Source: Kiritimatiellia bacterium (GTDB lineage: Bacteria; Verrucomicrobiota; Kiritimatiellia; RFP12; UBA1067). From it: DNA of 64,000 bases. The stretch is taken from assembly GCA_027858965.1 (NCBI GenBank), contig JAQIBS010000146.1, positions 3,234 through 67,233 on the forward strand, in the 5' to 3' direction. The position numbers and the translations under genes are program-made. Below, in pieces: positions 1-64,000 of this stretch (its first letter is position 1; the number at the start of each line of letters is the position of its first letter). Below the pieces are notes generated by a model, which saw nothing but the letters and a program-made list of their open reading frames with translations, had not been told where the DNA came from and did no database searches.

Positions 1-2959
1 TTTCTTTGGCGGTCAATGCATCGCCACTACGCAGCTTCTCCAGCACATTGTACATGCCGGTCATCGTTAAATCTGGATGCTGCTCTTGCTGGCGTTTGCG
101 GTGGGTGTCCAGTTGTTCCGCCAGTTCGCGGATGCGGGACTTCTGTTCTTCACTGGCGTCCGGGAAGGGGAAGGTCTCGAAACATATAGAGTTGTTGTAG
201 CGTGGCGTTGGGCCAAGAATGGATCCCTTTGCCAATGCCCAAAGCGTATGTGCGCTACTGCTGAGAATCCCAAGGTTGTGCAAGTCCTCGAGCCCTAATA
301 CCACAACTTCGCTTTCAAATACCGTTGAGACGGCCGCCATGCGGAAGATACGGTGCTTAGCTGTACGGCTGGTGACCGTAGCTTGAGTGAGCCCCGCGGT
401 GAAAGCGCGAAGTTCGCGTCGAGGTTCGCCGAATATCCACCAGTTGCGCCTATACGTAGCTCTGCGGTTCTGTGCTCTTTCCGGGAATACTTGCTCACGG
501 AGAATCTGGAAGATGTGTGGGTGGTCTACACGCAACTGTTTTTCCGTCAGTCCATACGCATCAATCACATACATTTCTTTGGCATGCTGTGCCAGACTTC
601 GGCTGCCAACGTAAGGGCGCACAAGGGGGCTCGCACCTAAATTACTAGCCTCTTTCTGGTCCAACAGGAATCCCTTCCCGTGCAGCTTAACGCCCATGCT
701 GCTAACCTTGGCGTTGGCCTGGAGTTTAGCCGCGCCGGCTACATTAGCGCCGATCGTGACGTCAGTTTGGATTTTGCCGCGCGTGTCGGCGAGTTCCACT
801 TCGTACCCGTCCCCGTCGCCAATGCGTTCGTTAGTTACACTCTGCAGGAGGCCGTACTGCACACCCGCTATGCCTGTTGTCATGGCGATTCGTACGGCGG
901 CACCATCGGCAGAATCCACCCAGGGATGGTCGGGGACGGCGAAAAGCAGGGAGAGGGGGTTCTTGGCGGTCATGTGCGTTTCAAGCACGCGGCGGTTGAA
1001 TGTCTGACGAAGACTGTTGGTCGTAATAAAACCGAAGCGCTGGACCTTGCCGACACGGGCCAGCTCGGCGGCGTGGTTCCACCAGTACATAACGAAGTCA
1101 CTAGACTCGCCGACATCGTTGTGGATTTTTCGCACGGTTTCGGTATAGCCATCTCCTAATGCATCGCGCATGCGCGCTGGGCCAATAAATGGCGGATTGC
1201 CGACCACATAGTCGGCCTCGGGCCATTCGGCTTTGCGGGGGTTGATGTACTTGTAGACTGGGATGCGGGCGGTTTCGTCGGGGACCTCTTTGCCTGTTAC
1301 TGGATGCGGCTTGGTGGTGCGGCCGTCCCAGTGGGTGACCAGGTTACCTTCGTCATCGAGTACTTTTTCAACACTGTCACACTCGATCAGTGCGTCGCGG
1401 CATTCGATGTTATGAAAATTACGGATGATGGGTTGCGCCGGTTGGACGTTACCGCGGTTGCGGAAATGCCATTGCAAAGCGCCTATCCTGAGGACGAGTT
1501 CGGCAATGCCAGCAGCGCGTGGGTTGACCTCAATTCCCAGAAGCTGATGTGGGTCCACGGTCTCTCCCGCCATTTCCAGTACGGACTGGTGGTGGCCGAA
1601 TGAATCCAGGGCGTCGAAGATCTCGCCCTCGATACGCTTTAGGTGCTCGAGTGTGACGTAGAGAAAATTGCCACTGCCGCAGGCGGGGTCCAATACGCGG
1701 ATGTTGACCAGCTTGCGATGGAACTTTTTGACCTCGGCAATAGCCTTCTTCATCTCGTCCTGATTTGCCAGGGAGACGGCGGCCACGTGGACGGCCTCCC
1801 ACTCTTCCCGCACGGGGTTGATTACAGTGGGCATAACCAGACGCTCGACATAGGCACGCGGCGTGTAGTGAGCGCCAAGCTTGTGACGTTCGACCGGATT
1901 CAGAGCGCGTTCAAGCAAAGTGCCAAAGATCGCGGGTTCAACATCGCGCCAATCAGACTTTGCCGCCTCAATCAGAAGCAGCACCTGATCTTTGGTCAGC
2001 TCCAACGCGGTTGAGTCTTCAAACAGGCCGCCGTTGAATTGGAGAATATTTGTGCGCAGACTGGCGGAAAAACCGCCCGTGTTCATCTTGCCCCACAGCT
2101 CTGCGACCATTGGGGCAAAGTGCTCAGGCGTATCGCGCATGCTTTCGAGCAGGTGCGTGAAGCCGCCGCGCATGAGCAGCCCGACATCCTCTGCAAACAT
2201 AGTGAAAAGGCAACGCATGAGAAAAGCGGATGCGATCTCCGCAGAGTGCCCGGCCTTTTCAAGTGAGACAGCAAGTTTGGCCAGCTGCGAGGCTATCTCG
2301 CGGGTTACACGCGCACTGCGGCGGGTGGGATCCAGCTCAGAAGGATTGGTCCAGACCTGCTTCAGTCGTTCCCGGATCTCCGGACGTTGCAGATCGGGAA
2401 GGAAGATGCGGTGACTACCGGCAGCGGGGAATGGAATATAGGTGCCGCCTGTGCAGGAGAACTCCGAAAAGAGCTCGATTGAGTGGCCCACGTCCAGCAC
2501 GATCAGAAATGGTGGACGGCCCTCCTCCGTAGAAAGAGCGCGAATGTACCGATCAGCCTGGCCACGGGCCCGCAGCATAGAATCGTCCCAGGCGCCGCTT
2601 CCTCGTCGGCCATGCCCTTTACGAAGCTGTCGCTTCAGCTCCTGTGCCGCCAAGGACATGGGTTCCTCTGTTGGTGCGTCCGCTCCCTGCTTGGCCTCCA
2701 GCACAAAGCACCCGCGTTTATACAGGTCGATAAAGCCGGGGCTCGTTTTACCGTCACCATCCTGAAACGTGATTACGCGCTCGAAGACATAGGCATTTTC
2801 GCTGTTGTCGGGAGTTGCCGGATCCGGGTGTGAAACCCCGATAAGGTCACATAACTCGGAGATGAAGAGCTGGTGGTTTGCGCGCTCGGCTGCTCCGGAA
2901 CGCGCCCAACGGTCGATGAAGGCACTCACTGCGGGAGAATCTGATGTTGTCTCTGTCAT
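1..2959 (-). CDS. MmeI-family type IIL restriction-modification enzyme (fused nuclease + N6-adenine methyltransferase + specificity region); partial, C-terminus lies off the window
   Basis: The minus-strand frame is open from ATG 2959 to position 1. It is absent from the ORF track because no stop lies in the window. My translation gives a PD-ExK-like 'FIDLYKRGCFVLEAKQ', then 'LGAHYTPRAYV', SAM motif I 'VLDPACGSGNFL', motif IV 'VVGNPPFIG' and 'FITTNSLRQ'. This is the same order as in MmeI. The segment is GC-rich relative to its neighbours. Confidence 0.8.
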   Translation of the reverse strand, partial: MTETTSDSPAVSAFIDRWARSGAAERANHQLFISELCDLIGVSHPDPATPDNSENAYVFERVITFQDGDGKTSPGFIDLYKRGCFVLEAKQGADAPTEEPMSLAAQELKRQLRKGHGRRGSGAWDDSMLRARGQADRYIRALSTEEGRPPFLIVLDVGHSIELFSEFSCTGGTYIPFPAAGSHRIFLPDLQRPEIRERLKQVWTNPSELDPTRRSARVTREIASQLAKLAVSLEKAGHSAEIASAFLMRCLFTMFAEDVGLLMRGGFTHLLESMRDTPEHFAPMVAELWGKMNTGGFSASLRTNILQFNGGLFEDSTALELTKDQVLLLIEAAKSDWRDVEPAIFGTLLERALNPVERHKLGAHYTPRAYVERLVMPTVINPVREEWEAVHVAAVSLANQDEMKKAIAEVKKFHRKLVNIRVLDPACGSGNFLYVTLEHLKRIEGEIFDALDSFGHHQSVLEMAGETVDPHQLLGIEVNPRAAGIAELVLRIGALQWHFRNRGNVQPAQPIIRNFHNIECRDALIECDSVEKVLDDEGNLVTHWDGRTTKPHPVTGKEVPDETARIPVYKYINPRKAEWPEADYVVGNPPFIGPARMRDALGDGYTETVRKIHNDVGESSDFVMYWWNHAAELARVGKVQRFGFITTNSLRQTFNRRVLETHMTAKNPLSLLFAVPDHPWVDSADGAAVRIAMTTGIAGVQYGLLQSVTNERIGDGDGYEVELADTRGKIQTDVTIGANVAGAAKLQANAKVSSMGVKLHGKGFLLDQKEASNLGASPLVRPYVGSRSLAQHAKEMYVIDAYGLTEKQLRVDHPHIFQILREQVFPERAQNRRATYRRNWWIFGEPRRELRAFTAGLTQATVTSRTAKHRIFRMAAVSTVFESEVVVLGLEDLHNLGILSSSAHTLWALAKGSILGPTPRYNNSICFETFPFPDASEEQKSRIRELAEQLDTHRKRQQEQHPDLTMTGMYNVLEKLRSGDALTAKE

Positions 2960-3181
2960 TTCGCTTAACTTATGATTATCATGCGGTATTGCCTGACATC
3001 CTAATGTTGAGGCGCAAACAGGCAAATCTACTCAATTTCAACATCAGTAATAATAAATTCATAATAACTAGTGTGTTTTGCAATGTCAAGATAGGCCGAA
3101 AGAATTGTGTAATTTTCATGAATGAATATGTCAACACAGGGACACCCGGCAAGGAAAAGCCGGGACTACACCCTGACAAGT

Positions 3182-3477
3182 AGGCTGTTAGCATTTCAGG
3201 CTGTTAGACCCTGCGACACGCTAGAGCCTGTTCGATAAGCCCCGAAGGGGCGATATATACCAGCCCAGGACAACGCCCTGGGTCACAAACAGAAGTAAAT
3301 ACAGCCCTGAAAGGGCGTGACATACGGACCAATCCATGAGGACCTTTCTATGTCTCGCCCTTTCAGGGCTCATGGTTCTGTTATCAAGCCACCCAGGGCG
3401 TTGCCCTGGGCTAGTATATGAAGCCCTTTCAGGGCATAGTTCTTTTCGAACAGCCTAACAGCCTAAACACCTAACAG
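3182..3477. repeat. ~300-bp imperfect nested palindrome (MITE-like or cruciform element) with termini GGCTGTTAG...CTAACAGCC
   Basis: The left arm (3253-3325) and right arm (3349-3420) are reverse complements. Each carries the sub-hairpins CCCAGG-N-CCCTGGG and GCCCTGAAAGGGC / GCCCTTTCAGGGC. The outer arms are ggctgttag (3183) / ctaacagcc (3454) and ctgttcga (3228) / tcgaacag (3446). Confidence 0.7.
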
Positions 3478-3629
3478 ACTAACTCCTGCAGCCTGTGGGA
3501 TACTAATGCCATTATTTCCATATTTTGACCTGAAAAATGTATTAATGGTTAAAACAGACCATGTTACAATACGAATGAAACAAATTCAGGCTCGAAAAAT
3601 CGGTCCTGATTTGATATTTTTATAAATTA

Positions 3630-4559
3630 ATGCGTTATAAAGCGAAACATATTATTGAATACGCGGGATTGCGTGCAATTACGGCATTTTTTAATCTACT
3701 GCCATATGGCTGTGCAATTAATGTCAGTCGCGGCTTTGCCTGGCTCATGTTCAATGTAGGTCGATTCCGTCGAGAGGAGACTTTCAAGCGTATTCGCGAA
3801 GTAATGGGCAGTGAGACCCCTGAGTCAAGGATCAAGGAAATCGCATGGCTGTCACTGCGGAACATGGTCTTCAACATGATTGAGATGATGCGTGCCTCGA
3901 AAATTGACAAAGCGTGGATTGATAAGCATATCCCCGGTTTTGCAGAGCAGGTCAAAGAGGTACCCCCCCTGATTGAAAAATATGGAGGCGCTGTGATTGC
4001 TGTCCCCCATACAGGCAACTGGGATCTGGCCGGATGGGCCTGTTATGAATATGGAATTAAGATGTTCAGCATTGCAGCCAAACAGAAGAATCCGCTGGTC
4101 AATGCATGGATCAACCGTCAGCGCGAATCCGGAATGACCATCCTTGAGCGTGGCGGAGGGACGTTAAAGCAGATTATCCGGCTACTGCGTAAGGGATCTG
4201 TGCTGGCGATTCTCCCTGATGTAAGAGTATACACCCCCGATCTTGAAGTTGATTTTCTAGGCAGCAAAGCAAACCTTGGTCGCGGCATGGCCCAGTTTGC
4301 AATAACCGCCAAGGTACCGATTATTCCAGCAATTTTTAAACGCTGTGGAAGCACCATCCACAAAGGCACACGCTTTGACCCTATACTCCCTGACCCGGAG
4401 CTCTCCAAAGAGGATAACATCAGAGAAATGACCGAAAAGGTGATTGCTCTGGTTGATAAATTCATCCGGGATGAGCCGGAGCAGTGGTTCTGGTATAACA
4501 AACGCTGGATTTTAACTCCGGTTCATAAAAAGAAGCAGCAAAACTTAATTAAGAAGTGA
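3630..4559 (+). CDS. LpxL/HtrB-family lysophospholipid (lipid A late) acyltransferase
   Basis: 309 aa. The HX4D acyltransferase motif is present as '[10 protein letters not shown]'. The C-terminal '[11 protein letters not shown]' is typical of lauroyl/myristoyl acyltransferases. Confidence 0.75.
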
Positions 4560-4575
4560 AAGGATATACACACCA

Positions 4576-5802
4576 ATGATCACAGTTAATGAAAACTACA
4601 GCAAACTTCAGGCATCTTACCTCTTCTCTGAAATCTCTAAACGTATCGCAAAGTTTCAGGAGGAAAACCCTGACAAGCCGCTGATTAAACTCGGCATAGG
4701 CGATGTGACCGAGCCCCTTCCCCCCATCTGCATTGAAGCCATGCATAAAGCTGTTGATGAGCAGGCCAACCGGAAAACATTCCGAGGTTACGGTCCTGAA
4801 CAGGGTTACAGTTTTCTACGCGAGGCAATTGCCACCAATGACTTTCAGGCCCGCGGAGCAGATATTGCCGCTGATGAAATTTTTGTAAGTGACGGTGCCA
4901 AGTGCGACAGTGGAAATATCCAGGAGTTATTCAGTGATAAAATCAGCATTGCGGTCTCTGATCCGGTCTACCCGGTTTATGTAGACACCAATGTGATGGC
5001 CGGCCGCACAGGCAAATGCGTTCGAGGCCGCTACAAGAAGCTGGTTTATCTGGATTGCACCGAAGAAAACAATTTCTGTCCGGCACTTCCGAGTGAACCG
5101 GTCGACCTGATCTACCTCTGCTTCCCCAACAATCCTACCGGTGCCACCGCCACACGTGAAGAGCTGAAGGTCTGGGTTGACTATGCGCGCGAGAACAAAT
5201 CTATTATTCTCTTTGATGCCGCCTATGAAGCATTCATCCGCGATCCTGAACTGCCGCACAGCATCTATGAAATTGAAGGTGCCCGAGATGTTGCAATCGA
5301 ATTCCGCAGTTTTTCTAAAGTTGCCGGATTTACCGGAACCCGTTGTGCTTATACCGTGGTTCCGAAGACACTTATGGGATATACAAAAAAAGGCGAAGAG
5401 GTTTCACTGCATGCCATGTGGAACCGTCGCCACTGCACAAAATTCAACGGTGTATCATATCCTATCCAGCGTGCAGCGGAATCGGTTTACTCCGAAGCCG
5501 GCAAGCAGCAGGTCAAAGCTCTGATCGATTTTTATCTGGAAAACGCCCGTATCATCCGCGAGACGATTGGAAGCCTGGGTTACAGCATGACCGGTGGAGA
5601 AAACAGCCCTTACATCTGGATCAATACAGGCCGGGATTCATGGAAGTTCTTTGACCGTCTACTAAAACGCGCTCAGGTGGTGACAACCCCGGGTGTCGGC
5701 TTTGGTAACTGCGGGCAGGGCTATATCCGTATCAGCGCTTTTAACAGCCGTGAAAATGTTGAAGAAGCCATGAGACGCATTAAGCGTGTTCTGCGCCGCT
5801 AG
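4576..5802 (+). CDS. dapL: LL-diaminopimelate aminotransferase
   Basis: 408 aa. The N-terminus '[46 protein letters not shown]' and '[15 protein letters not shown]' (PLP lysine region) are characteristic of DapL. Confidence 0.9.
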
Positions 5803-5835
5803 GTCCGCGCAGGCGCGAAGGTCGGCTACGCCTCC

Positions 5836-5856
5836 AATGGAGAATGGAGAATGGAG
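5836..5856. repeat. Tandem heptamer AATGGAG x3, followed by AACGTT-containing and CCAAC word repeats, upstream of the SBP gene start
   Basis: The sequence reads aatggag aatggag aatggag aattgaa directly, then gaaaacgttactcgaacgttcaacatccaacttccaacattcaa. Confidence 0.8.
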
Positions 5857-5911
5857 AATTGAAAACGTTACTCGAACGTTCAACATCCAACTTCCAACAT
5901 TCAATAGCAGA

Positions 5912-7693
5912 ATGAATTTAATGAAAAGACTATATATATTGTTACTGCTCTCGGCAGGTGTCATGAATGCGGCTCATTCAGAGTCGTATTTCCCCCTGCC
6001 TGAGTGGAAAGACAGAGTTGACCCTATTGCAAGTCTCTATGCTGAAAAAGGCGGCACTCTGCGCTTTGCAGCCTCCCAGCCTCCTAAAAGTTTCAACTAC
6101 TATATTGACAGCAATACATATATCCAACTGCTGTTCAGTATGATGTATGAGACGCTATTAACAACCGATGCCCTGACAACAGAGTTCACCCCTGGACTAG
6201 CCAGCCGCTGGAGTATCTCCAACGACAAGCTCACATATACATTTTCAATTGATCCAGATGCACTCTGGAGTGATGGAGAACCTGTAAGCGCAACGGATGT
6301 CAAATGGACCTTTGATCAGGTCATGGACCCAAAGAATCCGACAGGCGCCTCAAAGGTGGCACTGGGTATCTTTGATTCACCGGAGGTCATTAATTCCAAA
6401 ACGATCCGGTTTAAAGCTAAAAGCGGACACTGGCGCAACCTCCTGGCACTGGGCAGTTTTGAAATTATGCCCGCGCATGTATTTAAAGGCCAGGATTTTG
6501 CAAAGCTCAACTTTGATAATCCAGTTGTCTCCGGCCCCTACACTATGGATCTTGTGAAAGAACAGATATCCACACGTATGCGTCGCCGAAAAGATTGGTG
6601 GGCCGCTAAGCGAAAATCAAACCGCAACACCATGAATTTTGATTATATCGTCTTCAAATACTTTTCCAACCGGGAAAACTCCTTTGAGGCATTCAAAAAA
6701 GGTGAAGTCGATGTTCATGCGGTGTATACGGCGCGTCTATGGTCCAATGAAACCATTGGTGAAAAATTCAATAAAAACTGGATCATCAAGCAGCGCATCC
6801 ACAACTACAACCCCATTGGCTTCCAGGGCTTTGCCCTCAATATCCGAAAATTTCCTTTTGATGATCTGCGAGTGCGCAAGGCTTTTGCCCATCTGGTTGA
6901 CCGGGCAACCATGAACCGGACCATGATGTTCGATGCCTATTTTTTGCATCGTTCCTACTGTGAAGATCTGTACAATACAGAGCTCCCATGCCAAAACCCA
7001 TTCTTTGAATATAATATTGAGAAAGCCAAACAACTTCTCAAAGAGGCCGGATTTAAGATGAATCCGCAAACAGGTATTCTTGAAAAGGATGGCAAGGAAC
7101 TGGCATTCGACTTTCTAACCCGCGACAGCAGCTCTGATAAATTTTTAATTCTGGTGAATACCGCATTTAAAGAGGTCGGCATTAAAATGAAGATTGTCCG
7201 CAAAGACTTTGCCGCATGGATGCGCGATGTGGATGTATTCAACTTCAATGCAACCTGGGCCTCATGGTCGGCCGGCATTTATCGTGACCCTGAGCAAACC
7301 TGGCACTCTAAAGAAGCTGACCGCAATTCCAGCAATAATATAACCGGATTCAAAGACGAGCGGGTTGATGCCCTGATTGAAAAACAGAAGACCATTTTCA
7401 GCATGGCCGATCGCAATCAGATCAACCGGGATATTGATGCTATCCTCTCAGAAGCCGTTCCCTATATCCTGCTCTGGAATATCAACTCAGTACGGTTGCT
7501 CTACTGGAATAAATTCGGGATGCCCGCCACTATTCTTTCAAAATACTCCGACGAACGCTCATTAATCAGCTACTGGTGGTATGACCAGGATAGCGCTGCT
7601 GAGTTACGTGCGGCCGTTAAGAGCGGAGCGGCCCTGCCACACAAACCCGAAGAAATTGAATTTGACTCGTCTTTTAAATCCACAACCAAATAA
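5912..7693 (+). CDS. ABC transporter substrate-binding protein, family 5 (peptide/oligosaccharide, YejA-like); no permease or ATPase genes adjacent
   Basis: The start was chosen at ATG 5912, which gives 'MNLMKRLYILLLLSAGVMNAAHSE' (signal peptide). The track ORF from 5786 overlaps the dapL end and crosses the repeat. The length (~590 aa) and the 'GGTLRFAASQPPKSFN' block fit SBP family 5. Confidence 0.7.
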   Translation: MNLMKRLYILLLLSAGVMNAAHSESYFPLPEWKDRVDPIASLYAEKGGTLRFAASQPPKSFNYYIDSNTYIQLLFSMMYETLLTTDALTTEFTPGLASRWSISNDKLTYTFSIDPDALWSDGEPVSATDVKWTFDQVMDPKNPTGASKVALGIFDSPEVINSKTIRFKAKSGHWRNLLALGSFEIMPAHVFKGQDFAKLNFDNPVVSGPYTMDLVKEQISTRMRRRKDWWAAKRKSNRNTMNFDYIVFKYFSNRENSFEAFKKGEVDVHAVYTARLWSNETIGEKFNKNWIIKQRIHNYNPIGFQGFALNIRKFPFDDLRVRKAFAHLVDRATMNRTMMFDAYFLHRSYCEDLYNTELPCQNPFFEYNIEKAKQLLKEAGFKMNPQTGILEKDGKELAFDFLTRDSSSDKFLILVNTAFKEVGIKMKIVRKDFAAWMRDVDVFNFNATWASWSAGIYRDPEQTWHSKEADRNSSNNITGFKDERVDALIEKQKTIFSMADRNQINRDIDAILSEAVPYILLWNINSVRLLYWNKFGMPATILSKYSDERSLISYWWYDQDSAAELRAAVKSGAALPHKPEEIEFDSSFKSTTK

Positions 7694-7709
7694 ATGAGAG
7701 GGAGACACC

Positions 7710-8510
7710 ATGTTTCCATTAAAACTGGACCGACCATTAATCGTTTTTGACATTGAGGCCACAGGAATCAGTGCACGTGCCGACCGCATTATTGAACTGG
7801 CTGCCATCAGGCTTGAACCGGACGGTTCACAACACAAAGGATACTGGCTGTTGAATCCAGGGATGCCAATCCCGGTTGAAAGCATTGCAATTCACGGTAT
7901 TACCGATGAAATTGTCAGTTCCTGTCCCACATTCAAAGAGCGTTCACTTGAGATCCTGACCTATTTCGGGGAAGCCGACCTCTCCGGTTTTAATGCCGGC
8001 AGATTTGATATTCCGATGCTCTCAGAAGAGTTCAAGCGCGCCGATATTATTTTTGATCCCGACCGTCGCCGCCTGCTGGATGCCCAGCGCATCTTCCATT
8101 CAAGAGAGCCGCGCAACCTCTCCGCAGCGCTGGAATTTTACTGTGATAAAGAGCATGCGGATGCCCATGGTGCAGAAGCCGATGTACAGGCCACGCTGGA
8201 TGTACTGATCGGTCAGTTCGAAAAATACAAGGATCTGCCCCATGACATGGCCACTCTGGACAAACTGCTGAACCCGCTTGACCCGTTCAATACTGACCGC
8301 TCCGGCCGTTTACGCTGGGTTAAGGGTGAGGTAACCATCAACTTCGGCAAGAAAAAAGGTGCAATACTAAAAGATCTGGTTAAAACTGATTCAGGCTTTA
8401 TCAAATGGATCATTAAAAACGATTTTCCTCAGGACACCCGCGCGATTTGTGAAAATGCACTCAAGGGAATCTTTCCTGAGCCCCCTCAAGTAAAAAAAGC
8501 AGAGAAATAA
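7710..8510 (+). CDS. DEDDh 3'-5' exonuclease (DnaQ/epsilon-like domain) with a C-terminal extension
   Basis: The motifs are 'VFDIEATGI' (ExoI), 'HGITDE' and 'HGAEADV' (ExoIII, DEDDh His). Confidence 0.75.
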   Translation: MFPLKLDRPLIVFDIEATGISARADRIIELAAIRLEPDGSQHKGYWLLNPGMPIPVESIAIHGITDEIVSSCPTFKERSLEILTYFGEADLSGFNAGRFDIPMLSEEFKRADIIFDPDRRRLLDAQRIFHSREPRNLSAALEFYCDKEHADAHGAEADVQATLDVLIGQFEKYKDLPHDMATLDKLLNPLDPFNTDRSGRLRWVKGEVTINFGKKKGAILKDLVKTDSGFIKWIIKNDFPQDTRAICENALKGIFPEPPQVKKAEK

Positions 8511-8845
8511 TGCGGATGATTTGTTAAACTATTAATTCATTAAGGGGAGCGTGCGCCTGTAAGGGCCTAGATCCGATCTGAGACTGCGCTCAGATCAAGT
8601 GGCTCCGCTGCGCAGAGCAGGCACACCCTGGAAGTCGGCCGCTATGCGACCGACTAGGCAGCCGCATAGCGACTGCCTTCCTCCACCGACAACATGTTTT
8701 AAGGACAAACATGATTGTTTTGCCCTTCGCGGAAGGGCCTATTTATGTGATAAGCTCACCAAACAGTAACACCATAACTAATGATAAAAGTAAGTTAGCC
8801 ACGAGGCAGGACTTTATTTTTAACGTAAAGCAAAGGAGAGAGACA

Positions 8846-9484
8846 ATGAAACGTATTGTAGAATGCCCATCATGCCATACAAAGATGCAAATTTTTGATA
8901 TAGGAAAAGAGATTAATCAGAAATGCCCTCGTTGCAACAACTTCTTTGATATATATCCTGAAGATAAAGAGAGCCCGGAAAAGAAAGAATCCGAGACAAA
9001 ACCTGATGAGGTGAAAACCACAACGGCAGAGACTAAAGAAGAGCCCAAGGCTGAAGAGAAAACTGTCGGAAAAACTGAAGAGAAAACAGCTGAAAAAAAG
9101 ATTGTGGTTAAACCCTCCAGCAAGAAATCTGTCAAACAGAGTGCAGCAGCCGCTACTAAGAAAAAAAGCATAGCAGCAAAAAAGACAACAGATGCTAAAA
9201 AGGCAACGGACGAAAAGAAACCAACTGCAGCGACAAAACCATCCGGCATTGTCAAAAAGCCTCTGACCGCAACCAAACCAGCTGCCCCTGCCACACCAGC
9301 TCCTGCGGCAGCCCATGCGCCTCATCCAGAGCTGCCGCCAGCAGGATTCTCTAGTTTTCAATTCACTGTACTCGCTGCGTTACTTGTTATTTCTATCATC
9401 ATACAGATTTTCTTTGCCAATAAACAAATGAAACAGATATCGATTGTGAATGACAACTTGAAAATTATTCATAGCAAACTGTAA
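8846..9484 (+). CDS. Zinc-ribbon protein with a Lys/Glu/Thr/Ala-rich low-complexity linker and a C-terminal TM anchor
   Basis: It contains 'CPSCHTKMQ...CPRCNN' (2x CxxC) and the TM segment 'FQFTVLAALLVISIIIQIFFA'. An AAGGAGAG RBS lies 6 nt before ATG 8846. An alternative start at 8711 cannot be excluded. Confidence 0.55.
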   Translation: MKRIVECPSCHTKMQIFDIGKEINQKCPRCNNFFDIYPEDKESPEKKESETKPDEVKTTTAETKEEPKAEEKTVGKTEEKTAEKKIVVKPSSKKSVKQSAAAATKKKSIAAKKTTDAKKATDEKKPTAATKPSGIVKKPLTATKPAAPATPAPAAAHAPHPELPPAGFSSFQFTVLAALLVISIIIQIFFANKQMKQISIVNDNLKIIHSKL

Positions 9485-9506
9485 TAAATTCACGGGGAAT
9501 ATAGTA

Positions 9507-9758
9507 ATGGATGCAAAAGAAATTGAAACAACACTCAAAAACATGATTGTTGAACGGCTTTTTCTGTCGGTAACACCGGAAGAAATTGAAACCGATGCCT
9601 CGTTAATTGATGAGTATGGAGTTGACTCCGTCTCTCTACTGGAGTTGGTCGTTGGACTGGAAGAGGCTTTTGGTATCATAATCGAAGATAGCGACTTTGA
9701 CATACGTAACTTCTCTTCAGTTGCCAACTTACGCAATTTTGTACAGGCCAGAATCTAA
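9507..9758 (+). CDS. Acyl carrier protein (phosphopantetheine-binding)
   Basis: 83 aa and acidic. The Ser attachment motif is present as 'YGVDSVSLLELV'. Confidence 0.75.
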   Translation: MDAKEIETTLKNMIVERLFLSVTPEEIETDASLIDEYGVDSVSLLELVVGLEEAFGIIIEDSDFDIRNFSSVANLRNFVQARI

Positions 9759-9820
9759 TGCGGGCTTTGCCTGCAACCAAACTAATCGGATACAAATTAT
9801 TTTTTATATCAATAGTGCTT

Positions 9821-9899
9821 CTCACAGAGGCACGGAGCCCACAGAGAGTAAAAAGATTAAATAAGAATTATTACTCTGTGATCTCTGTGCCTCTGTGAG
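9821..9899. repeat. Long imperfect hairpin upstream of ilvD
   Basis: ctcacagaggcac (9821-9833) pairs with gtgcctctgtgag (9887-9899). The inner pair is cacagagagta (9840) with tactctgtg (9872). Confidence 0.6.
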
Positions 9900-9970
9900 A
9901 GATAAATAATGTACATACATAACAAGAAGTTGATTTTATAACAACTAACGTATAAGGACGAAAACCAATT

Positions 9971-11641
9971 ATGAACAGTGATAAAGTAAAAAAAGGATTT
10001 CAAAGGGCACCGCACCGAGGACTTTTCAGAGCAACCGGCGTCAAGACAGAGGATTTCAAAAAACCATTTATTGGTGTCTGCAACTCCTTTATAGAGGTGA
10101 TCCCCGGCCACTGCCATTTAAACAAGGTCAGCGAATGGATCAAACAGTGCATCCGCGATGCAGGCGGCATTCCCTTTGAATTCAACACCATTGGAATCTG
10201 CGATGGCATAGCCATGGGACACAGCGGTATGAAATATTCTCTGCCAAGCCGTGAACTGATTGCCGACTCTGTTGAGTCTATGGTCAATGCCCACTGTTTC
10301 GATGCAATGATCTGCATCCCCAACTGTGACAAAATTGTTCCAGGTATGATTCTCGGTGCTATACGCGCCAATATACCCACCATCTTCAGCAGCGGCGGTC
10401 CCATGGCTGCTGGAAAGTTAAATGGCAAAGCCGTTGATCTGATCTCCATTTTTGAAGGAGTAGCTGAATTTAACAACGGCAAGATCACAGAGCAGGAGCT
10501 GGAAGATGTAGAGGAAGAGGGCTGTCCCAGCTGTGGTTCATGTTCAGGAATGTTTACAGCCAACTCAATGAACTGCCTTTGTGAAGCCATTGGTCTAGCT
10601 CTACCCGGAAACGGAACTATTCTGGCTATTGATCCGGCTCGCAAAGAACTCTGGAAAGCGGCGGCTGAACGGGTTGTTGAAATGGCACTGGCGGAAGCTC
10701 CCAGACCACGAGATCTGATCACACTGGATTCCCTGGACAACGCATTTGCGTTGGATATGGCCATGGGCGGAAGCACCAATACCGTTCTTCACACCCTGGC
10801 TATTGCTAAAGAGGCTGGTGTTGACTACGATCTAAACCGAATCAACTCCATCTCACAAAAGTGCCCCAATGTCTGTAAGGTTTCTCCATCATGCAACTAC
10901 CACATTGAAGATGTTGATGCCGCTGGAGGCATATCCGCAATTCTCAAGAGAGTTGATGATTGTGTCCCTGGACTGCTCAAAACAGATGCTCCGACAGTAA
11001 GCGGCAAAACTCTTGGTGAAACAATCAAGGATGCCGTAGTTAAAGACAATGAGGTTATTCGAACAAAAGAAAACTTTTACTCTCAGGATGGCGGATTAAC
11101 AATCCTGCACGGAAATCTGGCAGAGGCTGGCTCGGTTGTCAAAAAAGCCGGTGTTGCAGCATCCATGCTGGAATTTGAAGGCAAGGCGATCTGCTTTGAC
11201 TCCCAGGATGATGCCTGTGAGGGAATTCTGGCTGGCAAAGTTAAAGCAGGCCACGTAGTTGTAATTCGTTATGAAGGTCCTAAAGGCGGACCTGGTATGC
11301 AGGAAATGCTGGCACCAACCTCATATATTATGGGTGCCGGACTTGGCGAATCAGTAGCTCTGATTACTGATGGACGTTTCTCCGGAGGAACCCACGGTGC
11401 CTGTATTGGACATATCTCACCAGAGGCCGCCGAGGGTGGAGTAATTGGATTAGTAAAAGATGGTGACTGCATCAGCATCAATCTCAATGAACGCTCAATC
11501 AAATTACTGGTTGATGACGATGAGCTGGCTCAACGTCGTGCAGATGCCCCTGAGTGGCACCAGCCTCATATCACAGGCTGGCTGAAACGCTACTCCATGC
11601 TGGTCGGTAACGCCAGCACAGGGGCCTCGCTGATACAGTAA
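9971..11641 (+). CDS. ilvD: Dihydroxy-acid dehydratase
   Basis: 556 aa. The blocks '[14 protein letters not shown]', 'CDGIAMGH', '[10 protein letters not shown]' and '[13 protein letters not shown]' are classic IlvD. Confidence 0.95.
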
Positions 11642-11666
11642 ACCAGAGCAGTAGCGAGTGACAGAT

Positions 11667-11700
11667 GGCGAGTGACAGATGTGCCGCTCGCCTTTTTTTT
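11667..11700 (+). terminator. Rho-independent terminator after ilvD (GGCGAG...CTCGCC + T8); first copy of a duplicated hairpin
   Basis: The sequence is ggcgagtgacagatgtgccgctcgcc followed by tttttttt. It is preceded by a 14-nt tandem repeat, gcgagtgacagatg x2. Confidence 0.7.
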
Positions 11701-11817
11701 GACACGTAGCGTTGTGATCATGTAATCCTGAAAACAGCCGTTACAGATCTTTAAAATCATTCAAGACGTTGAAATCGGAGTCAAAAATGATCATGATGAA
11801 CTTCCAGCTCTTTGGGG

Positions 11818-11846
11818 TTGACAATTCTCACTACCCCCATCATAAT
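11818..11846 (+). promoter_or_regulatory. Sigma-70-type promoter: TTGACA, 17-nt spacer, CATAAT
   Basis: The -35 is a perfect TTGACA (11818-11823), the spacer is 17 nt, and the -10 is CATAAT (11841-11846). It lies ~85 nt upstream of the PATR gene start. Confidence 0.5.
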
Positions 11847-11932
11847 TATTTTTTAAATTATGGTGTTATAAACAGCTTTAAATGTTCCTAATGTATGCTA
11901 GTGTTCAAAAACGGAAAAAACGGAGTGGCAGA

Positions 11933-14900
11933 ATGAAAATGCAAAAGATGTATAACGGTGTCCGCAAGGGGACAATGATCGTAGTAGCGATGGGTCTTAT
12001 CTGCACACTCCGAGCGGCAGATCAGACGTGGAGCGACGGCAATGCCAGCAACGACTGGAGCACAACTGAACCCAACTGGGACACGAGCGTTGTTTGGACA
12101 GACGGCAACAACGCAATCTTCGGAGGCACGGGTGAGGTGCTCGATGTCAACGGTTCCGTATCGGTCGTAAACATCACCTTCAACGTCACGGGCTACGACA
12201 TCGGCGATGCAACGACGGACGGCACGTTCGTGCTCAGCGGCACACCCAGTGTGATCACCGTGGCGGCCGGATCGACGAACACGATCAGCGAGGTGCTCGC
12301 GGGTTCAGGCGGCCTGACCAAGGAGGGAGACGGCATACTCGCACTGTCGGGTGCAAGCAGCGGTTCAACTGGCAACACGATCATCAATGCCGGGACCATT
12401 CGGTGGGGAGATACGGACGTACTGCCCAGCGGCAGCGTGACCGTTAACGACGGCGCGACTCTGGAATGGACAACTACGGTCAACACGACGGCGAACGCGC
12501 GCAGCTACACGATCCAAGGCACGGGAGTCGGCGATGCGGGCGCTGTGATCAACAATGGCGCGAACCTGAGCAACAACAACACGATGAATCCCTTGTACCT
12601 GGCAGCCGACGCGACCGTTTCCAACTCGCAGCGAACCGACCCCTACTACACCCATCTTCAGGGACACCGTCTAACGAAGATCGGTCTGGGAAGCTGGAAC
12701 ATCCGCGGAACTTTTGACAGCGGCGCAGGCGGGGCAATCACCGTTGACGAAGGGTTTGTCCAGATCGAGATCGGCAATGGGACCATCCAGACGGTAGATG
12801 GCGGCATTATTGTCAATGCCGGCGCATATTTCGCCCTCCTCGCTTACAACGGGCCTACGAAGTCTTCCAACGTCGATGCCGACATTGTCCTGAACAACGC
12901 CGGGCTCGTAGGCACAAGTTACAACTCACAAACTGGCATACCACAAGTCGGCTATTACGGCACGGTGACCCTCAACGGCGAATGCGCAATCCAGATCGCC
13001 TGGAGCAGCGCGGCGCCTGTCAATGGCGAAACCATTCGTGACACTCAAACTGACGTATACAGCGAAATCGGTGGCGAGGGCAATCTGACGATCAACCCCG
13101 CCTCTATGGCGAAGAGCGGCACGATCACCTACCCAGTAATTCTTCATACCAACAACACATTTACCGGAAGCATGACCCTCGAAAAGGGCACGCTGATTCT
13201 CGCGCCCACCAGCGCGGTGACCAACAGTCCTCTGGTCGAAGTGGCGGCCGGAACAACACTGATCGTATCCAACACCGTCAACGCACTTGGTGACACCACC
13301 GCTATTGTAATTGCCAACGACGGCGATACGGGAAGCGGGTTCACGCTGGCTGCAGGTGTGGATGACACGGTCGGATCGATCCTGCTGGGCGGCGTGCTCC
13401 AGACCACGATCGGCACGTACGGCAGCATGACCAGCGGGGCGGACGTACAAAACGACGAATATTTCAGCGGCAACGGCATGATCAGGATCACCACGCTGCC
13501 CTCCGACATGACGTGGATCGACGCCAACGCCAACAACGACTGGAGCATTACCGAACCCAACTGGGACGCCGGGGTCGGCTGGTTCCAGAACGGCAACGCG
13601 ATTTTTAGCGGCACGGGCGAAGACGTTGAACTCGAAGATCCCGTCATGGTGCGCAACATGACCTTCAACGCGGACGATTACACAATTACTGACACCAACG
13701 CAAACGGCACGCTCACGCTGTCCGGTGCACCAAGCGTGGTGTCGGTGGTGAATGCCGGTGCGACTGCTACGATAACCGAAGTCATCAAAGGCACGGGCGG
13801 GTTGACTAAGCAAGGCGACGGCACCCTCACGCTCTCCGGTGCCGACAGCCCTTCAGCGGGCAATACGCTTATCCAGGCGGGCATTCTGTACTGGGGTGCC
13901 AACGATGCGCTGCCCAGCGGTTCCGTCACCGTCGAGGACAGTGCAACTGTAGACCTGGGGGCCATAACCCACGTCAGCCAGAACGCGCGTGCCTATACCA
14001 TTGCCGGAACAGGAACAGCCGGCCAGGGCGCGCTGATCAAAACCGGTGCGGGCGCCATCATGTCGTCCTATGGTATCAACGGCCTAACCCTTAGCGCGGA
14101 TGCGACGATCGGGGGAAACTCACGGGTCGACCTTGGCGGCTACATCGACTTTAACGGCTACGTGCTGACCAAGGTGGGTGGCAACTCCATGCCTTTCCGC
14201 ACCGCGAACATCCAGGACAGCAACGGCGGTGTCGTCATCAATCAGGGACACATCTACCTGGAGAATTTAAACTTCACGATCGTGGGACCGGTCGTCATCA
14301 ACTCCGGCGGCACACTCGGCACCTACGTTGTAACAGGTGATTCCAAGACCTTTACCATGCCGATTATACTCAACGACGGCGGCAGCCTCTGGACAGCGGG
14401 TCAGAACCCGGCGGGCACGAGCACGTTTGTCGGCTCGATCGCATGTTCAGACACAACCTACCTGTACACAGGCTACAACGGGTCGTACGGCCCCAATGCG
14501 GGCGACATGATTGTGAACAGCACAATTTCCGGATCGGGAACACTGATCCTTAACGACACTGCGACAAGTGTGAACGGTGCGGCTGATCACACAATTACGC
14601 TCAATGCGGCCAACACCTTTGGCGGCGCAATCCAAATCGAGCGCGGCACGCTCCTTGTGTCCGGAACCGGTTCTATCAACAACTGCTCAGAGATCAACAT
14701 CGCCTCCGGCGCCGTTGTCGACATTCAAAACTCAAGAGACACCCTGAGTGAGGTGGCGACCATTGTGATCGCCAATGACGCCGACTCCGACACCGGCATG
14801 ACCTTGGCGGACGGAATGGCAGAGCAGGTGTCGAGTTTCATACTCGGCGATGTCACCTACGGCAAAGGCTCAGGCTCCTTCGGCAGCAGCGCTAGCGCGG

Positions 14901-14986
14901 CCGACAATAAACTCGACGAGTACTTCAGCGGCACCGGCATACTGCTCGCCCCGCCTCTGGACGGGACAGTGATACTGGTGCATTAA
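11933..14986 (+). CDS. Secreted autotransporter-associated beta-strand repeat (PATR) protein, internally duplicated
   Basis: The start was chosen at ATG 11933 (GGAG RBS), giving the signal-like 'MIVVAMGLICTLRA'. PATR-type blocks 'GSGGLTKEGDGILALSGA' and 'GTGGLTKQGDGTLTLSGA' are present. Two ~495-aa halves (12020-13504 and 13505-14983) are clearly homologous. The gene is much GC-richer than its flanks. Confidence 0.8.
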   Translation: MKMQKMYNGVRKGTMIVVAMGLICTLRAADQTWSDGNASNDWSTTEPNWDTSVVWTDGNNAIFGGTGEVLDVNGSVSVVNITFNVTGYDIGDATTDGTFVLSGTPSVITVAAGSTNTISEVLAGSGGLTKEGDGILALSGASSGSTGNTIINAGTIRWGDTDVLPSGSVTVNDGATLEWTTTVNTTANARSYTIQGTGVGDAGAVINNGANLSNNNTMNPLYLAADATVSNSQRTDPYYTHLQGHRLTKIGLGSWNIRGTFDSGAGGAITVDEGFVQIEIGNGTIQTVDGGIIVNAGAYFALLAYNGPTKSSNVDADIVLNNAGLVGTSYNSQTGIPQVGYYGTVTLNGECAIQIAWSSAAPVNGETIRDTQTDVYSEIGGEGNLTINPASMAKSGTITYPVILHTNNTFTGSMTLEKGTLILAPTSAVTNSPLVEVAAGTTLIVSNTVNALGDTTAIVIANDGDTGSGFTLAAGVDDTVGSILLGGVLQTTIGTYGSMTSGADVQNDEYFSGNGMIRITTLPSDMTWIDANANNDWSITEPNWDAGVGWFQNGNAIFSGTGEDVELEDPVMVRNMTFNADDYTITDTNANGTLTLSGAPSVVSVVNAGATATITEVIKGTGGLTKQGDGTLTLSGADSPSAGNTLIQAGILYWGANDALPSGSVTVEDSATVDLGAITHVSQNARAYTIAGTGTAGQGALIKTGAGAIMSSYGINGLTLSADATIGGNSRVDLGGYIDFNGYVLTKVGGNSMPFRTANIQDSNGGVVINQGHIYLENLNFTIVGPVVINSGGTLGTYVVTGDSKTFTMPIILNDGGSLWTAGQNPAGTSTFVGSIACSDTTYLYTGYNGSYGPNAGDMIVNSTISGSGTLILNDTATSVNGAADHTITLNAANTFGGAIQIERGTLLVSGTGSINNCSEINIASGAVVDIQNSRDTLSEVATIVIANDADSDTGMTLADGMAEQVSSFILGDVTYGKGSGSFGSSASAADNKLDEYFSGTGILLAPPLDGTVILVH

Positions 14987-15073
14987 GAGCAATGCAAACA
15001 TTGTAAGAGGATTTCGGCGCTATTTAAAACCTGTTTTTTTAACGCGTAGCGTTTTTTTCTAAAGCAAAAACAA

Positions 15074-15108
15074 GGCGAGTGACAGGAATGTCGCTCGCCT
15101 TTCTTTTA
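15074..15108 (+). terminator. Rho-independent terminator after the PATR gene; second copy of the 11667 hairpin
   Basis: The sequence is ggcgagtgacaggaatgtcgctcgcc followed by tttctttt. It is near-identical to 11667-11700. Confidence 0.65.
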
Positions 15109-15325
15109 TTCCATATTGAGGGACCTCTGCAGGATCTGTGAGTAGGGCGTGATAGATGGACGAACGGGAACAAGAATCGAGTAAGTAAAGCGCGGTTAAG
15201 TGTAACCGAGTAAGTGTGTCGGTTAAGAGTGCGTTTAAGTGTGTGTGACACGTTTCTTGCACTTACTCGTACGCTTCGTCGCCACTCTTACTCGGATACC
15301 CTTAAACGATTCGCTTTCAAAGATT

Positions 15326-16114
15326 TCAACTGCCTTTTTTAGAATAAGTCGGGGTCGTTGCTTTTATTCCACGTCCATACCAGACCTGCCACAGGAATAA
15401 CCCCCGTGCGGGAGCTGTGGGAACTCGTGATGTTCGAGGCAGATGCTCTTCAAGAAGTTCTTGAACAGCCTCTGGTTTTTCATCACCCGTACCAACCTTC
15501 AACAGCAAACCAACCATACCACGCACCTGTTTATACAGGAAGCCGCTACCCCTGACCCGGAACATAATTTCAGAGCCTCGCTTACATATCGTAAAACAGC
15601 TGATAGTGCGTACGAAGGTTGGTATCTCGCGTTTAGAGTTTGCTGCAAAAGATTTAAAATCATGCGTCCCTACAAAATATGTAGCCGCAATTCGCATGGC
15701 ATGTACATCCAGAGAGCGATAAACATTATTGCAATACAAACGCTTGTCCGGCAGCACAAAAGGTGCAGCCGAGACAAAATAACGATACTCTTTGGATTTT
15801 GCAGAACGCCGGGCATGAAATTCAGAGTGAACCTCAACGACTTTCAGTATTCGGATATCAGCCGGAAGATGTGAATTCAAAGCGTAGTATATAGTGCGTT
15901 TGGAAAGACGGGTAACAAGATCAACATGTGCAACCTGTCCTCGGGCATGCACCCCGCTATCGGTTCTTCCACTGCCATGCAACTTAACCGTACTGACGGT
16001 AATACGGGAGAGGCAATCCTGAATCTCCTGTTGAACACTGTTACAGTGAGGCTGCACCTGCCACCCGGAATAATTAGTGCCGTCATAGGCAATGATCAGT
16101 TTAAACCTGCGCAT
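15326..16114 (-). CDS. truA: tRNA pseudouridine(38-40) synthase
   Basis: 'FKLIIAYDGTNYSGWQVQP' and 'GSGRTDSGVHARGQVAH' (catalytic Asp) are present. The start was chosen at ATG 16114 ('MRRFKL'). Confidence 0.9.
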   Translation of the reverse strand: MRRFKLIIAYDGTNYSGWQVQPHCNSVQQEIQDCLSRITVSTVKLHGSGRTDSGVHARGQVAHVDLVTRLSKRTIYYALNSHLPADIRILKVVEVHSEFHARRSAKSKEYRYFVSAAPFVLPDKRLYCNNVYRSLDVHAMRIAATYFVGTHDFKSFAANSKREIPTFVRTISCFTICKRGSEIMFRVRGSGFLYKQVRGMVGLLLKVGTGDEKPEAVQELLEEHLPRTSRVPTAPARGLFLWQVWYGRGIKATTPTYSKKGS

Positions 16115-16253
16115 CTTTAAAATTTGCTCTGACTCTTCCAACATATCTCCCGAAGCGGGCTCTGCCCGCAACCCAGCCAGTAGCTGATTTCTCAATTTCT
16201 TTGTTTTTTATAGCAGAATAATTGATGGCAAAATAATTTTTCACTTCATTGAT

Positions 16254-16376
16254 TTTTATGCAACGCGAAGCGTTGTTGACTAAAGCTGCGACGTTTAAAA
16301 CACAACTGACCAATTAAAGACAATGGCAAGACATATCACAAGAGCTTAATTTGATTGCGGCTGAAAGCAGCTTTAG
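16254..16376. repeat. Intergenic structured element, family 1, copy 1 (~125 nt)
   Basis: The core is tttttatgCAACGCGAAGCGTTGttgaCTAAAGCTGCgacgtttaaaacacaac, and the distal end is GCAGCTTTAG (16367-16376). The same architecture occurs at 35581 and 56913. Confidence 0.8.
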
Positions 16377-16380
16377 CATC

Positions 16381-17463
16381 CTACACGTACTTTTTACCAT
16401 CCGGCCTTGCTGATATACGTTTAATCAGCTTCTTGACCTCCTCGGCGCGATCACGCGGACATATCAACGTGGCATTTTCAGAGTGCACTACAACCAGACC
16501 GGTAACTCCGATCAACGCAGTTAACCTATCTTCAGAGATGACAATATTATTTTTGGATTCTATCTTCTCACATGACCCGATAACAACATTGCCATCCATA
16601 TCTGCGGAGAAGTGTCCTGCCATGGCAGGCCATGAACCAACATCATCCCATCCGAAAGAACCACGCGCCATCACTATATTAGAGACATGTTCCATCACAG
16701 CATAATCAATGGAAATAGACCGTAAAGAAGGATAAACACTTTGAAGCGTTGCCTGGAGGGCATCCGGGCTGTTTGCTACGCTAACGCTCTCGCTCAACTC
16801 AAAAAGGTCGGGTGCGAACGACTCAAGCGCCTTACTCATAACACCGGTACTCCAGATGAACATACCGGCATTCCAAAAAAAGTTACCACTGTTAAAATAG
16901 TGATTCGCCTTATACTCATCCGGTTTTTCAACAAAGCCCTCAGATTTGTTAAAGAGTGTAACAGTCCGGGTTTCCAATGGATCACCTGCCTTCACATAAC
17001 CAAAACCAGTCGCCGGATATGTGGGTTGGATTCCCATGGTCACAATCACATCATTCTTTGAGGCAACCTCAATGCAATCGGTAAGTGTCTGACGAAATGT
17101 TTCAACATCGCTCATCAACTGGTCAGCGGTTAAAATGCAAACCACGCCATTGGGATCACGTTGCTTAACCAGGCCACAAGCAACCGCAATTGCCGGTGCG
17201 GTATCACGCTTACACGGCTCCCCGATAATATTGGCACGTGGCACATTACGAGCTGCATGAGCCGTATCCTCAACCAGTCTCTCCGCGGTAATAATATAGA
17301 TGCGGTCTGCTGGAACAACCCCCTGCAGGCGTTCAACAGCCATAGTCAGAAGTGGCCTGCCGCTGAAAAGGGATATAAACTGTTTAGGACGGGATTTTGT
17401 ACTCAAGGGCCAGAAGCGCTCACCGCTGCCTCCAGCCAAAATTACTGCGTAGGATTTATTCAT
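16381..17463 (-). CDS. Mannose-1-phosphate guanylyltransferase (GDP-mannose pyrophosphorylase, short form)
   Basis: 360 aa. 'AVILAGGSGERFWPLSTKSRPKQF' is the nucleotidyltransferase signature. There is no C-terminal PMI domain. Confidence 0.8.
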   Translation of the reverse strand: MNKSYAVILAGGSGERFWPLSTKSRPKQFISLFSGRPLLTMAVERLQGVVPADRIYIITAERLVEDTAHAARNVPRANIIGEPCKRDTAPAIAVACGLVKQRDPNGVVCILTADQLMSDVETFRQTLTDCIEVASKNDVIVTMGIQPTYPATGFGYVKAGDPLETRTVTLFNKSEGFVEKPDEYKANHYFNSGNFFWNAGMFIWSTGVMSKALESFAPDLFELSESVSVANSPDALQATLQSVYPSLRSISIDYAVMEHVSNIVMARGSFGWDDVGSWPAMAGHFSADMDGNVVIGSCEKIESKNNIVISEDRLTALIGVTGLVVVHSENATLICPRDRAEEVKKLIKRISARPDGKKYV

Positions 17464-17729
17464 TGAAAAGTCCTTAAAATATGTATCTGTTTTACAGATA
17501 TCCCCCCGGGATATCCAAACTAAAAGTCAATCATCTAAATCAACAGCTTACTCGCTAAATAAAGCTGAATCACTCTATAACAACTGTTCATAATCATATC
17601 AAAAAGTAAGGGTGGGCACAAATAGGATAATTGAATGAAGATCCAAAACACTTTTTGCTTAACTTAAAGAATATTTAACTTTATAATTTAATTTTCATAT
17701 TTTATTCTATTTACCATGAGGTTATTCAT

Positions 17730-20700
17730 ATGACCATAGAAAAAACAGCAAACATATTTTTACTTATCTCTGTTTTTGCAACTACCTTTTTATATGCAGC
17801 GTCACCAAAGGCTCTCTCCCCTGTGGATTTTGCAAATCTGTGCGACCCTGCTAATGTACTCTATGCATCGGAACTTATCTCAATTAAGACAGAGGAACAC
17901 ATGGCTCCAATTGAAGCCCCTCTAGGTAAGACCGCATACATATCACTGCTGGTCTATGACGGAGGCAATGGATACGGCTGTGATCACTCTGACTGGCTTA
18001 ACGCCCGCTTCACAGGCAAATTCGGCGAAAAACATCTCACATCGCTTGAATGGATTCACAATGAATGTGGTCATAACGATAGCCAAAAGAACAAAAGCGT
18101 CTCAGGTAGGCCTTTACAGGTGAAGGGAAAAAGATACAAAAATGGCATCGGGACTCACTCTCCCGGCATCATGGTGTTTCCTGTACCAGACGGGGCAACT
18201 CAGTTTCTGGCTCAAGGTGCACTGGATGACTCAGGCACCAGACAGGTCAAAAATGCCCCCAGCTCAGTTCAATTTATTGTCTATGCCGGAATTCCTCCAC
18301 AAAAGCTACTCAAAAAACTACGCCTGGGCGCAGTAAATGATCCTATTGTATATGAAAAACGTAAAGCGGTTCTGGCCAAGATATCCAAAGAGGGCGCCAG
18401 CGAGTATCTGCTACTTGACAGAGAACTCACAAAAAAACCAAAAACCAAAGGTGGTGCCGCCGATCAAGCAACCCGGATGACACAGCTCTTTATTCGCGAC
18501 TCCGCAATTCTACCCACAGATAAGAGTCCACTGGATATTGTTCTACGGCGTACGCGTGCCCTCTACAATGATCTTGAACCCAAAGCCGACATTGCGAAGT
18601 ATGGCCAAGCGCTGGATGCCCTTGACAAGGCGGCAGCCGCAATTCGCCCGGATAAACTTGAAGAGCTGCTCACACTTTTTGAGCAGGTCACCCGGCTACG
18701 TCGCAAAATTGCCTTTGCCAACCCGTTGCTCAAAAACATCACAAAGCTCCTTTTCATAACCCGTGAAGTCCTGCCTCCTGACGAATTTAAATACGGAAGC
18801 CACATGTGCGACCAGTACTTCGGCTTCCATGCCACCATTCACGGAACAACCAAAGGCAATGGACTCTATGTTCTGGAAAATCCCTGGTCCGGCAAACCAG
18901 TTGCAAGAAACTTGATTGAAAACTCAGTAATTGAAAAAGGCGCCCGTAAGGGACAAAAACTTGCTAACGGTGGATATCTGGCTCCCGATCTATCGTTTGA
19001 TGGCAAAGAGATTCTTTTCTGCTACACCGACGGAAAACCGGAGATACGCATCTGGAATGAGCAAACCACCTTCCATATCTTCAAATGCAACATCGATGGC
19101 TCAGGGTTGGTTCAGTTGACTGACGGATGCGTGAACGATATTGATCCCTGCTGGTTGCCCAATGGAAGAATTGCATTCATCTCCGAGCGTCGCGGCGGCT
19201 ACGGACGCTGCCATGGACGCCCTGTCCCCAGCTTCACGCTGCACTCTATGTTTGAAGATGGTACCGACATCACCCGTCTGAGTCCACACGAAACCAATGA
19301 GTGGCAGCCGAGTGTGGACAACAATGGAATGATTGTCTACACCCGCTGGGACTATGTTGACCGCGGATTCAACCAGGCCCATCATGCCTGGACTACCTAC
19401 CCTGACGGACGTGATTCACGGCCGGTTAACGGAAACAACCACGATTCACAACGTACAGCCCCCATGATGCAGATGGATGTACGGGCAATCCCAGGTTCCC
19501 GCAAATATGTGGCTATCGCAACTGGGCATCACTGCGAAGCACGCGGCTCTGTTGTTCTGGTTGATCCCGGTCTGCCGGACGACAATGCAATGTCACAGAT
19601 CAAGCGAGTCACCCCTGATCAGCTATTTCCTGAGGCAGAGTACTACTTTGACCGCGGTTCCGCAGCCTATGCCTCGCCCTGGCCTCTCAGTGAAAAATAT
19701 TACATCTGTGTCTATGACGGCTTTGCCAACGCGCAATACGGATCAATCGACACCAAAGCGCGCAACTATGCCATCACCCTCATGGATGCATTCGGCAACA
19801 AGGTTCCGATCTACAGCAATCCTGACATATCCTGTCTAAACCCCATCCCGCTGCGTCCACGCAAAGCTCCCCCGTTGCTACCACATAAAACACTGGTTGG
19901 ACGGCCACGGTTGCCTAATGGCGAAAAGCCGGAGATTATCCCGGAAGAGAAGCTACCTAAATTCGCACAGGTCGGGCTCATTAATGTATACAACTCACGC
20001 TATCCAATGCCGGAAGGGACAAAGATTAAAGCACTGCGTATCTGGCAGGTGCTACCCAAAACAACCCCAAATGCCGACAAACCTAGAATAGGCATGGGGC
20101 GACATAAGGGAGCCAAGCTGGTACTTGGAACTGTTCCTGTGGAGGAGGATGGCAGTGCCTACTGGAACCAACCGGTGAATGTGCCGATTCTCTTCCATGC
20201 ACTGGATGAGAGCGGCAAAGCAATTCAAGGCATGCGCAGTGTCACCTACACAGCGCCAGGCGAAACCCTGATGTGCAACGGCTGCCACGAAAGCCGCATG
20301 GGGTCAGCCCGGACGCCACCCACAGCTACTCCGCTAGCCATGAAGCGTGCACCCTCCAAAATCAAACCAGAAATGGATGGAACCAACCCCTTCCACTTTG
20401 CTCGTCTGGTTCAGCCGGTGATTGATGCCAAGTGCCTCAAATGCCATGGAGCGGAACGAAAAGACAAAGCTCCGGACCTGCGCCGGGGCCCCTATGAAAA
20501 AGACCCCAACTTCTGGTTTACATCATTCAAGAACCTAAAACCATATGTATTTTTCTACGAAAATCCTGCATGGACAGCCCCCTACACCATACCCGGAAAA
20601 TTTGGCGCCAACGCCAGCGAGCTCTATCATAAACTTAAAGGCGGCCACGGCAAACTCAACAAAGAGGAGCTGCGTCGTTTTATCATCTGGATGGACTCCA

Positions 20701-20777
20701 ACTGTATGTTCCATGGACATGAGGTCGATATCAAAGGACAAGCTGATGGCAAGGTGATCCAGCCATCGCTGATGTAG
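17730..20777 (+). CDS. Secreted multidomain protein: NPCBM-like carbohydrate-binding module + TolB/PD40-like beta-propeller + C-terminal di-CXXCH (cytochrome c-like) region
   Basis: It has a signal peptide. 'KGKRYKNGIGTHSPGIMVFPVPDGATQFLAQGALDD' is NPCBM-like. 'FDGKEILFCY', 'LPNGRIAFISER' and 'NNGMIVYTRWDY' are PD40-like. 'CNGCHE' and 'CLKCHGAERKDKAPDLRRG' are heme-binding motifs. Confidence 0.6.
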   Translation: MTIEKTANIFLLISVFATTFLYAASPKALSPVDFANLCDPANVLYASELISIKTEEHMAPIEAPLGKTAYISLLVYDGGNGYGCDHSDWLNARFTGKFGEKHLTSLEWIHNECGHNDSQKNKSVSGRPLQVKGKRYKNGIGTHSPGIMVFPVPDGATQFLAQGALDDSGTRQVKNAPSSVQFIVYAGIPPQKLLKKLRLGAVNDPIVYEKRKAVLAKISKEGASEYLLLDRELTKKPKTKGGAADQATRMTQLFIRDSAILPTDKSPLDIVLRRTRALYNDLEPKADIAKYGQALDALDKAAAAIRPDKLEELLTLFEQVTRLRRKIAFANPLLKNITKLLFITREVLPPDEFKYGSHMCDQYFGFHATIHGTTKGNGLYVLENPWSGKPVARNLIENSVIEKGARKGQKLANGGYLAPDLSFDGKEILFCYTDGKPEIRIWNEQTTFHIFKCNIDGSGLVQLTDGCVNDIDPCWLPNGRIAFISERRGGYGRCHGRPVPSFTLHSMFEDGTDITRLSPHETNEWQPSVDNNGMIVYTRWDYVDRGFNQAHHAWTTYPDGRDSRPVNGNNHDSQRTAPMMQMDVRAIPGSRKYVAIATGHHCEARGSVVLVDPGLPDDNAMSQIKRVTPDQLFPEAEYYFDRGSAAYASPWPLSEKYYICVYDGFANAQYGSIDTKARNYAITLMDAFGNKVPIYSNPDISCLNPIPLRPRKAPPLLPHKTLVGRPRLPNGEKPEIIPEEKLPKFAQVGLINVYNSRYPMPEGTKIKALRIWQVLPKTTPNADKPRIGMGRHKGAKLVLGTVPVEEDGSAYWNQPVNVPILFHALDESGKAIQGMRSVTYTAPGETLMCNGCHESRMGSARTPPTATPLAMKRAPSKIKPEMDGTNPFHFARLVQPVIDAKCLKCHGAERKDKAPDLRRGPYEKDPNFWFTSFKNLKPYVFFYENPAWTAPYTIPGKFGANASELYHKLKGGHGKLNKEELRRFIIWMDSNCMFHGHEVDIKGQADGKVIQPSLM

Positions 20778-20873
20778 TGCAAAAACTAAAACATGAACAA
20801 GCTATAAATCTATCACGGTCCCAACAAACTACCTCATACATCATAATTCATCCTTCATCCTTAGCTCATCATT

Positions 20874-20882
20874 TGGTATAAT
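20874..20882 (+). promoter_or_regulatory. Extended -10 promoter element TGGTATAAT upstream of kduI
   Basis: A perfect TGnTATAAT lies 40 nt upstream of ATG 20922. The -35 (TTCATC) is weak. Confidence 0.45.
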
Positions 20883-20921
20883 GAGATAGTTTTTAACACA
20901 AATATAATAAGGAAATATGAA

Positions 20922-21752
20922 ATGCGAACAATAGAGGCCACCGACCGTAAGTCAGTCAAGAGAATGACCACAAATGAGCTTAGAGAAAAATTTGTTATTG
21001 ATAATCTTTTTGTACCAGGGGAACTGACAACAGTTTACACAAATGTCGACCGCGCTGTAGTAGGTGGAATTGTTCCTTTAAAAGAGTCACTCGAGCTGAC
21101 CGGCGGAAAAGAGATGGCCTGCGAATATTTCTGTGACCGGCGCGAAGTCGGCGTAATCAATCTGGGTGCACCTGGGACTGTTGAGGTTGATGGAACCGTT
21201 TATGAGATTGGCACCCGTGAATGTCTTTATATCGGGCGCGGCAGCAAAAGCATAAAGTTCAACAGTGCCGATGCCGCAACTCCTGCCGCATTTTATCTGG
21301 TATCTTATCCGGCACATGCCGACTACCCCACCACCAAAGCGGCTATTGCCAATGCAAACGTGGTTGAGCTGGGTTCCGATGCTGAGGCCAATAAAAGAAC
21401 ACTCTACCAATATATCTGCCCTGGTCATATCGAAAGTTGCCAGCTGGTAATGGGCTTTACTGTGCTGCATGAAGGTAATGTATGGAATACATTCCCGCCT
21501 CACACCCACGACCGCCGTACCGAAGTTTACTGTTACTTTGACCTTGCAGAAAATGGCAAAGTTCTGCATCTGATGGGCGAACCGAATGAAACCCGTCACC
21601 TGACACTGACCGAGAAGCAGGCTACAATCTCCCCCCCATGGTCAATCCACAGCGGCGTTGGAACCTGCAGCTACGCCTTTGTCTGGGCTATGGGTGGAGA
21701 AAACCAGGTCTTCGGCGACATGGATCATTGCGATCTAGATAAATTTCAATAA
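20922..21752 (+). CDS. kduI: 5-dehydro-4-deoxy-D-glucuronate isomerase
   Basis: 276 aa. The N-terminal 'ELREKFVIDNLFVPGE' and the cupin His block 'NTFPPHTHDRRTEVYCYF' are typical of KduI. Confidence 0.85.
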   Translation: MRTIEATDRKSVKRMTTNELREKFVIDNLFVPGELTTVYTNVDRAVVGGIVPLKESLELTGGKEMACEYFCDRREVGVINLGAPGTVEVDGTVYEIGTRECLYIGRGSKSIKFNSADAATPAAFYLVSYPAHADYPTTKAAIANANVVELGSDAEANKRTLYQYICPGHIESCQLVMGFTVLHEGNVWNTFPPHTHDRRTEVYCYFDLAENGKVLHLMGEPNETRHLTLTEKQATISPPWSIHSGVGTCSYAFVWAMGGENQVFGDMDHCDLDKFQ

Positions 21753-21775
21753 TATTTTCAGGTTAAGGATTATTT

Positions 21776-23932
21776 ATGAGAAGAACATGTACATGTTTCA
21801 TGGTTATGGCAACAGTAGCAGTTCAAGCTGGCGAAATATTTATTGTCCCGTTTGAAAAAGCTAGTGAAGACAAACAGGATGGTTCTAAAAAAAATCCATT
21901 CACATCACTGGTGCAGGCGCGTGATGCAATCCGCACTGCAAAAAAAGCGGGAAGCCAGGAACCATGGAACGTACATCTCAAAAAAGGGATCTACCCGGTA
22001 TCCGAAACGATTGTTTTTGAGCCAGCGGATTCAGGAACCGCAGATGCACCTGTAATATATAAAGGCGCAGGCAGCAAAACAATTATCTCCGGCGGAATCA
22101 CGCTGACAGGATGGAAGGAAATCGAGGATGGAACATGGGAGGCAGACCTACCCCTCAACCCCGATGGATCACCGCTTTACTTTGAGGCGCTTTATGTAAA
22201 CAACCGTCGAGCCGTTCGCTCCCGTCATCCTGACACAGGGTTCCTGAATCCTGAGGATGTAACGCAAACTGGATTAGATGGAAAAGCCACAAAAAAAGGG
22301 CCAGCCAAAGCTGAACTCACAGCCAAATCAGGCGAATTAGATTTAATCAGGAAAATTCCTCAGAATGAATTGAAATATGCTCAGGTCATCGTACACCACA
22401 AATGGGATACCACCCGACGCATCATTACCGGATTTGATGCCGCAACAGGAACCATCTCTACGCAGGGCGGAATCTGGAAATCCTGGAACAAATGGCAAAA
22501 AAGCAGCATGTACTATGTTGAAAACCTGCGCTCTGCATTTAATCAGCCGGGTGAGTGGTTTTATGACGGAGTTAACAAAAAAGTTAAATACCATCCGTTA
22601 CCAAAAGAGAGACTGAACCGCTCTGAACTCATCGCTCCCCGCCCCGGCCTTATAGCATTAATTCATTTCAAGGGTGATATTAAAAACAAAACCTTTGTTA
22701 AGAACATCCGCTTTGAAAATATGGCATTGTTCTATACAGATTCACCCCGGCGCAAGGACCAGCTTGAAAAGGCCGGATTCACAAAAGAGTTCATTGGCGA
22801 CCTGAACAAACCGGGGCCCACCCAGCTTGAACCGATGCAGGCCGCGGCACGCACCGAACCCGCAATCCAGGCCGACGGTGCGCACAACATCACATTTAAA
22901 GAGTGCGAACTCAGCCACATTGGCGAATATGGAATCTGGTTCCGCTCCGGCTGCATCAGCAATCGCTTTCAAAACTGTATAATCTCTGATTTGGGATCAG
23001 GCGGTATACGACTTGGAGCAACCGGCTCTGAGGGTTGCAAACCGCCTGCGGCAGGAGTCTCCACCAACACATCCCCCTGGTGCAGTGCCTACAACGTGGT
23101 TGATAACTGCATCATTAAAAGCGGCGGCCGTTTTCATGCCAGTGGTGTTGCGGTCTGGATTGGCAGCAGTGCTGACAATCAAATCACCCACAATGACATT
23201 AGTGACTTTTACTACACCGGTGTTTCAGTGGGCTGGGTATGGGGATACAGCGGCAGCTTTGCTCAGCGCAACAGTATCTGCTGGAACCGCATCTACAATA
23301 TAGGGCAGAAAGCACTTGGCGATATGGGCGGCGTTTACACGCTGGGAACATCATTTGGCACAAAGATCTGCAACAATGTTATTTATGACATTGATTCCTA
23401 TACATACGGAGGCTGGGGCCTTTACACCGATGAAGGTTCCGAAGGTATTTTGATGGAGAACAATCTGGTATACAATACAAAAGACGGCTCATTCCATCAG
23501 CATTACGGTCGCAACAACATAATCCGCAACAACATTCTCTGTGATAGTCGAGAGTATCAGGTGGCGGCAACCCGTAAAGAGAAACACTGCTCATTCATCT
23601 TTGAGCGCAATATTGTCTGCTGGGACAAAGGACCTGTCTTCAAGCCACACACTACAGAGAAGCAGGTGGAGTGGAAGGACAACATCTGGTATATGAGTTC
23701 AGGGCCTATTGATTTTGAAGGAAAGACATTCGCAGAGTGGCAGAAAAGCGGCTGCGACAAGGACGGATTTGAAGCCGACCCCCAGTTTGAAAACCCCTCA
23801 AAATGTAACTTCAAAATTCATTCCGGATCACCGGCAGAGAAGATAGGGTTTGTTGAGTTTGATTACAACAAAGCTGGTAATTATAACAAACAAAAATCAT
23901 GGAAATGGTCATTATTAAACCTTTTCCGTTAA
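21776..23932 (+). CDS. Right-handed parallel beta-helix (PbH1) repeat protein, probable polysaccharide lyase or hydrolase
   Basis: It has a signal peptide. Repeated PbH1-like turns are present: 'NCIISDLGSGGIRLG', 'NCIIKSGG', 'ITHNDISDFYYTGVSVG', 'NNVIYDI', 'ENNLVYNT' and 'IRNNIL'. Confidence 0.6.
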   Translation: MRRTCTCFMVMATVAVQAGEIFIVPFEKASEDKQDGSKKNPFTSLVQARDAIRTAKKAGSQEPWNVHLKKGIYPVSETIVFEPADSGTADAPVIYKGAGSKTIISGGITLTGWKEIEDGTWEADLPLNPDGSPLYFEALYVNNRRAVRSRHPDTGFLNPEDVTQTGLDGKATKKGPAKAELTAKSGELDLIRKIPQNELKYAQVIVHHKWDTTRRIITGFDAATGTISTQGGIWKSWNKWQKSSMYYVENLRSAFNQPGEWFYDGVNKKVKYHPLPKERLNRSELIAPRPGLIALIHFKGDIKNKTFVKNIRFENMALFYTDSPRRKDQLEKAGFTKEFIGDLNKPGPTQLEPMQAAARTEPAIQADGAHNITFKECELSHIGEYGIWFRSGCISNRFQNCIISDLGSGGIRLGATGSEGCKPPAAGVSTNTSPWCSAYNVVDNCIIKSGGRFHASGVAVWIGSSADNQITHNDISDFYYTGVSVGWVWGYSGSFAQRNSICWNRIYNIGQKALGDMGGVYTLGTSFGTKICNNVIYDIDSYTYGGWGLYTDEGSEGILMENNLVYNTKDGSFHQHYGRNNIIRNNILCDSREYQVAATRKEKHCSFIFERNIVCWDKGPVFKPHTTEKQVEWKDNIWYMSSGPIDFEGKTFAEWQKSGCDKDGFEADPQFENPSKCNFKIHSGSPAEKIGFVEFDYNKAGNYNKQKSWKWSLLNLFR

Positions 23933-23945
23933 ATAAAGAGCGCCT

Positions 23946-26900
23946 ATGAACTTCCTCAAAAAACGACTTCATTTCTCTCCCTGGCTTTTGGTTCGTATTT
24001 TTGCCCCGATCACATTTATCGTGCCCATGGTAGTTTACTGGCTGACTCTTTACAAAAAGATCTATCCGGGGGTACCAGCGGCATTAACCGCATCTGCGGC
24101 TAAAATAAGCGAAACTGTTGATTTATCTCACCCGATCTTCAATTTCTTCAGCCGTCTGGTGGCCGAGATACCCTATGAGACCCTTCCTATACGGCTTAAT
24201 CTCTTTTCCGCGACCTGTGGAGCCATTGCCATCACATTCTTTTACCTGCTGGTGGCACGTATTATTTTCATGCTCTCCTGCGAGGATTCGGGTGGATCAA
24301 TGAACGCTCTCCCCCCGGAACTGTTCAATAATGACGACGAGGATAACAGCGACAACTATTACGGCGTTAATGCAGCAGCCGGTTCTCTCTCTCAAAATGC
24401 AGCGGAGTCTATTCCTCAAGAAGTACTCCAACATAACAGACGCGCTTCATACAGCGCCGTTATGGGCGCATTTGGAGCCGCTTCCGTTCTGGCATTCTGT
24501 GGTCCATTCTGGTTTGCAGCCACCCGTTTATACCCATGCACCTTTGACCTGATGCTACTGTTTCTCATTTTAAATCTGGTTATCTCATATGACCAGAAAG
24601 AGAATAATTTTTCCCTGTTAAGTGCTGTTTTTCTACTGGCGGTCTGCTCAGTCGAATCAATGCTCTTCCTGATTCTAGCGCCCCTTGGCGTACTTATTCT
24701 CTATCGTTCAATGAAACTCAGCGAACAATTCACTACAGGGCGAATTCTGGTATGCATTATTGCCGGTCTGGTGGGAGGAACACTAGGGGTTGTCATTTTA
24801 TGGGATGCCGCAGGTTATTGCCTGAATATAGTGGTTCCAGCTACACGCCCGATCATGAACATATTTAAGCTCACCATGATCAATGATGCAGCGACATGGA
24901 TTCCTCGTTTTGGATGGAGCCGTATATTTGTACTACTGCTGCTGCCCAGTACGCTTGCATTCTTCTTGTTTGCCTATTCGTTTAAGATACGCAAACCGCT
25001 TCTGTTTATACTTCAGCTACTTCTTGTAGCCATGCTGATCCCATCGCTTATCAACATGAACATCTCACCCTGGGGCATTGCACGCTTAATATCAAAAGTT
25101 CCAGTCTATTCTTATGTTGCCCTTGCCACATTCACGGGATTATTGATAGCGGCATGGCACTTGATGCGGGAGATGTACATTGAGAAACTGGACGACGAGC
25201 TTGATTTTTATGAGTACCGGGATAATCCTTTTGTCTGCAAGATTGGATCTATTCTATGCTGGCCACTGCTGTTACTGGCATTGTATGTTCCTTTTGGCTG
25301 CTATACCGATATTGATCCCAAAAAAGGAGTGTTCACAGATGAAGTCTCAAAGATCATATATGAACAGATTAAAGACAAAAAATTTGTATTGGACACCCCC
25401 TTTCTTAAAAACGAGCTGCTGATCAGAGCACATGCCGACAAAAAAATAATCAATCTCTACTCTACCCTCATTATGAAAGGCGGAAAGCTCTCTCAATTAA
25501 ACATAGAGCGCATTAAGAAGAATCCTGACTTTGAAAACTTCCGCCCCCGATTGATTAACGCAGCGGAGATATCCCCATTTTCATTTATGCGCGAATGGCT
25601 GACTCTAGACAAACAGGCATACACCCAGATTGCAGTTTTCAGCAATCCCCAAACACTGCGCAAATTTGGATACATGGCTATACCCAAAGGGTTTTTCATG
25701 GAGCTTGTGCCAGAGGGAACCGAACTGGATACCGATAAAATAATCACCGACTTTATGGCTTTCGCAAATGAGATTGAGCCATACATGTTCGCTGGAACCA
25801 CCGACGATATCAAACTGCTCGCAAATCACAGAAATGCTTACCGGATACAACTGGCGCGAACTGGAAACGAGCTGGCAATATTGTTGATCAATCACAAAAA
25901 ATATGAAGATGCTTTAAAGATTCTGAAGCATTGTACACAGCTTGCTCCCGGCAATCTGGCAATCACTCTTAACCGCTACCACCTCTCAAAGGATCTGGGT
26001 GTTGATCAGGAAGCACGTAAATATATTGAATTAAAACTGGAGGAGATTCCTACCGACAGCGAGCTACTTAATCTTTCGCTAGAAACTTTGCAGGAAAAGA
26101 GCGGTACACTAGCTGACCCAAGTATCTTAGAGTTTGCAAAAAAACGATTCTGGACCAAATCCAACCTGTTCAGAAACCTAGCTGTAAATCAGGCTGACAT
26201 TGCATTGGATCCAATCCTGGCAATCCGCAACAAAAAAAATGAGCTTTATCATACTATAATACAAAAAATTGCCGGTAATGAGCTGAAGGAAGCAGACAGC
26301 CAATTAAATATTCTACTGGACTTCGACGACAATGATCACTTTGCTCTTATAAACAAAGCGAAAGTTGCCATCTTACAGAAAAATATCCCCGAGGCTGGTC
26401 TCTGGATGGATCTGGCCAAAGAGAGTTCCGTTGATCCTGCTAAATTGATTTGGCATGAAGTAGCCCTTCTCATGCTTGACAACAAAATTGAAGATGCCAG
26501 AAAGCGTCTTAATGAAGTTATCCCTGATCATACATCCAACAACGATCTATGGTCACTTCTTGCCGAAATACTGATCAAAAAGGGAGAGTTCGCGGAACTT
26601 CAGAACCGGGTCTATCCCGCACTGCACGGCTCCTCACGCAATCAGAATAACTACATGTTCTATGTTGTACGCGGATATATTTTAAAAACCAGAGGTAGTC
26701 AAGAGTACTCTGCGGCCAGAACTGCCTTTATTAAAGCCATGGAACTCAATAAAAACCAACCCCAGGTTCAAAGCCAGATTCTTGAACTGGACAGCCAATT
26801 GGAAGTACCCGCCTTTTCAGAACAGGATGCCATCAAGGTCCTTATTGAAGAGCCCGAACATCCACGAGCCAACTATTTAATGGGGCAGGTTCGATTGAGC

Positions 26901-27344
26901 AGAAATCAATTAGAACTGGCAGAGGATTTCTTCGTCAGAAGTTTGAATGCCGAAGTCTCAGCAGAGTCACTGGCAGGGCTAGCGGAAACCATCTTGCGCA
27001 AAGGCGATGCATCCCTGGCTGAAAAATACATCAACAAATCCCTGCAAATAAATTCAGACAGAACGAAATCCTTGCATATAAAAACCCACATACTGCTGAC
27101 TCTTGGTAAAATTGACGAAGCCGCTGACTGTTTTAGTGCAGTTATAAAAGAGTTGCCGGAAGACCTGGATGTACGCCTGACAAAAATCCAACTGCAAATC
27201 AAACAAGGACGACTGGAGGAGGCTGCTATGAGCGTCTCAAATATGCTTGAAAGAGAAGACTACCTCCCCCGTCCTATTGTCGCACAGCTTATGCGTCTGG
27301 CTGGACAACTTTCACAGGAACTGACCCGCAAAAAACATCTATAA
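23946..27344 (+). CDS. Polytopic membrane protein (GT-C/DUF2723-like N-terminal half) with a long C-terminal TPR-like helical repeat region
   Basis: 1132 aa. There are more than 10 hydrophobic helices in the first ~450 aa. The C-terminal ~600 aa consists of helical repeats. The DUF2723 assignment is from memory of the architecture only. Confidence 0.5.
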   Translation: MNFLKKRLHFSPWLLVRIFAPITFIVPMVVYWLTLYKKIYPGVPAALTASAAKISETVDLSHPIFNFFSRLVAEIPYETLPIRLNLFSATCGAIAITFFYLLVARIIFMLSCEDSGGSMNALPPELFNNDDEDNSDNYYGVNAAAGSLSQNAAESIPQEVLQHNRRASYSAVMGAFGAASVLAFCGPFWFAATRLYPCTFDLMLLFLILNLVISYDQKENNFSLLSAVFLLAVCSVESMLFLILAPLGVLILYRSMKLSEQFTTGRILVCIIAGLVGGTLGVVILWDAAGYCLNIVVPATRPIMNIFKLTMINDAATWIPRFGWSRIFVLLLLPSTLAFFLFAYSFKIRKPLLFILQLLLVAMLIPSLINMNISPWGIARLISKVPVYSYVALATFTGLLIAAWHLMREMYIEKLDDELDFYEYRDNPFVCKIGSILCWPLLLLALYVPFGCYTDIDPKKGVFTDEVSKIIYEQIKDKKFVLDTPFLKNELLIRAHADKKIINLYSTLIMKGGKLSQLNIERIKKNPDFENFRPRLINAAEISPFSFMREWLTLDKQAYTQIAVFSNPQTLRKFGYMAIPKGFFMELVPEGTELDTDKIITDFMAFANEIEPYMFAGTTDDIKLLANHRNAYRIQLARTGNELAILLINHKKYEDALKILKHCTQLAPGNLAITLNRYHLSKDLGVDQEARKYIELKLEEIPTDSELLNLSLETLQEKSGTLADPSILEFAKKRFWTKSNLFRNLAVNQADIALDPILAIRNKKNELYHTIIQKIAGNELKEADSQLNILLDFDDNDHFALINKAKVAILQKNIPEAGLWMDLAKESSVDPAKLIWHEVALLMLDNKIEDARKRLNEVIPDHTSNNDLWSLLAEILIKKGEFAELQNRVYPALHGSSRNQNNYMFYVVRGYILKTRGSQEYSAARTAFIKAMELNKNQPQVQSQILELDSQLEVPAFSEQDAIKVLIEEPEHPRANYLMGQVRLSRNQLELAEDFFVRSLNAEVSAESLAGLAETILRKGDASLAEKYINKSLQINSDRTKSLHIKTHILLTLGKIDEAADCFSAVIKELPEDLDVRLTKIQLQIKQGRLEEAAMSVSNMLEREDYLPRPIVAQLMRLAGQLSQELTRKKHL

Positions 27345-27349
27345 CCATA

Positions 27350-28252
27350 ATGAATTATATCTCTCACACCTTTTCCTATATTCAATATTTGTTCATACGG
27401 TTAGCCGGAGTGCTCTACAAGCTGGTTCCGGCATATAAAGCGTATGACTTCGGTGCATCCATAACAACACTCTTTTATCCGGTATTTAAGAAACGCCGCC
27501 AAATAGCAATCGACAATATTTTGCAGGCCAAAATAACCGAAGACCCCAAGGAGGCGGACCGCATAGCACGACTGGCCTTCGGCCATCTGGCGGGACACAT
27601 ATGTGAGGCAATGAAAGCTGATCAGATTATTACTGATAAAAACTGGCTGGAGCATATCACTTTGGAAATGTCTGAATCCAGCCGGCACCTCCTTTTCGAG
27701 GAAAAGGACCACCCCCTGATGATGCTGGGAGGGCACCTTGGAGTATGGGAGGCGGGCGTAACCAGCATGGCCAGAATACGTCCACTGATTGCAATCGCAC
27801 GAAAAATGAACAACCCTTACGTGGAACGCTTTTTAAACGCAAATCACTTTCGCGGCAAGGTCACCATAGTTGATAAAAATAAGGGTCTTACACCCAGTGT
27901 GATCAAACAATGGAAAAGAACCTCCGCCATAATGGCAATTGTTATGGACCAGCATGCTGGAAAAAAGAATGGCGTCAGGGTCGATTTTATGGGAAGAAAG
28001 GCAGGCACCCATACATCACCAGCCAGACTTCACCTTCGGACAGGAATACCTGTTATAACTGCAACCCTGATACGTAAATCCCCCTTTAAATATACTTTAA
28101 TCGTCAATGAACCCATCCGCTTTAAAAAAACAGGCGACAACAACAACGACATAAAAGATTTTCTGACCCTTGTAAACAAACAGGTAGAGAAGATGATCCG
28201 AAACTGCCCAGAGCAATACCTATGGGCTCATAAACGCTGGCGCCCTGAATAG
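27350..28252 (+). CDS. Second LpxL/HtrB-family acyltransferase paralog (HX4E variant)
   Basis: 300 aa. 'GGHLGVWEAG' sits where the HX4D motif normally is, and the C-terminus has 'PEQYLWAHKRW'. It starts 6 nt after the preceding membrane/TPR gene. Confidence 0.65.
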   Translation: MNYISHTFSYIQYLFIRLAGVLYKLVPAYKAYDFGASITTLFYPVFKKRRQIAIDNILQAKITEDPKEADRIARLAFGHLAGHICEAMKADQIITDKNWLEHITLEMSESSRHLLFEEKDHPLMMLGGHLGVWEAGVTSMARIRPLIAIARKMNNPYVERFLNANHFRGKVTIVDKNKGLTPSVIKQWKRTSAIMAIVMDQHAGKKNGVRVDFMGRKAGTHTSPARLHLRTGIPVITATLIRKSPFKYTLIVNEPIRFKKTGDNNNDIKDFLTLVNKQVEKMIRNCPEQYLWAHKRWRPE

Positions 28253-28275
28253 CGCGATCGTCACTACGAAAGCAC

Positions 28276-28438
28276 AAAAAAACGGCGGATAAAAGCTTTA
28301 ACGCTCTTATCCGCCGCCAGGGAGGACATATATTAATTAATGTGACATACATAATTATTTTTAATCATGCGGTACTTACACGGGGGAAGCGAAGTACCAG
28401 CTGCCACTTGTATCAACAACCTGGGGAGGTTGTTTGAT
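28276..28438 (-). ncRNA. Candidate ~160-nt small RNA bounded by a consensus promoter and an intrinsic terminator
   Basis: On the minus strand, the -35 TTGACA (28473-28468), a 17-nt spacer and the -10 TAATAT (28450-28445) lie downstream of an A-tract UP-like region. The terminator stem is cggcggataa / ttatccgccg (28283-28316) with U7 (28276-28282). There is no credible ORF. Three C-rich motifs are present: CCUCCCC, CUUCCCCC and GUCCUCCCUGG. Confidence 0.5.
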
Positions 28439-28604
28439 GAGTGCATATTACTATACGCACCCTGTGTTGTCAACAGGACGCACCCATTTTTTTTATTTTT
28501 TTTTATTTTCTTCGATAAACACTCGTTTTTGCAAGATTAAGTCGTTTTTTGAATTCATCACACCGAAGCACCGTCTGACAAACCGGCAAATGAAAGGCTG
28601 AAAT

Positions 28605-29336
28605 ATGAAAAAATTAATCGCCATTACACTCCTGGCGTCACTGGCAACACTCTGTTTTGCACAGGATGACGGCTGGATATCTCTCTTTAACGGCAAGGAC
28701 CTTGATGGATGGGAGATCAAAACTAAAGCCGCATCAGAACACTGGAAAGTTAAAGACGGTGTAATTGATTGCAGCCCCAGCACCCACCCCAAAGGAGATA
28801 AGCACCTCTGGAATACAAAATCATTTAAAGACTTCAAGCTGCATATAGAATGGCGTATCAAATCCAAAAAAGGAATTTATGAGGTCCCGGTTGTACTGCC
28901 TGATGGAAGCTACAAAAAGGACGCCAACGGCAAAAAAATCACTAACCCCCAACCCGGTGCCGATTCAGGCATCTATCTACGTGGATCCAGTAAAGCCCAG
29001 GTCAATATTTGGTGCTGGCCGATTGGCTCCGGTGAATTCTACGGCTATCGCAACAAGCAGGATGATCCCAAAACACGCGCAGCGGTCACACCGAAAGTCA
29101 ATGCCGACAACGCGGTTGGAGAGTGGAATACATTCGAAATCACTCTGGTTGGTGACATTGTGACAGTTATACTCAATGGAAAAACTGTAATCGAAAAAGC
29201 ACAGCTACTCGGCATCCCCGCCGAAGGGCCGATTGCCCTGCAACACCATGGTGGATACATCCCAGAGAAAAAACGCTGGGGCGGTGCATCCAGTCTGGTG
29301 CAGTTCCGCAACATCAAGATCAAGCCGATTGAATAA
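28605..29336 (+). CDS. DUF1080 (3-keto-disaccharide hydrolase-like) family protein, secreted
   Basis: It has a signal peptide. The opening 'DDGWISLFNGKDLDGWEIK' and the ending 'IALQHHG...VQFRNIKIKP' are typical of DUF1080. Confidence 0.8.
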   Translation: MKKLIAITLLASLATLCFAQDDGWISLFNGKDLDGWEIKTKAASEHWKVKDGVIDCSPSTHPKGDKHLWNTKSFKDFKLHIEWRIKSKKGIYEVPVVLPDGSYKKDANGKKITNPQPGADSGIYLRGSSKAQVNIWCWPIGSGEFYGYRNKQDDPKTRAAVTPKVNADNAVGEWNTFEITLVGDIVTVILNGKTVIEKAQLLGIPAEGPIALQHHGGYIPEKKRWGGASSLVQFRNIKIKPIE

Positions 29337-29373
29337 ATGTTGTAGGAACTGCAGACAAAAGCCTAAATAACAA

Positions 29374-29952
29374 ATGAACACACCATCAATAGCCATACAA
29401 CTCCCGGAGTGGGTCAACTCATTCCTCTCCGAGAGTCCAGCTCTGTTCCCCTCTATTGAGGATCGGATGGCTCTGGTTGTTGAGCTGGCCAAACGCAATG
29501 TTGAAGAAAAAACCGGCGGCCCATTTGGGGCAGCGATCTTTGATGCCGAAGGGCGGTTAATCGCCCCCGGTGTCAACATTGTCCCAACAGCAAACTGCTC
29601 CATCCTACATGCCGAGATGGTGGCTATCGCATTAGCCCAGAAAAACCTGAAACGGTTCGATATCAGCAATAAAGGCAGGCTCGATTATGACCTGGCAGCC
29701 AGCACCGAGCCATGCGCTATGTGTTTTGGCGCAATTCCGTGGTCCGGTGTGACACGCCTGCTCTGCGGGGCTCGTGATGAGGATGCGCGAGCCATCGGAT
29801 TTGACGAGGGTCCAAAAATGAAAGAGTGGAAACAAGCCCTTGAAGAAAGGGGCATCTCTGTAATCCGCGATATCCTACGGAGTGAGGCTACAGCCGTTCT
29901 GCAAATATATGCCGACAACGGCGGCGTGATCTATAACAGCCGCAACAATTAA
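29374..29952 (+). CDS. Zinc-dependent nucleoside/nucleotide (CDA-fold) deaminase
   Basis: The zinc ligand motifs 'HAEMVAI' and 'PCAMCFGAIPWSG' are present. Confidence 0.8.
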   Translation: MNTPSIAIQLPEWVNSFLSESPALFPSIEDRMALVVELAKRNVEEKTGGPFGAAIFDAEGRLIAPGVNIVPTANCSILHAEMVAIALAQKNLKRFDISNKGRLDYDLAASTEPCAMCFGAIPWSGVTRLLCGARDEDARAIGFDEGPKMKEWKQALEERGISVIRDILRSEATAVLQIYADNGGVIYNSRNN

Positions 29953-29989
29953 GATTGTTTTAAGAGTTTCGATATGGTTCAATTTAACC

Positions 29990-30868
29990 ATGAAAAATCC
30001 AATCTCAAAAACCGCATATATTTCGCTCGCTATACTAATCCTCTTCACATCATCTGGCACAGCTCTCGCCCAGCGCGACGGCTGGAAACAAGTCTGGGGT
30101 GATGAGTTCAATACAGATGGACACCCCGATAGCACCAAATGGATCTATGAGCATGGTTATATCCGCAATCAGGAGGCTCAGTATTACACAAACAAACGAC
30201 TCAAAAACACCCGCTGTGAAAACGGTAAACTGATTCTTGAGGCACACAAAGAAACCTTTAAGAATGAGTTTCATGTGTCGGGCCACTCCAGCTGGATAAA
30301 GTCCTGGGGTGATGCCAAGTACACCGCTGGATCTATCAAAACAAGGGGCAAATACTCTGTACAATATGGTCGTATTGAGATCAGCGCAAAACTCCCCCTC
30401 GGTCGCGGCATATGGCCCGCCTTCTGGATGATGGGCAATAAAGGCGGCTGGCCGAAGTGCGGTGAGATTGATGTCATGGAGTATGTCGGCTTCAAGCCGG
30501 ATGTCATCCACGCCAACGTACACTGGTATGATTACAGGAAGAATCATCACACATCAAAGGGCAATAAACTTCAGAAACAGAGTCCCGGCGATGGTTTCCA
30601 TATCTACGCTGTTGAGTGGGATGCCACCCAGATGAAATTCTTCTATGATGACAAAGTTTACCACACCTGGGATATGTCACTGGCTGAAACCAAAAAAGGC
30701 AACCCCTTCCGTCAGCCCCATTATATCCTTCTCAACTTAGCCATCGGCGGAGGCTGGGGCGGCAAAAAGGGAATTGACGACACCATCTTCCCCCAACGCT
30801 ACGAGATCGATTACGTGAGAGTGTATGTTTTAGGGGATAGGGAGTTGAAGGGAGCTGGAGGGAGCTGA
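29990..30868 (+). CDS. Glycoside hydrolase family 16 (laminarinase/beta-glucanase-like), secreted
   Basis: It has a signal peptide. The catalytic ExDxxE motif is present as 'GEIDVMEYVG', together with 'WPAFWMMG'. Confidence 0.85.
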   Translation: MKNPISKTAYISLAILILFTSSGTALAQRDGWKQVWGDEFNTDGHPDSTKWIYEHGYIRNQEAQYYTNKRLKNTRCENGKLILEAHKETFKNEFHVSGHSSWIKSWGDAKYTAGSIKTRGKYSVQYGRIEISAKLPLGRGIWPAFWMMGNKGGWPKCGEIDVMEYVGFKPDVIHANVHWYDYRKNHHTSKGNKLQKQSPGDGFHIYAVEWDATQMKFFYDDKVYHTWDMSLAETKKGNPFRQPHYILLNLAIGGGWGGKKGIDDTIFPQRYEIDYVRVYVLGDRELKGAGGS

Positions 30869-30978
30869 AGGGCGGGTGAATAAAAACATAGCACCCACCT
30901 CTGCGCTCTCCGCGCCTCCATGTCTGGGCGTAGCTCGCTAGAGCGAAGACTGATGCGAGAGATACAACAGCGCAGCAA

Positions 30979-33321
30979 CTACTTCGCCATTACATTCCAC
31001 TCACCCGGGCCAACATTGAACTTGATCCAACGCTCACATTCGCCAGCGAACATCGGTGATGCGGACTTGCCGTCTGCATACACCTCTTTGCCATTGATGG
31101 TGATGCTCTTAACACCCTTATTCGGAATACCTGCCACCGCCTTGGTTCCCTTAGGAACAGTCAAGCCCATGCTGAATTTCGCATCGCTCTGCGCAAGGTT
31201 AACTTTGATCTCTCCAAATTTTGTTGGAACCACGGATTTGATAGTTTTGATCTGCCCCATCTGCGGCAGCACAGCAAACTCTTTAAAGGCTGGTTCCGTT
31301 GGAGCCACACCAGCACCGTACTGCGAAAGAACGGTCAGCGGACCACCTGACCAGGCGTGGTTGTAGGTTCCCCCGCCATATCCATCTTTGCCCAATCCCC
31401 ATCCCTCCCACAAGGTGGTGAGCTCTGAAGGAATCTGACCTGCCCAGCGTTTGAGCATACGGGCAACCGCTTCCTCAGGCGCATCCATAAGGTAGAGCGA
31501 CTCCAGAACGTACTTCTCCATATAGGGGCTGGCCTCGTACTGCGAGAGTAGCTGTTTGCGGATAGCAGGATAGTAGCTTGTCTCCGCCAGGCCTGCCACA
31601 ACAGCCATAGCCTGGGCTCGATCATCCGTTACCCCCTTATGACTGGAGCTACGATACTTATCTCCCTGCCAGAATGTCTTATTATAAGCCGCTTTGATCT
31701 TATTCATCTTAGCCTGATAACCGGCTACATCAGCATTGCTGCCGGTAAGCTTAGCCATCTCGATGCATGCCTTGAGAGTCAGATAGACCCAGGCATTCTC
31801 AATTACCGGCACATCCTTGTTCTTGCCCCAGTCGGTCCAGTCCCAGTCGCCTTTACGGTGAATCACAAGCCCTTTGTCATCCAGCTTCCAGAGACTCATA
31901 TAATCGCGTACATGTGGATAGGCATCTACGATGGTCTGCTTATCGCCGGTGTACCAATAGTAAGTCCAGAATCCGTACCAACCGACACTTGCCAGCATCT
32001 GACGCGGAAGTTCCTTATACCATGAACCATCCCCCTTTACATTCGGTGATGATGGAAGTCCCGCAGGAACTGGTGCGTAAACAACCTTGTCATCACGCTG
32101 CCAACGAGATAGTTCATAAATTCCCTTTTTTGTCAGTAGCGGGCCCTTTTCAGCATCAAACACATAAAACGATTCACCCAGCTCATTAACCATGTCTCCC
32201 CACCACTGAGCGCGTTCACGGTCAGGGCAGTCCATATAGTTATCACGCATCGTAACATAGAGTGTACGTTTTGATTTTTGCCAAAGCGTATTTAAATCCT
32301 TGTTATCGCACTCAAAGGAACCCACAAAATCGGCATTGTATCCAGTCTCACGATATTTAAGATTCAGCACCTCAACTCCTGCGGGAATGGTATAACGCAT
32401 ATCATGTCCGTTAATCCAGCCAAACGATTCATACTCCTGTACACCGTCGCGAGTGGTATATTCAGCACGCATATTATAAGCCCCACCGCCGTTGTAGTTA
32501 TCGGTCTTCATGACAATGGTTTTGCCGGCAGGAGCCTTGACCTTGAGGTAGGGTGTTACATGGCAGTTATACGGCAGTTTGCAGATAACGGTTTTAGAAC
32601 CATCATCATTTGTTTTCCTTTCTTTAGAAACATAATCGATAAGGCCGGAGTTCTTCCACTGAAGCACAGGTCTCTTTTCAAGATTATTCCAAGGGGCACA
32701 AGGAGGTTTTCCTGCGATAACGGCCTGCGGCCAGCTGACATCGTTATAGAGCATTTCATTCCAGCGAGTCAATTGTTTGCGGGCATCAAAGGCGACATTA
32801 GCCTCGGGAAGTCTATAATTCGGATGCGGTTCGGCGGTTTCATGTAAATATGCCGAATTGTGCTTTGTTTTCCATGAACCGTCACTGATGATTGTCTGCT
32901 TGCCGGCATTCAGTTCAAAGACGAGACCGCATTGGCCACTGTTATTATGAGAGAAACCGTGCTTACCCCAATACCAGACAAGGATAGATATGTTGTTCTT
33001 GCGGTTCTGCAGATATGGAGCAAGGTCCACCTCATCGTAATAGGTGTTCTTCGGGGTAGGACCACGCTTGAGCTGTCCTTCAAAAACAACCATCTCGCCG
33101 TTAACCCAGAGCCAGTACTTGCTGTCGCAGGAAATATGGGCGATAGCTGACTTCGGTTTACTCTTCAGGCCGAAACTCTTACGGAAACAGTGCCAGCTGT
33201 TGGACGTGGTTGCATCCTGCGGAGTAATCCACTGTGCCTTCCATTTGCGGGTTGTCTGCGCCGAGATGCTGCAAACTGCTGTTAACACCAAAACAACCAA
33301 CAATAATTTACTTACCTTCAT
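30979..33321 (-). CDS. Alpha-L-rhamnosidase-related (GH78-like, six-hairpin) glycosidase, secreted
   Basis: It has a signal peptide. The N-terminal 'KWKAQWITP' and 'MDCPDRERAQWWGDM' resemble the GH78 DCPxRER..W.GD block. Confidence 0.6.
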   Translation of the reverse strand: MKVSKLLLVVLVLTAVCSISAQTTRKWKAQWITPQDATTSNSWHCFRKSFGLKSKPKSAIAHISCDSKYWLWVNGEMVVFEGQLKRGPTPKNTYYDEVDLAPYLQNRKNNISILVWYWGKHGFSHNNSGQCGLVFELNAGKQTIISDGSWKTKHNSAYLHETAEPHPNYRLPEANVAFDARKQLTRWNEMLYNDVSWPQAVIAGKPPCAPWNNLEKRPVLQWKNSGLIDYVSKERKTNDDGSKTVICKLPYNCHVTPYLKVKAPAGKTIVMKTDNYNGGGAYNMRAEYTTRDGVQEYESFGWINGHDMRYTIPAGVEVLNLKYRETGYNADFVGSFECDNKDLNTLWQKSKRTLYVTMRDNYMDCPDRERAQWWGDMVNELGESFYVFDAEKGPLLTKKGIYELSRWQRDDKVVYAPVPAGLPSSPNVKGDGSWYKELPRQMLASVGWYGFWTYYWYTGDKQTIVDAYPHVRDYMSLWKLDDKGLVIHRKGDWDWTDWGKNKDVPVIENAWVYLTLKACIEMAKLTGSNADVAGYQAKMNKIKAAYNKTFWQGDKYRSSSHKGVTDDRAQAMAVVAGLAETSYYPAIRKQLLSQYEASPYMEKYVLESLYLMDAPEEAVARMLKRWAGQIPSELTTLWEGWGLGKDGYGGGTYNHAWSGGPLTVLSQYGAGVAPTEPAFKEFAVLPQMGQIKTIKSVVPTKFGEIKVNLAQSDAKFSMGLTVPKGTKAVAGIPNKGVKSITINGKEVYADGKSASPMFAGECERWIKFNVGPGEWNVMAK

Positions 33322-33406
33322 AATTTAACTTCCTTTTTAAGAGCGACACTAATATAGCCATATAGGATAAACGTATTCGCGGTTTCCATCAAATGAATAT
33401 TATAGA

Positions 33407-35296
33407 TTATTTTTTCTTCCACTGTTTCTTAGGTTTACGTGAATCACCATCCCCGCCCTTAAGATAATCAGCGCGATGCTTGACCAATCCACCCAGCTTC
33501 GACCATTCGGATGCATCAACCGCTTCGGGATCAACCTTTGCCCCGAAACCGTCACGCAGAAGAACCACGCTGTTCAGAATCAGGTTTGCCTCAATAGGGT
33601 CGGTGGTATGATCCAGGACATCCATCAGAATAGGCACCGGATCAACTTCGCCGGTCAACCCCAGAAATTCGGCAGCCCGGCAGCGCACCAATCCACTGGG
33701 ATCAGAGGCAGCCATCTTTTCAGCCTTTGCAAAAAATGCTGCTGCCTGCCTGCCGAAGGTGGCACAGGTTATCAACCCCCAGTAACGCTCCACAGAAACC
33801 TCGGAGTTAAGCGCCCGTTCCACTCTCTCACGTGCTTCCGGGAATGGAACCATCTGAAGATCGGCAATATCAACCAGCTTACCAATCTGCTCTTTGTTCT
33901 TCTGACCAAATGCCTTGCCCTTGGCCCCGCTCTCAGCCAGGAAAATCGGTTCGGGGAAAAACCCCACGTCCGGCAGTGATTTAACCTTAGTCTGTAAAGC
34001 TTTGCGCATCATCACCAAGACTCCGGCATACTTCGGATCTTTGGCCAGATTATTTATTTCATGGGGGTCTTTTTCAAGATCAAATAGAGACTCAGGAGCA
34101 CGTGCCTCATAAAAGGCTCCCTGCTCGGAGTTGAGCTCACCCGCTTTATGCAGATCACGCCACTCAACAAATGCCGGCTGTTTATAACGGTAGAAATTAT
34201 AGAGACCATCAAAGTTGAAAGGTTGGTAACTGCGCCAATAAGTGAATTGACCCTTACGGAGAAAACGGACCATGTCATATTTCTCATCAAAACGTTCAGC
34301 ATATCCAAAGGCTGTATCACGACTGTTCAGTTCATCCAAAGTCACGCCTTTACCAAGAAACGGTTTGCCATCTATCTCATCCGGCACATTGACACCTGCC
34401 AGATTCAAAACTGTTGCAGAAAGATCAACAAACTCAACAAAACCATCAATGCGCTTACCACGCTCTGCCGGAACAAGATGCTTCCAGTTCTTCGGCACAT
34501 AAACCACCAGGGCCACCTGCAACCCATCGTTATGCGCATAGCCTTTACCTCCGGGTAACACGCCACCGTGATCACCGTAATGAAAAATGAAGGTGTCATC
34601 CATCAACCCATCCTCCTCCAGCTGAGCTATGACCTTACCCATCTCAGAGTCAGCATAAGTCATCAGAGTCAGATACTGCGCATACTTACTCCTGAAAAGA
34701 GGGGTATCAGGATGATAGGGGAAGAGTTCAACCTTGTCGGGATCAGCCGACATCTCAACGCCGGCAGGCAAACCGCCAAAGAGCTTACTCTCGTGGGTTT
34801 GAGTATAATTCTGCACATGAAAAAATGGCTGACCGGGCTTGCGATTACGGAAAGTAGCTTTATTGGAAGATTCATCCCAGACTCCCTCTTTATCTGAAGG
34901 AAGAAAGTTATAATCCTCCTTCTTGTTATTGCTTGTGTAATAACCAGCCTGACGCAGATACCAGGGAAACATCTTCAATTCATCCGGCATACTCACAGGA
35001 ACCTGCCGACGGTGCCAATGGGCACCCAGACGCGAGACATAACAACCGGATATTATGGTACTTCGGGCCACAGAACAGACCGGACCGCAGGAGTAGGCGT
35101 TATTAAAAACAAGCCCGTCTTTTGCAAGCCGCTCGATATTAGGCATAGGCGCACCCTTTGGATTATAGAGACGATACCAGTTGGCCGAGTTATCCTCGGT
35201 TGTCAACCAGACAATGTTAGGCCTATCCTGTTTCCCATAAACCGACACCGCCAGCAAACAACCAGCAAAAGCCAAAACCATGTTAGAAATTTTCAT
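33407..35296 (-). CDS. Sulfatase (S1 family) with a C-terminal HEAT-like repeat region; atypical FGly motif
   Basis: 'PNIVWLTTEDNS' is the metal-site region. The signature reads 'PVCSVARSTIISG', i.e. C-S-V-A-R instead of C-x-P-x-R. The start was set at ATG 35296 because a GGAG RBS precedes it. Confidence 0.75.
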   Translation of the reverse strand: MKISNMVLAFAGCLLAVSVYGKQDRPNIVWLTTEDNSANWYRLYNPKGAPMPNIERLAKDGLVFNNAYSCGPVCSVARSTIISGCYVSRLGAHWHRRQVPVSMPDELKMFPWYLRQAGYYTSNNKKEDYNFLPSDKEGVWDESSNKATFRNRKPGQPFFHVQNYTQTHESKLFGGLPAGVEMSADPDKVELFPYHPDTPLFRSKYAQYLTLMTYADSEMGKVIAQLEEDGLMDDTFIFHYGDHGGVLPGGKGYAHNDGLQVALVVYVPKNWKHLVPAERGKRIDGFVEFVDLSATVLNLAGVNVPDEIDGKPFLGKGVTLDELNSRDTAFGYAERFDEKYDMVRFLRKGQFTYWRSYQPFNFDGLYNFYRYKQPAFVEWRDLHKAGELNSEQGAFYEARAPESLFDLEKDPHEINNLAKDPKYAGVLVMMRKALQTKVKSLPDVGFFPEPIFLAESGAKGKAFGQKNKEQIGKLVDIADLQMVPFPEARERVERALNSEVSVERYWGLITCATFGRQAAAFFAKAEKMAASDPSGLVRCRAAEFLGLTGEVDPVPILMDVLDHTTDPIEANLILNSVVLLRDGFGAKVDPEAVDASEWSKLGGLVKHRADYLKGGDGDSRKPKKQWKKK

Positions 35297-35580
35297 CACT
35301 CAACTCCTATACTTAAATGTGATATTTATAACATTGTAGTTCGAATCACCCACCCCTGCAACCATTTCCGATAGATCAGGATAGTTTACCACAGAAAACG
35401 TAGCGAGGGAGTCCCGCAAATTCGAACGTCCAGCATTAAACATCCTCCTACGCCAAGGCTTACGACGAGACAAGTCGAACGTCCAATCCCGCCTTACAAG
35501 AAGAGGTAGCGCTCCGCGCGGTCAGGCAATTTTTAAACGTAAGAAACGTACACAAAAACAAGAAAATGAATGAAAGCTTA

Positions 35581-35705
35581 TTTTCTATGCAACGCGAAGC
35601 GTTGTTGTCTAAAGCTGCGGTGTTTAATACACAACGGAACATTGAGATAAAATGGTATAGTACATCACACTAGCTTAGTTTGGTAGCGGCGGAAAGCAGC
35701 TTTAG
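35581..35705. repeat. Intergenic structured element, family 1, copy 2
   Basis: The core is ttttctatgCAACGCGAAGCGTTGttgtCTAAAGCTGCggtgtttaatacacaac, and the distal end is GCAGCTTTAG (35696-35705), which overlaps the stop codon of the 35702 gene. Confidence 0.8.
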
Positions 35706-36661
35706 TTCAGCACTACAGACATACCATCATAGGCAGGGATCAGTCCTTCGGGCAATAGAGTCTTCTCCAATTGGTCATGCGGAGGATGTAAGGTCCGTGC
35801 CATATGAGTGAGAATGATTTTTGTTTCAGGGTTTATAATCTTCCGCTTCCTGAGTGTTTCATTCATGTGGCGAATCATTGTGAGGTCGTTATGTTCAAAG
35901 ATTCGAGAGTCACCGGCACTCTCACCTATCGTAGCATCCCAGATGAGTGCATCGACTCTCTTTTTCTGAAGATATAGCCATGTTCTTTTCAACAGCCAGG
36001 AACCATCGGTAGCATACAGAAAGTTTTTTGTAGCGCCCTCAAGAAAATAGTAAAGGCATTTTTCTTCCGTCGTTCCAACGAGATGATTTGCCTCAAGCCC
36101 TGTAATGCCGAATCCATGCATCTGGAAGGTTTTGCCGATCTCGACAAGACACTTTTCAATACGATTCGAATTAGGTACACGCTTCAGTGCTTCCGGACCT
36201 GCCCAGAATTTCAAAGGCCCGAGGGTTGCATCTCGTGCGTCAGCTATGGCAACTATTGAATCTGGATGAAAGTGGTCTGAGTGAGTATGGGTAAGAAGTA
36301 TATCAGTAATTCCTGCAGAATTCACATTATAGCGATTCATGACATCGAGCACAGTCGGGCCACAATCTATTAGTATATGTCCATTGACCAGCATTGATGA
36401 CATGCCACGCACCTGCCCTCTTACAAGCTTCTTACTTATAGGTGGATACTTGCCAGGCCAATCTGCCGCGCCCGTGCCGAGAAAAAGAAGTTTCACCTTC
36501 TTTGCATACGGTTTTTCAGACGCATTGATCTGTCTATCGGATTTGCTTTCTGCTGCATAAGTCGATCCAGGAATCAACCCCGCTGTTAATGCGGCAGTTC
36601 CACTAGTGGTCATTTTCAAAAAGTTTCTTCGACCTAATTTTTCTTCATTATCTTTAGCCAT
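35702..36661 (-). CDS. MBL-fold metallo-hydrolase with a twin-arginine (Tat) signal
   Basis: 'GRRNFLKMTTSGTAALTAG' is a Tat motif and 'LLTHTHSDH' is the HxHxDH motif. The start was chosen at ATG 36661 (GAGGAAG RBS). The track ORF begins at an upstream GTG. Confidence 0.7.
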   Translation of the reverse strand: MAKDNEEKLGRRNFLKMTTSGTAALTAGLIPGSTYAAESKSDRQINASEKPYAKKVKLLFLGTGAADWPGKYPPISKKLVRGQVRGMSSMLVNGHILIDCGPTVLDVMNRYNVNSAGITDILLTHTHSDHFHPDSIVAIADARDATLGPLKFWAGPEALKRVPNSNRIEKCLVEIGKTFQMHGFGITGLEANHLVGTTEEKCLYYFLEGATKNFLYATDGSWLLKRTWLYLQKKRVDALIWDATIGESAGDSRIFEHNDLTMIRHMNETLRKRKIINPETKIILTHMARTLHPPHDQLEKTLLPEGLIPAYDGMSVVLN

Positions 36662-36930
36662 TCTGCAACTTCCTCTTGAAAAAACATATCTCTTCATGAA
36701 TCTAATTTTAAAGCTCACAGTGACGATTCATTCATCAATTTATCTCCTTGTCGAGCGTTGCTTTCAGGTGCGGCGGTTAGCCGTCAGCTGCAACAGCTTT
36801 GTTCGGATTCTATCTGTCTTTCCAGTAATCAGGATCTCTGCTTTGATGCATGATAGCTACAACAATGAATTGAACTATGCATTTCCGGTGCTTCGGAAAC
36901 AAGTTTTTCTGCTACCATACTCAAGTATGA

Positions 36931-36959
36931 ATATTACCATTCTGTTCATCGTGGGTCAA
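36931..36959 (-). promoter_or_regulatory. Sigma-70-type promoter: TTGACC, 17-nt spacer, TAATAT (minus strand)
   Basis: The reverse complement of 36954-36959 is TTGACC, the spacer is 17 nt, and the reverse complement of 36931-36936 is TAATAT. This implies a ~260-nt leader before the MBL gene. Confidence 0.45.
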
Positions 36960-37144
36960 TCGCTTTGATTCGAACAATAATATCAGCCATTCATGTTTAT
37001 AATCAGGTATCACTATCATTAGGTTGCTGCAACCCTAAAGGGTCGCCTTACTTCACTGCGTTCCGTTTTCCTGGATTAACATGATGTGGATGCTTGTGAA
37101 AACAAGCGACACACAAACGTACAAAAAAAACAATAAGACACCAT

Positions 37145-37501
37145 CTACCTCTCTGTAACCCAGGGTGACCACTCCGGCGGTCGCAAAGAACGCATCATGT
37201 TTGGAAAGCTGGCGCAGGAAGGGAAATGATGAATGATAAGAGCTGAAACAGAGGCGACCGCAAACCCGTCTGTGACAATCTGTTTAAAATAACGTATCCG
37301 TGCCTCCTTGGCCACGATAGATCCAGTCAGGTTGAGAGAGGTAACGATCTCCTCGGCCAAACGATAACCGGCCATCACGGCCCCAGCATATATTGAACCG
37401 GCAAAGAGCGTCCCTTTGTCATTACTGTTGTATTCCAGGGGGATATGCACGCCTCCGTTCTCTTCCAAGAGGTGTAAATTTTCAGCTGCGGGAATTATCA
37501 T
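37145..37501 (-). CDS. Small hotdog/YiiD C-terminal-like thioesterase domain protein (possibly truncated)
   Basis: 'NDKGTLFAGSIYAGAVMAGYRL...SIVAKEARIRYFKQIVTDGF' resembles the YiiD_C thioesterase core. The last ~30 aa look unrelated. Confidence 0.4.
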   Translation of the reverse strand: MIIPAAENLHLLEENGGVHIPLEYNSNDKGTLFAGSIYAGAVMAGYRLAEEIVTSLNLTGSIVAKEARIRYFKQIVTDGFAVASVSALIIHHFPSCASFPNMMRSLRPPEWSPWVTER

Positions 37502-37545
37502 TCAGATTCCTTTCTCTAAACTCAAGAATTCATTATCCACAAGAC

Positions 37546-37990
37546 AATGGCGGGTGGCAAGTGGCAAATGGCGAGTGCCGCAAATACATCCCCGCGAAGC
37601 TCGCCTCCCATAATCTCCAAGGCAGGGTGTGCAGGGTCAAGCGGACTTTGATTTTTGAGGCGCAGCCATCCCCGCGAAGCGGGGCAAAAGCTCGTCCGCG
37701 CACCCTGTACATCATGCCACCGTCCTCCCCGCGAAGCTCCCCTCCCATAATCTCCAAGGCAGGATGTGCAGGGTCAAGCGGACTTTGAAACACAGTGGCA
37801 AGTGGCGAATGGCAAGTGGCAAATGGCGAGTGCGGCTAATACATCCCCGCGAAGCTCCCCTCCCATAATCTCCAAGGCAGGATGTGCAGGGTCAAGCGGA
37901 CTTTGATTTTTGAGGCGTAGCCGTCCCCGCAAAGCGGGGCAAAAAACTCGTCCGCGCAGCCTGTATACCCTGCCGCCGCCCTCTCGTCCG
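37546..37990. repeat. Composite direct-repeat block with the pattern X-R-Y-R-X-R-Y (63-nt core R x3; degenerate heptamer arrays; CCCCGCGAAGCGGGG hairpins)
   Basis: The core tccccgcgaagctc.cctcccataatctccaaggcagg.tgtgcagggtcaagcggactttga occurs at 37588-37651, 37726-37788 and 37843-37906. RRTGGCR heptamer runs lie at 37546-37580 and 37794-37835. Hairpins lie at 37670-37684 and 37925-37939. Confidence 0.85.
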
Positions 37991-38025
37991 TGCTACCCTA
38001 CCCTCCTGCCGCCGCCCCCTCTTCC

Positions 38026-38883
38026 TTACAGCGAAAACGGCAACCGCCCCGGGCCATTGCGGTCAAGCTGAGGCAGGAGAGATTTCAGCTGAGCAACCAG
38101 CGATTCGCGGTCCTTAGGAAAACGTCCTTCCAGTGGCACCGGATTTGAACTGTGATTGGCACGGAAGACGGTCTTCTCCAGTTCAAGTCTCTGCAGAATG
38201 CGGATCAATTCACTGACAGCCTCGAACTCAGAGACCGTCTCGTAACCGGGATACATATTTAAACCAGACACTTCGACAAAGCGCAGGGCCGAAAGCAGAC
38301 GCGGCTGCATCTGATTGAGCAGAGCTGCCGTGGCATCGGCATGTTGAAGTGAACCTTTATGCCCCCCGATACCAAGCAGTACCATCACCGAGCACTTGAA
38401 TCCAACCGCTTGTGCACGCCGGACTGCCTCGCACATTCCCACAGCAGTCTCGCGCTTATCTACTTTAAGCAGCAACTCTTCATCGCCACTCTCCAGCCCA
38501 ACATAAAGGGTATTGAGTTTAAGCCGGCGCAGCTCAACGAGCTCATCATCCGTCTTGGCCGCGATTGAGCTGCCGTTGGCATAAACATTCACCCGTGCCA
38601 GACGAGGAAAGAGTCGATTGAGCTCCTCCAGCATAATGCGCAGTTTTTCAAACGAGAGCACCATCACATCACCATCGGCCAGAAAAATGCGGCGCGTTTG
38701 CGGATATTGGCAAGCAGCCCGGGTAAATTCAGCCAGAACGGCCTCCTGGGAACGAACCCGATATGGCACGCCCTTATACATGCCGCAGAATCGACATGTG
38801 TTGTGCGGACAACCATAGGCCACCTGAAAGATCAAGCTGTAAGCCTCGGCTGGAGGTCGAAATAAACGTTCTGTATATTGCAT
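38026..38883 (-). CDS. Radical SAM superfamily protein with atypical C-X4-C-X2-C cluster spacing
   Basis: 'VAYGCPHNTCRFCGMY' lies near the N-terminus. 'IFLADGD' and 'LYVGLESGDEELL' fit the radical SAM half-barrel. Confidence 0.65.
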   Translation of the reverse strand: MQYTERLFRPPAEAYSLIFQVAYGCPHNTCRFCGMYKGVPYRVRSQEAVLAEFTRAACQYPQTRRIFLADGDVMVLSFEKLRIMLEELNRLFPRLARVNVYANGSSIAAKTDDELVELRRLKLNTLYVGLESGDEELLLKVDKRETAVGMCEAVRRAQAVGFKCSVMVLLGIGGHKGSLQHADATAALLNQMQPRLLSALRFVEVSGLNMYPGYETVSEFEAVSELIRILQRLELEKTVFRANHSSNPVPLEGRFPKDRESLVAQLKSLLPQLDRNGPGRLPFSL

Positions 38884-38952
38884 ATTAGGGGTTAGGGGTT
38901 AGAGAAAAAAATAAATTGAAATACAGATTACAGGCAATTTGTCACACCACAA

Positions 38953-41900
38953 TCATTCAGCCTCATTCAGCAGAACTCGCAACCGATAAAACTGCTTCGA
39001 ATCACTGGCTGGGCCTGAATTGGAATCGTGCAGCAAAATCCATTCACCGTCCCATAGATCTAAAGAATCGACTGCGGAGTCAAAGAGCGAACGAGGCCAA
39101 TTCGTCAGGGAAGATGAAGCCTGTAGCTGACAGGTGATATCGATTTTGCCCGGATCAAAACGAAAACCATACAGAGGCACACCATCTTCTAAGACAAAGA
39201 AGGGCTTTTTATCCAGTGAGGTTTCATATGGGGCCATATCAAATGCATAGCGCATCAAATTGGAAGTATTATCCCCTGCCGGAGATGCCATTGGACCGGA
39301 AACATCAGGATTCGCCAGATCCGCAGGAGAGGGAAATGAAAGTTGCCTCCACTCATTGTAGCTGACCGCCGACCCATCTACACGTAGCTCAAGCACCTGC
39401 CCTGAGCGAGGGCCATCACCAAAATCGGCGGTTTCCGGCATAACCGTGGCTGTCAGCGGCAACGTCCCGGTGTAAATTGAATATGTTCTGCCTGCAAAGC
39501 TCTGAAGGCCATTGGCATCAGGTAGATAAAAACGAAGTGTGGCTTGGCTCAGAAAATCGGCTAGTCCTGATTGGCCTTCAACAAAGATACCTCCGCGCAA
39601 ACGGTCGCCACTGGTAAACGAGGGACAATCCAGATAGACATTGATACAAGAAGATGTCGAACCCGGATAAATGGAAAGCAGACGCAGCAAAGAGTTACTG
39701 CTGGCAGCGGCATTAAGGTAATCAGGCGAACCAACCTGCTTAAAGGAGAGCTCATAATCAAGCCCTTCGGCAGAGGATGATTGCAGGATAACTCCATCCA
39801 GCGCCACAACTCCTGTCCCCTGAAGCGAGCCAACCTGACCACAACCGGAGATCAAGCCCTCCTCAGCAACTGTCACTGATGAGTAGAGTCCGCCGTTAAC
39901 CTCCAGCACTCCATTACTGACAATAACCGGCGCAAAATAAGAAGCGTTATCCGCAGCCATAATCAGGGTTCCGCCACCACTCTTAATAAAGCTGGAGGAG
40001 CCATAGATAGGGCCGGTGAGGGTAAGCGTATTGCCAGAGCCCTCTACATGCAAAGCCGAAGGACCAGAGAAGGTGATTTTATTTGTCATTACGGCATAAC
40101 TGTCCGAGGCATCCGGCTGATAGCGCAAACCGCCCTTAGTTCCAAGGCCGGATATATCAGGCAGAGTGCCCCCGCGTCCGAAACTGCCAAGATAAAGACA
40201 TCCGCCAAAGGGGTAAACACGAGGGTCGGCAGCTGTTCCCGCTGTAGAGAGACGCAACTGACCACCAGAATTAACAGTAAAGGAGGGGCTTTGGAGAGGA
40301 AACCCAGGTTCTGCGACCTGCAACACCCCCTGATTAACAACGGTTGTTCCTGTATAACTTTTGGTCCCTCGCGTCATTGACATAACTCCGGGGCCCTCTT
40401 TGGTAATAGAACCGGGGCCAGACCAATCTTCGCGCAAGCGCAATGCACCATAATCAGAGTCCCCCAAGGGATTGTTAACCGTGATAATCAGATTGGTTGC
40501 CAGAACTGTTCCGGCCTCAATCTCAAATTCAGCAAAGCCTGTTCCACTGCCATTAACCGTGAGCCGGGCAGATCCGCTGGAGGCAGCAAATGTCAGGTTA
40601 TTAATCTCATCACTATCACGAACCCTGTTACGGAAGATACAGTCATCCATACTGAAGGTCAAATTATTAACCGTTACCGGGGCACGCAGTGTGACCTCCC
40701 GCTTAGCCGTAGGCGGTCCATAAATAAGGGCACGAGCATCAATACCACTAGGGTAGGGAGAGGGGGCGCTGTTCCAATTTGCATCGGCAGTCCAGTCTGC
40801 ATTTCCATCAGGAAGGAACTCAGGGGTCACAACCGGCACCTGAAAGAAAGCCTCCTGAAGCGGGCTCCATACTCCAGAGCCATTAAGCACTCGCGCTTTC
40901 AAAATTGTAGAGGCATTAATTGCAACCGGTGTCACGTAAGCAGTACCGGCAACCGCCCCGCCACTCGCACGTGGATCAACCCCGTTTATCGCATAATAGA
41001 TTGTTCCGTCGGCATTTGAATTAGAGATACTAATCGGTGTGCCCGCTGCAATCAGCCCACCATGCAGAGAGAATTCAGGAGCAATGACATCCACCCAAAG
41101 ACCATAGGAGCTAAGTTGTGGAAAGTATGCATTCCGACGGGTGTCGTCTGCAGCCCAGTTATTATAAAAACTCTCATTGACTGTCTGACCAATCGTTGCC
41201 TGCATCACAGGGTTAATAGCATCACGCAATTCCAGATATTGAGTTTCCATATTACTTTTAGTTAAGGCTCCCTCATGGAAAAAATGCTTCTGTGCACGGT
41301 CAGCAAAACGCAGGCGAAACTCCGGTGAGGCCTTGAGTAAAGTATAGATTGCCGGAATCATTTTATAACCGGTTGTCAATGCCTCAGAACCGATATCAAG
41401 ATCGCTGCTGAAGCTGTCATATAACAAGGGCTCACGGCTGCTACTGAACCCCCCTTCCGCATCCCACATAAAGAAACGCCAGCGGCCTTCGTCGCTGCGC
41501 TCCCGCGAAGCAACCCAGTTATTATTAGGCCAGTCCCACATTCCGGCAAAGGAATTAACCAGCAGGTAATCGATAAAATTGTCTACATCCAGATAATCGT
41601 GCACCTCTTCATATACCGCAGCATCAGACAGATCGCTGGCCCGCAGGAAGGTCATCATGCTGTTCCAATGGATGGCATCCCCATTGGCAAACTCCCAGAC
41701 CTGACGCACATCCCAATCCGCATCACTATTGAAATGCTCCTGCATAAAAGATTCGCGCAAATGCTCACACAGGTTAAAATATCCTTTATAAACACCATTA
41801 ATATACAATGTATTAAAGACACCAAGGCTCCCTACCTGTCCCGTACCGATATACAACCTACGGAAAAACTCATCTTTAATAAATGGGTTCCTGATATCAT

Positions 41901-44364
41901 TTTTACCGGCACGTAAACGAACGTCTTCAAACTTGGTAACCGTGTTACCGGGAAAGAAAGGATAATCCTGAGGTGAATCTCCCAACTCATTTCTGAAAAA
42001 CAGATTAAATGAGGGTTTCTGCGTAGCTCTATCCGCCATACGTGATGTCGGGGCAGTTGTCAGCAGGTAGCGAGGACGCGAATAGCCACTGCCTGCAATC
42101 CTTAAACCGAAGTCGGTCCGAAGCGGTACACCACTGAGTGGGTAGAATTCAAGCGAGGAGGGCTTCTCATAAGCGCGTCCATGCTGCAATGGAACATTAT
42201 AAGCAGAGGTATCGCCATCACTCTGCCATATATTATCCACATAGATGCCACCTTTAATGGCCATAACACCTTCACCGTCAGCGGGTCCATTGATCGTATT
42301 CGGACCATAAAGAGAAAGAGTGGGATCTGAGTTGATACAAATAGCTGCCACCGACTGCAGCCCTGATGGCTGACCTATCAGGTATGTATGTGTGCGTATC
42401 AAAGACGGCACATAGTCAGAAGCAAAGACACGTGCTCGCACCACAGTGCTGGAGCTTATCGCGAGGCGAGTACTATATCGAAGGCCATTGACCAAAGATG
42501 GTTCACTACCATCCAGAGTATAACGAACCTGTCCTCCTCTAACAGGCAGGGTAAGATGCAGAGAGATAGTAGACTCATGAAATCCACCTTCAACACTAAA
42601 GGCCGTGGGAGGGGCAATTGCCGAGTAAGTCAATCCTGTATTAATCATACCCGGTGTGGCGGTATCGCAATACCGATAAATACCATCCGTATCGCGCACA
42701 TAGCTGTAAAGGGGTAGCTGAACAGGATACTCCGGTCCAATTTCACTTACGACAGCACCGGTATTATCGACTAACCCCAGATACTCCCCTTCTGAATCCA
42801 GCTTAAACTCGGCATGCAGGTAAGTGGCTCCGGAATCAGTCCCAATCTCAAGGCCAGTTGCCATGACAACCAGATACCCTTCTGCTTGAATCGTAGAACC
42901 CAGGGGGAAATACCACTTGCGAGGAGAGTCCACATTATCCGTCAACGACCATCCAACTAAATCTACCGACTCGGATCCTGAATTATAGAGTTCAATCCAA
43001 TCACTCTCGGAATCAAGATCATCAATTTCCAGATCATTATCATCCTCGACAACAGCTGTCGGTTCATTGATGCCAACAAAAAAACGACAGGCATCTTCGG
43101 GCGCGGCCAGAGTATGTGCCGATCCACCCGTAGTATTCAGAGTGGCACGTCCGATCATATCAGAGCTGGTCAGACCGCTGTTATGCAACTGAATGGAAAG
43201 CACATTGTCCCCTGTAACGAGCAATGTATTGGCAGCACCCAACGCAATCGTTTCATCCAGAACTGTTACAGAGTTGTTATCACCACTCGCATTATGGTTG
43301 CCAGTCGCAAAAGAGCTGTAAGGAGTGATGGTATTTGCTTCGCCCACATTGCGACGGACAATTTCACGTCCATTCAGATAAACAATCATACCATCATCAT
43401 AATCAACTATGAGTTCCAGGGGCAAGGTGCTTAAAGCATCCGCCTCGCTCACAACAAAATGAGTACGGGCATAGACCGAGGCTGTTATCCCATACATTTC
43501 AGAATAAAGGTTTGTTCCGAGGACATAGTCATCACCGCGGTCATACCCGACGGGACCTGCACTTTCAATCCATGCAGAGTCGTTAAACCCAACAAGCCCC
43601 CAGGGAACAGTGGCAACATCCTCCTCCAGAAGCCCATAATCAACAAGACCTCCAGAGGGTTCCATGATCCCGACAAAATATTTCCAGATCTCGTTATTCG
43701 CTACAAGCACTAACGCTGAAGGCGAGGTCGCAATCGTCATATCCGCCATAACCAGAAAGCTGGAGGCATAACCTCCTGTGAGCGCCTTATTATGTCCCTG
43801 GATACAAAGAACATTGGTTCCTTCCACAAGTAAATCAGAGCATGTTCCAATATCAATTATCTCTGTTAAATCTACCGTATCGGCATTGAATGCAAGCTGG
43901 TCATTATACGCAAACATATCCGCATGACCCATATTACGCCGGGCAACCTCAACACCGTTAAGAAATGCGATGAATCCATCATTGTAACGAATGCTCAGTT
44001 GTAACTGGACTGCCATGATTGACTGCGCTGCAGAGACCTCGAACTCTTTACGAAGATAAAGAGTGGGCACCTGTCCCTGCATGTCAGCCGAGGTGTTCAC
44101 CCCCAGCGTAACCCCGCTGAATGTACCGAAGCCAAAAGGGCCCGCTCCGGATTCCCAACGCAGATCATCATACTCCGGCATCATCCAAGGCGTGGTAATT
44201 CCAAGTTCAGGATAACCGCCTGCATCGCGTTGCAGTAACCGGTCAGATCCCGCAGCCACGAACTCATTAATCACGACCCCGCCAACAACAGCCACAGTTG
44301 TCTGCGCCATAACTGACAGAGCTAAGATGGACAACATTGCTATAAGAATTTGTTTTGTTCTCAT
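38953..44364 (-). CDS. Giant secreted CotH-kinase-fold protein with jelly-roll modules, a lamin-tail domain, CHB_HEX_C-like domains and PATR repeats
   Basis: 1803 aa with a signal peptide. The LTD is 'DWIELYNSGSESVDLVGWSLTDN'. 'VRYTLDGSEP' and 'GTIYYAINGVDPR' are also present. The CotH-like block is 'KPSFNLFFRNELG...FIKDEFFRRLY...LYINGVYKGYFNLCEH'. The PATR block is 'GSITKEGPGVMSMT...TTVVNQGVLQV'. Confidence 0.75.
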   Translation of the reverse strand: MRTKQILIAMLSILALSVMAQTTVAVVGGVVINEFVAAGSDRLLQRDAGGYPELGITTPWMMPEYDDLRWESGAGPFGFGTFSGVTLGVNTSADMQGQVPTLYLRKEFEVSAAQSIMAVQLQLSIRYNDGFIAFLNGVEVARRNMGHADMFAYNDQLAFNADTVDLTEIIDIGTCSDLLVEGTNVLCIQGHNKALTGGYASSFLVMADMTIATSPSALVLVANNEIWKYFVGIMEPSGGLVDYGLLEEDVATVPWGLVGFNDSAWIESAGPVGYDRGDDYVLGTNLYSEMYGITASVYARTHFVVSEADALSTLPLELIVDYDDGMIVYLNGREIVRRNVGEANTITPYSSFATGNHNASGDNNSVTVLDETIALGAANTLLVTGDNVLSIQLHNSGLTSSDMIGRATLNTTGGSAHTLAAPEDACRFFVGINEPTAVVEDDNDLEIDDLDSESDWIELYNSGSESVDLVGWSLTDNVDSPRKWYFPLGSTIQAEGYLVVMATGLEIGTDSGATYLHAEFKLDSEGEYLGLVDNTGAVVSEIGPEYPVQLPLYSYVRDTDGIYRYCDTATPGMINTGLTYSAIAPPTAFSVEGGFHESTISLHLTLPVRGGQVRYTLDGSEPSLVNGLRYSTRLAISSSTVVRARVFASDYVPSLIRTHTYLIGQPSGLQSVAAICINSDPTLSLYGPNTINGPADGEGVMAIKGGIYVDNIWQSDGDTSAYNVPLQHGRAYEKPSSLEFYPLSGVPLRTDFGLRIAGSGYSRPRYLLTTAPTSRMADRATQKPSFNLFFRNELGDSPQDYPFFPGNTVTKFEDVRLRAGKNDIRNPFIKDEFFRRLYIGTGQVGSLGVFNTLYINGVYKGYFNLCEHLRESFMQEHFNSDADWDVRQVWEFANGDAIHWNSMMTFLRASDLSDAAVYEEVHDYLDVDNFIDYLLVNSFAGMWDWPNNNWVASRERSDEGRWRFFMWDAEGGFSSSREPLLYDSFSSDLDIGSEALTTGYKMIPAIYTLLKASPEFRLRFADRAQKHFFHEGALTKSNMETQYLELRDAINPVMQATIGQTVNESFYNNWAADDTRRNAYFPQLSSYGLWVDVIAPEFSLHGGLIAAGTPISISNSNADGTIYYAINGVDPRASGGAVAGTAYVTPVAINASTILKARVLNGSGVWSPLQEAFFQVPVVTPEFLPDGNADWTADANWNSAPSPYPSGIDARALIYGPPTAKREVTLRAPVTVNNLTFSMDDCIFRNRVRDSDEINNLTFAASSGSARLTVNGSGTGFAEFEIEAGTVLATNLIITVNNPLGDSDYGALRLREDWSGPGSITKEGPGVMSMTRGTKSYTGTTVVNQGVLQVAEPGFPLQSPSFTVNSGGQLRLSTAGTAADPRVYPFGGCLYLGSFGRGGTLPDISGLGTKGGLRYQPDASDSYAVMTNKITFSGPSALHVEGSGNTLTLTGPIYGSSSFIKSGGGTLIMAADNASYFAPVIVSNGVLEVNGGLYSSVTVAEEGLISGCGQVGSLQGTGVVALDGVILQSSSAEGLDYELSFKQVGSPDYLNAAASSNSLLRLLSIYPGSTSSCINVYLDCPSFTSGDRLRGGIFVEGQSGLADFLSQATLRFYLPDANGLQSFAGRTYSIYTGTLPLTATVMPETADFGDGPRSGQVLELRVDGSAVSYNEWRQLSFPSPADLANPDVSGPMASPAGDNTSNLMRYAFDMAPYETSLDKKPFFVLEDGVPLYGFRFDPGKIDITCQLQASSSLTNWPRSLFDSAVDSLDLWDGEWILLHDSNSGPASDSKQFYRLRVLLNEAE

Positions 44365-44594
44365 ACTAAATTTCTTTATCTATTTATCCCGATTAAAAAG
44401 CAAATACTGTTAATTTCAAAATCAACAAATCTGACACACACCTCAAAAGATTTTTAAATTATGATCTCATTATAATAAGGAATACCATCTGAGACAAGGC
44501 GACAATCCCCAAACACTCAAATAAATATAGATAAAATAACAAATTCTAGTCAAATAGGGTCGATTGAACTCATAAAATTCAGTAATATAAAAAG

Positions 44595-45371
44595 ATGTTT
44601 AAAAGGACTGCATATTTAATCACCACACTGAGTTTACTAATTCTGACCGGATGTCAAAGTACTCCTCGCAATACCGCACACCAGCACTCCACCATCGATG
44701 CTTTGCTGGCAGGGGTTTATGATGGTAGCCTGACACTAGAAGAACTTACCAGACATGGTAACTTCGGCATCGGCACCTTTGACAAACTGGATGGCGAAAT
44801 GATGATGGTTGACAACCGGATATACCAGATCAAATCTGACGGAAAAGTCTATACCCCGGCTCTCTCTATGACCACCCCCTTCGCAACGGTTTGCGAATTC
44901 AAGCCAGAACAAAGTTTCTCAATCAAGCCGCATTCCGACTTCAACAATCTAAAAACAAAAATATCAGCTGTTACAGGCAATCCCAACCTCTTCTATGCTA
45001 TCAGGCTAGAGGGGCATTTTAAAACTATGCATACCCGCAGTGTTCCGGCACAGTCAAAGCCCTACCCCACTCTGAAAACCGTTGCTGATAACCAGCCAGA
45101 GTTTTATATGAAAGATATCGAGGGAACTATCGTCGGATTCAGGTGTCCGCAGTATGTAGCGGGCATCAATATTCCAGGGTACCACCTGCACTTCCTCAGC
45201 AGTGATAAAACCAAAGGTGGACACATTCTCGATTTTGAAGTGATCAGCGCAAGCTGTAAGATTGATATGCTTGACCGCTACACCCTGACCTTGCCATCCA
45301 AAGCCAAAGGTTTTGCCGGAACCGATCTCTCGATTGACCGAAGCAAAGAACTGAAAGCGGTAGAGAAATAA
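44595..45371 (+). CDS. alsD: Alpha-acetolactate decarboxylase with a lipoprotein signal
   Basis: 'STIDALLAGVYDGSLTLEELTRHGNFGIGTFDKLDGEMMMVDNRIYQI' is typical of AlsD/BudA. The N-terminal 'LLILTGCQS' is a lipobox. Confidence 0.85.
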   Translation: MFKRTAYLITTLSLLILTGCQSTPRNTAHQHSTIDALLAGVYDGSLTLEELTRHGNFGIGTFDKLDGEMMMVDNRIYQIKSDGKVYTPALSMTTPFATVCEFKPEQSFSIKPHSDFNNLKTKISAVTGNPNLFYAIRLEGHFKTMHTRSVPAQSKPYPTLKTVADNQPEFYMKDIEGTIVGFRCPQYVAGINIPGYHLHFLSSDKTKGGHILDFEVISASCKIDMLDRYTLTLPSKAKGFAGTDLSIDRSKELKAVEK

Positions 45372-45675
45372 CAGTGCGCAAGTGCGGAAGTGCACGAGTG
45401 GTTGCTGCGTTATTGGCTCAGAGAGCCAACTCTACATTGCTCCGCATTAACGCCGAAGACTGTAGGATTGCTTCTCAGAAGCAAAGGAAGAGTGCTGGGA
45501 TGGGAACAATAGGAGATGGGAATGATAGGAATAATGAGAAATATGATTTTTCTGTCACTCTGATCTGAATTATGCTTCGCCGGCTACTGGTTTCCCCGCT
45601 TACCAGCCCCTGACGACTGACGACTGACGACTGCTTGCCACGGCGTAGTTCCGCTTGCGGAACGAAGACGGGACG

Positions 45676-45724
45676 ACTGTAAACTGTAAACTGAAGACTG
45701 AAGACTGAAGACTGAAGACTGTAA
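45676..45724. repeat. Seven tandem heptamers (ACTGTAA x2, ACTGAAG x4, ACTGTAA) ending 2 nt before the transporter start codon
   Basis: Read directly from the sequence. TGACGAC x3 at 45611-45631 and the GTTCCGCTTGCGGAAC hairpin at 45648-45663 lie just upstream. Confidence 0.9.
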
Positions 45725-45726
45725 TA

Positions 45727-47076
45727 ATGATAGATATACTCGGAAAAATATCCTCCTTCGTATGGGGCTGGCCCCTGATGATTCTCCTGATCGGCACAGG
45801 GCTCTGGCTGACAATCTCCACGCGAGGTTTTCAATTCCGCATACTGCCGCACGCCCTGAAGCTGATCTTCACAGCGCACAACGAAAAGAGTGGAGATGGC
45901 GAGATCTCCAACTTTCAGGCGCTGATGACAGCCCTGGCTGCCACAGTTGGAACCGGCAATATTGTCGGAGTAGCCACAGCTATTGCCATTGGCGGTCCCG
46001 GTGCGGTCTTTTGGATCTGGGTAACTGGTCTGGTGGGAATGATTACCAAATATGCGGAAGCGCTTCTGGCAGTGGAATACCGCATTCAAAGGCCTGACGG
46101 CTCATTTGCCGGTGGCCCGATGTACTATATCGAGAAAGGGCTGAAATGTAAGCCGTTGGCCATTGCCTTCGCCATCTTCACTGTATTTGCAAGTTTTGGA
46201 ATCGGCAACATGACACAGAGTAATGTGGTAGCTGAGAGCATGAAATCAACATGTGAACTTAACCCAATGGTCACTGCCATTATCGTTATCGTTCTTTCCG
46301 CGCCCGCTCTGCTCTTCGGGATCAAGGGAATTGCTCGCATCACCTCGGTTATTGTACCCTTTATGATCATCAGCTATATATTACTGGCACTCGGCATTCT
46401 CTGGGTTAATGCAGCAGCCCTGCCCGGGACAATTGCCCTTATCTTCAAAGGTGCATTCAACCCAACTGCCGCTGCAGGAGGATTCACCGGCGCAATTCTC
46501 ATACAGACAATACGTGCCGGTCTGTCGCGTGGACTTTTTTCAAATGAATCCGGTCTCGGCTCTGCCCCGATCGTAGCCGCTGCGGCACGCACAACGTGTC
46601 CGGTAACTCAGGCAATGATCTCAATGACGCAGACTTTTATCGATACACTGGTGATCTGCACACTGACAGCATTGCTGATTATCTCCAGCGGATCATGGAT
46701 GGAAACCGGTGCCGACGGAAATTCCCTGACAGGACTTGCCCTGACCACCGCCGCATTCAACCAGTGCTACGGCGCATGGGGAAAACACCTTGTCTCCATT
46801 GCCACAATTTTCTTTGCATGGTCCACCCTGATTGGCTGGAGCTACTACGGAGAGAAGGCGCTCGAATATCTAAGTAACGGCAGAGGCATTATGGCATACC
46901 GGCTGATCTACCTCTCGGTAATCTGGCTGGGCTGCACCATGAAATTGAATACTGTCTGGACAATCTCCGACATTTTCAACGGTCTGATGGCCTTCCCAAA
47001 TCTGATTGCACTTGTCCTGCTATCTCCATTCGTCATCAAAAAGACGCGCGACTTCAGCAAAAACAGGAAACAATAG
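45727..47076 (+). CDS. Alanine/glycine:cation symporter (AGCS family)
   Basis: 449 aa and polytopic. 'FQALMTALAATVGTGNIVGVATAIAIGGPGAVFWIW' is the AGCS signature region. Confidence 0.9.
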   Translation: MIDILGKISSFVWGWPLMILLIGTGLWLTISTRGFQFRILPHALKLIFTAHNEKSGDGEISNFQALMTALAATVGTGNIVGVATAIAIGGPGAVFWIWVTGLVGMITKYAEALLAVEYRIQRPDGSFAGGPMYYIEKGLKCKPLAIAFAIFTVFASFGIGNMTQSNVVAESMKSTCELNPMVTAIIVIVLSAPALLFGIKGIARITSVIVPFMIISYILLALGILWVNAAALPGTIALIFKGAFNPTAAAGGFTGAILIQTIRAGLSRGLFSNESGLGSAPIVAAAARTTCPVTQAMISMTQTFIDTLVICTLTALLIISSGSWMETGADGNSLTGLALTTAAFNQCYGAWGKHLVSIATIFFAWSTLIGWSYYGEKALEYLSNGRGIMAYRLIYLSVIWLGCTMKLNTVWTISDIFNGLMAFPNLIALVLLSPFVIKKTRDFSKNRKQ

Positions 47077-47114
47077 GATAGCTAATGCGGGCTTCGCCCG
47101 CAACTAAACCGAGA

Positions 47115-49391
47115 TTACAACACCAGAATCATAGTCCCCTGCGTCGGCAGCTTTGTGTATTCCAGCTTTACTGCTGTGACTGTTGCATTGGTCACAACCG
47201 ACTCCACATTGGTGATGCTGAGCGTCTGCGTAAAATCCCATGCAAAGTAGGAGACAGGAGCTTCTGATTGATCTGCCACATCCTCTGCGGGGATGACAAG
47301 TTTGACATTGTAATCGCCCTCTGCTTCAACCACTGAATTGGTATACCCGGCCGCTACGAAATCAGCCACCACCTCATCAACTGTTTTAGCCCCTTCCTGC
47401 ACCGCCATCCGCACATTGAGCTCGATCAGCCGGTTTGTGTTGATATTTGATACTTCCACATGTCCCATCGACATAGCGGCGAAAGACCCGGAAGCAACCG
47501 TACCGCCCATACTCAGCGTGCCCGTCTGATAGCCGCCAGCCAGTGTCACACGTGATGTCTGATCCGCCAGACTCTCTGTCCACATGTCGGTATCCGGTTT
47601 ACTGAGATAATTGAACTGGGTACTCTTAACGCCAGTCAGCAGAGGAAAGCTTTTCTTACGCAGCAGCACAGCCCCACCATCGAGTTCGACACGCAGGTGC
47701 CCGCAGCGGTAACCACCTGTCCCGGTAAAGTTAACCGGTGCCAGATGGGCGGGGCTCTTATCCAGTGTAAATGCCAGAAGAAACGGTTTCACCTGACCGC
47801 CAACATAGCTGAACTGCGGACAGAAAAATTGCGGTGCGGAACCTTTCAGATAGAACTCGGATGTACCGCTGTTGAATATTGCATAGTTCAGCGGCGTCAC
47901 GACAAACTTGCCGCCGCTGATCTCGAAACGCGCAACATTGTTTGAAGAGCCATAGGCGTAGCACTCCAGATTGCTGATCACACCCCCGGTCTGGACAAAC
48001 GACATGCCCCCATTGAGCGTTATGCGCTTATTACAGGTGAACTCTCCTTCTGTCATGAGGAAAGCCGGCGGATCATTCTTTGTATCCCCCGCTGACAGTG
48101 CTAGATTATCAAGGATCATACTCCCGCCGTTCACACTGACCTGTCCACCGTAAGCAATTGACAGATTGGCACTCACTGATGCGTTTGTAACCGTAAGTTT
48201 TGAATCTCTCAATTCAGCTGTACCTGCCATCCCTACAAACACATAACCAGCCTCTATAACCGTATTATCAGATGCCTCCAGACTTCCTGATACGATAAGA
48301 TTATCCACTGATAGAGACGCATTGTTACTGGCCGTAAAAGCTCCCACACCCGCCCCTGCAATCGATAGTCCACCCGATGTAATTGCAAGATCACCACCAT
48401 TCTGCACCAATGAACTCGAAGCACCTGCGAGAGCGACACCGTTGGAAACAGTGATATCGCATTCGGTCATGGTCACACAGCCGGTTGAACCGGATTGATC
48501 CCCGACATTAATAGAATTAAAACTGTTGGTATGTCCATTCATCGCAAGAGTGCCCGTCGAGCCGGTTCCATAACCGACCCGCAGGATAGATCCGAGATGC
48601 TGCCAGTTTCCGTTACCGCCATTGACCATCATGCTACCCTTGCCCCCTGTGGAAGCACCGATCACTACATTGTTGGAGTTTATCAATGTACCGCCGTTGA
48701 TGGTCAAAAAGCCCTCGGCCTGAGCCGCATAGCCAAGGTACAGAAAATCCGAACAGAGAAGTGTGCCACCATTCAATGTGTATTCCCCTCGGGAGGAGCC
48801 GAACCGCGCCAGATACAGGTCCGCGCTGCCGTCATAACTGTTCGTGCCGCCCTCCTGAACAAATTCGCCCAATAAAGACGATCCCACATAGCCTAAACTC
48901 GTTGTCCGGAAGAGCCCGTTCGAAAGGGTAAAAAACCCGCTGCCATTTAATCCGACATAAAAGTTTTTTGCCGTCACCTCGCCGCCGGTCATCACAACAA
49001 CACCCGTGGAACTTATGTAGTTCTGAGCCAAAACAAAGTCTCTTGTAGAGGTATCGATACTGCCGCCATTGATAAGAAGCGTTCCCCATCCATTCTGGTC
49101 CCCGACGAGCATCTTGGTGTCAACAACTGTGACCCCCTGCTCAATTTTTACCGTGCTCGGAAGCCCGTTTTGAGAAATCGCTACCGTACCATTGCTAAAG
49201 ACCGTACCGGACGACATCACCGCAAATCCACCATTGTCGACAAAAGCGATCTCGGCATCCGGCACAACTCCGCTACTCCAATTGGCACCAACATTCCAAT
49301 CAGCCTCGACGCCGACCGTTCCCACCCAATCATCATTTGCAAAGCCCGTCACAGCTGTAAAAAAAATCAACAGGCATACATTCCATTTCAT
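47115..49391 (-). CDS. Secreted beta-strand repeat (PATR/passenger-like) protein
   Basis: 758 aa. The signal peptide is 'MKWNVCLLIFFTAVTGFA'. It has Gly/Ser/Thr/Asn/Val-rich beta-helix-like repeats. The N-terminal 'DWNVGANWSSGVVPD' is similar to the PATR protein at 11933. Confidence 0.65.
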   Translation of the reverse strand: MKWNVCLLIFFTAVTGFANDDWVGTVGVEADWNVGANWSSGVVPDAEIAFVDNGGFAVMSSGTVFSNGTVAISQNGLPSTVKIEQGVTVVDTKMLVGDQNGWGTLLINGGSIDTSTRDFVLAQNYISSTGVVVMTGGEVTAKNFYVGLNGSGFFTLSNGLFRTTSLGYVGSSLLGEFVQEGGTNSYDGSADLYLARFGSSRGEYTLNGGTLLCSDFLYLGYAAQAEGFLTINGGTLINSNNVVIGASTGGKGSMMVNGGNGNWQHLGSILRVGYGTGSTGTLAMNGHTNSFNSINVGDQSGSTGCVTMTECDITVSNGVALAGASSSLVQNGGDLAITSGGLSIAGAGVGAFTASNNASLSVDNLIVSGSLEASDNTVIEAGYVFVGMAGTAELRDSKLTVTNASVSANLSIAYGGQVSVNGGSMILDNLALSAGDTKNDPPAFLMTEGEFTCNKRITLNGGMSFVQTGGVISNLECYAYGSSNNVARFEISGGKFVVTPLNYAIFNSGTSEFYLKGSAPQFFCPQFSYVGGQVKPFLLAFTLDKSPAHLAPVNFTGTGGYRCGHLRVELDGGAVLLRKKSFPLLTGVKSTQFNYLSKPDTDMWTESLADQTSRVTLAGGYQTGTLSMGGTVASGSFAAMSMGHVEVSNINTNRLIELNVRMAVQEGAKTVDEVVADFVAAGYTNSVVEAEGDYNVKLVIPAEDVADQSEAPVSYFAWDFTQTLSITNVESVVTNATVTAVKLEYTKLPTQGTMILVL

Positions 49392-49625
49392 ATTTTACTC
49401 CTCAATATCAAAGTTTTATTACACTTCCGTTAATGATAATTCAACTTATACTGTACAGTTTAGAACTCATTCCCCAAATTAACAATATCGTTTATGCGAA
49501 CTCTGTTATTTATTAACCGAACTAAATTTATATAACTTCTCCAAAAAATGGTTCTTCCGAGTTTTAATGAGTAGTGCGTTCGATAGCGATACCGATCCCG
49601 AGTAACGATGAATTCGCATCACCTG

Positions 49626-49676
49626 TGGAGGGGCCCAGGCTCTGGGACCGCGGACGGTGGGCCACCGTCCCTCCAG
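49626..49676. repeat. Two-hairpin GC-rich element, family 2, copy 1
   Basis: The sequence is tGGAGGGgCCCAGgctCTGGGaccgcGGACGGTGggcCACCGTCCCTCCag. The second copy is at 63182-63232. It is flanked by the inverted repeat 49580-49601 / 49765-49786. Confidence 0.8.
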
Positions 49677-49992
49677 ATTAAACAAAAACTTTTTTTAAAC
49701 ATCCATTGCGGATTCATCTCTACGCTCTCTGCGCCTCTGCGAGGTATAAATTCCTTATTCGCTATCGGAATCGGCATCGCTATCGAGTTACGACACGTCT
49801 TCTACGCCAAAGAATACAACATGGATATTCAGGATATACAGGATAGATGGATGCCTCACATATCTTTATCCTGTCCATCCTGTCTATCCATGTTAAGTTT
49901 TTATGGGGGTTACGGGCAAAGCTTACGCTGTGTTCTTCGTGGTTCATCTCCGTTTCCAGGATTACCCACACAAAACCGGAATAACAAAAAAA

Positions 49993-50019
49993 ACAGCCAT
50001 ACCGAAACGGCATGACTGT
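49993..50019 (-). terminator. Intrinsic (bidirectional-looking) terminator downstream of ppdK
   Basis: The hairpin is acagccataccgaaacggcatgactgt, with an A-run before it and a T-run after it on the plus strand. This gives a U-run on either strand. Confidence 0.65.
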
Positions 50020-50044
50020 TTTTTATAATCTGCAACTTATCAGT

Positions 50045-52870
50045 TTAGGCCATCAAAGCAGCCTGAGCTGCTGCCAGACGTGCAATCGGAACGCGGTATG
50101 GAGAGCAGCTCACATAGTCGAAACCGGCACCATGACAGAATGCGACAGTCTGCGGATCGCCGCCATGCTCACCACAGACACCGATCTTAAGATCTTTCTT
50201 CACACCGCGACCATACTCAATCGCAATTTTGATCAGGCGACCAACGCCATCCTCGTCAAGCACAGTGAAGGGGTCATACTCATAGAAACCGCGTTTCACA
50301 TAGTCCCCCAGGAACTTACCGGCATCATCACGAGAGAACGCGCAGGTCATCTGAGTCAGATCGTTTGTTCCAAACGAGAAGAAATCAGCAACTTCAGCAA
50401 TCTGGTCTGCGGTGATCGCGGCACGAGGCACCTCAATCATCGTTCCAATGCTGATATCCAACTTGGTTTTGTTCTGTGCCTGAACATCCAGAATGACCTC
50501 ACAGATGATCTTCTTCTGTGATTCAAGCTCCTTGACATGGCCCACTAACGGAACCATGATCTCAGGTTTGGAGCCCTTGACTGCAGCAGCAGCCTCACAG
50601 ATTGCGCGCACCTGCATCTGAGTTACCTCAGGATAGCTGATTCCCAAGCGACATCCGCGATGACCAAGCATCGGATTGGACTCATGCAGAGATTCAACAA
50701 CCTTCTTGATGGCAGCCTTACTAAGACCCATAACCTTGGCCATCTCATCCTGTCCCTTGGTATCGTTCGGCAGAAACTCATGCAGAGGGGGATCCAGCAG
50801 ACGAACTGTGCAGGGACGGCCCTTAAGCGCCTTGAACATACCCACAAAATCTTTACGCTGCAAAGGAAGTAGCTCTTTCAATGCCTTGTTGTACTGCTTC
50901 AGAGGCTCAGCCAGCTCTGTTTCAAGAGATTTACGTTCTTCGGCGTTTTCAGCATTTATAATCGTTTCCCGCAGATTCTTGACCTGCTCGGCGACCAGCA
51001 CCAGACGACGGAAGCTCTGAATTCTTTCACCCTCAAAGAACATATGCTCTGTACGACAGAGACCAATTCCCTCGGCACCAAACTGAACAGCCTTGGCGGT
51101 ATCCTGCGGTGTATCGGCATTGGTACGCACCCCCAGCTTACGATACTTATCGGCAAGCTTCATGATCTGCGCAAAGGGACCTGTCAGTTTAGGATCTTCA
51201 ACATCAATGGCACCATCGTAAACAGCACCAGTTGAACCATTGAGAGATACCCAGTCGCCCTCTTTAAATACTTTCTTGCCGATGGTAACGCTCTTTTTGG
51301 CATAATTTATCTCCATCTCACCACAACCGGAGACGCAGCACTTGCCCATGCCACGCGCCACAACTGCAGCGTGCGAGGTCATTCCACCGCGAGCGGTCAG
51401 AATACCTGCGGCAACATTCATACCACCGATATCCTCAGGACTGGTCTCAATACGACAGAGAATAACAGCCTTATCCTTGGCAAACCACTTCTCTGCCTCA
51501 TTAGCATTAAATACGATTTGACCTTTGGCCGCTCCGGGCGATGCCGGCAGTCCGAGCGCCAGCTGTTTAGCTTTGGCTTCGGCACTCTTAATAAAGACAG
51601 GATGCAACAGCTGATCCAACTGAGCTGGATCAACACGCATGACAGCCTGCTTCTCGGTGATTATCTTCTCTTTTATTAAATCGGTGGCGATTTTAACTGC
51701 GGCTGCAGCCGTACGTTTACCATTACGGGTCTGCAACATATAAAGTGTACCGTCTTCAATAGTGAACTCGATATCCTGCATATCGGTGTAATGCTTTTCC
51801 AGCTTAGCACGAATAGCATCCAGTTCCTTAAAGACCCGAGGCATCACCTCCTGCAGAGCAGGAAAGTTTGCTTTTCGATCCTTCTCAGCAATATTACGAG
51901 AGTTAGCCCACTCACGCGAGCCCTTGGTTGTAATCTGCTGCGGGGTACGAATGCCGGCTACGACATCTTCACCCTGGGCATTGATCAGATATTCACCATA
52001 AAAGTATTTATTAGCACCTGTAGATGGATCGCGGGTAAAAGCAACACCCGTTGCGGAGTTATCCCCTGAATTACCAAATACCATAGTCTGCACATTCACA
52101 GCAGTACCAAGAAGCCCACGAATATCATTCATCTGGCAATATTTGATCGCACGCGGGTTATTCCATGAACTGAATACCGCATTGATGCCCTGCTGGAGCT
52201 GCTCCATGGCGCAGGAGGGGAAATCCTTTTTGGTCACACGTTTCACCATGACGGTATAAGCCTTTACAACCTGCTGCAGATCATCAGCACTCAGCTCTGT
52301 ATCGAGTTTACAACCCTTTGCCTTCTTAAACTTTTCCAACTCATGCTCAAAAAGATGATGTTCAACACCCATGACAACATTACCAAACATCTGAATAAAG
52401 CGACGGTAGGAGTCCCATACAAAACGAGGGTTGTTTGTAAGTTTGATCATGGCATCAACGGTATCCATATTCAAGCCAAGATTCAGGACTGTATCCATCA
52501 TACCGGGCATTGATACCGCAGCACCTGAACGAACAGATACCAGCAGAGGGTTGGGACCTTTGCCAAAGCTCTTACCTGTTGCTTTCTCAAGCTTTTTTAA
52601 AGCAGATATAAGCTGATCTTCAACGAGCAGATGCAGTTTTTTTTCGCCAATCTCAATATACTTGGCACAGGCCTCTGTTGTTAGTGTAAAACCGGGAGGA
52701 ACAGGTAGACCAAGGCCCGCCATATCAGCTAGGTTGGCACCCTTACCACCTAGCAATGGTTTCATTTTAGCACTGCCTTCAGAATGCTTGCCACCAAACG
52801 AGTACACATACTTATGAGTCTTAATTTTTGCCGTTTTTTTCAAATTCTTACCAGAAACCTTCTTTGTCAT
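50045..52870 (-). CDS. ppdK: Pyruvate, phosphate dikinase
   Basis: 941 aa. The blocks are 'GGKGANLADM', 'TARGGMTSHAAVVARGMGK' (catalytic His), 'GLCRTEHMFF' and 'FFSFGTNDLTQM'. Confidence 0.95.
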   Translation of the reverse strand: MTKKVSGKNLKKTAKIKTHKYVYSFGGKHSEGSAKMKPLLGGKGANLADMAGLGLPVPPGFTLTTEACAKYIEIGEKKLHLLVEDQLISALKKLEKATGKSFGKGPNPLLVSVRSGAAVSMPGMMDTVLNLGLNMDTVDAMIKLTNNPRFVWDSYRRFIQMFGNVVMGVEHHLFEHELEKFKKAKGCKLDTELSADDLQQVVKAYTVMVKRVTKKDFPSCAMEQLQQGINAVFSSWNNPRAIKYCQMNDIRGLLGTAVNVQTMVFGNSGDNSATGVAFTRDPSTGANKYFYGEYLINAQGEDVVAGIRTPQQITTKGSREWANSRNIAEKDRKANFPALQEVMPRVFKELDAIRAKLEKHYTDMQDIEFTIEDGTLYMLQTRNGKRTAAAAVKIATDLIKEKIITEKQAVMRVDPAQLDQLLHPVFIKSAEAKAKQLALGLPASPGAAKGQIVFNANEAEKWFAKDKAVILCRIETSPEDIGGMNVAAGILTARGGMTSHAAVVARGMGKCCVSGCGEMEINYAKKSVTIGKKVFKEGDWVSLNGSTGAVYDGAIDVEDPKLTGPFAQIMKLADKYRKLGVRTNADTPQDTAKAVQFGAEGIGLCRTEHMFFEGERIQSFRRLVLVAEQVKNLRETIINAENAEERKSLETELAEPLKQYNKALKELLPLQRKDFVGMFKALKGRPCTVRLLDPPLHEFLPNDTKGQDEMAKVMGLSKAAIKKVVESLHESNPMLGHRGCRLGISYPEVTQMQVRAICEAAAAVKGSKPEIMVPLVGHVKELESQKKIICEVILDVQAQNKTKLDISIGTMIEVPRAAITADQIAEVADFFSFGTNDLTQMTCAFSRDDAGKFLGDYVKRGFYEYDPFTVLDEDGVGRLIKIAIEYGRGVKKDLKIGVCGEHGGDPQTVAFCHGAGFDYVSCSPYRVPIARLAAAQAALMA

Positions 52871-52919
52871 ATTTACCTCTTATACAGTGAGTTATACAAT
52901 TTGTCTTATATTTTTAAGG

Positions 52920-52947
52920 ATTTTATCAGAAAAAGATTGTCAGTCAA
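52920..52947 (-). promoter_or_regulatory. Sigma-70-type promoter: TTGACT, 16-nt spacer, TAAAAT, upstream of ppdK
   Basis: The reverse complement of 52942-52947 is TTGACT and the reverse complement of 52920-52925 is TAAAAT. An AAGAGG RBS precedes ATG 52870. Confidence 0.45.
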
Positions 52948-53027
52948 CCAATTATAATGTGAAAAAGATCTCAAGGGTGTGATTCAAATTAGTTGATTAA
53001 ATAAATTTTGTTAAAATTAGTCGTTTT

Positions 53028-55676
53028 TCAAGGTAGCAGCACAGCTTGTGAATCCGCCTCAAGGTATATCACTTCTCCCTGGAAAAGAGAGCCCGGCGGC
53101 AGCTCATTCCCAAAAAGGCCAAACGCGTGTATCTCTTTGTCTACAGGCATTTTACACGGAACAAACCCAGGCGAAGATGAAATCACTGCAACAGCACGCT
53201 TTTTTCCTTCAAAAATATAAGCATACACCCCACTTGAAATATCCCTTCTCTCCACAAAACGGGTATCTTCAAGCATCCAGGCAAATTGAGCATGGGCCGC
53301 CCCTGCGGGATGCAGACAACCATCATCAGTGGTGAATACATTCCATTTCTTTGATTCAGTGCTAAAGTGTCCATTATGAGCGTGCATGCTGTAAAGAAAG
53401 ATACGGGATACCCCATTAGCCAGCATGGAGAGCTGATAACGGACAATCCTATCGGCGCTTTCAAGCACCTCATCCCTATTTTCAAAGGGAAGCGTATGCT
53501 TATAAAGACCATTGCCCATGCGATAGATTAATGGCGATCCCTCTGTCATCCAGATCCTCTTTGAGATACTGCCATACTTCTCGCGCACTGGGCTGATCGC
53601 ATTTGACAGCCCCTTTTCCACGGAATCTCCCGGATAACCCACCCCGCCGGTGGTATAGCAGTGATAGGCAATGCCATCACAGTGATCGAGACCACCTGCC
53701 TCCACGATACCCCGTGTCCACTCAGTTCCTCCGTAGCTTGAAGAGGAATTCTTAGAGGATGTGGTTGTGTTAACCCCGAGAACCAGTGCCTTAGGCTGTA
53801 TTTCATGAACCGTATCCCGGGCCAGTTTTGTCAGTTGCGCAAAATCTGCCGGTGCGTTCTTGCTGGTCACATATCCAGCCCTACCGCTCTTTGTGTGGTC
53901 ATAACCGATACCCCACCAGGCATGAATCCAGGGTTCATTCCAGACATCAAAAGCATCAATAATCCCCTTGTAACGCTCACAGACAACGCGCACATAATTG
54001 ACATATTCATCCAGATTCTTCGGCTGAAAAAACTTATCAAAGTATCCAAATGTCTTTAACCCGGCATCCTGATAGTAACTAGCCCAAGGTGGAGCTGTTC
54101 CAAGTTCAGCAAAGATCTTTATCCCATGTTTTCTATACCTTTTTATCTCCCGATCAAAGAATCGCCAGTTTCCCTTCTCTGGTTCCAGGTTCCACCAGCC
54201 GATATACTCCAACCCCGCATCATGCAAACGTGTCCAGTTGATGCCGATGGCCTTCGCCATCAGTATATGACGGGAGGACGAGAGGGTGTGTACTCCAAAG
54301 GGGGAGTCAGGTGCATCTTTTCCCCAGTAGCGCGGACGATGAAGCTGATGCCAGACCAGCTCTGCCCAGGGAGAGAGTGCTTTGCCATTACGCTCAACCC
54401 GCGCTTCCAGCCTGAAGCTACCGTAACGTTCCGTCAGATCTTTAAGTTTTATCCTCTTAACCGCTTTGAACTCCCCATGACTCAGCTCTTTTTCATTTGT
54501 ATCAAAGAGGCGCCACTTAACTACGGAATCTTTGTAATCCCCTGTCAACGCTGTATCAACTGCAGCAGATTCATCATCAAAAACAACCCGCGCCGCACCG
54601 GCATCATACCCAGGCGCCAGCGCAACGGCAACTTCGCACTGAGAAGGAGCTATGTAACGGCCTTGATAAACGCTCTCCGGACCAATATGCAACTTATCAA
54701 TCAACAGCTCGCCCTTGCCTGAGAGAGTAATCTGACAGAAGCTGTTTTTGATTGAACTCTTAAAAGGCAGTTCTACTCTTTGCCACTCATCTCCGGCTTT
54801 AAAGGATTTCGATTGCTGTCGCAACCCGGGGCCAAATACAGAGATTGTCCAATCACCTTTGCCACGCACTGAGAGTGAGGCTGTATGCGGCACAATCGGA
54901 TATACCAACTCTACCGGTGCACTGTATATACTGGTATCTTCAGCGGAAGAAATCCGCATTGCCGGAGCCAGATCCCCTTTGGCGGCCTCAACCGTAACAA
55001 CATCCCCATCAGAAGATGCCCGGTTAACGCTCCATCCCGTTGGCAGCCCCAATGGGAAACGGGTACTATACGCCAGATTATCAGGACCGCCCTGCGGATA
55101 TTTAACCTTCAGCTCTTGTATCAGCGCAGCCTCCGAAAACCGTTCCAGCTTAAACTTCGCTATGTCAAAGCTTCCTGTATTACGAAAGATGATCCAGAGC
55201 CCCATGGGCATATCATTTCCCGGCAGGCGAAACTCCCAATCATATGTTCCCCAGTTCTGTGAAAACTTAGTGTTTTTCTGCCAGTAAAATTTATAGGGTT
55301 TTCCTCGCTGACGCAAACCGATTGAAATATCACTTCCAGAGCCATTGCGACAGGTCAGAGAGAGACGATACAAGCGACTCCCCGACACATCCGCAAGAGG
55401 GAAAACTGCCAGCTGCGCCCAGTTATCATCAATCTTAGTGACACTGGTTCGTTGAAACCGTGTCCCTTGTTCATCGCCAAAAGAATACTCCGCCCAGACC
55501 TGCGCAAAACCGGAGTCATCAATCCAACCCTGAGGCAACTCACCCTTTACGCGTTCTTTCTGAACCACGTACTTTTTGATCTCACCCGCCTCACTGAAAT
55601 CCAGATCTAATAATGTCTCCGACCGGCATAGGCACACCAGAGATAATATGAAAATCAACACTCCAACCTTTTTCAT
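53028..55676 (-). CDS. Secreted clan GH-A (TIM-barrel) glycoside hydrolase with N-terminal beta-sandwich modules
   Basis: It has a signal peptide. 'IDAFDVWNEPW' is the acid/base NEP motif of clan GH-A. 'IWMTEGS' is a candidate nucleophile strand. Confidence 0.6.
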   Translation of the reverse strand: MKKVGVLIFILSLVCLCRSETLLDLDFSEAGEIKKYVVQKERVKGELPQGWIDDSGFAQVWAEYSFGDEQGTRFQRTSVTKIDDNWAQLAVFPLADVSGSRLYRLSLTCRNGSGSDISIGLRQRGKPYKFYWQKNTKFSQNWGTYDWEFRLPGNDMPMGLWIIFRNTGSFDIAKFKLERFSEAALIQELKVKYPQGGPDNLAYSTRFPLGLPTGWSVNRASSDGDVVTVEAAKGDLAPAMRISSAEDTSIYSAPVELVYPIVPHTASLSVRGKGDWTISVFGPGLRQQSKSFKAGDEWQRVELPFKSSIKNSFCQITLSGKGELLIDKLHIGPESVYQGRYIAPSQCEVAVALAPGYDAGAARVVFDDESAAVDTALTGDYKDSVVKWRLFDTNEKELSHGEFKAVKRIKLKDLTERYGSFRLEARVERNGKALSPWAELVWHQLHRPRYWGKDAPDSPFGVHTLSSSRHILMAKAIGINWTRLHDAGLEYIGWWNLEPEKGNWRFFDREIKRYRKHGIKIFAELGTAPPWASYYQDAGLKTFGYFDKFFQPKNLDEYVNYVRVVCERYKGIIDAFDVWNEPWIHAWWGIGYDHTKSGRAGYVTSKNAPADFAQLTKLARDTVHEIQPKALVLGVNTTTSSKNSSSSYGGTEWTRGIVEAGGLDHCDGIAYHCYTTGGVGYPGDSVEKGLSNAISPVREKYGSISKRIWMTEGSPLIYRMGNGLYKHTLPFENRDEVLESADRIVRYQLSMLANGVSRIFLYSMHAHNGHFSTESKKWNVFTTDDGCLHPAGAAHAQFAWMLEDTRFVERRDISSGVYAYIFEGKKRAVAVISSSPGFVPCKMPVDKEIHAFGLFGNELPPGSLFQGEVIYLEADSQAVLLP

Positions 55677-55780
55677 CCCCCCCCCTATTCACATATGAAA
55701 CTATGATATTTTATTGCTCTCAGAACAACCGACATCCTTACCTCTGCCACTCTGCATACCACTTAAATTTAAACTTAAAC

Positions 55781-56416
55781 TTAAACTATAACGTATGCCA
55801 GAAAGACCAGCAGAGGACCACCCTCAAAATCAAGTTTAACACTTTCAGCAACCGCCTCATTCAAGGCAGCCTGCCACCAGCGATTGATTTTAATGCCATT
55901 CAATGGGTATTTAAGACCTGTGGAAAAGAGTGCGCAATTCGAATCAAATGAGAAGATTGATATCTGCTGACCGGATTCAGCAACAAGGGCTGCACTTTCC
56001 CGCAATGGAATAAACACACCGCTGTCGCTCAGAAGCACCACATTGACCTGTCTCACAAAATCAACCAGAAGCGAAAGGTTACCGAGAGTATGATCCTCCC
56101 GTCCACCGGTGGCGCCAACAACTACAATGTCGTGCCAGCCATGTTTCAGGCAAAGTTTAAAAGCCTTGGTTAGATCATTGCGATCCTGACTAAGATCCAG
56201 CACAATTCGTTCTTTATATAACTCCCGGGCGGAATCAGAGATGCTGTCCATATCACCGGTGATCAAATCCGGCTGAAACCCCAATTCGACAAGTTTATCA
56301 ACAGCGCCATCGCAGCAGATAATGCGAGCGGCGCTTTTAACTGCCTGCAGTGGCACCGCATGCTCAGGTTTAACCCCGTTGGCAAAGATCACGGTTTTAT
56401 TACTGAAATCATTCAT
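55781..56416 (-). CDS. Thiamine diphosphokinase
   Basis: 211 aa. 'VIFANG' and 'ITGDMDS' are typical TPK blocks. An ATGA overlap joins it to the upstream thioesterase gene. Confidence 0.7.
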   Translation of the reverse strand: MNDFSNKTVIFANGVKPEHAVPLQAVKSAARIICCDGAVDKLVELGFQPDLITGDMDSISDSARELYKERIVLDLSQDRNDLTKAFKLCLKHGWHDIVVVGATGGREDHTLGNLSLLVDFVRQVNVVLLSDSGVFIPLRESAALVAESGQQISIFSFDSNCALFSTGLKYPLNGIKINRWWQAALNEAVAESVKLDFEGGPLLVFLAYVIV

Positions 56417-56829
56417 TCATGTAATGATAACGTAACGAAGACAGTTCCCGCAACCCCGTTTTTTTCACCTCTAAAATTTTTTACCTCAAAAAACTTACGA
56501 AGCGCATAGCGAGAAGAAAGCAGAGAGGAATTCACCTTTAATTCCCATCTACTGTCAATTCCTTCATGAAATTTAACATTAAGTTCAGCTGTCACAGCTC
56601 TAATGCCCTTATGAAAAAGCATATGAACCATTGCGGAATCAAGCAGGGCTGAAATAACTCCACCATGCAGGATTCCCGTGTAGCCTTGTAATGCATTACT
56701 TCCTTTAAAATATGCTTCAACGCTGTTTTCCGAGACCGGATAAAACAACAATCCCAATGAATAGGGGTTGTCTCTACCACACATAATACAGTTCTCATGT
56801 GCTTGCGGAGTCACAGCATTTCCACTCAT
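56413..56829 (-). CDS. PaaI/hotdog-fold thioesterase
   Basis: 'CIMCGRDNPYSLGL' and 'LHGGVISALLDSAM' are present. The start was chosen at ATG 56829 (GAGGAAAA RBS). The track ORF starts at an upstream GTG. Confidence 0.7.
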   Translation of the reverse strand: MSGNAVTPQAHENCIMCGRDNPYSLGLLFYPVSENSVEAYFKGSNALQGYTGILHGGVISALLDSAMVHMLFHKGIRAVTAELNVKFHEGIDSRWELKVNSSLLSSRYALRKFFEVKNFRGEKNGVAGTVFVTLSLHE

Positions 56830-56912
56830 ATATATTTTCCTCAAAGGATAGTAGTGATTCGTGGTGTACACAAACTGGCCTAGCGCGGCAGAGCCTTCGG
56901 CGGAATTGACAA

Positions 56913-57041
56913 TTTTCTATGCAACGCAAAGCGTTGTTGACTAAAACAGCGGTGTTTATTACACAACTTGAAAATAAGTAAATAATATTGTGTAGATCAC
57001 TCACTGTAAGTTTGAATCTAACCCCGCTGATTTAGCTTTAG
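56913..57041. repeat. Intergenic structured element, family 1, copy 3
   Basis: The core is ttttctatgCAACGCAAAGCGTTGttgaCTAAAACAGCGGtgtttattacacaac, and the distal part is CCGCTGATTTAGctttag (57024-57041), which overlaps the stop of the 57038 gene. Confidence 0.75.
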
Positions 57042-57376
57042 TGATCGCACATATTCACTCCGGTTTCGAGCGAACCGTCTGCAAAGGCTTTCACTAACTC
57101 TTCAGGGGTCACGGAAGGTGCGCCTACCATGACCTTGATATTATTTTGTGTAAACAGCATCTGAGCACGACTGCCCATACCCCCGGCAATAATCAAATTT
57201 GCACCCTGTTCAGCAAGCCACTTCGGCAGAACACCGGGTTCATGCATTGGAGGAACAAGATCCTCACGACCAATAATTTCTTTTGTCTCTTCATCAAAAG
57301 ACAACAGGGCAAACACTGCACAATGTCCAAAATGCATTGCAAGCTTTCCTTCAGCCAATGGAATGGCAATTTTCAT
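57038..57376 (-). CDS. NifX/NifB-C-terminal-like (Nitro_FeMo-Co domain) small protein, copy 3
   Basis: The opening 'MKIAIPLAEGKLAMHFGHCAVFAL' is typical of this family. An AAGGAGA RBS lies 6 nt before ATG 57376. Confidence 0.75.
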   Translation of the reverse strand: MKIAIPLAEGKLAMHFGHCAVFALLSFDEETKEIIGREDLVPPMHEPGVLPKWLAEQGANLIIAGGMGSRAQMLFTQNNIKVMVGAPSVTPEELVKAFADGSLETGVNMCDH

Positions 57377-57413
57377 AATCATTCTCCTTCGTTTATTTAT
57401 TCTTCTTCTTCAA

Positions 57414-58676
57414 TCAATCGTATTTCAGGCCAATTGCCTGAATAATTTCTTTCATGCATTCAGCGGCCGGGGTCTCAGAATGCTCAGTGATAAAAGCTTT
57501 TCCGCTGTCACATGACTGAACAACCAACGGATCCATAGGAATCTTTCCTAAGAAGTTCACCTTCATATCCTTACAAATCTGCTCACCGCCTCCTGTGCTC
57601 AAAACCTCTGTTATTTCACCACACTTAGGACAGACAAAACCGCTCATATTCTCAATCACACCAATCACAGGCAGTTTCAATTCTTTGCAGAAGTTTACCG
57701 ATTTACGCACATCGGCAGTAGCCACTCTTTGCGGAGTTGTCACAATCACGGCCCCTTCAAGGTCCTCAATCAACTGACAAAGCGAAAGTTGTTCATCGCC
57801 GGTTCCCGGAGGAGTATCAATAATCAGATAATCCAGATCACCCCATTCAACATCGGTCAGAAACTGCTTGATCACGCCCATCTTTCGTGGCCCGCGCCAG
57901 ATCACAGCATCATCTTTATGTTGCAGTAAAAAACCTAACGAAATAACTTTCATGCCGTCTTTATCAACAGGAATAATTCCCGCAGGGCCACCCAGCGGAC
58001 GGGCATCCTCCAGATCCAGCATCGTCGGAATACTCGGTCCATGTATATCAACATCCAACAGGCCAACCCGCATTCCAGCAAGCTTATATGCCGTAGCAAG
58101 ATTAACTGCAACCGTACTTTTACCAACCCCGCCTTTACCCGACATAACCACAATCTTATGTTTAATGCGGCACATCCGTGCTTGTAATTTCACCCGATCT
58201 TCATAATCTTTGTCACTCTCATTAGGTCGCTGCTTTGCAGCAGAACAGCTCTTATCTGTGCAGGACGCACATGGTGATTCTGACGGATTCTTACCGCTCT
58301 CTATATTATTCTTCATATAATCCTTAATTGCTGATTTTAATGTATTTACTGCCAGAAGAGCACAATGCTGTGACTCCTCCGAAAATTCTCCAAATGCATC
58401 AAGCACCTTTTGCTGCGTTAACTCTAAAGCCTTGCTGACACTTTTTCCCTCAGCCAGCACCGTGGTCATACTGCCGCATGCCATTGATGAATGACACCCG
58501 TCAGTAACAAATGAAAGAGATTCCAAAGATCCCGCCTTCACCTGCACCCAGAACTCCATCGTATCACCACATGGCCCGGTAATCTTGCTGTGTCCATTAA
58601 ACACCTCAAGCGCACCACGGTTTCTTGGCTTGAAAGAATGCTCTACAGCAAGTTTTGAAAATCCTTTTAAATTCAT
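57414..58676 (-). CDS. Fusion of an IscU/NifU-like Fe-S scaffold domain and an Mrp/NBP35 (ApbC) Fe-S carrier ATPase
   Basis: The N-terminal domain has 'GPCGDTMEFW', 'DGCHSSMACGS' and 'SQHCALLAV' (the three IscU Cys). There is a Cys-rich linker. The C-terminal domain has the Walker A 'MSGKGGVGKST' and 'FVCPKCGE'. The start ATG 58676 lies 1 nt after the upstream stop. Confidence 0.8.
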   Translation of the reverse strand: MNLKGFSKLAVEHSFKPRNRGALEVFNGHSKITGPCGDTMEFWVQVKAGSLESLSFVTDGCHSSMACGSMTTVLAEGKSVSKALELTQQKVLDAFGEFSEESQHCALLAVNTLKSAIKDYMKNNIESGKNPSESPCASCTDKSCSAAKQRPNESDKDYEDRVKLQARMCRIKHKIVVMSGKGGVGKSTVAVNLATAYKLAGMRVGLLDVDIHGPSIPTMLDLEDARPLGGPAGIIPVDKDGMKVISLGFLLQHKDDAVIWRGPRKMGVIKQFLTDVEWGDLDYLIIDTPPGTGDEQLSLCQLIEDLEGAVIVTTPQRVATADVRKSVNFCKELKLPVIGVIENMSGFVCPKCGEITEVLSTGGGEQICKDMKVNFLGKIPMDPLVVQSCDSGKAFITEHSETPAAECMKEIIQAIGLKYD

Positions 58677-58677
58677 A

Positions 58678-59559
58678 TCATTCCATATTTCCAAGCAAGT
58701 ATTGACAAACTTCTTTAACATCCTGCGAAGAGGGGGAATCTGTTTCCACCACACTTAATCCATTAATCTGTGCGGTTGTAACTCCTTTATCATAACGGAT
58801 GCGACCTGCTGAAGGAGATCCCATACTGGCCGCCAATTTCTCTATACGTTCTGTCATCTCAACATTCAAATCCCACTTGTTGACACAGATAGAAGCAGGT
58901 ATCTTGAAATGTACTGTTAACTTAAGAACGCGCTCTAAATCATGCTCTCCGGAAACGGTCGGCTCCGTAACAACCAGCACCTGCGTTGCCCCTGTTAATG
59001 ATGCAATCACCGGACAACCAATCCCCGGAGGACCATCAACAACAACAAGGTTCATGCCGTTTTTCAAAGCCAGTTTCTTTGATTCATCACGTACAGTGGA
59101 AACCAGCTTTCCAGAGTTCTCTGATGCCACACCAAGTTTAGCATGAACCATCGGACCAAAACGTGTTTCAGAAAGCATCCACTCTCCGCACAGCCGATCC
59201 GGAAAATCAATTGCCTTAACAGGACAAAATGCAACACAGACTCCACACCCTTCGCAGGAAACCGGGTCAACTGCATACTTACGAGTACCATCAGCGCTTA
59301 TTGTAATATTAAACGCATCAAAACGACAATACTCTGCACAAATTCCACATCCATTACACTTCTCACTATTAACAATAGCTTCACGACCACTGTAGAAGTC
59401 ATGACGTTCTTTAACCTGCGGTGCCAGCAACAGATGCAGGTCCGCTGCATCCACATCACAATCTGAAATCACAAGATTATCCGCGAGGGCAGCCAAAGAC
59501 GCAGTTACGCTGGTCTTTCCTGTTCCCCCTTTACCACTGATAACGACAATCTCATTCAT
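58678..59559 (-). CDS. MinD/ParA-type P-loop ATPase with an inserted 2x[4Fe-4S] ferredoxin domain (COG1149-type), copy 2
   Basis: 'VISGKGGTGKTSV', 'CNGCGICAEYC' and 'CEGCGVCVAFCP' are present. The start ATG 59559 has a GGAGGA RBS. Confidence 0.8.
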   Translation of the reverse strand: MNEIVVISGKGGTGKTSVTASLAALADNLVISDCDVDAADLHLLLAPQVKERHDFYSGREAIVNSEKCNGCGICAEYCRFDAFNITISADGTRKYAVDPVSCEGCGVCVAFCPVKAIDFPDRLCGEWMLSETRFGPMVHAKLGVASENSGKLVSTVRDESKKLALKNGMNLVVVDGPPGIGCPVIASLTGATQVLVVTEPTVSGEHDLERVLKLTVHFKIPASICVNKWDLNVEMTERIEKLAASMGSPSAGRIRYDKGVTTAQINGLSVVETDSPSSQDVKEVCQYLLGNME

Positions 59560-59659
59560 AGTTCTTCCTCCTGGCCCGCTTCGACGGGCGCTTTCCCATT
59601 CCATTGATTAAGTGACTTTTGCTATAATTGTTACATTCATTCATTACTAAAAAGGTAAC

Positions 59660-59703
59660 CCAAGCATCCTGCTTGGCTAATTATTGAGGCAAGCAGGATG
59701 CTT
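59660..59703. repeat. Perfect 15-bp inverted repeat between the two MinD-ferredoxin genes
   Basis: caagcatcctgcttg (59660-59674) pairs with caagcaggatgcttg (59689-59703). Each arm is itself a small palindrome. Confidence 0.85.
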
Positions 59704-59731
59704 GCACTACTTTCATTTGCATTAATTTAAC

Positions 59732-60598
59732 TCACAAGGGGAGTTCAACTGAAATGCGCCCCGCTTCGACCATCTTTTTAATACGAGTGTGTAAATCAAC
59801 AAAAACCGGCTTATACTCAGGCAGAGCCTGAACAATCAGTTCACCGCGGGAATAGGCCTCAGCAATACGGCGATCATCCGGAATCTCTAGAATAACAGGG
59901 ATATTCTCCTCCGCACAATAGTCATGCACCCGGTTATCCCCTGCTCCCACACGGTTAATCACAACTCCAAAGGGAAGCGAAAGGACCCTGACCATATCCA
60001 CAGCCAGCACGAGATCATTGAGTCCAAACGGTGTTGGCTCTGTGATCAACACAACAAAATCAACATCCTGAATTGCCGCAATCACCGGACAGCTTGTTCC
60101 GGGAGGCGCATCAAGAATAACAACCTTGCCAGCGGCCTGTCGTTTTTTTACGGCATGAATCAGAGGCGGCGCCATTGCCGCCCCGACATCCAGGCAGCCC
60201 TGAAGCAGGGTAACCTCGCCTGATTCAAATGTCTTGACTGTTCCAATGCGATTGTCCACCTCTTTAATCGCACTCTGAGGACATATCCGCATGCATCCAC
60301 CACAACCGTGACACATCTCAGGAAAGATCATCGGTTTGGTTCCCAAAACAGCGATGGCATTATATTCGCAGAATTTTGCGCACTCACCGCAACTATCACA
60401 GAGAGCTTCATCCACCTCAGGCACAGGAATTGAAATAACCTCTTCCTTAACCTCATTTGCCTCCAGAAACAACCTGCTGTTAGGTTCTTCCACATCACAG
60501 TCAAGCAACTGTACCGGCATTTCCAACGCATACGCCAGATTCACAGAGAGTGTCGTTTTACCGGTTCCCCCTTTACCCGAAGCAATAGCAATTCTCAT
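59732..60598 (-). CDS. MinD/ParA-type P-loop ATPase with an inserted 2x[4Fe-4S] ferredoxin domain (COG1149-type), copy 1
   Basis: 'IASGKGGTGKTTLS', 'CDSCGECAKFC' and 'CHGCGGCMRICP' are present. The start ATG 60598 overlaps the upstream stop (ATGA). Confidence 0.8.
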   Translation of the reverse strand: MRIAIASGKGGTGKTTLSVNLAYALEMPVQLLDCDVEEPNSRLFLEANEVKEEVISIPVPEVDEALCDSCGECAKFCEYNAIAVLGTKPMIFPEMCHGCGGCMRICPQSAIKEVDNRIGTVKTFESGEVTLLQGCLDVGAAMAPPLIHAVKKRQAAGKVVILDAPPGTSCPVIAAIQDVDFVVLITEPTPFGLNDLVLAVDMVRVLSLPFGVVINRVGAGDNRVHDYCAEENIPVILEIPDDRRIAEAYSRGELIVQALPEYKPVFVDLHTRIKKMVEAGRISVELPL

Positions 60599-61188
60599 TT
60601 TTTCCACTCCTTTGACCGCATCAAAATATGCGATCCCATTTTTCTTTGAGCCTGTTCTGCAACCAGTGGACACTTAACCTGAAACAGGAAATAGATATTT
60701 GCAGAGGTCTCGCTCAGTGTCTCAAAATTCCCCTGCCCTTTAGATATAATTAAATCCGCATTTTCAAACTTATCTCTAAACAGCGGGCTACAGTCATCAA
60801 GCACCGTTCCCGGCGCATCCGACCCATTGTCAATAACCGTTACCAGTTCAGTAAGTCCGGTACTAATGGCATCAACCATTGTGACATCATTAATCACAGG
60901 CTTACCGCGCACAACCAACTCTTCCAACGGAGCAATCATATCCATTGCCATCTGATTCTGAGCCTCTTTGGCAGCCCGGTAAGGATCATCCACGCCGGTA
61001 AGCTGATAAAGACGCCTGTGAATCTGCTGTGCCAGAACCGGTGCCGGTTTACTCATATCCATTTCTGCAGACCATCCCAGCATCTCCCGAAGAATTTGCT
61101 CGTGAACAGAGGTGTCTGATGAAACCATACGGGCGGCATCCAATGTCTGCCGCATTAAACAGGGCACACAATCAAGAAATGTTCTCAT
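60595..61188 (-). CDS. DUF89/ARMT1-like protein, unusually short (central region apparently missing)
   Basis: 197 aa. 'FLDCVPCLMRQTLDAAR' is the N-terminal CxxC helix. 'PVINDVT' and 'ISKGQGNFETLSE...FLFQVKC' are the C-terminal DUF89 blocks. Confidence 0.6.
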   Translation of the reverse strand: MRTFLDCVPCLMRQTLDAARMVSSDTSVHEQILREMLGWSAEMDMSKPAPVLAQQIHRRLYQLTGVDDPYRAAKEAQNQMAMDMIAPLEELVVRGKPVINDVTMVDAISTGLTELVTVIDNGSDAPGTVLDDCSPLFRDKFENADLIISKGQGNFETLSETSANIYFLFQVKCPLVAEQAQRKMGSHILMRSKEWKK

Positions 61189-61227
61189 AAATATTTTATC
61201 TCATTTTGCCTATCAAATACATTACAA

Positions 61228-61466
61228 GGACAATTGTATTTATGGACAATTGTATTTATGGACAGGCAACCATAAAACTCGCCAAATTTAAAACTTCAGC
61301 ACTCTCGCACCCCACACTTGCGGGGCCAGCAGAGCTGGCTATTAATAAACTTTAGCACTCTCGCACTCTAGCACCCCGCACTTGCGGGGCCAGCAAAGCT
61401 GGCTATTAATAAACTTTAGCACTTTAGCACTCTCGCACTCTCACACTTTAGAACTTTAGAACTTCA
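61228..61466. repeat. Intra-operon repeat block: 16-mer x2, ~57-64-nt two-hairpin unit x2, and an 8-mer word array
   Basis: ggacaattgtatttat occurs twice (61228-61259). The unit agcactctcgcacccc.cacttgcggggccagca.agctggctattaataaacttt occurs twice (61297-61417). The array tttagcac/tctcgcac/tctcacac/tttagaac spans 61410-61466. Confidence 0.85.
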
Positions 61467-61469
61467 AGC

Positions 61470-61829
61470 CTACCAGTGCCCTTCAACATCAGCACCGTCA
61501 CTGGATTTCAACTCTCCGCTCTCAAGCGCCGCGATAACTGCTGAAATCGGATTGATCTCAGTATTATAGACTTTGATATTGGCAGCCGAAAGCGCCCGAT
61601 AAGCCTTAGGACCGCAATGGCCTGTTACAACAGCCTCAGCTCCAGTACTGCATACTGTCTGGGCGGACTGAATTCCGGCACCCTGGGCTGCATTCAAATT
61701 CTGACGATTATCAATCAACTCAAATGTTTTATCAGCGCAATCATAAACTAAAAATTTCGGAGCTCTCCCGAAACGTGTATCAACTGTCGCGCTCAGGTCA
61801 TCCCCGGCTGTACTAAATGCTATTTTCAT
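61470..61829 (-). CDS. NifX/NifB-C-terminal-like (Nitro_FeMo-Co domain) small protein, copy 2
   Basis: 'MKIAFSTAGDDLSATVDTRFGRAPKFLVYD' and 'AVVTGHCGPKA' are present. Confidence 0.75.
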   Translation of the reverse strand: MKIAFSTAGDDLSATVDTRFGRAPKFLVYDCADKTFELIDNRQNLNAAQGAGIQSAQTVCSTGAEAVVTGHCGPKAYRALSAANIKVYNTEINPISAVIAALESGELKSSDGADVEGHW

Positions 61830-61917
61830 AATTATTCCCTTTTTTTAAAATTTTAAAAAACAGATTACGATACGGGAATAAATACCCGTTATCGAATCTG
61901 CTTGTCATAGAGAGTTT

Positions 61918-62265
61918 CTACTTCGCTGAATCACTCTCCATAGAAGAGAGTCTATTCTTAACTGCATCCAGCTCCATCTTAAGGGCCTTCTCCTGATTCA
62001 CGAGGATTGTTTTTTCATCCACCTGATCATACGCAACTCCGGTTGCAAAAGAACCGCGTCTGCCGGCAAAGTTGAAACCACCACGTCCACCCCAGCGTCC
62101 ACCCCCAAAGCCACCCTGGCTCATTCCACGACCCATGCCTCTTCCGAAGCCACGGCCCATAGTAAAGTTTGTAAAACCGGGATTAGTATTCCCCGCACAA
62201 ATACCGGCACCACGGCCAGTCATTGCTCCCATTCCCATGGGACCTGTTCTATCTCCTCCAGGCAT
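61918..62265 (-). CDS. DUF5320 family protein (Gly/Arg-rich N-terminal half + C-terminal coiled coil)
   Basis: The opening 'MPGGDRTGPMGMGAMTGRGAGICAG' is characteristic of DUF5320. A GGAGG RBS is present. Confidence 0.7.
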   Translation of the reverse strand: MPGGDRTGPMGMGAMTGRGAGICAGNTNPGFTNFTMGRGFGRGMGRGMSQGGFGGGRWGGRGGFNFAGRRGSFATGVAYDQVDEKTILVNQEKALKMELDAVKNRLSSMESDSAK

Positions 62266-62282
62266 AATTAGCCTCCTTTTTT

Positions 62283-62759
62283 TTAATTGGGTACAAACGG
62301 CGGACGGCGGACCTGATTTTCATAAACACCCCTACAGCCCCTATTAATCTGTCCATGCCGTTTTCTGCCGCCTGTACCCGTTTGAAAATTTCCTGCGCAG
62401 TGCCCCGCTCTCCGGTGTCTGCCACCACAGCATCCGGGCATAACAAAATCAGCCTGCTCCAGATGACCGGTCATCCAGCCATCAATCACCCTACGCAAAT
62501 CACCAGAGATAAAGGAAACCACCTCAATACCGCCAGATACAATCTGCTCCCGTACCAGCCGCGACACCGCGCCACAAACCAGAACATCAGTTTTCAGCTC
62601 CTTTAACTTCAAAACTTTTTCCAACATCGAATTATCAGTGAGTAGCTGCTCTGATTCTCCCACAATGCTACCAGACTCTATCTCAACCACCACTATCTGG
62701 GCCGCTGTATCAAATACCGGAGCAATTCGATTATTCCAAACTGAAAATACTGCTATCAT
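62283..62759 (-). CDS. NifX-like (Nitro_FeMo-Co domain) protein with a Cys/Arg/Gly-rich C-terminal tail, copy 1
   Basis: 'IAPVFDTAAQIVVVEIE' and 'DVLVCGAVSR' form the domain core. The tail is 'MPGCCGGRHRRAGHCAG...'. Confidence 0.6.
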   Translation of the reverse strand: MIAVFSVWNNRIAPVFDTAAQIVVVEIESGSIVGESEQLLTDNSMLEKVLKLKELKTDVLVCGAVSRLVREQIVSGGIEVVSFISGDLRRVIDGWMTGHLEQADFVMPGCCGGRHRRAGHCAGNFQTGTGGRKRHGQINRGCRGVYENQVRRPPFVPN

Positions 62760-62981
62760 AGTTCTGCCCTTAGCAAAAATTTCTGTAACTTCTCAATAAT
62801 CGGTCAGAGAACTAAGACACCCTAAAGGGTGAACAACAAACGGGGATTGGTAATGCACATGTTTGCTGTACAGGCTTTAGCCTGTCTCAAAGAGGGTTAT
62901 TGAGAAGTTACAAATTTCTTAACCGGAAAATTGAATGAACTTCATTCAGTAGCTTTCGTTGCTTTCTCTGCAATGGTTAAC

Positions 62982-62996
62982 GCAACTGACATGCCA
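62982..62996 (-). promoter_or_regulatory. Sigma-54 (-24/-12) promoter: TGGCAT-N5-TTGC
   Basis: The reverse complement of 62982-62996 is TGGCATGTCAGTTGC, with exact GG-N10-GC spacing. It lies 264 nt downstream of the sigma-54 activator gene and ~220 nt upstream of the first operon gene. Confidence 0.65.
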
Positions 62997-63181
62997 AAGC
63001 AAGGCTACGAAATATTTAAATATTTAACCTGTTATGCCACAGACTCTTACAATAAAAGCACAGGAATAATAAAAAAAGACAGAGTAGCAACTACGCCACT
63101 CTTGGAGATGCACGGAGTAGCTCATGCTACCCTGCAAGCAATTGTTAACAACGTTTAATGTTCTACATTCAACGTCTAACG

Positions 63182-63232
63182 TGGAGGGTCCCAGGCTCTG
63201 GGACCGCGGACGGAGAGCCTCCGTCCCTCCAG
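63182..63232. repeat. Two-hairpin GC-rich element, family 2, copy 2
   Basis: The sequence is tGGAGGGtCCCAGgctCTGGGaccgcGGACGGAGagcCTCCGTCCCTCCag. It is flanked by ttctaca heptamers (63162; 63244-63264 x3). Confidence 0.8.
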
Positions 63233-63259
63233 ACCTACCAAAATTCTACATTCTACATT

Positions 63260-64000
63260 CTACATTCTATTACTGCGGCCATCCTGTACAGGAAGTGGTA
63301 TTCCAAGCTTTTTTATCTTTCTGAAAAGCGTTGTTTTATGAATACCTAAATCTTTGGCTGCCGCCAGCCTGTTATAATTATTGCGTTCAAGTGCTGATTG
63401 AATTGACTGGGCATCAAGAATCTGATGAGCGGAATGTATATCAATATTTCTGTTTTTCTGAGAACAGCAAAGGCGCAGTTCATCAGGAAGATGCGAAATA
63501 TCAATTGTTTTTTCATTACATAAAATAAAGGCACGCTCAATGGAATTTTCCAGTTCACGAATATTCCCCGGCCAGTCATGGGCAATCAGCAGCGAAAGAG
63601 CTTCCACCGAGATACCCTCGACATTTTTACGCATGAGCATATTGAATTTTTCAATAAACCGATCAACCAGCAATGGAATATCCTCTTTGCGTTTCTTCAA
63701 TACCGGCAGTTCCAGACGTGCCACATTAATACGGTAATACAGGTCTTCACGAAAATCACCGGCTTTGACCATTGCAGAAAGATCCCGGTTGGTTGCAGCA
63801 ATGACGCGCACATCCGCATGCTCACTCTGGACCGATCCAAGAGGCTCATAGGTGTGCTCCTGAAGAACCCGCAGCAATCGCACCTGCAGTGCTTTACTGA
63901 CCTCACCTATCTCATCAAGGAAAAGGGTGCCGCCTTTGGCCAACGCAAACCGACCGGGTTTATCCCGGACAGCCCCTGTAAAAGCTCCCGCCTTATAACC
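63260..64000 (-). CDS. Sigma-54-dependent transcriptional activator (NtrC/Fis family); partial, N-terminus lies off the window
   Basis: The frame is open to the window edge. 'GAFTGAVRDKPGRFALAKGGTLFLDEIG', 'RVIAATNRDL' and the C-terminal HTH 'AAKDLGIHKTTLFRKIKKLGI' are present. Confidence 0.9.
   Translation of the reverse strand, partial: GYKAGAFTGAVRDKPGRFALAKGGTLFLDEIGEVSKALQVRLLRVLQEHTYEPLGSVQSEHADVRVIAATNRDLSAMVKAGDFREDLYYRINVARLELPVLKKRKEDIPLLVDRFIEKFNMLMRKNVEGISVEALSLLIAHDWPGNIRELENSIERAFILCNEKTIDISHLPDELRLCCSQKNRNIDIHSAHQILDAQSIQSALERNNYNRLAAAKDLGIHKTTLFRKIKKLGIPLPVQDGRSNRM

Follow-up and report, generated by a model that had tools for sequence, protein, structure and literature searches.

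The minus strand of a 352-bp gap between two plus-strand genes of a Kiritimatiellia bacterium forms a complete transcription unit and almost certainly carries a real structured RNA gene. We propose, with a probability of roughly 0.6, that the predicted small RNA (sRNA) is a stand-alone, non-coding and trans-acting regulator directed against Shine-Dalgarno (SD) sequences, similar to RsaE/RoxS by analogy and not by homology. Judged from genome, contig and database searches, the sRNA family is new and uncatalogued, and is confined to two families of one order of uncultured Kiritimatiellia. All coordinates given here are those of the window, the whole 64,000-nt stretch of DNA that was analysed.

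The gap is flanked by a lipid-A-acyltransferase-like (LpxL-like) gene (27350-28252, plus strand; PF03279) and by a DUF1080/3-keto-disaccharide-hydrolase gene (28605-29336, plus strand). On the minus strand, a sequence scan places a -35 hexamer TTGACA at 28468..28473 (28473->28468) and, after a 17-nt spacer, a -10 hexamer TAATAT at 28445..28450 (28450->28445), which together match 10 of the 12 consensus positions. An earlier, sequence-only reading of this DNA had described the same promoter (28473->28445), and it is present as placed. The A-tract resembling an UP element that it had noted farther upstream was also seen, as an A-rich tract (aaaataaaaaaaaataaaaaaaat) at 28486..28510 on the minus strand, running from about 28510 to 28486. 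The transcription start site was inferred at A28438, 7 nt past the -10 box, and the 3' end was placed in the U-tract, so that the transcript would be ~163 nt long (28276..28438, minus strand); both its exact ends and its transcription are predictions from sequence. At its 3' end lies an intrinsic terminator (28276..28318, minus strand) with a 16-bp stem (28281-28318) that includes 8 G-C pairs, a 6-nt loop and a U7 tract (28276-28282). The hairpin and its U7 had been recognized in the sequence-only reading, which nevertheless understated the stem at 10 bp where there are 16 (28318->28281). Its statement that the terminator is oriented for the minus strand only agrees with the plus-strand sequence past the hairpin (CCAGGGAGGACATAT), which has no T-run.

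The predicted RNA folds far better than expected from its composition. Its minimum free energy is -61.3 kcal/mol compared with -32.2 +/- 3.5 kcal/mol for dinucleotide shuffles (z = -8.24), and none of 200 shuffles folded as well. From 5' to 3' the fold begins with the hairpin P1 and continues with a three-way junction (P2/P2a/P2b); 23 nt are then single-stranded, with AUAUAUGUCCUCCCUG at their end, and the terminator follows. P1 spans 28412..28438 on the minus strand, as do all the elements that follow, and has the form AUCAAACAACC-UCCCCA-GGUUGUUGAU, with its C-rich loop at 28422-28427. The three-way-junction domain (28342..28407) is built from the outer helix P2 and two inner hairpins, P2a (28371-28398), which presents the loop UUCCCCC at 28382-28388, and P2b (28349-28370), the loop of which is AU-rich in the window's genus and UUCCCC in most others. 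The single-stranded seed AUAUAUGUCCUCCCUG occupies 28318..28333, and contains the invariant 14-nt AUAUGUCCUCCCUG (28318-28331). Three unpaired C-rich regions would be able to pair with an SD sequence. Two of them are loops, UCCCCA in P1 and UUCCCCC in P2a, with probabilities of being unpaired of 0.72 and 1.00, respectively; the third is the linker GUCCUCCCUGG, and for the seed this probability is 0.93. Folding therefore reproduced the two 5' hairpins proposed beforehand, and the C-rich loops and the single strand before the terminator, which had been described as exposed, are indeed unpaired. What is more, one architecture emerged from independent minimum-free-energy folds of 47 homologues, each folded singly.

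Homologues are found well outside the genus. The sRNA was matched by BLAST in 30 of 41 relatives at E <= 1, and 16 of these matches (E <= 1.2e-6) were strong enough for alignment. All five congeners carry it with 78-89% identity; ten other genera of the family share its final ~70 nt, with an identity of 80-92%. When one genome per prokaryotic species was searched with a 22-nt seed pattern, 46 records were returned, all of them metagenome-assembled genomes (MAGs) of the Kiritimatiellia type. We built a covariance model, R1, which matches the window at 28275-28446 with 120 bits and was used for genome and contig searches. It detected the element in 50 of 301 genomes of the window's order (46 in the window's family and four in a second family), always in one copy per genome. 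Across the class, 11 of 401 genomes were matched, all 11 belonging to the window's order, and the rest of the class among these 401 genomes gave no match. A pattern scan of metagenomes yielded 81 contigs, of which R1 confirmed 61 as true members; the other 20 matches (~15 unique) were rejected as chance occurrences in coding sequence. The searches produced 85 distinct full-length members in all.

The seed is very deeply conserved. The 14-nt AUAUGUCCUCCCUG is invariant in the 17 homologues found by BLAST. In the pattern-derived set this invariance arises by ascertainment, but the same 14 nt are also invariant in the members that R1 found outside the exact 22-nt pattern search, and in these the sequence varies immediately 3' of the seed (...CUGACGG, ...CUGAUGG and ...GGCGGUGG). 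Even the most divergent member, which scores 38.5 bits, retains AUCCUCCCU, and it bears a loop of the sequence UCCUCC. Among the loops, the C-rich P2a sequence YUCCCCC is kept in 83 of the 85 distinct members, and 78 of the 85 have at least two C-rich loops. Those of P1 and P2b are C-rich in most genera, though not in all; the P1 loop is UCCCCCA in most genera and GAAA or AAAAA in some subgroups.

Several observations concern the genomes in which the element was sought. The genera of the family that are without the sRNA (G015, G021, G022, G130, G229, G338, G343 and others) have smaller genomes, of 1.6-3.5 Mb, and are also more distant by L14 and DapF identity. The sRNA may therefore mark a sub-clade, or it may have been lost with genome reduction. 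Some sRNA-bearing public MAGs bear other taxonomic labels: L026, L059 and L061 are titled Akkermansia and others are labelled Lentisphaeraceae or Verrucomicrobia, labels that are probably coarse or wrong. In one public MAG (L060:1-50; CAYSXF010000708.1) a Nextera transposase adapter, TCGTCGGCAGCGTCAGATGTGTATAAGAGACAG, is fused to the sRNA gene, which is an assembly artefact.

The helices are supported by covariation. RNAalifold applied to the MAFFT alignment recovered only the terminator, and for this reason we transferred the fold of a single homologue to the alignment and tallied its pairs there, together with controls. In the MAFFT alignment, which is blind to structure, 85.7% of the cells were paired, compared with 38-49% in controls in which the structure was slid; double changes occurred at 38 of 51 pairs, and none of 500 shuffles reached the observed values. 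With the covariance-model alignment the corresponding figures were 93.2% against 37-45% in slid controls, with double changes at 45 of 51 pairs and again none of 500 shuffles reaching the observed level. Since an alignment fitted by the model leans toward the structure, the MAFFT result is the fairer test. Helix by helix, the model-fitted alignment shows changes on both sides at 12 of 12 pairs in P1, and double changes at 8 of 8 pairs in P2, 9 of 9 in P2a and 6 of 6 in P2b. In the terminator 98% of the cells pair, ten pairs have double changes and the five basal pairs never vary. The sequence-only reading had made its prediction depend on conservation in relatives, to be sought with BLASTN, and on covariation of the hairpins. 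Conservation extends beyond the genus to the 50 genomes of the order counted above, and compensatory changes are found in every helix.

Could the region encode a small protein instead? The minus strand does contain open reading frames in the mechanical sense, one of 46 aa, whose TTG start falls within the -35 box, and one of 76 aa that continues across the terminator, so that the sequence-only reading was not exact in counting an 11-codon frame as the only one. The one frame that recurs among relatives consists of 18 codons from an invariant AUG that lies within the invariant seed; this AUG has no SD sequence, and the frame is open-ended, with no stop before the terminator. Moreover, close relatives differ in the terminator loop by indels of 1-3 nt that change the reading frame, the substitutions in the helices are compensatory and not synonymous, and neither the 46-aa nor the 76-aa frame has a Pfam match. 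We consequently rejected the coding reading, and find it scarcely credible that any of these three frames is the functional product of the locus. An origin from a repeat or mobile element was discarded as well, the element being single-copy in its own 5.9-Mb genome and in its relatives. A phage origin was also rejected: the only match on a viral contig was a chance one, inside a coding region and without the RNA architecture.

Conservation also speaks for the promoter. Promoter-like matches in the region are at chance level (3 found, 2.8 expected in shuffles), and the evidence for the promoter is therefore its conservation. Of 47 genome homologues, 44 have an exact TTGACA that precedes the seed by ~125-140 nt, and TTGAC is present in all 59 distinct members that have upstream sequence; in 49 of these 59 a TAnnAT box follows 17-18 nt past the -35 element, TAATAT being the commonest form and TATAAT the second. 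Over 49 homologous promoters the -60..-38 region averages 72% A+T, without conservation of sequence. This combination of conserved hexamers with an unconserved A+T-rich upstream region is typical of a promoter, as opposed to a stretch that is itself transcribed. On the side, we noted that in many homologues (L027, L031, L046, L051, L052, L064, L065, L069 and others) the -10 box is enclosed by the arms of an inverted repeat, (C)GGGGTG-N14-CACCCC(G). In the window's genus the repeat takes other forms, GTGCATAT..ATATGCAC (28439-28485, minus strand, in the window). A C-run/G-run pair often brackets the -35 box, and the stretch before +1 is G+C-rich. The inverted repeat might serve a dimeric regulator as its operator, or act as a discriminator of the stringent type, although the evidence for this is weak because the sequences are related.

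The genomic context of the sRNA gene bears on whether it acts in cis. In 27 of 46 loci the gene is tail-to-tail with an operon that encodes a TPR/TMEM260-like protein and the LpxL-like protein, an arrangement found across genera. In the window the 3' end of the sRNA lies 24 nt from the stop codon of the lpxL-like gene, and we found no plus-strand terminator-like site between 28252 and 28605. Given this short gap and the lack of a plus-strand terminator, read-through from the operon would be fully antisense to the sRNA. This would suit a role in which the antisense sRNA, or collision of polymerases, sets the 3' end or the stability of the convergent operon mRNA. On the other hand, the remaining 19 of the 46 loci have another context with the same seed and structure, and pure antisense action or interference needs no selection for structure and an unpaired seed. 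As the main function of the locus we consider such cis action very unlikely, but a secondary cis-antisense effect on the convergent operon may be conceivable. The upstream neighbour of the sRNA gene varies between loci too. Retention of the promoter at a fixed spacing while the neighbours change argues for an independent transcription unit and against a 3'UTR, and the variable synteny fits an autonomous, trans-acting gene.

The RNA belongs to no catalogued family that we searched. A search of the whole window against Rfam 15 at gathering thresholds gave no match to the sRNA, RF01820 (RsaE/RoxS) included, and a search of 28150-28650 at E <= 10 returned only noise matches to eukaryotic miRNA and plastid models. 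In full-text literature searches we met neither a study of sRNAs, or of any regulatory RNA, in Kiritimatiellia nor the seed sequence itself. Elsewhere in the window the Rfam search identified an Acido-Lenti-1 RNA motif (RF01687; 3238-3282, minus strand), which scores 41.1 bits where the gathering score is 37 (E = 6.7e-6); the window contains no other catalogued RNA.

The kind of element is nevertheless already known, even if the family itself is new. RsaE/RoxS is controlled by ResDE/SrrAB and Rex, and represses TCA-cycle and redox genes. Its C-rich regions pair with SD sequences and block formation of the initiation complex (PMC4409812), and Hfq is dispensable for RoxS (PMC4409812; PMC6158497). 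The RNA described here resembles RsaE/RoxS in being a stand-alone sRNA with a promoter and terminator of its own (predicted in our case), in carrying several unpaired C-rich regions in loops and linkers (which are known to pair with SD sequences in RsaE/RoxS and would do so here), in presumably having no need for Hfq, the present genome being without detectable Hfq, and in an unusually deep conservation for a trans-acting sRNA. It differs in that it has no match of sequence or structure to RF01820 even at E <= 10, occurs in Kiritimatiellia of the Verrucomicrobiota and not in Bacillales of the Firmicutes, is ~163 nt long with a three-way junction, and has as its main seed a CCUCCC flanked by AUAUAU and located next to the terminator. 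The label "RsaE/RoxS-type" used in the sequence-only reading is thus apt as an analogy, given the unpaired C-rich motifs, but does not hold as membership, there being no RF01820 match and the host belonging to another phylum.

Other C- or CU-rich anti-SD sRNAs include LhrC of Listeria, the CcsR or "cuckoo" RNAs of alpha-proteobacteria with their CCUCCUCCC loops, and RepG of Helicobacter. These share with our RNA the repetition of anti-SD-like C-rich motifs in hairpin loops, presumed to occlude G-rich ribosome-binding sites; the present family, however, has no Rfam family match, is single-copy and not a set of sibling copies, and has a different taxonomic range. In CsrB/RsmZ, GGA loops bind CsrA. 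Here too a short motif is repeated in hairpin loops and in the single strand before the terminator, but the motif is C-rich, that is, complementary to the SD sequence, and not the SD-like GGA, and the genome has no CsrA gene. 6S RNA (RF00013) is rod-like with a central bubble and paired ends, whereas our RNA leads from a hairpin at the 5' end through a three-way junction to the terminator, and its two ends do not pair with each other; the Rfam searches found no RF00013 match at the locus. Three general traits of a trans-encoded sRNA are present, namely a conserved promoter and terminator of its own, no coding capacity, and a conserved and accessible seed.

The host provides the setting in which an anti-SD regulator could work. 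It uses SD sites, as AGGAG is enriched ~12-fold in the interval -18..-5 relative to 3,612 crude gene starts, and the CCUCCC-type motif is the exact complement of the host SD sequence (the 16S 3' end itself was not found in the window's MAG). The complement of the seed, CAGGGAGGACAUAU, resembles a strong SD followed by an A/U-rich spacer. Runs of five or more G residues occur at -25..-1 of 71 starts, compared with 31 and 17 in control windows, and 13 genes of the genome have G6-G9 runs at the ribosome-binding site, several of them G8-G9. Such G-run sites would be natural candidate partners for the UUCCCCC loops. One G-run in the window itself is worth recording: at 55677-55690 (minus strand) a run of nine G residues abuts the ATG (aatagggggggggATG) of a gene (53027-55676, minus strand) for an 883-aa secreted protein. 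Hfq, ProQ and CsrA were not detected in the genome, while the same searches found each of them in control genomes; in particular, PF02599 (CsrA) is missing from the genome, whereas the positive controls were recovered.

A search for individual targets gave candidate sites overlapping the ribosome-binding site, among them AAGGAGGACAUAUU-AUG before a gene for a secreted DUF1080 protein (predicted energy -19.7 kcal/mol). Genome-wide, there are no exact complements of the sRNA of at least 13 nt. In a duplex scan of the 3,612 crude gene starts, the predicted duplexes were no stronger than those inside genes, and extension of the SD sequence toward the seed complement was not enriched; a scan that started from the sites was dominated by false internal starts. 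The starts of the adjacent TPR and LpxL genes have no GGGAGG-type seed complement as inspected by eye, and full-length duplex folds gave no interpretable site there. Two further candidates, rplN with the site GGAGGACA and dapF with its poly-G ribosome-binding site, were followed in 28-30 genomes and rejected, neither site being conserved in the relatives. Pairing at the dapF start was no better in sRNA-bearing than in sRNA-lacking genomes (p = 0.19-0.46).

This lack of an mRNA target signal is one of the points that would favour a different function, in which the repeated C-rich loops and the CCUCCC motif sequester or scaffold an RNA-binding protein and titrate it, as in CsrB/RsmZ. Up to four copies of one class of motif in hairpin loops and the linker would suit a protein sponge, as would the very deep conservation of the seed and of the basal terminator pairs. 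The 14-nt seed and the near-invariant base of the terminator persist across genera in which the LpxL-like proteins are only 50-60% identical; such depth exceeds what most mRNA-targeting seeds need, and could reflect a conserved protein or machine as partner. Yet subgroups differ in how many C-rich loops they have and where these lie, the P1 loop being GAAA or AAAAA in some and that of P2b AU-rich in the window's genus, which is not expected of a multivalent sponge. There is also no candidate protein, CsrA, Hfq and ProQ being absent, and the motif is the exact complement of the host SD. We consider a protein sponge unlikely.

Another possibility is that the RNA serves the translation or transcription machinery in a housekeeping capacity, for example as a mimic of the 16S 3' end that acts in trans to tune SD-led initiation from a growth-rate-coupled promoter. 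The promoter is rRNA-like, with its UP-like tract, consensus -35 box and G+C-rich region before +1; the gene is present in one copy per genome, ~60 nt at the 3' end are conserved to an rRNA-like degree, and the RNA has a CCUCC core. Several genera of the family lack the sRNA, however, as do the searched genomes from the rest of the class, and it cannot therefore be a universal housekeeping RNA. Nor does its structure resemble those of 6S, SRP, tmRNA or RNase P RNA, and Rfam gave no match; we judge a housekeeping role to be highly improbable. Somewhat bolder is a pair of ideas to which we assign a rather small chance, namely that the RNA is a clade-wide, highly expressed trans anti-SD (a 16S 3'-end mimic with an rRNA-like promoter) that tunes strong GGGAGG or poly-G sites, or else that it is the RNA half of a new Csr-like system with a protein that binds C-rich loops. 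Either would explain why the 14-nt seed and the terminator base are frozen across genera in which neighbouring proteins are ~50% identical.

The use of SD sequences by the host, the unpaired C-rich motifs, the invariant CCUCCC seed, the absence of Hfq, ProQ and CsrA, and the precedent of RsaE/RoxS together favour the anti-SD regulator. According to this model, a strong sigma-70-type promoter, made up of a consensus -35 element, a -10 element close to consensus and an A/T-rich tract farther upstream, would transcribe the gene, and the intrinsic terminator would end the transcript. The RNA would display the invariant single-stranded AUAUGUCCUCCCUG just 5' of the terminator, together with one to three further C-rich hairpin loops (UUCCCCC, UCCCCCA). 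These motifs would pair in trans with G-rich SD regions and would thereby block ribosome binding on the mRNAs, as is the case with RsaE/RoxS and other C-rich sRNAs, and the pairing would presumably need neither Hfq nor ProQ nor CsrA.

Kiritimatiellia are widespread polysaccharide-degrading anaerobes of digesters, rumen, termite gut and sediments. The family described here is the first handle on post-transcriptional control in this group, and the covariation of four helices, the conserved promoter and the invariant seed are enough for a family of Rfam grade. By analogy, it would represent another independent case of a C-rich anti-SD sRNA, in a lineage that lacks Hfq, ProQ and CsrA, and as such it would support the C-rich anti-SD design as a recurrent, chaperone-independent solution.

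Follow-up and report, generated by a model that had tools for sequence, protein, structure and literature searches.

A probable orp gene cluster of an uncultured Kiritimatiellia bacterium, with an OrpR-type sigma-54 activator

The orp (ORange Protein complex) genes of Desulfovibrio vulgaris Hildenborough (DvH) form two divergent operons, whose regulation by sigma-54, the activator OrpR and IHF has been published (PMC3897727, PMC8359166). OrpR, earlier reported as delta-proteobacterial, senses redox through a [4Fe-4S] PAS domain (PMC8359166). The composition of the ORP complex and the transfer of Fe-S clusters from MrpORP to Orp3/Orp4 have also been described (PMC6345978), and the ligand of the characterised ORP is a discrete Mo-Cu-sulfide cluster. 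The guesses published on the role of the complex are the handling of metal-sulfide cofactors and a part in cell division or positioning, and the OrpR authors call its physiological role "unclear" (PMC8359166).

Here we analysed a 64-kb stretch of DNA (the window) from an uncultured Kiritimatiellia bacterium. The region 57038-64000 is very likely an orp cluster with its cognate OrpR-type sigma-54 activator, that is, a further copy of the known DvH system in a different phylum. Eight genes and a partial activator gene make up nine ORFs; these and the other features described below are on the minus strand, and the ORF list agrees with the coordinates of an earlier note on this DNA. Pfam supports the family assignments made there, in the case of the first NifX-like gene through its orthologues and a 1RDU profile match. 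The co-directional arrangement of the genes behind a sigma-54 promoter, also claimed in the note, holds by ORF coordinates and promoter match, and the eight orp genes appear to share one transcript. Compared with the two divergent operons of DvH, the Kiritimatiellia cluster would thus be a single operon, with an added IscU domain, a detached Di-Nase domain, and DUF5320 and DUF89 genes. Its distinctive features are the Kiritimatiellia host, this apparent single-operon layout, the split MrpORP and a DUF89 gene with a 90-residue in-frame deletion. No cysteine desulfurase gene was found within the cluster.

MrpORP (Orp9) is divided between the last two genes. The gene at 57414..58676 encodes an IscU-like scaffold domain (Pfam NifU_N, residues 10-124, 81.5 bits) fused to an Mrp/NBP35 P-loop domain (NUBPL-type ParA, residues 171-415, 343.7 bits). 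The NCBIfam model of MrpORP, NF041136, which has a cut-off of 450 bits, gives 372.9 bits for this protein over profile positions 2-248 and 125 bits over positions 265-364 for the product of 57038..57376, a separately encoded Di-Nase (NifX-like) domain that also matches PF02579 (Nitro_FeMo-Co) with 67.5 bits. Concatenation of the Mrp domain and the latter product yields 499.7 bits over positions 2-364 of 365. The small protein has the published Di-Nase motifs HFGHC, PP.HEPG..P and a terminal CDH; the published CXHFGHCE reads AMHFGHCA in the window, the first Cys being replaced by Ala. Among the matches listed, the Di-Nase domain is fused in about a fifth of the homologues. The IscU ligands C36, D38, C61, H104 and C105, the Walker A motif GKGGVGKS and the CPKC motif are invariant in 19 homologues.

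The product of 61470..61829 is a homologue of the orange protein (ORP/Orp8), with a PF02579 (Nitro_FeMo-Co) score of 79.8 bits and the D. gigas ORP 2WFB as the best PDB match (E = 5.7e-18, 68.6 bits, residues 2-88). Two paralogous MinD/ParA-type ATPases are encoded at 59732..60598 (Pfam CbiA, ParA, two Fer4) and 58678..59559 (CbiA/ParA, two Fer4). Each carries two [4Fe-4S] ferredoxin motifs, visible in the translations as four CxxCxxCxxxC motifs, and both fit the published description of the Desulfovibrio Orp3/Orp4. Such a pair was found in 31 of 80 surveyed loci. The start codon of the first overlaps the stop codon of the DUF89 gene (ATGA, 60595-60598); this overlap and the 1-nt gap at 58677, both pointed out in the note, follow from the ORF coordinates. 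Larger gaps separate the second NifX-like gene, coding for the ORP homologue, from the DUF89 gene (281 bp) and the two MinD-ferredoxin (MinD-Fd) genes from each other (172 bp).

The activator gene fragment (63260..64000, 245 codons; Pfam Sigma54_activat, AAA_lid_14, HTH_8) is the 3' part of a gene for a sigma-54 enhancer-binding protein (EBP), running from the GAFTGA-containing end of the AAA+ domain through the lid to a Fis-type HTH. Because the N-terminal PAS sensor falls outside the window, its identity as an OrpR orthologue rests on its relatives, which argue for it. The orp genes follow 15 of the 22 EBPs at least 55% identical to the fragment, versus 1 of 45 more distant EBPs. All 43 full-length orp-linked relatives contain C-x-[DE]-x6-C-x3-C, 159-161 residues before the GAFTGA loop (exactly 160 in 41 of them), corresponding to the OrpR Fe-S triad C52/C61/C65 with D/E54 (PMC8359166). 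In L004, the closest syntenic locus, the activator is a 456-aa PAS-AAA+-HTH protein with CSDVFRSSLCGENC.

Downstream of the activator gene lies a sigma-54 promoter with near-consensus -24/-12 elements, TGGCAT-N5-TTGC (62982..62996), as the note had stated. It is the sole match to TGGCAYN5TTGC in the 64 kb, with 0.5 expected over the whole window and both strands; taken alone, one match carries no significance, but relatives share its position. In 34 related loci a GGCAC-N5-TGC-type element occurs 93-206 bp past the stop codon of the EBP gene, and in L004, L005, L012, L021, L037 and L051 the promoter is immediately 5' of the first orp gene. The two palindromes put forward in the note as candidate activator sites both exist and fall where the family-wide sites lie, as judged from an anchored comparison of 33 promoter regions. 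The proximal candidate, GTGGCGTAGTTGCTAC (63084..63099), begins 103 bp before the -24 element; it shares 9 of the 10 positions that the family consensus GTAGC-N6-GCTAC defines, and no other 16-mer in the window reaches 9/10 matches. In 12 related loci the best site of this type is at -101 to -104. The distal candidate, the palindrome GTAGC-N4-GCTAC (63117..63130), is at about -134, compared with -131 to -138 for the relatives' distal site, and its 5' half-site alone fits the family distal consensus GTAGC-N6-GCAYC. In the Desulfovibrionaceae loci of the survey, the published OrpR site GGGCG..TTTT..GCCC occupies the position equivalent to GTAGC-N6-GCTAC; this links the whole set of loci to the system known from experiment. 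The published DvH operator sequence was not found at the Kiritimatiellia locus, where a different palindrome takes its place. In addition, no IHF consensus was found here between operator and promoter. A terminator-like hairpin, with T7 after it, was also scored at the proximal site.

The first gene after the promoter, as in most orp loci, encodes a NifX-like protein (Di-Nase fold) with a cationic Cys/Arg tail (62283..62759). Its single sequence scores 23.7 bits against PF02579, under the Pfam cut-off of 26.3, but it is considered NifX-like because 13 of 14 orthologues match PF02579 and the family profile matches PDB 1RDU (E = 7.8e-8). The family has conserved W..RIAPVFD, LVCGAIS and MPGC motifs; most relatives carry a longer Gly/Arg tail and a Cys4 ribbon, which the window copy and that of L004 lack. 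The adjacent DUF5320 gene (61918..62265; PF17253, 82.9 bits) encodes an N-terminal MPGGDRTGP, a low-complexity Gly/Arg/aromatic middle and a C-terminal helix, and 14 of 31 core loci contain DUF5320. The DUF89/ARMT1-like gene (60595..61188; Pfam ARMT1/DUF89, 141.8 bits), described in the note as shortened, is indeed shorter, more exactly by one clean 90-residue in-frame internal gap in alignment with the 289-aa L004 orthologue. The deletion takes out GNIID and LYLADNAGE, motifs that hold the lid Asn/Asp and the Asp nucleophile/Asn essential in Duf8901 (PMC9062747), suggesting that the protein is inactive as a phosphatase. GNxxD, DNAGE and KGQGN[FY]E are kept in all 18 other orp-linked DUF89 genes, and three independent assemblies carry the deleted allele with 100% identity.

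MAGs with the labels Smithella/Syntrophaceae, Aminicenantes, Planctomycetaceae/Thermoguttaceae, Victivallales, Krumholzibacteria, Desulfohalobiaceae, Spirochaetes and Leptospirales share the gene order of the locus. These sequence comparisons show that every part has homologues, that promoter and operator are conserved and that the cluster is syntenic across phyla. The note had proposed an uncharacterised metallocluster assembly system, distinct from those studied and marked by sigma-54 control, a scaffold-carrier fusion and DUF89. Its general reading of metallocluster or Fe-S assembly is sound, and DUF5320, DUF89 and the IscU fusion had no description that we found in the orp literature, a search on DUF5320 having given no relevant paper. 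However, we consider a distinct system highly improbable, and the MrpORP and ORP matches largely refute it: the core and the regulator match orp by model score, closest solved structure and cysteine triad, and the locus is syntenic with Desulfovibrionaceae loci bearing the published operator. All three marks occur commonly among relatives of many phyla; sigma-54/EBP control is the hallmark of orp clusters, the IscU-Mrp fusion occurs in 120 of the 120 best homologues listed, and an intact DUF89 gene is present at 11 of 31 surveyed loci having two MinD-Fd genes near an Mrp gene. The literature already assigns a function in part, because orp regulation and biochemistry are published while the physiological role is not settled by the authors. 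NifX-fold proteins together with P-loop Fe-S ATPases could also form a maturation set for a nitrogenase-type cofactor (NifX/NifB-like carriers with NifH-like ATPases), its client being a nitrogenase-like enzyme or another with a complex cluster, encoded outside the window, and a dedicated radical SAM gene within or adjoining the orp cluster in at least 20 related loci recalls NifB chemistry. Yet a scan of 39 ORFs across the window turned up none of nifHDK, nifB or nifEN, in agreement with the note, and the one radical SAM gene of the window (38026-38883) bears no relation to the orp-linked family. L004 is flanked by histidine kinase and sulfatase genes upstream of the activator and by thioesterase, TPK and PPDK genes downstream, and the present contig reaches at most 6.9 kb past the window. 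Such a maturation set is very unlikely.

Two further proposals concern what the orp complex does rather than what the locus is. In Desulfovibrio it was proposed to be primarily a MinD/ParA-type positioning device for division with Fe-S clusters as redox switches, given the morphological defects upon OrpR inactivation, MrpORP at the cell pole and the MinD-like C-terminal amphipathic helices of Orp3/Orp4 (PMC6345978, PMC4672049, PMC8359166). Its own authors regard this as unconfirmed (PMC8359166, PMC4672049); the company of IscU, NifX-fold carriers, DUF89 and radical SAM is a signature of cofactor handling, not of a cytoskeleton, and no division genes were found nearby within the window, making it an unlikely primary role. 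Somewhat less probable still is storage and delivery of iron sulfide or thiometallate as in IssA, whose NifX-fold domain carries a cationic Gly/Arg/aromatic tail, suggested to be a thioferrate binder (PMC5524996). The NifX-fold domains would nucleate an anionic metal-sulfide polymer wrapped by cationic Gly/Arg-rich segments, supplied by DUF5320 and by the tail of the first gene's NifX-like product. Both have such a composition, the archaeal orp-like locus L041 carries a natural fusion of DUF5320 with a NifX-like domain, and MTH1175, in the IssA clade (PMC5524996), is the second-best solved relative of the ORP homologue. However, the resemblance to IssA is one of composition, which need not mean homology, the characterised ORP binds a discrete cluster rather than a polymer, and the window tail is short and Cys-rich.

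We propose that the orp cluster works as follows, by analogy with Desulfovibrio, whose literature provides the redox sensing, sigma-54 dependence, Fe-S transfer and complex formation that presumably hold in the Kiritimatiellia host. The N-terminal PAS of the activator would hold a redox-sensitive [4Fe-4S] cluster. The activator would bind the two palindromes in tandem, some 103 and 134 bp before the -24 element, and use ATP to open the promoter at low redox potential only. The transcript would encode the tail-bearing NifX-like protein, DUF5320, the orange protein (Orp8 type, with a NifX fold that binds a metal-sulfide cluster non-covalently), the crippled DUF89, the two MinD-Fd ATPases and an MrpORP architecture in three pieces, with the IscU-like scaffold fused to the Mrp/NBP35 carrier and the Di-Nase as a separate small protein. 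A cluster might be assembled on the IscU domain, passed to a CXXC-bridged site in an Mrp dimer and moved to both MinD-Fd ATPases, which would join the orange protein and the other NifX-fold proteins to form the ORP complex.

Two segments of the presumed transcribed region are also structured. The 5' leader (62760..62972) is unusually long, about 210 nt, and is closed by a perfect 16-bp inverted repeat (62784-62799 and 62897-62912), with an RNA fold of -61 kcal/mol (z = -4.3). It has no match in Rfam, and no further copies were found across the compared related loci; L004 lacks the leader, its promoter lying about 30 bp from the start codon. The leader is probably a lineage-specific insertion. 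The 281-bp spacer between the ORP homologue and DUF89 (61189..61469), which corresponds to 100 bp in L004, contains GCCAGCTTTGCTGGCCCCGCAAGTGCGGGG twice. Tandem Repeats Finder revealed in it a 64-bp unit repeated 2.3 times (61298-61448, score 251), with two hairpins per unit and 8-nt tandem repeats bordering the array.

The earlier note described nine minus-strand open reading frames across 57038-64000; all nine are present with their boundaries unchanged, and their families were upheld by Pfam. Judged by its sequence, the locus is a cluster of the orp (ORange Protein complex) type in a new phylum. The decisive lead to this predicted identity is the match to the NCBIfam MrpORP model (NF041136). 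The Mrp half of the IscU-Mrp gene (57414-58676, minus strand; NifU_N plus a NUBPL-type ParA domain) aligns with positions 2-248 of the model at 372.9 bits, and the product of the small Di-Nase (Nitro_FeMo-Co) gene (57038-57376, minus strand; 67.5 bits) with positions 265-364 at 125 bits. An in silico fusion of the two yields 499.7 bits over positions 2-364 of 365, compared with a curated cut-off of 450. Similar to MrpORP (Orp9/DVU2109 and Dde_3202), the window protein has a P-loop domain with a deviant Walker A and a CXXC motif, and the Di-Nase protein carries the published motif HFGHC, the proline-rich motif PP.HEPG..P and a terminal CDH. However, the window version is split into two genes, carries in addition an IscU-like domain at the N-terminus and a linker rich in Cys (CxxCxxxxC), and shows Ala in place of the first Cys of the CXHFGHCE motif in Di-Nase. 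The IscU/NifU_N ligands C36, D38, C61, H104 and C105 are invariant among 19 homologues. The NifU_N domain (81.5 bits) is divergent, as its score falls short of the equivalog cut-offs that NCBIfam sets for IscU and NifU. All of the 120 best IscU-Mrp homologues listed (57-73% identity) contain both the IscU and the Mrp domain; in about one fifth of those listed the Di-Nase domain is also fused, and one of them is named MrpORP by NCBI.

The remaining structural genes, all on the minus strand, fit the same assignment. Two paralogous MinD-Fd ATPases (59732-60598 and 58678-59559) each combine a CbiA/ParA domain with two Fer4 domains. The ORP (Orp8) homologue at 61470-61829 has the NifX/Di-Nase fold (Nitro_FeMo-Co, PF02579, 79.8 bits), and its nearest solved relative is the D. 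gigas orange protein (PDB 2WFB, E = 5.7e-18). DUF5320 is found at 61918-62265 (82.9 bits in Pfam). The first gene, a NifX-like protein with a Cys/Arg tail (62283-62759), scores 23.7 bits with PF02579, the Pfam cut-off being 26.3; 13 of its 14 orthologues match PF02579, and the family profile retrieves the NifX-fold structure 1RDU with E = 7.8e-8. In most orthologues the tail is long, rich in Gly/Arg and terminated by a Cys4 ribbon (C-x-CPxCG ... PC ... CPxCG), as seen by alignment in the related loci L102 (4551-5180) and L021 (4231-4875), and these ribbon-tailed proteins may be of the 'small iron-sulfur protein of the ORP operon' type. The window protein has a shorter tail than most of these relatives, a Cys/Arg tail without the ribbon, as does its counterpart in L004, the closest syntenic locus. 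The view that nitrogenase is missing also held, as no nifHDK, nifB or nifEN gene was found among the 39 window ORFs scanned, nor in L004.

The ARMT1/DUF89 gene (60595-61188, minus strand) clearly belongs by sequence to the metal-dependent damage-control phosphatases of subfamily I (Pfam, 141.8 bits). Compared with the L004 orthologue, it shows a clean in-frame deletion of 90 residues, by which GNIID and LYLADNAGE are lost, while the C-terminal KGQGNFE, ND and GSD elements are kept. Of the corresponding residues in fission-yeast Duf8901, the lid Asp (Asp195), the Asp nucleophile and the neighbouring Asn are required for activity, and the lid Asn192 contacts the phosphate mimic (PMC9062747). The window protein cannot work by the established mechanism, since GNxxD and DNAGE, the latter with the Asp nucleophile, are deleted. 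All 18 other orp-linked DUF89 genes in the fetched loci keep GNxxD, DNAGE and KGQGN[FY]E. The deletion is real, as the allele is identical in three independent assemblies, and the gene is most simply read as decaying. The dead allele is a natural experiment on the dispensability of the DUF89 component.

Comparison with other genomes revealed that this arrangement is widespread. In L004, whose IscU-Mrp is 71% identical to that of the window, the order is histidine kinase, activator, tailed NifX-like gene, DUF5320, ORP homologue, full-length DUF89, two MinD-Fd genes, IscU-Mrp and Di-Nase, and in both loci the cluster is followed by thioesterase, thiamine pyrophosphokinase and PPDK genes. A survey of 80 species-representative genomes anchored on the Mrp gene found two MinD-Fd genes nearby in 31 loci. 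Among these 31, an ORP-like gene is present in at least 26, a Di-Nase gene or domain in at least 23, the tailed NifX-like gene and DUF5320 in at least 14 each, IscU in at least 12, and DUF89 and an OrpR-like activator in at least 11 each, all counts being lower bounds because many contigs end within the locus. The MAGs are labelled Smithella/Syntrophaceae, Aminicenantes, Planctomycetaceae/Thermoguttaceae, Victivallales, Krumholzibacteria, Desulfohalobiaceae, Spirochaetes and Leptospirales. The sigma-54/EBP control, the IscU-Mrp fusion and the DUF89 member, which the earlier note took as particular to this locus, recur in the surveyed relatives and are thus not particular to it. What does set the locus apart is its host, the deletion in DUF89, the long 5' leader of the operon and the shortened tail of the first NifX-like protein. 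As for the host, proteins of Kiritimatiellia MAGs share 90% identity with the window IlvD, and sulfatase, rhamnosidase, GH16 and GH141 genes abound in the neighbourhood. Exact-protein look-ups with four window proteins returned either nothing or contigs of 1.8-2.6 kb that are 100% identical to the window.

Two variations on the cluster were observed among the fetched loci. L047 and L057, from Pseudodesulfovibrio/Desulfovibrionaceae MAGs, are reduced to an OrpR-type activator, a promoter, one weakly NifX-like gene and the Mrp gene, and about 8-10 kb to each side contains no MinD-Fd gene. In addition, an uncharacterised radical SAM family lies in or beside orp-type clusters in at least 20 fetched loci, archaeal ones included (for example L005 6665-7621 and L025 7677-8630, with 18 further loci), frequently between the two MinD-Fd genes; its similarity to MoaA and to the tungsten-cofactor maturase is weak. 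This gene is absent from the cluster of the window and from L004. A radical SAM gene elsewhere in the window (38026-38883) was considered as a relocated partner and rejected as unrelated, with a BLASTP E value of 0.007 over 72 residues and other NCBIfam neighbours.

The window holds the C-terminal 245 residues of the sigma-54 activator (63260-63997, minus strand; Pfam). The activator of L004 is a PAS-AAA+-HTH protein of 456 residues, whose PAS domain reads CSDVFRSSLCGENC, that is C-x-D-x6-C-x3-C, with the cysteine spacing of OrpR, the sigma-54 activator of orp (C52, D/E54, C61 and C65). The PAS residues Cys52, Cys61 and Cys65 of OrpR hold a redox-sensitive [4Fe-4S] cluster, and the orp operons are switched off as the redox potential rises (PMC8359166). 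A metagenome scan with the activator fragment of the window returned 80 loci. Among activators at least 55% identical, the tailed NifX-like and DUF5320 genes lie downstream wherever the contig permits; orp genes follow the activator in 15 of 22 such loci, versus 1 of 45 with more distant activators. The triad C-x-[DE]-x6-C-x3-C was found in all 43 orp-linked activators with an intact N-terminus, at a distance of 159-161 residues before the GAFTGA loop (160 in 41 of the 43). Because these relatives all carry the triad at a fixed distance from GAFTGA, the activator of the window is by inference an OrpR orthologue. OrpR was thought by its authors to be restricted to delta-Proteobacteria (PMC8359166); activators of OrpR type with the Fe-S triad are linked to orp genes well beyond that class.

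The promoter TGGCAT-N5-TTGC (62996->62982) and both palindromes reported earlier are present in the window, the former being the sole match to TGGCAYN5TTGC. An element of the GGCAC-N5-TGC type lies 93-206 bp past the activator stop codon in 34 related loci, and in several loci of various phyla an exact TGGCAYN5TTGC closely precedes the first orp gene. The orp genes of the window are predicted to be transcribed from this sigma-54 (-24/-12) promoter. Alignment of 33 upstream regions anchored on the -24 element revealed two sites in tandem, with (A)GTAGC-N6-GCTAC(T) as the proximal and GTAGC-N6-GCAYC as the distal one. A single 16-mer in the 64 kb agrees with GTAGC-N6-GCTAC in at least 9 of 10 positions, namely 63084-63099, which begins 103 bp upstream of the -24 element; the best site lies at -101 to -104 in twelve related loci. 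The palindrome GTAGCAACTAC, proposed earlier as an activator site, proved to be part of this operator-like site. The other palindrome (63117-63130) occupies the distal position (-134), although of its two half-sites only the first is in the N6 register.

The published OrpR operator GGGCGYRTTTTGCGCCC is absent from the window. In three Desulfovibrionaceae loci, L043, L047 and L057, the same position is occupied by GGGCGT.TTTT.GCCC, the published OrpR site, which ties the whole collection of loci to the studied system. Most loci outside Desulfovibrionaceae (L086, L088, L090, L095, L096, L021 and others) show GTAGC-N6-GCTAC at this position, and Syntrophaceae show the variants GTCGC/GTTGC-N6-GCGAC. 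Such lineage-specific sites at one offset indicate that the DNA target of the activator changed between lineages, with the site position and the sigma-54 promoter fixed. The proximal palindrome might instead be a mere terminator of the activator gene, and a terminator scan does call it as one. However, loci lacking a T-run conserve both the sequence of the palindrome and its offset, and the operator is therefore the preferred reading; the palindrome may also serve both purposes. Between the operator and the promoter the DNA is 70% A+T, versus 52% over the whole window.

In Desulfovibrio vulgaris Hildenborough (DvH), the cluster DVU2103-DVU2109 encodes Orp3, Orp4, Orp5, OrpR, Orp7, Orp8 and Orp9. 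Its genes form two divergent operons around orpR (DVU2106) with sigma-54 promoters and assistance by IHF (PMC3897727), and OrpR targets only two 17-bp palindromes, of the GGGCGYRTTTTGCGCCC type (PMC8359166). The ORP complex contains Orp3 and Orp4 (MinD-like, with two [4Fe-4S] motifs each), Orp5, Orp8 and Orp9; Orp8 is the orange protein and carries a Mo-Cu-sulfide cluster, and MrpORP passes its cluster to Orp3/Orp4 in vitro (PMC6345978). Complex formation and Fe-S transfer have been published for DvH and D. alaskensis only. Similar to DvH, the window has an orange-protein homologue, an Mrp/NBP35 carrier with a Di-Nase domain, two MinD-Fd genes that match the published description of Orp3/Orp4 (PMC6345978), an adjacent activator that is a putative member of the PAS-AAA+-HTH family with the Fe-S triad, and a sigma-54 promoter with two upstream palindromic candidate activator sites. 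In contrast to the two divergent operons of DvH, the eight genes of the window are co-directional and lie downstream of the regulator, a single-operon layout shared with many relatives including the Desulfovibrionaceae MAG locus L043. The window further differs by the IscU-like domain fused before Mrp, by Di-Nase as a separate gene, by the presence of DUF5320 and the deleted DUF89, by the operator GTAGC-N6-GCTAC in place of the Desulfovibrio palindrome, and by its host, a member of Kiritimatiellia (PVC group). Whereas IHF assists in DvH, no match to the IHF consensus WATCARNNNNTTR with at most one mismatch was found in the operator-promoter spacer of the window (62990-63090). The earlier interpretation was right in pointing to metallocluster chemistry, but the system is not uncharacterised, since the window matches orp. 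The locus is an ordinary representative of a system already studied and opens no new field. Its domain rearrangements are common in databases, yet we found no discussion of them in the orp literature examined; likewise, the Desulfovibrio papers examined yielded no mention of the IscU-like domain, DUF5320, DUF89 or the radical SAM protein.

The best-supported account of the mechanism is the Desulfovibrio model transferred to this organism. A redox-sensing OrpR would activate the sigma-54 promoter from the two upstream sites, and the products would include an Fe-S scaffold-carrier composed of IscU-Mrp and its Di-Nase partner. The IscU-Mrp carrier would mature the two MinD-like Fe-S ATPases, which would then assemble with the orange protein and the other NifX-fold proteins. 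The homology, synteny and cis-elements that underlie this account are direct observations on the window locus. By analogy we extend to it redox sensing, sigma-54 dependence, cluster transfer and complex formation, which were demonstrated in Desulfovibrio only, and we infer co-transcription of the eight genes as well as the role of the IscU domain.

The purpose of the ORP complex can be read in more than one way. Published work has suggested that it takes part in cell division (PMC8359166, PMC4672049). The company of IscU, DUF89, DUF5320 and radical SAM genes in other genomes points, to our mind, towards the handling of a metal-sulfide cofactor rather than cell division, and these co-travelling components are concrete candidates for finding the purpose of the complex. 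A bolder proposal, which we regard as unlikely, is that the whole pan-cluster (OrpR, the tailed NifX-like protein, DUF5320, ORP, DUF89, two MinD-ferredoxins, radical SAM, IscU, Mrp and Di-Nase) forms a single redox-gated line that assembles a metal-sulfide cofactor or store other than an ordinary Fe-S cluster. DUF5320 and the cationic tails would then wrap an anionic thiometallate or thioferrate species in the manner of IssA (PMC5524996 for IssA), and DUF89 and radical SAM would be accessory steps, both dispensed with by the Kiritimatiellia lineage of the window. Similar to IssA, the thioferrate storage protein of Pyrococcus furiosus, the locus combines a NifX/Di-Nase fold with cationic, glycine-rich and probably disordered segments. 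The locus differs from IssA in that the cationic segment is partly on a separate protein, DUF5320, and in its surroundings, which include ATPases, Mrp and sigma-54 control. In an orp-like locus of an uncultured archaeon (L041, 5199-5777), a Nitro_FeMo-Co domain (74.5 bits) is naturally fused to the C-terminal two-thirds of DUF5320 (42.9 bits), an IssA-like architecture and a Rosetta-stone link. The IssA-like role of DUF5320 and the tails gains some support from this fusion.

The 5' leader of the operon (62760-62972, minus strand) spans about 210 nt, compared with some 30 nt for that of L004. A perfect 16-bp inverted repeat (62784-62799 / 62897-62912), which can be lengthened to about 23 bp, closes the window leader around several small hairpins, and the RNA fold of the leader is unusually stable (z = -4.3). 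A search against Rfam for a riboswitch or other known RNA gave no match at E <= 5 except chance eukaryotic snoRNA/miRNA hits. No other copy of the leader was found in the fetched sequences. As the syntenic L004 lacks it, the leader may represent either a MITE-like insertion or a regulatory leader specific to this lineage.

The spacer between the ORP homologue and DUF89 (61189-61469) contains 2.3 copies of a 64-bp unit (61298-61448), each unit with two GC-rich hairpins, GCCAGCTTTGCTGGC and CCCCGCAAGTGCGGGG. The array is flanked by 8-nt tandem repeats (ACTTTAGC, 6.5 copies), and a 16-nt unit is repeated 2.3 times immediately before the DUF89 start. The repeat region gave rise to an N gap in another assembly, L002; an apparent 128-bp deletion in L002 compared with the window is a scaffold run of N and no polymorphism. 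Outside the operon, 17730-20777 encodes a protein of 1015 residues with an NPCBM domain and a hydrazine-synthase-alpha middle domain, and 38953-44364 one of 1803 residues with CotH kinase-like, lamin-tail, chitobiase-C and PATR repeat regions; the large ORFs 53028-55676 (882 residues) and 47115-49391 (758 residues) had no Pfam match. Right after the activator stop codon lies a GC-rich double-hairpin element (63181-63233), of which a second copy, 92% identical over 53 bp, is found 13.5 kb away (49625-49677), and which resembles the REP-like elements dispersed between genes. Tandem repeats of 6-8 nt, perfect or nearly so and in 3-7 copies, occur at or near gene ends across the window (63243-63269, 45675-45721, 45610-45633, 37794-37832, 5836-5859 and 55761-55787) and may be typical of the whole genome in this Kiritimatiellia lineage; among them are GACTGAA in 6.7 copies and ATTCTAC in 3.9 copies, the latter overlapping the activator stop codon.
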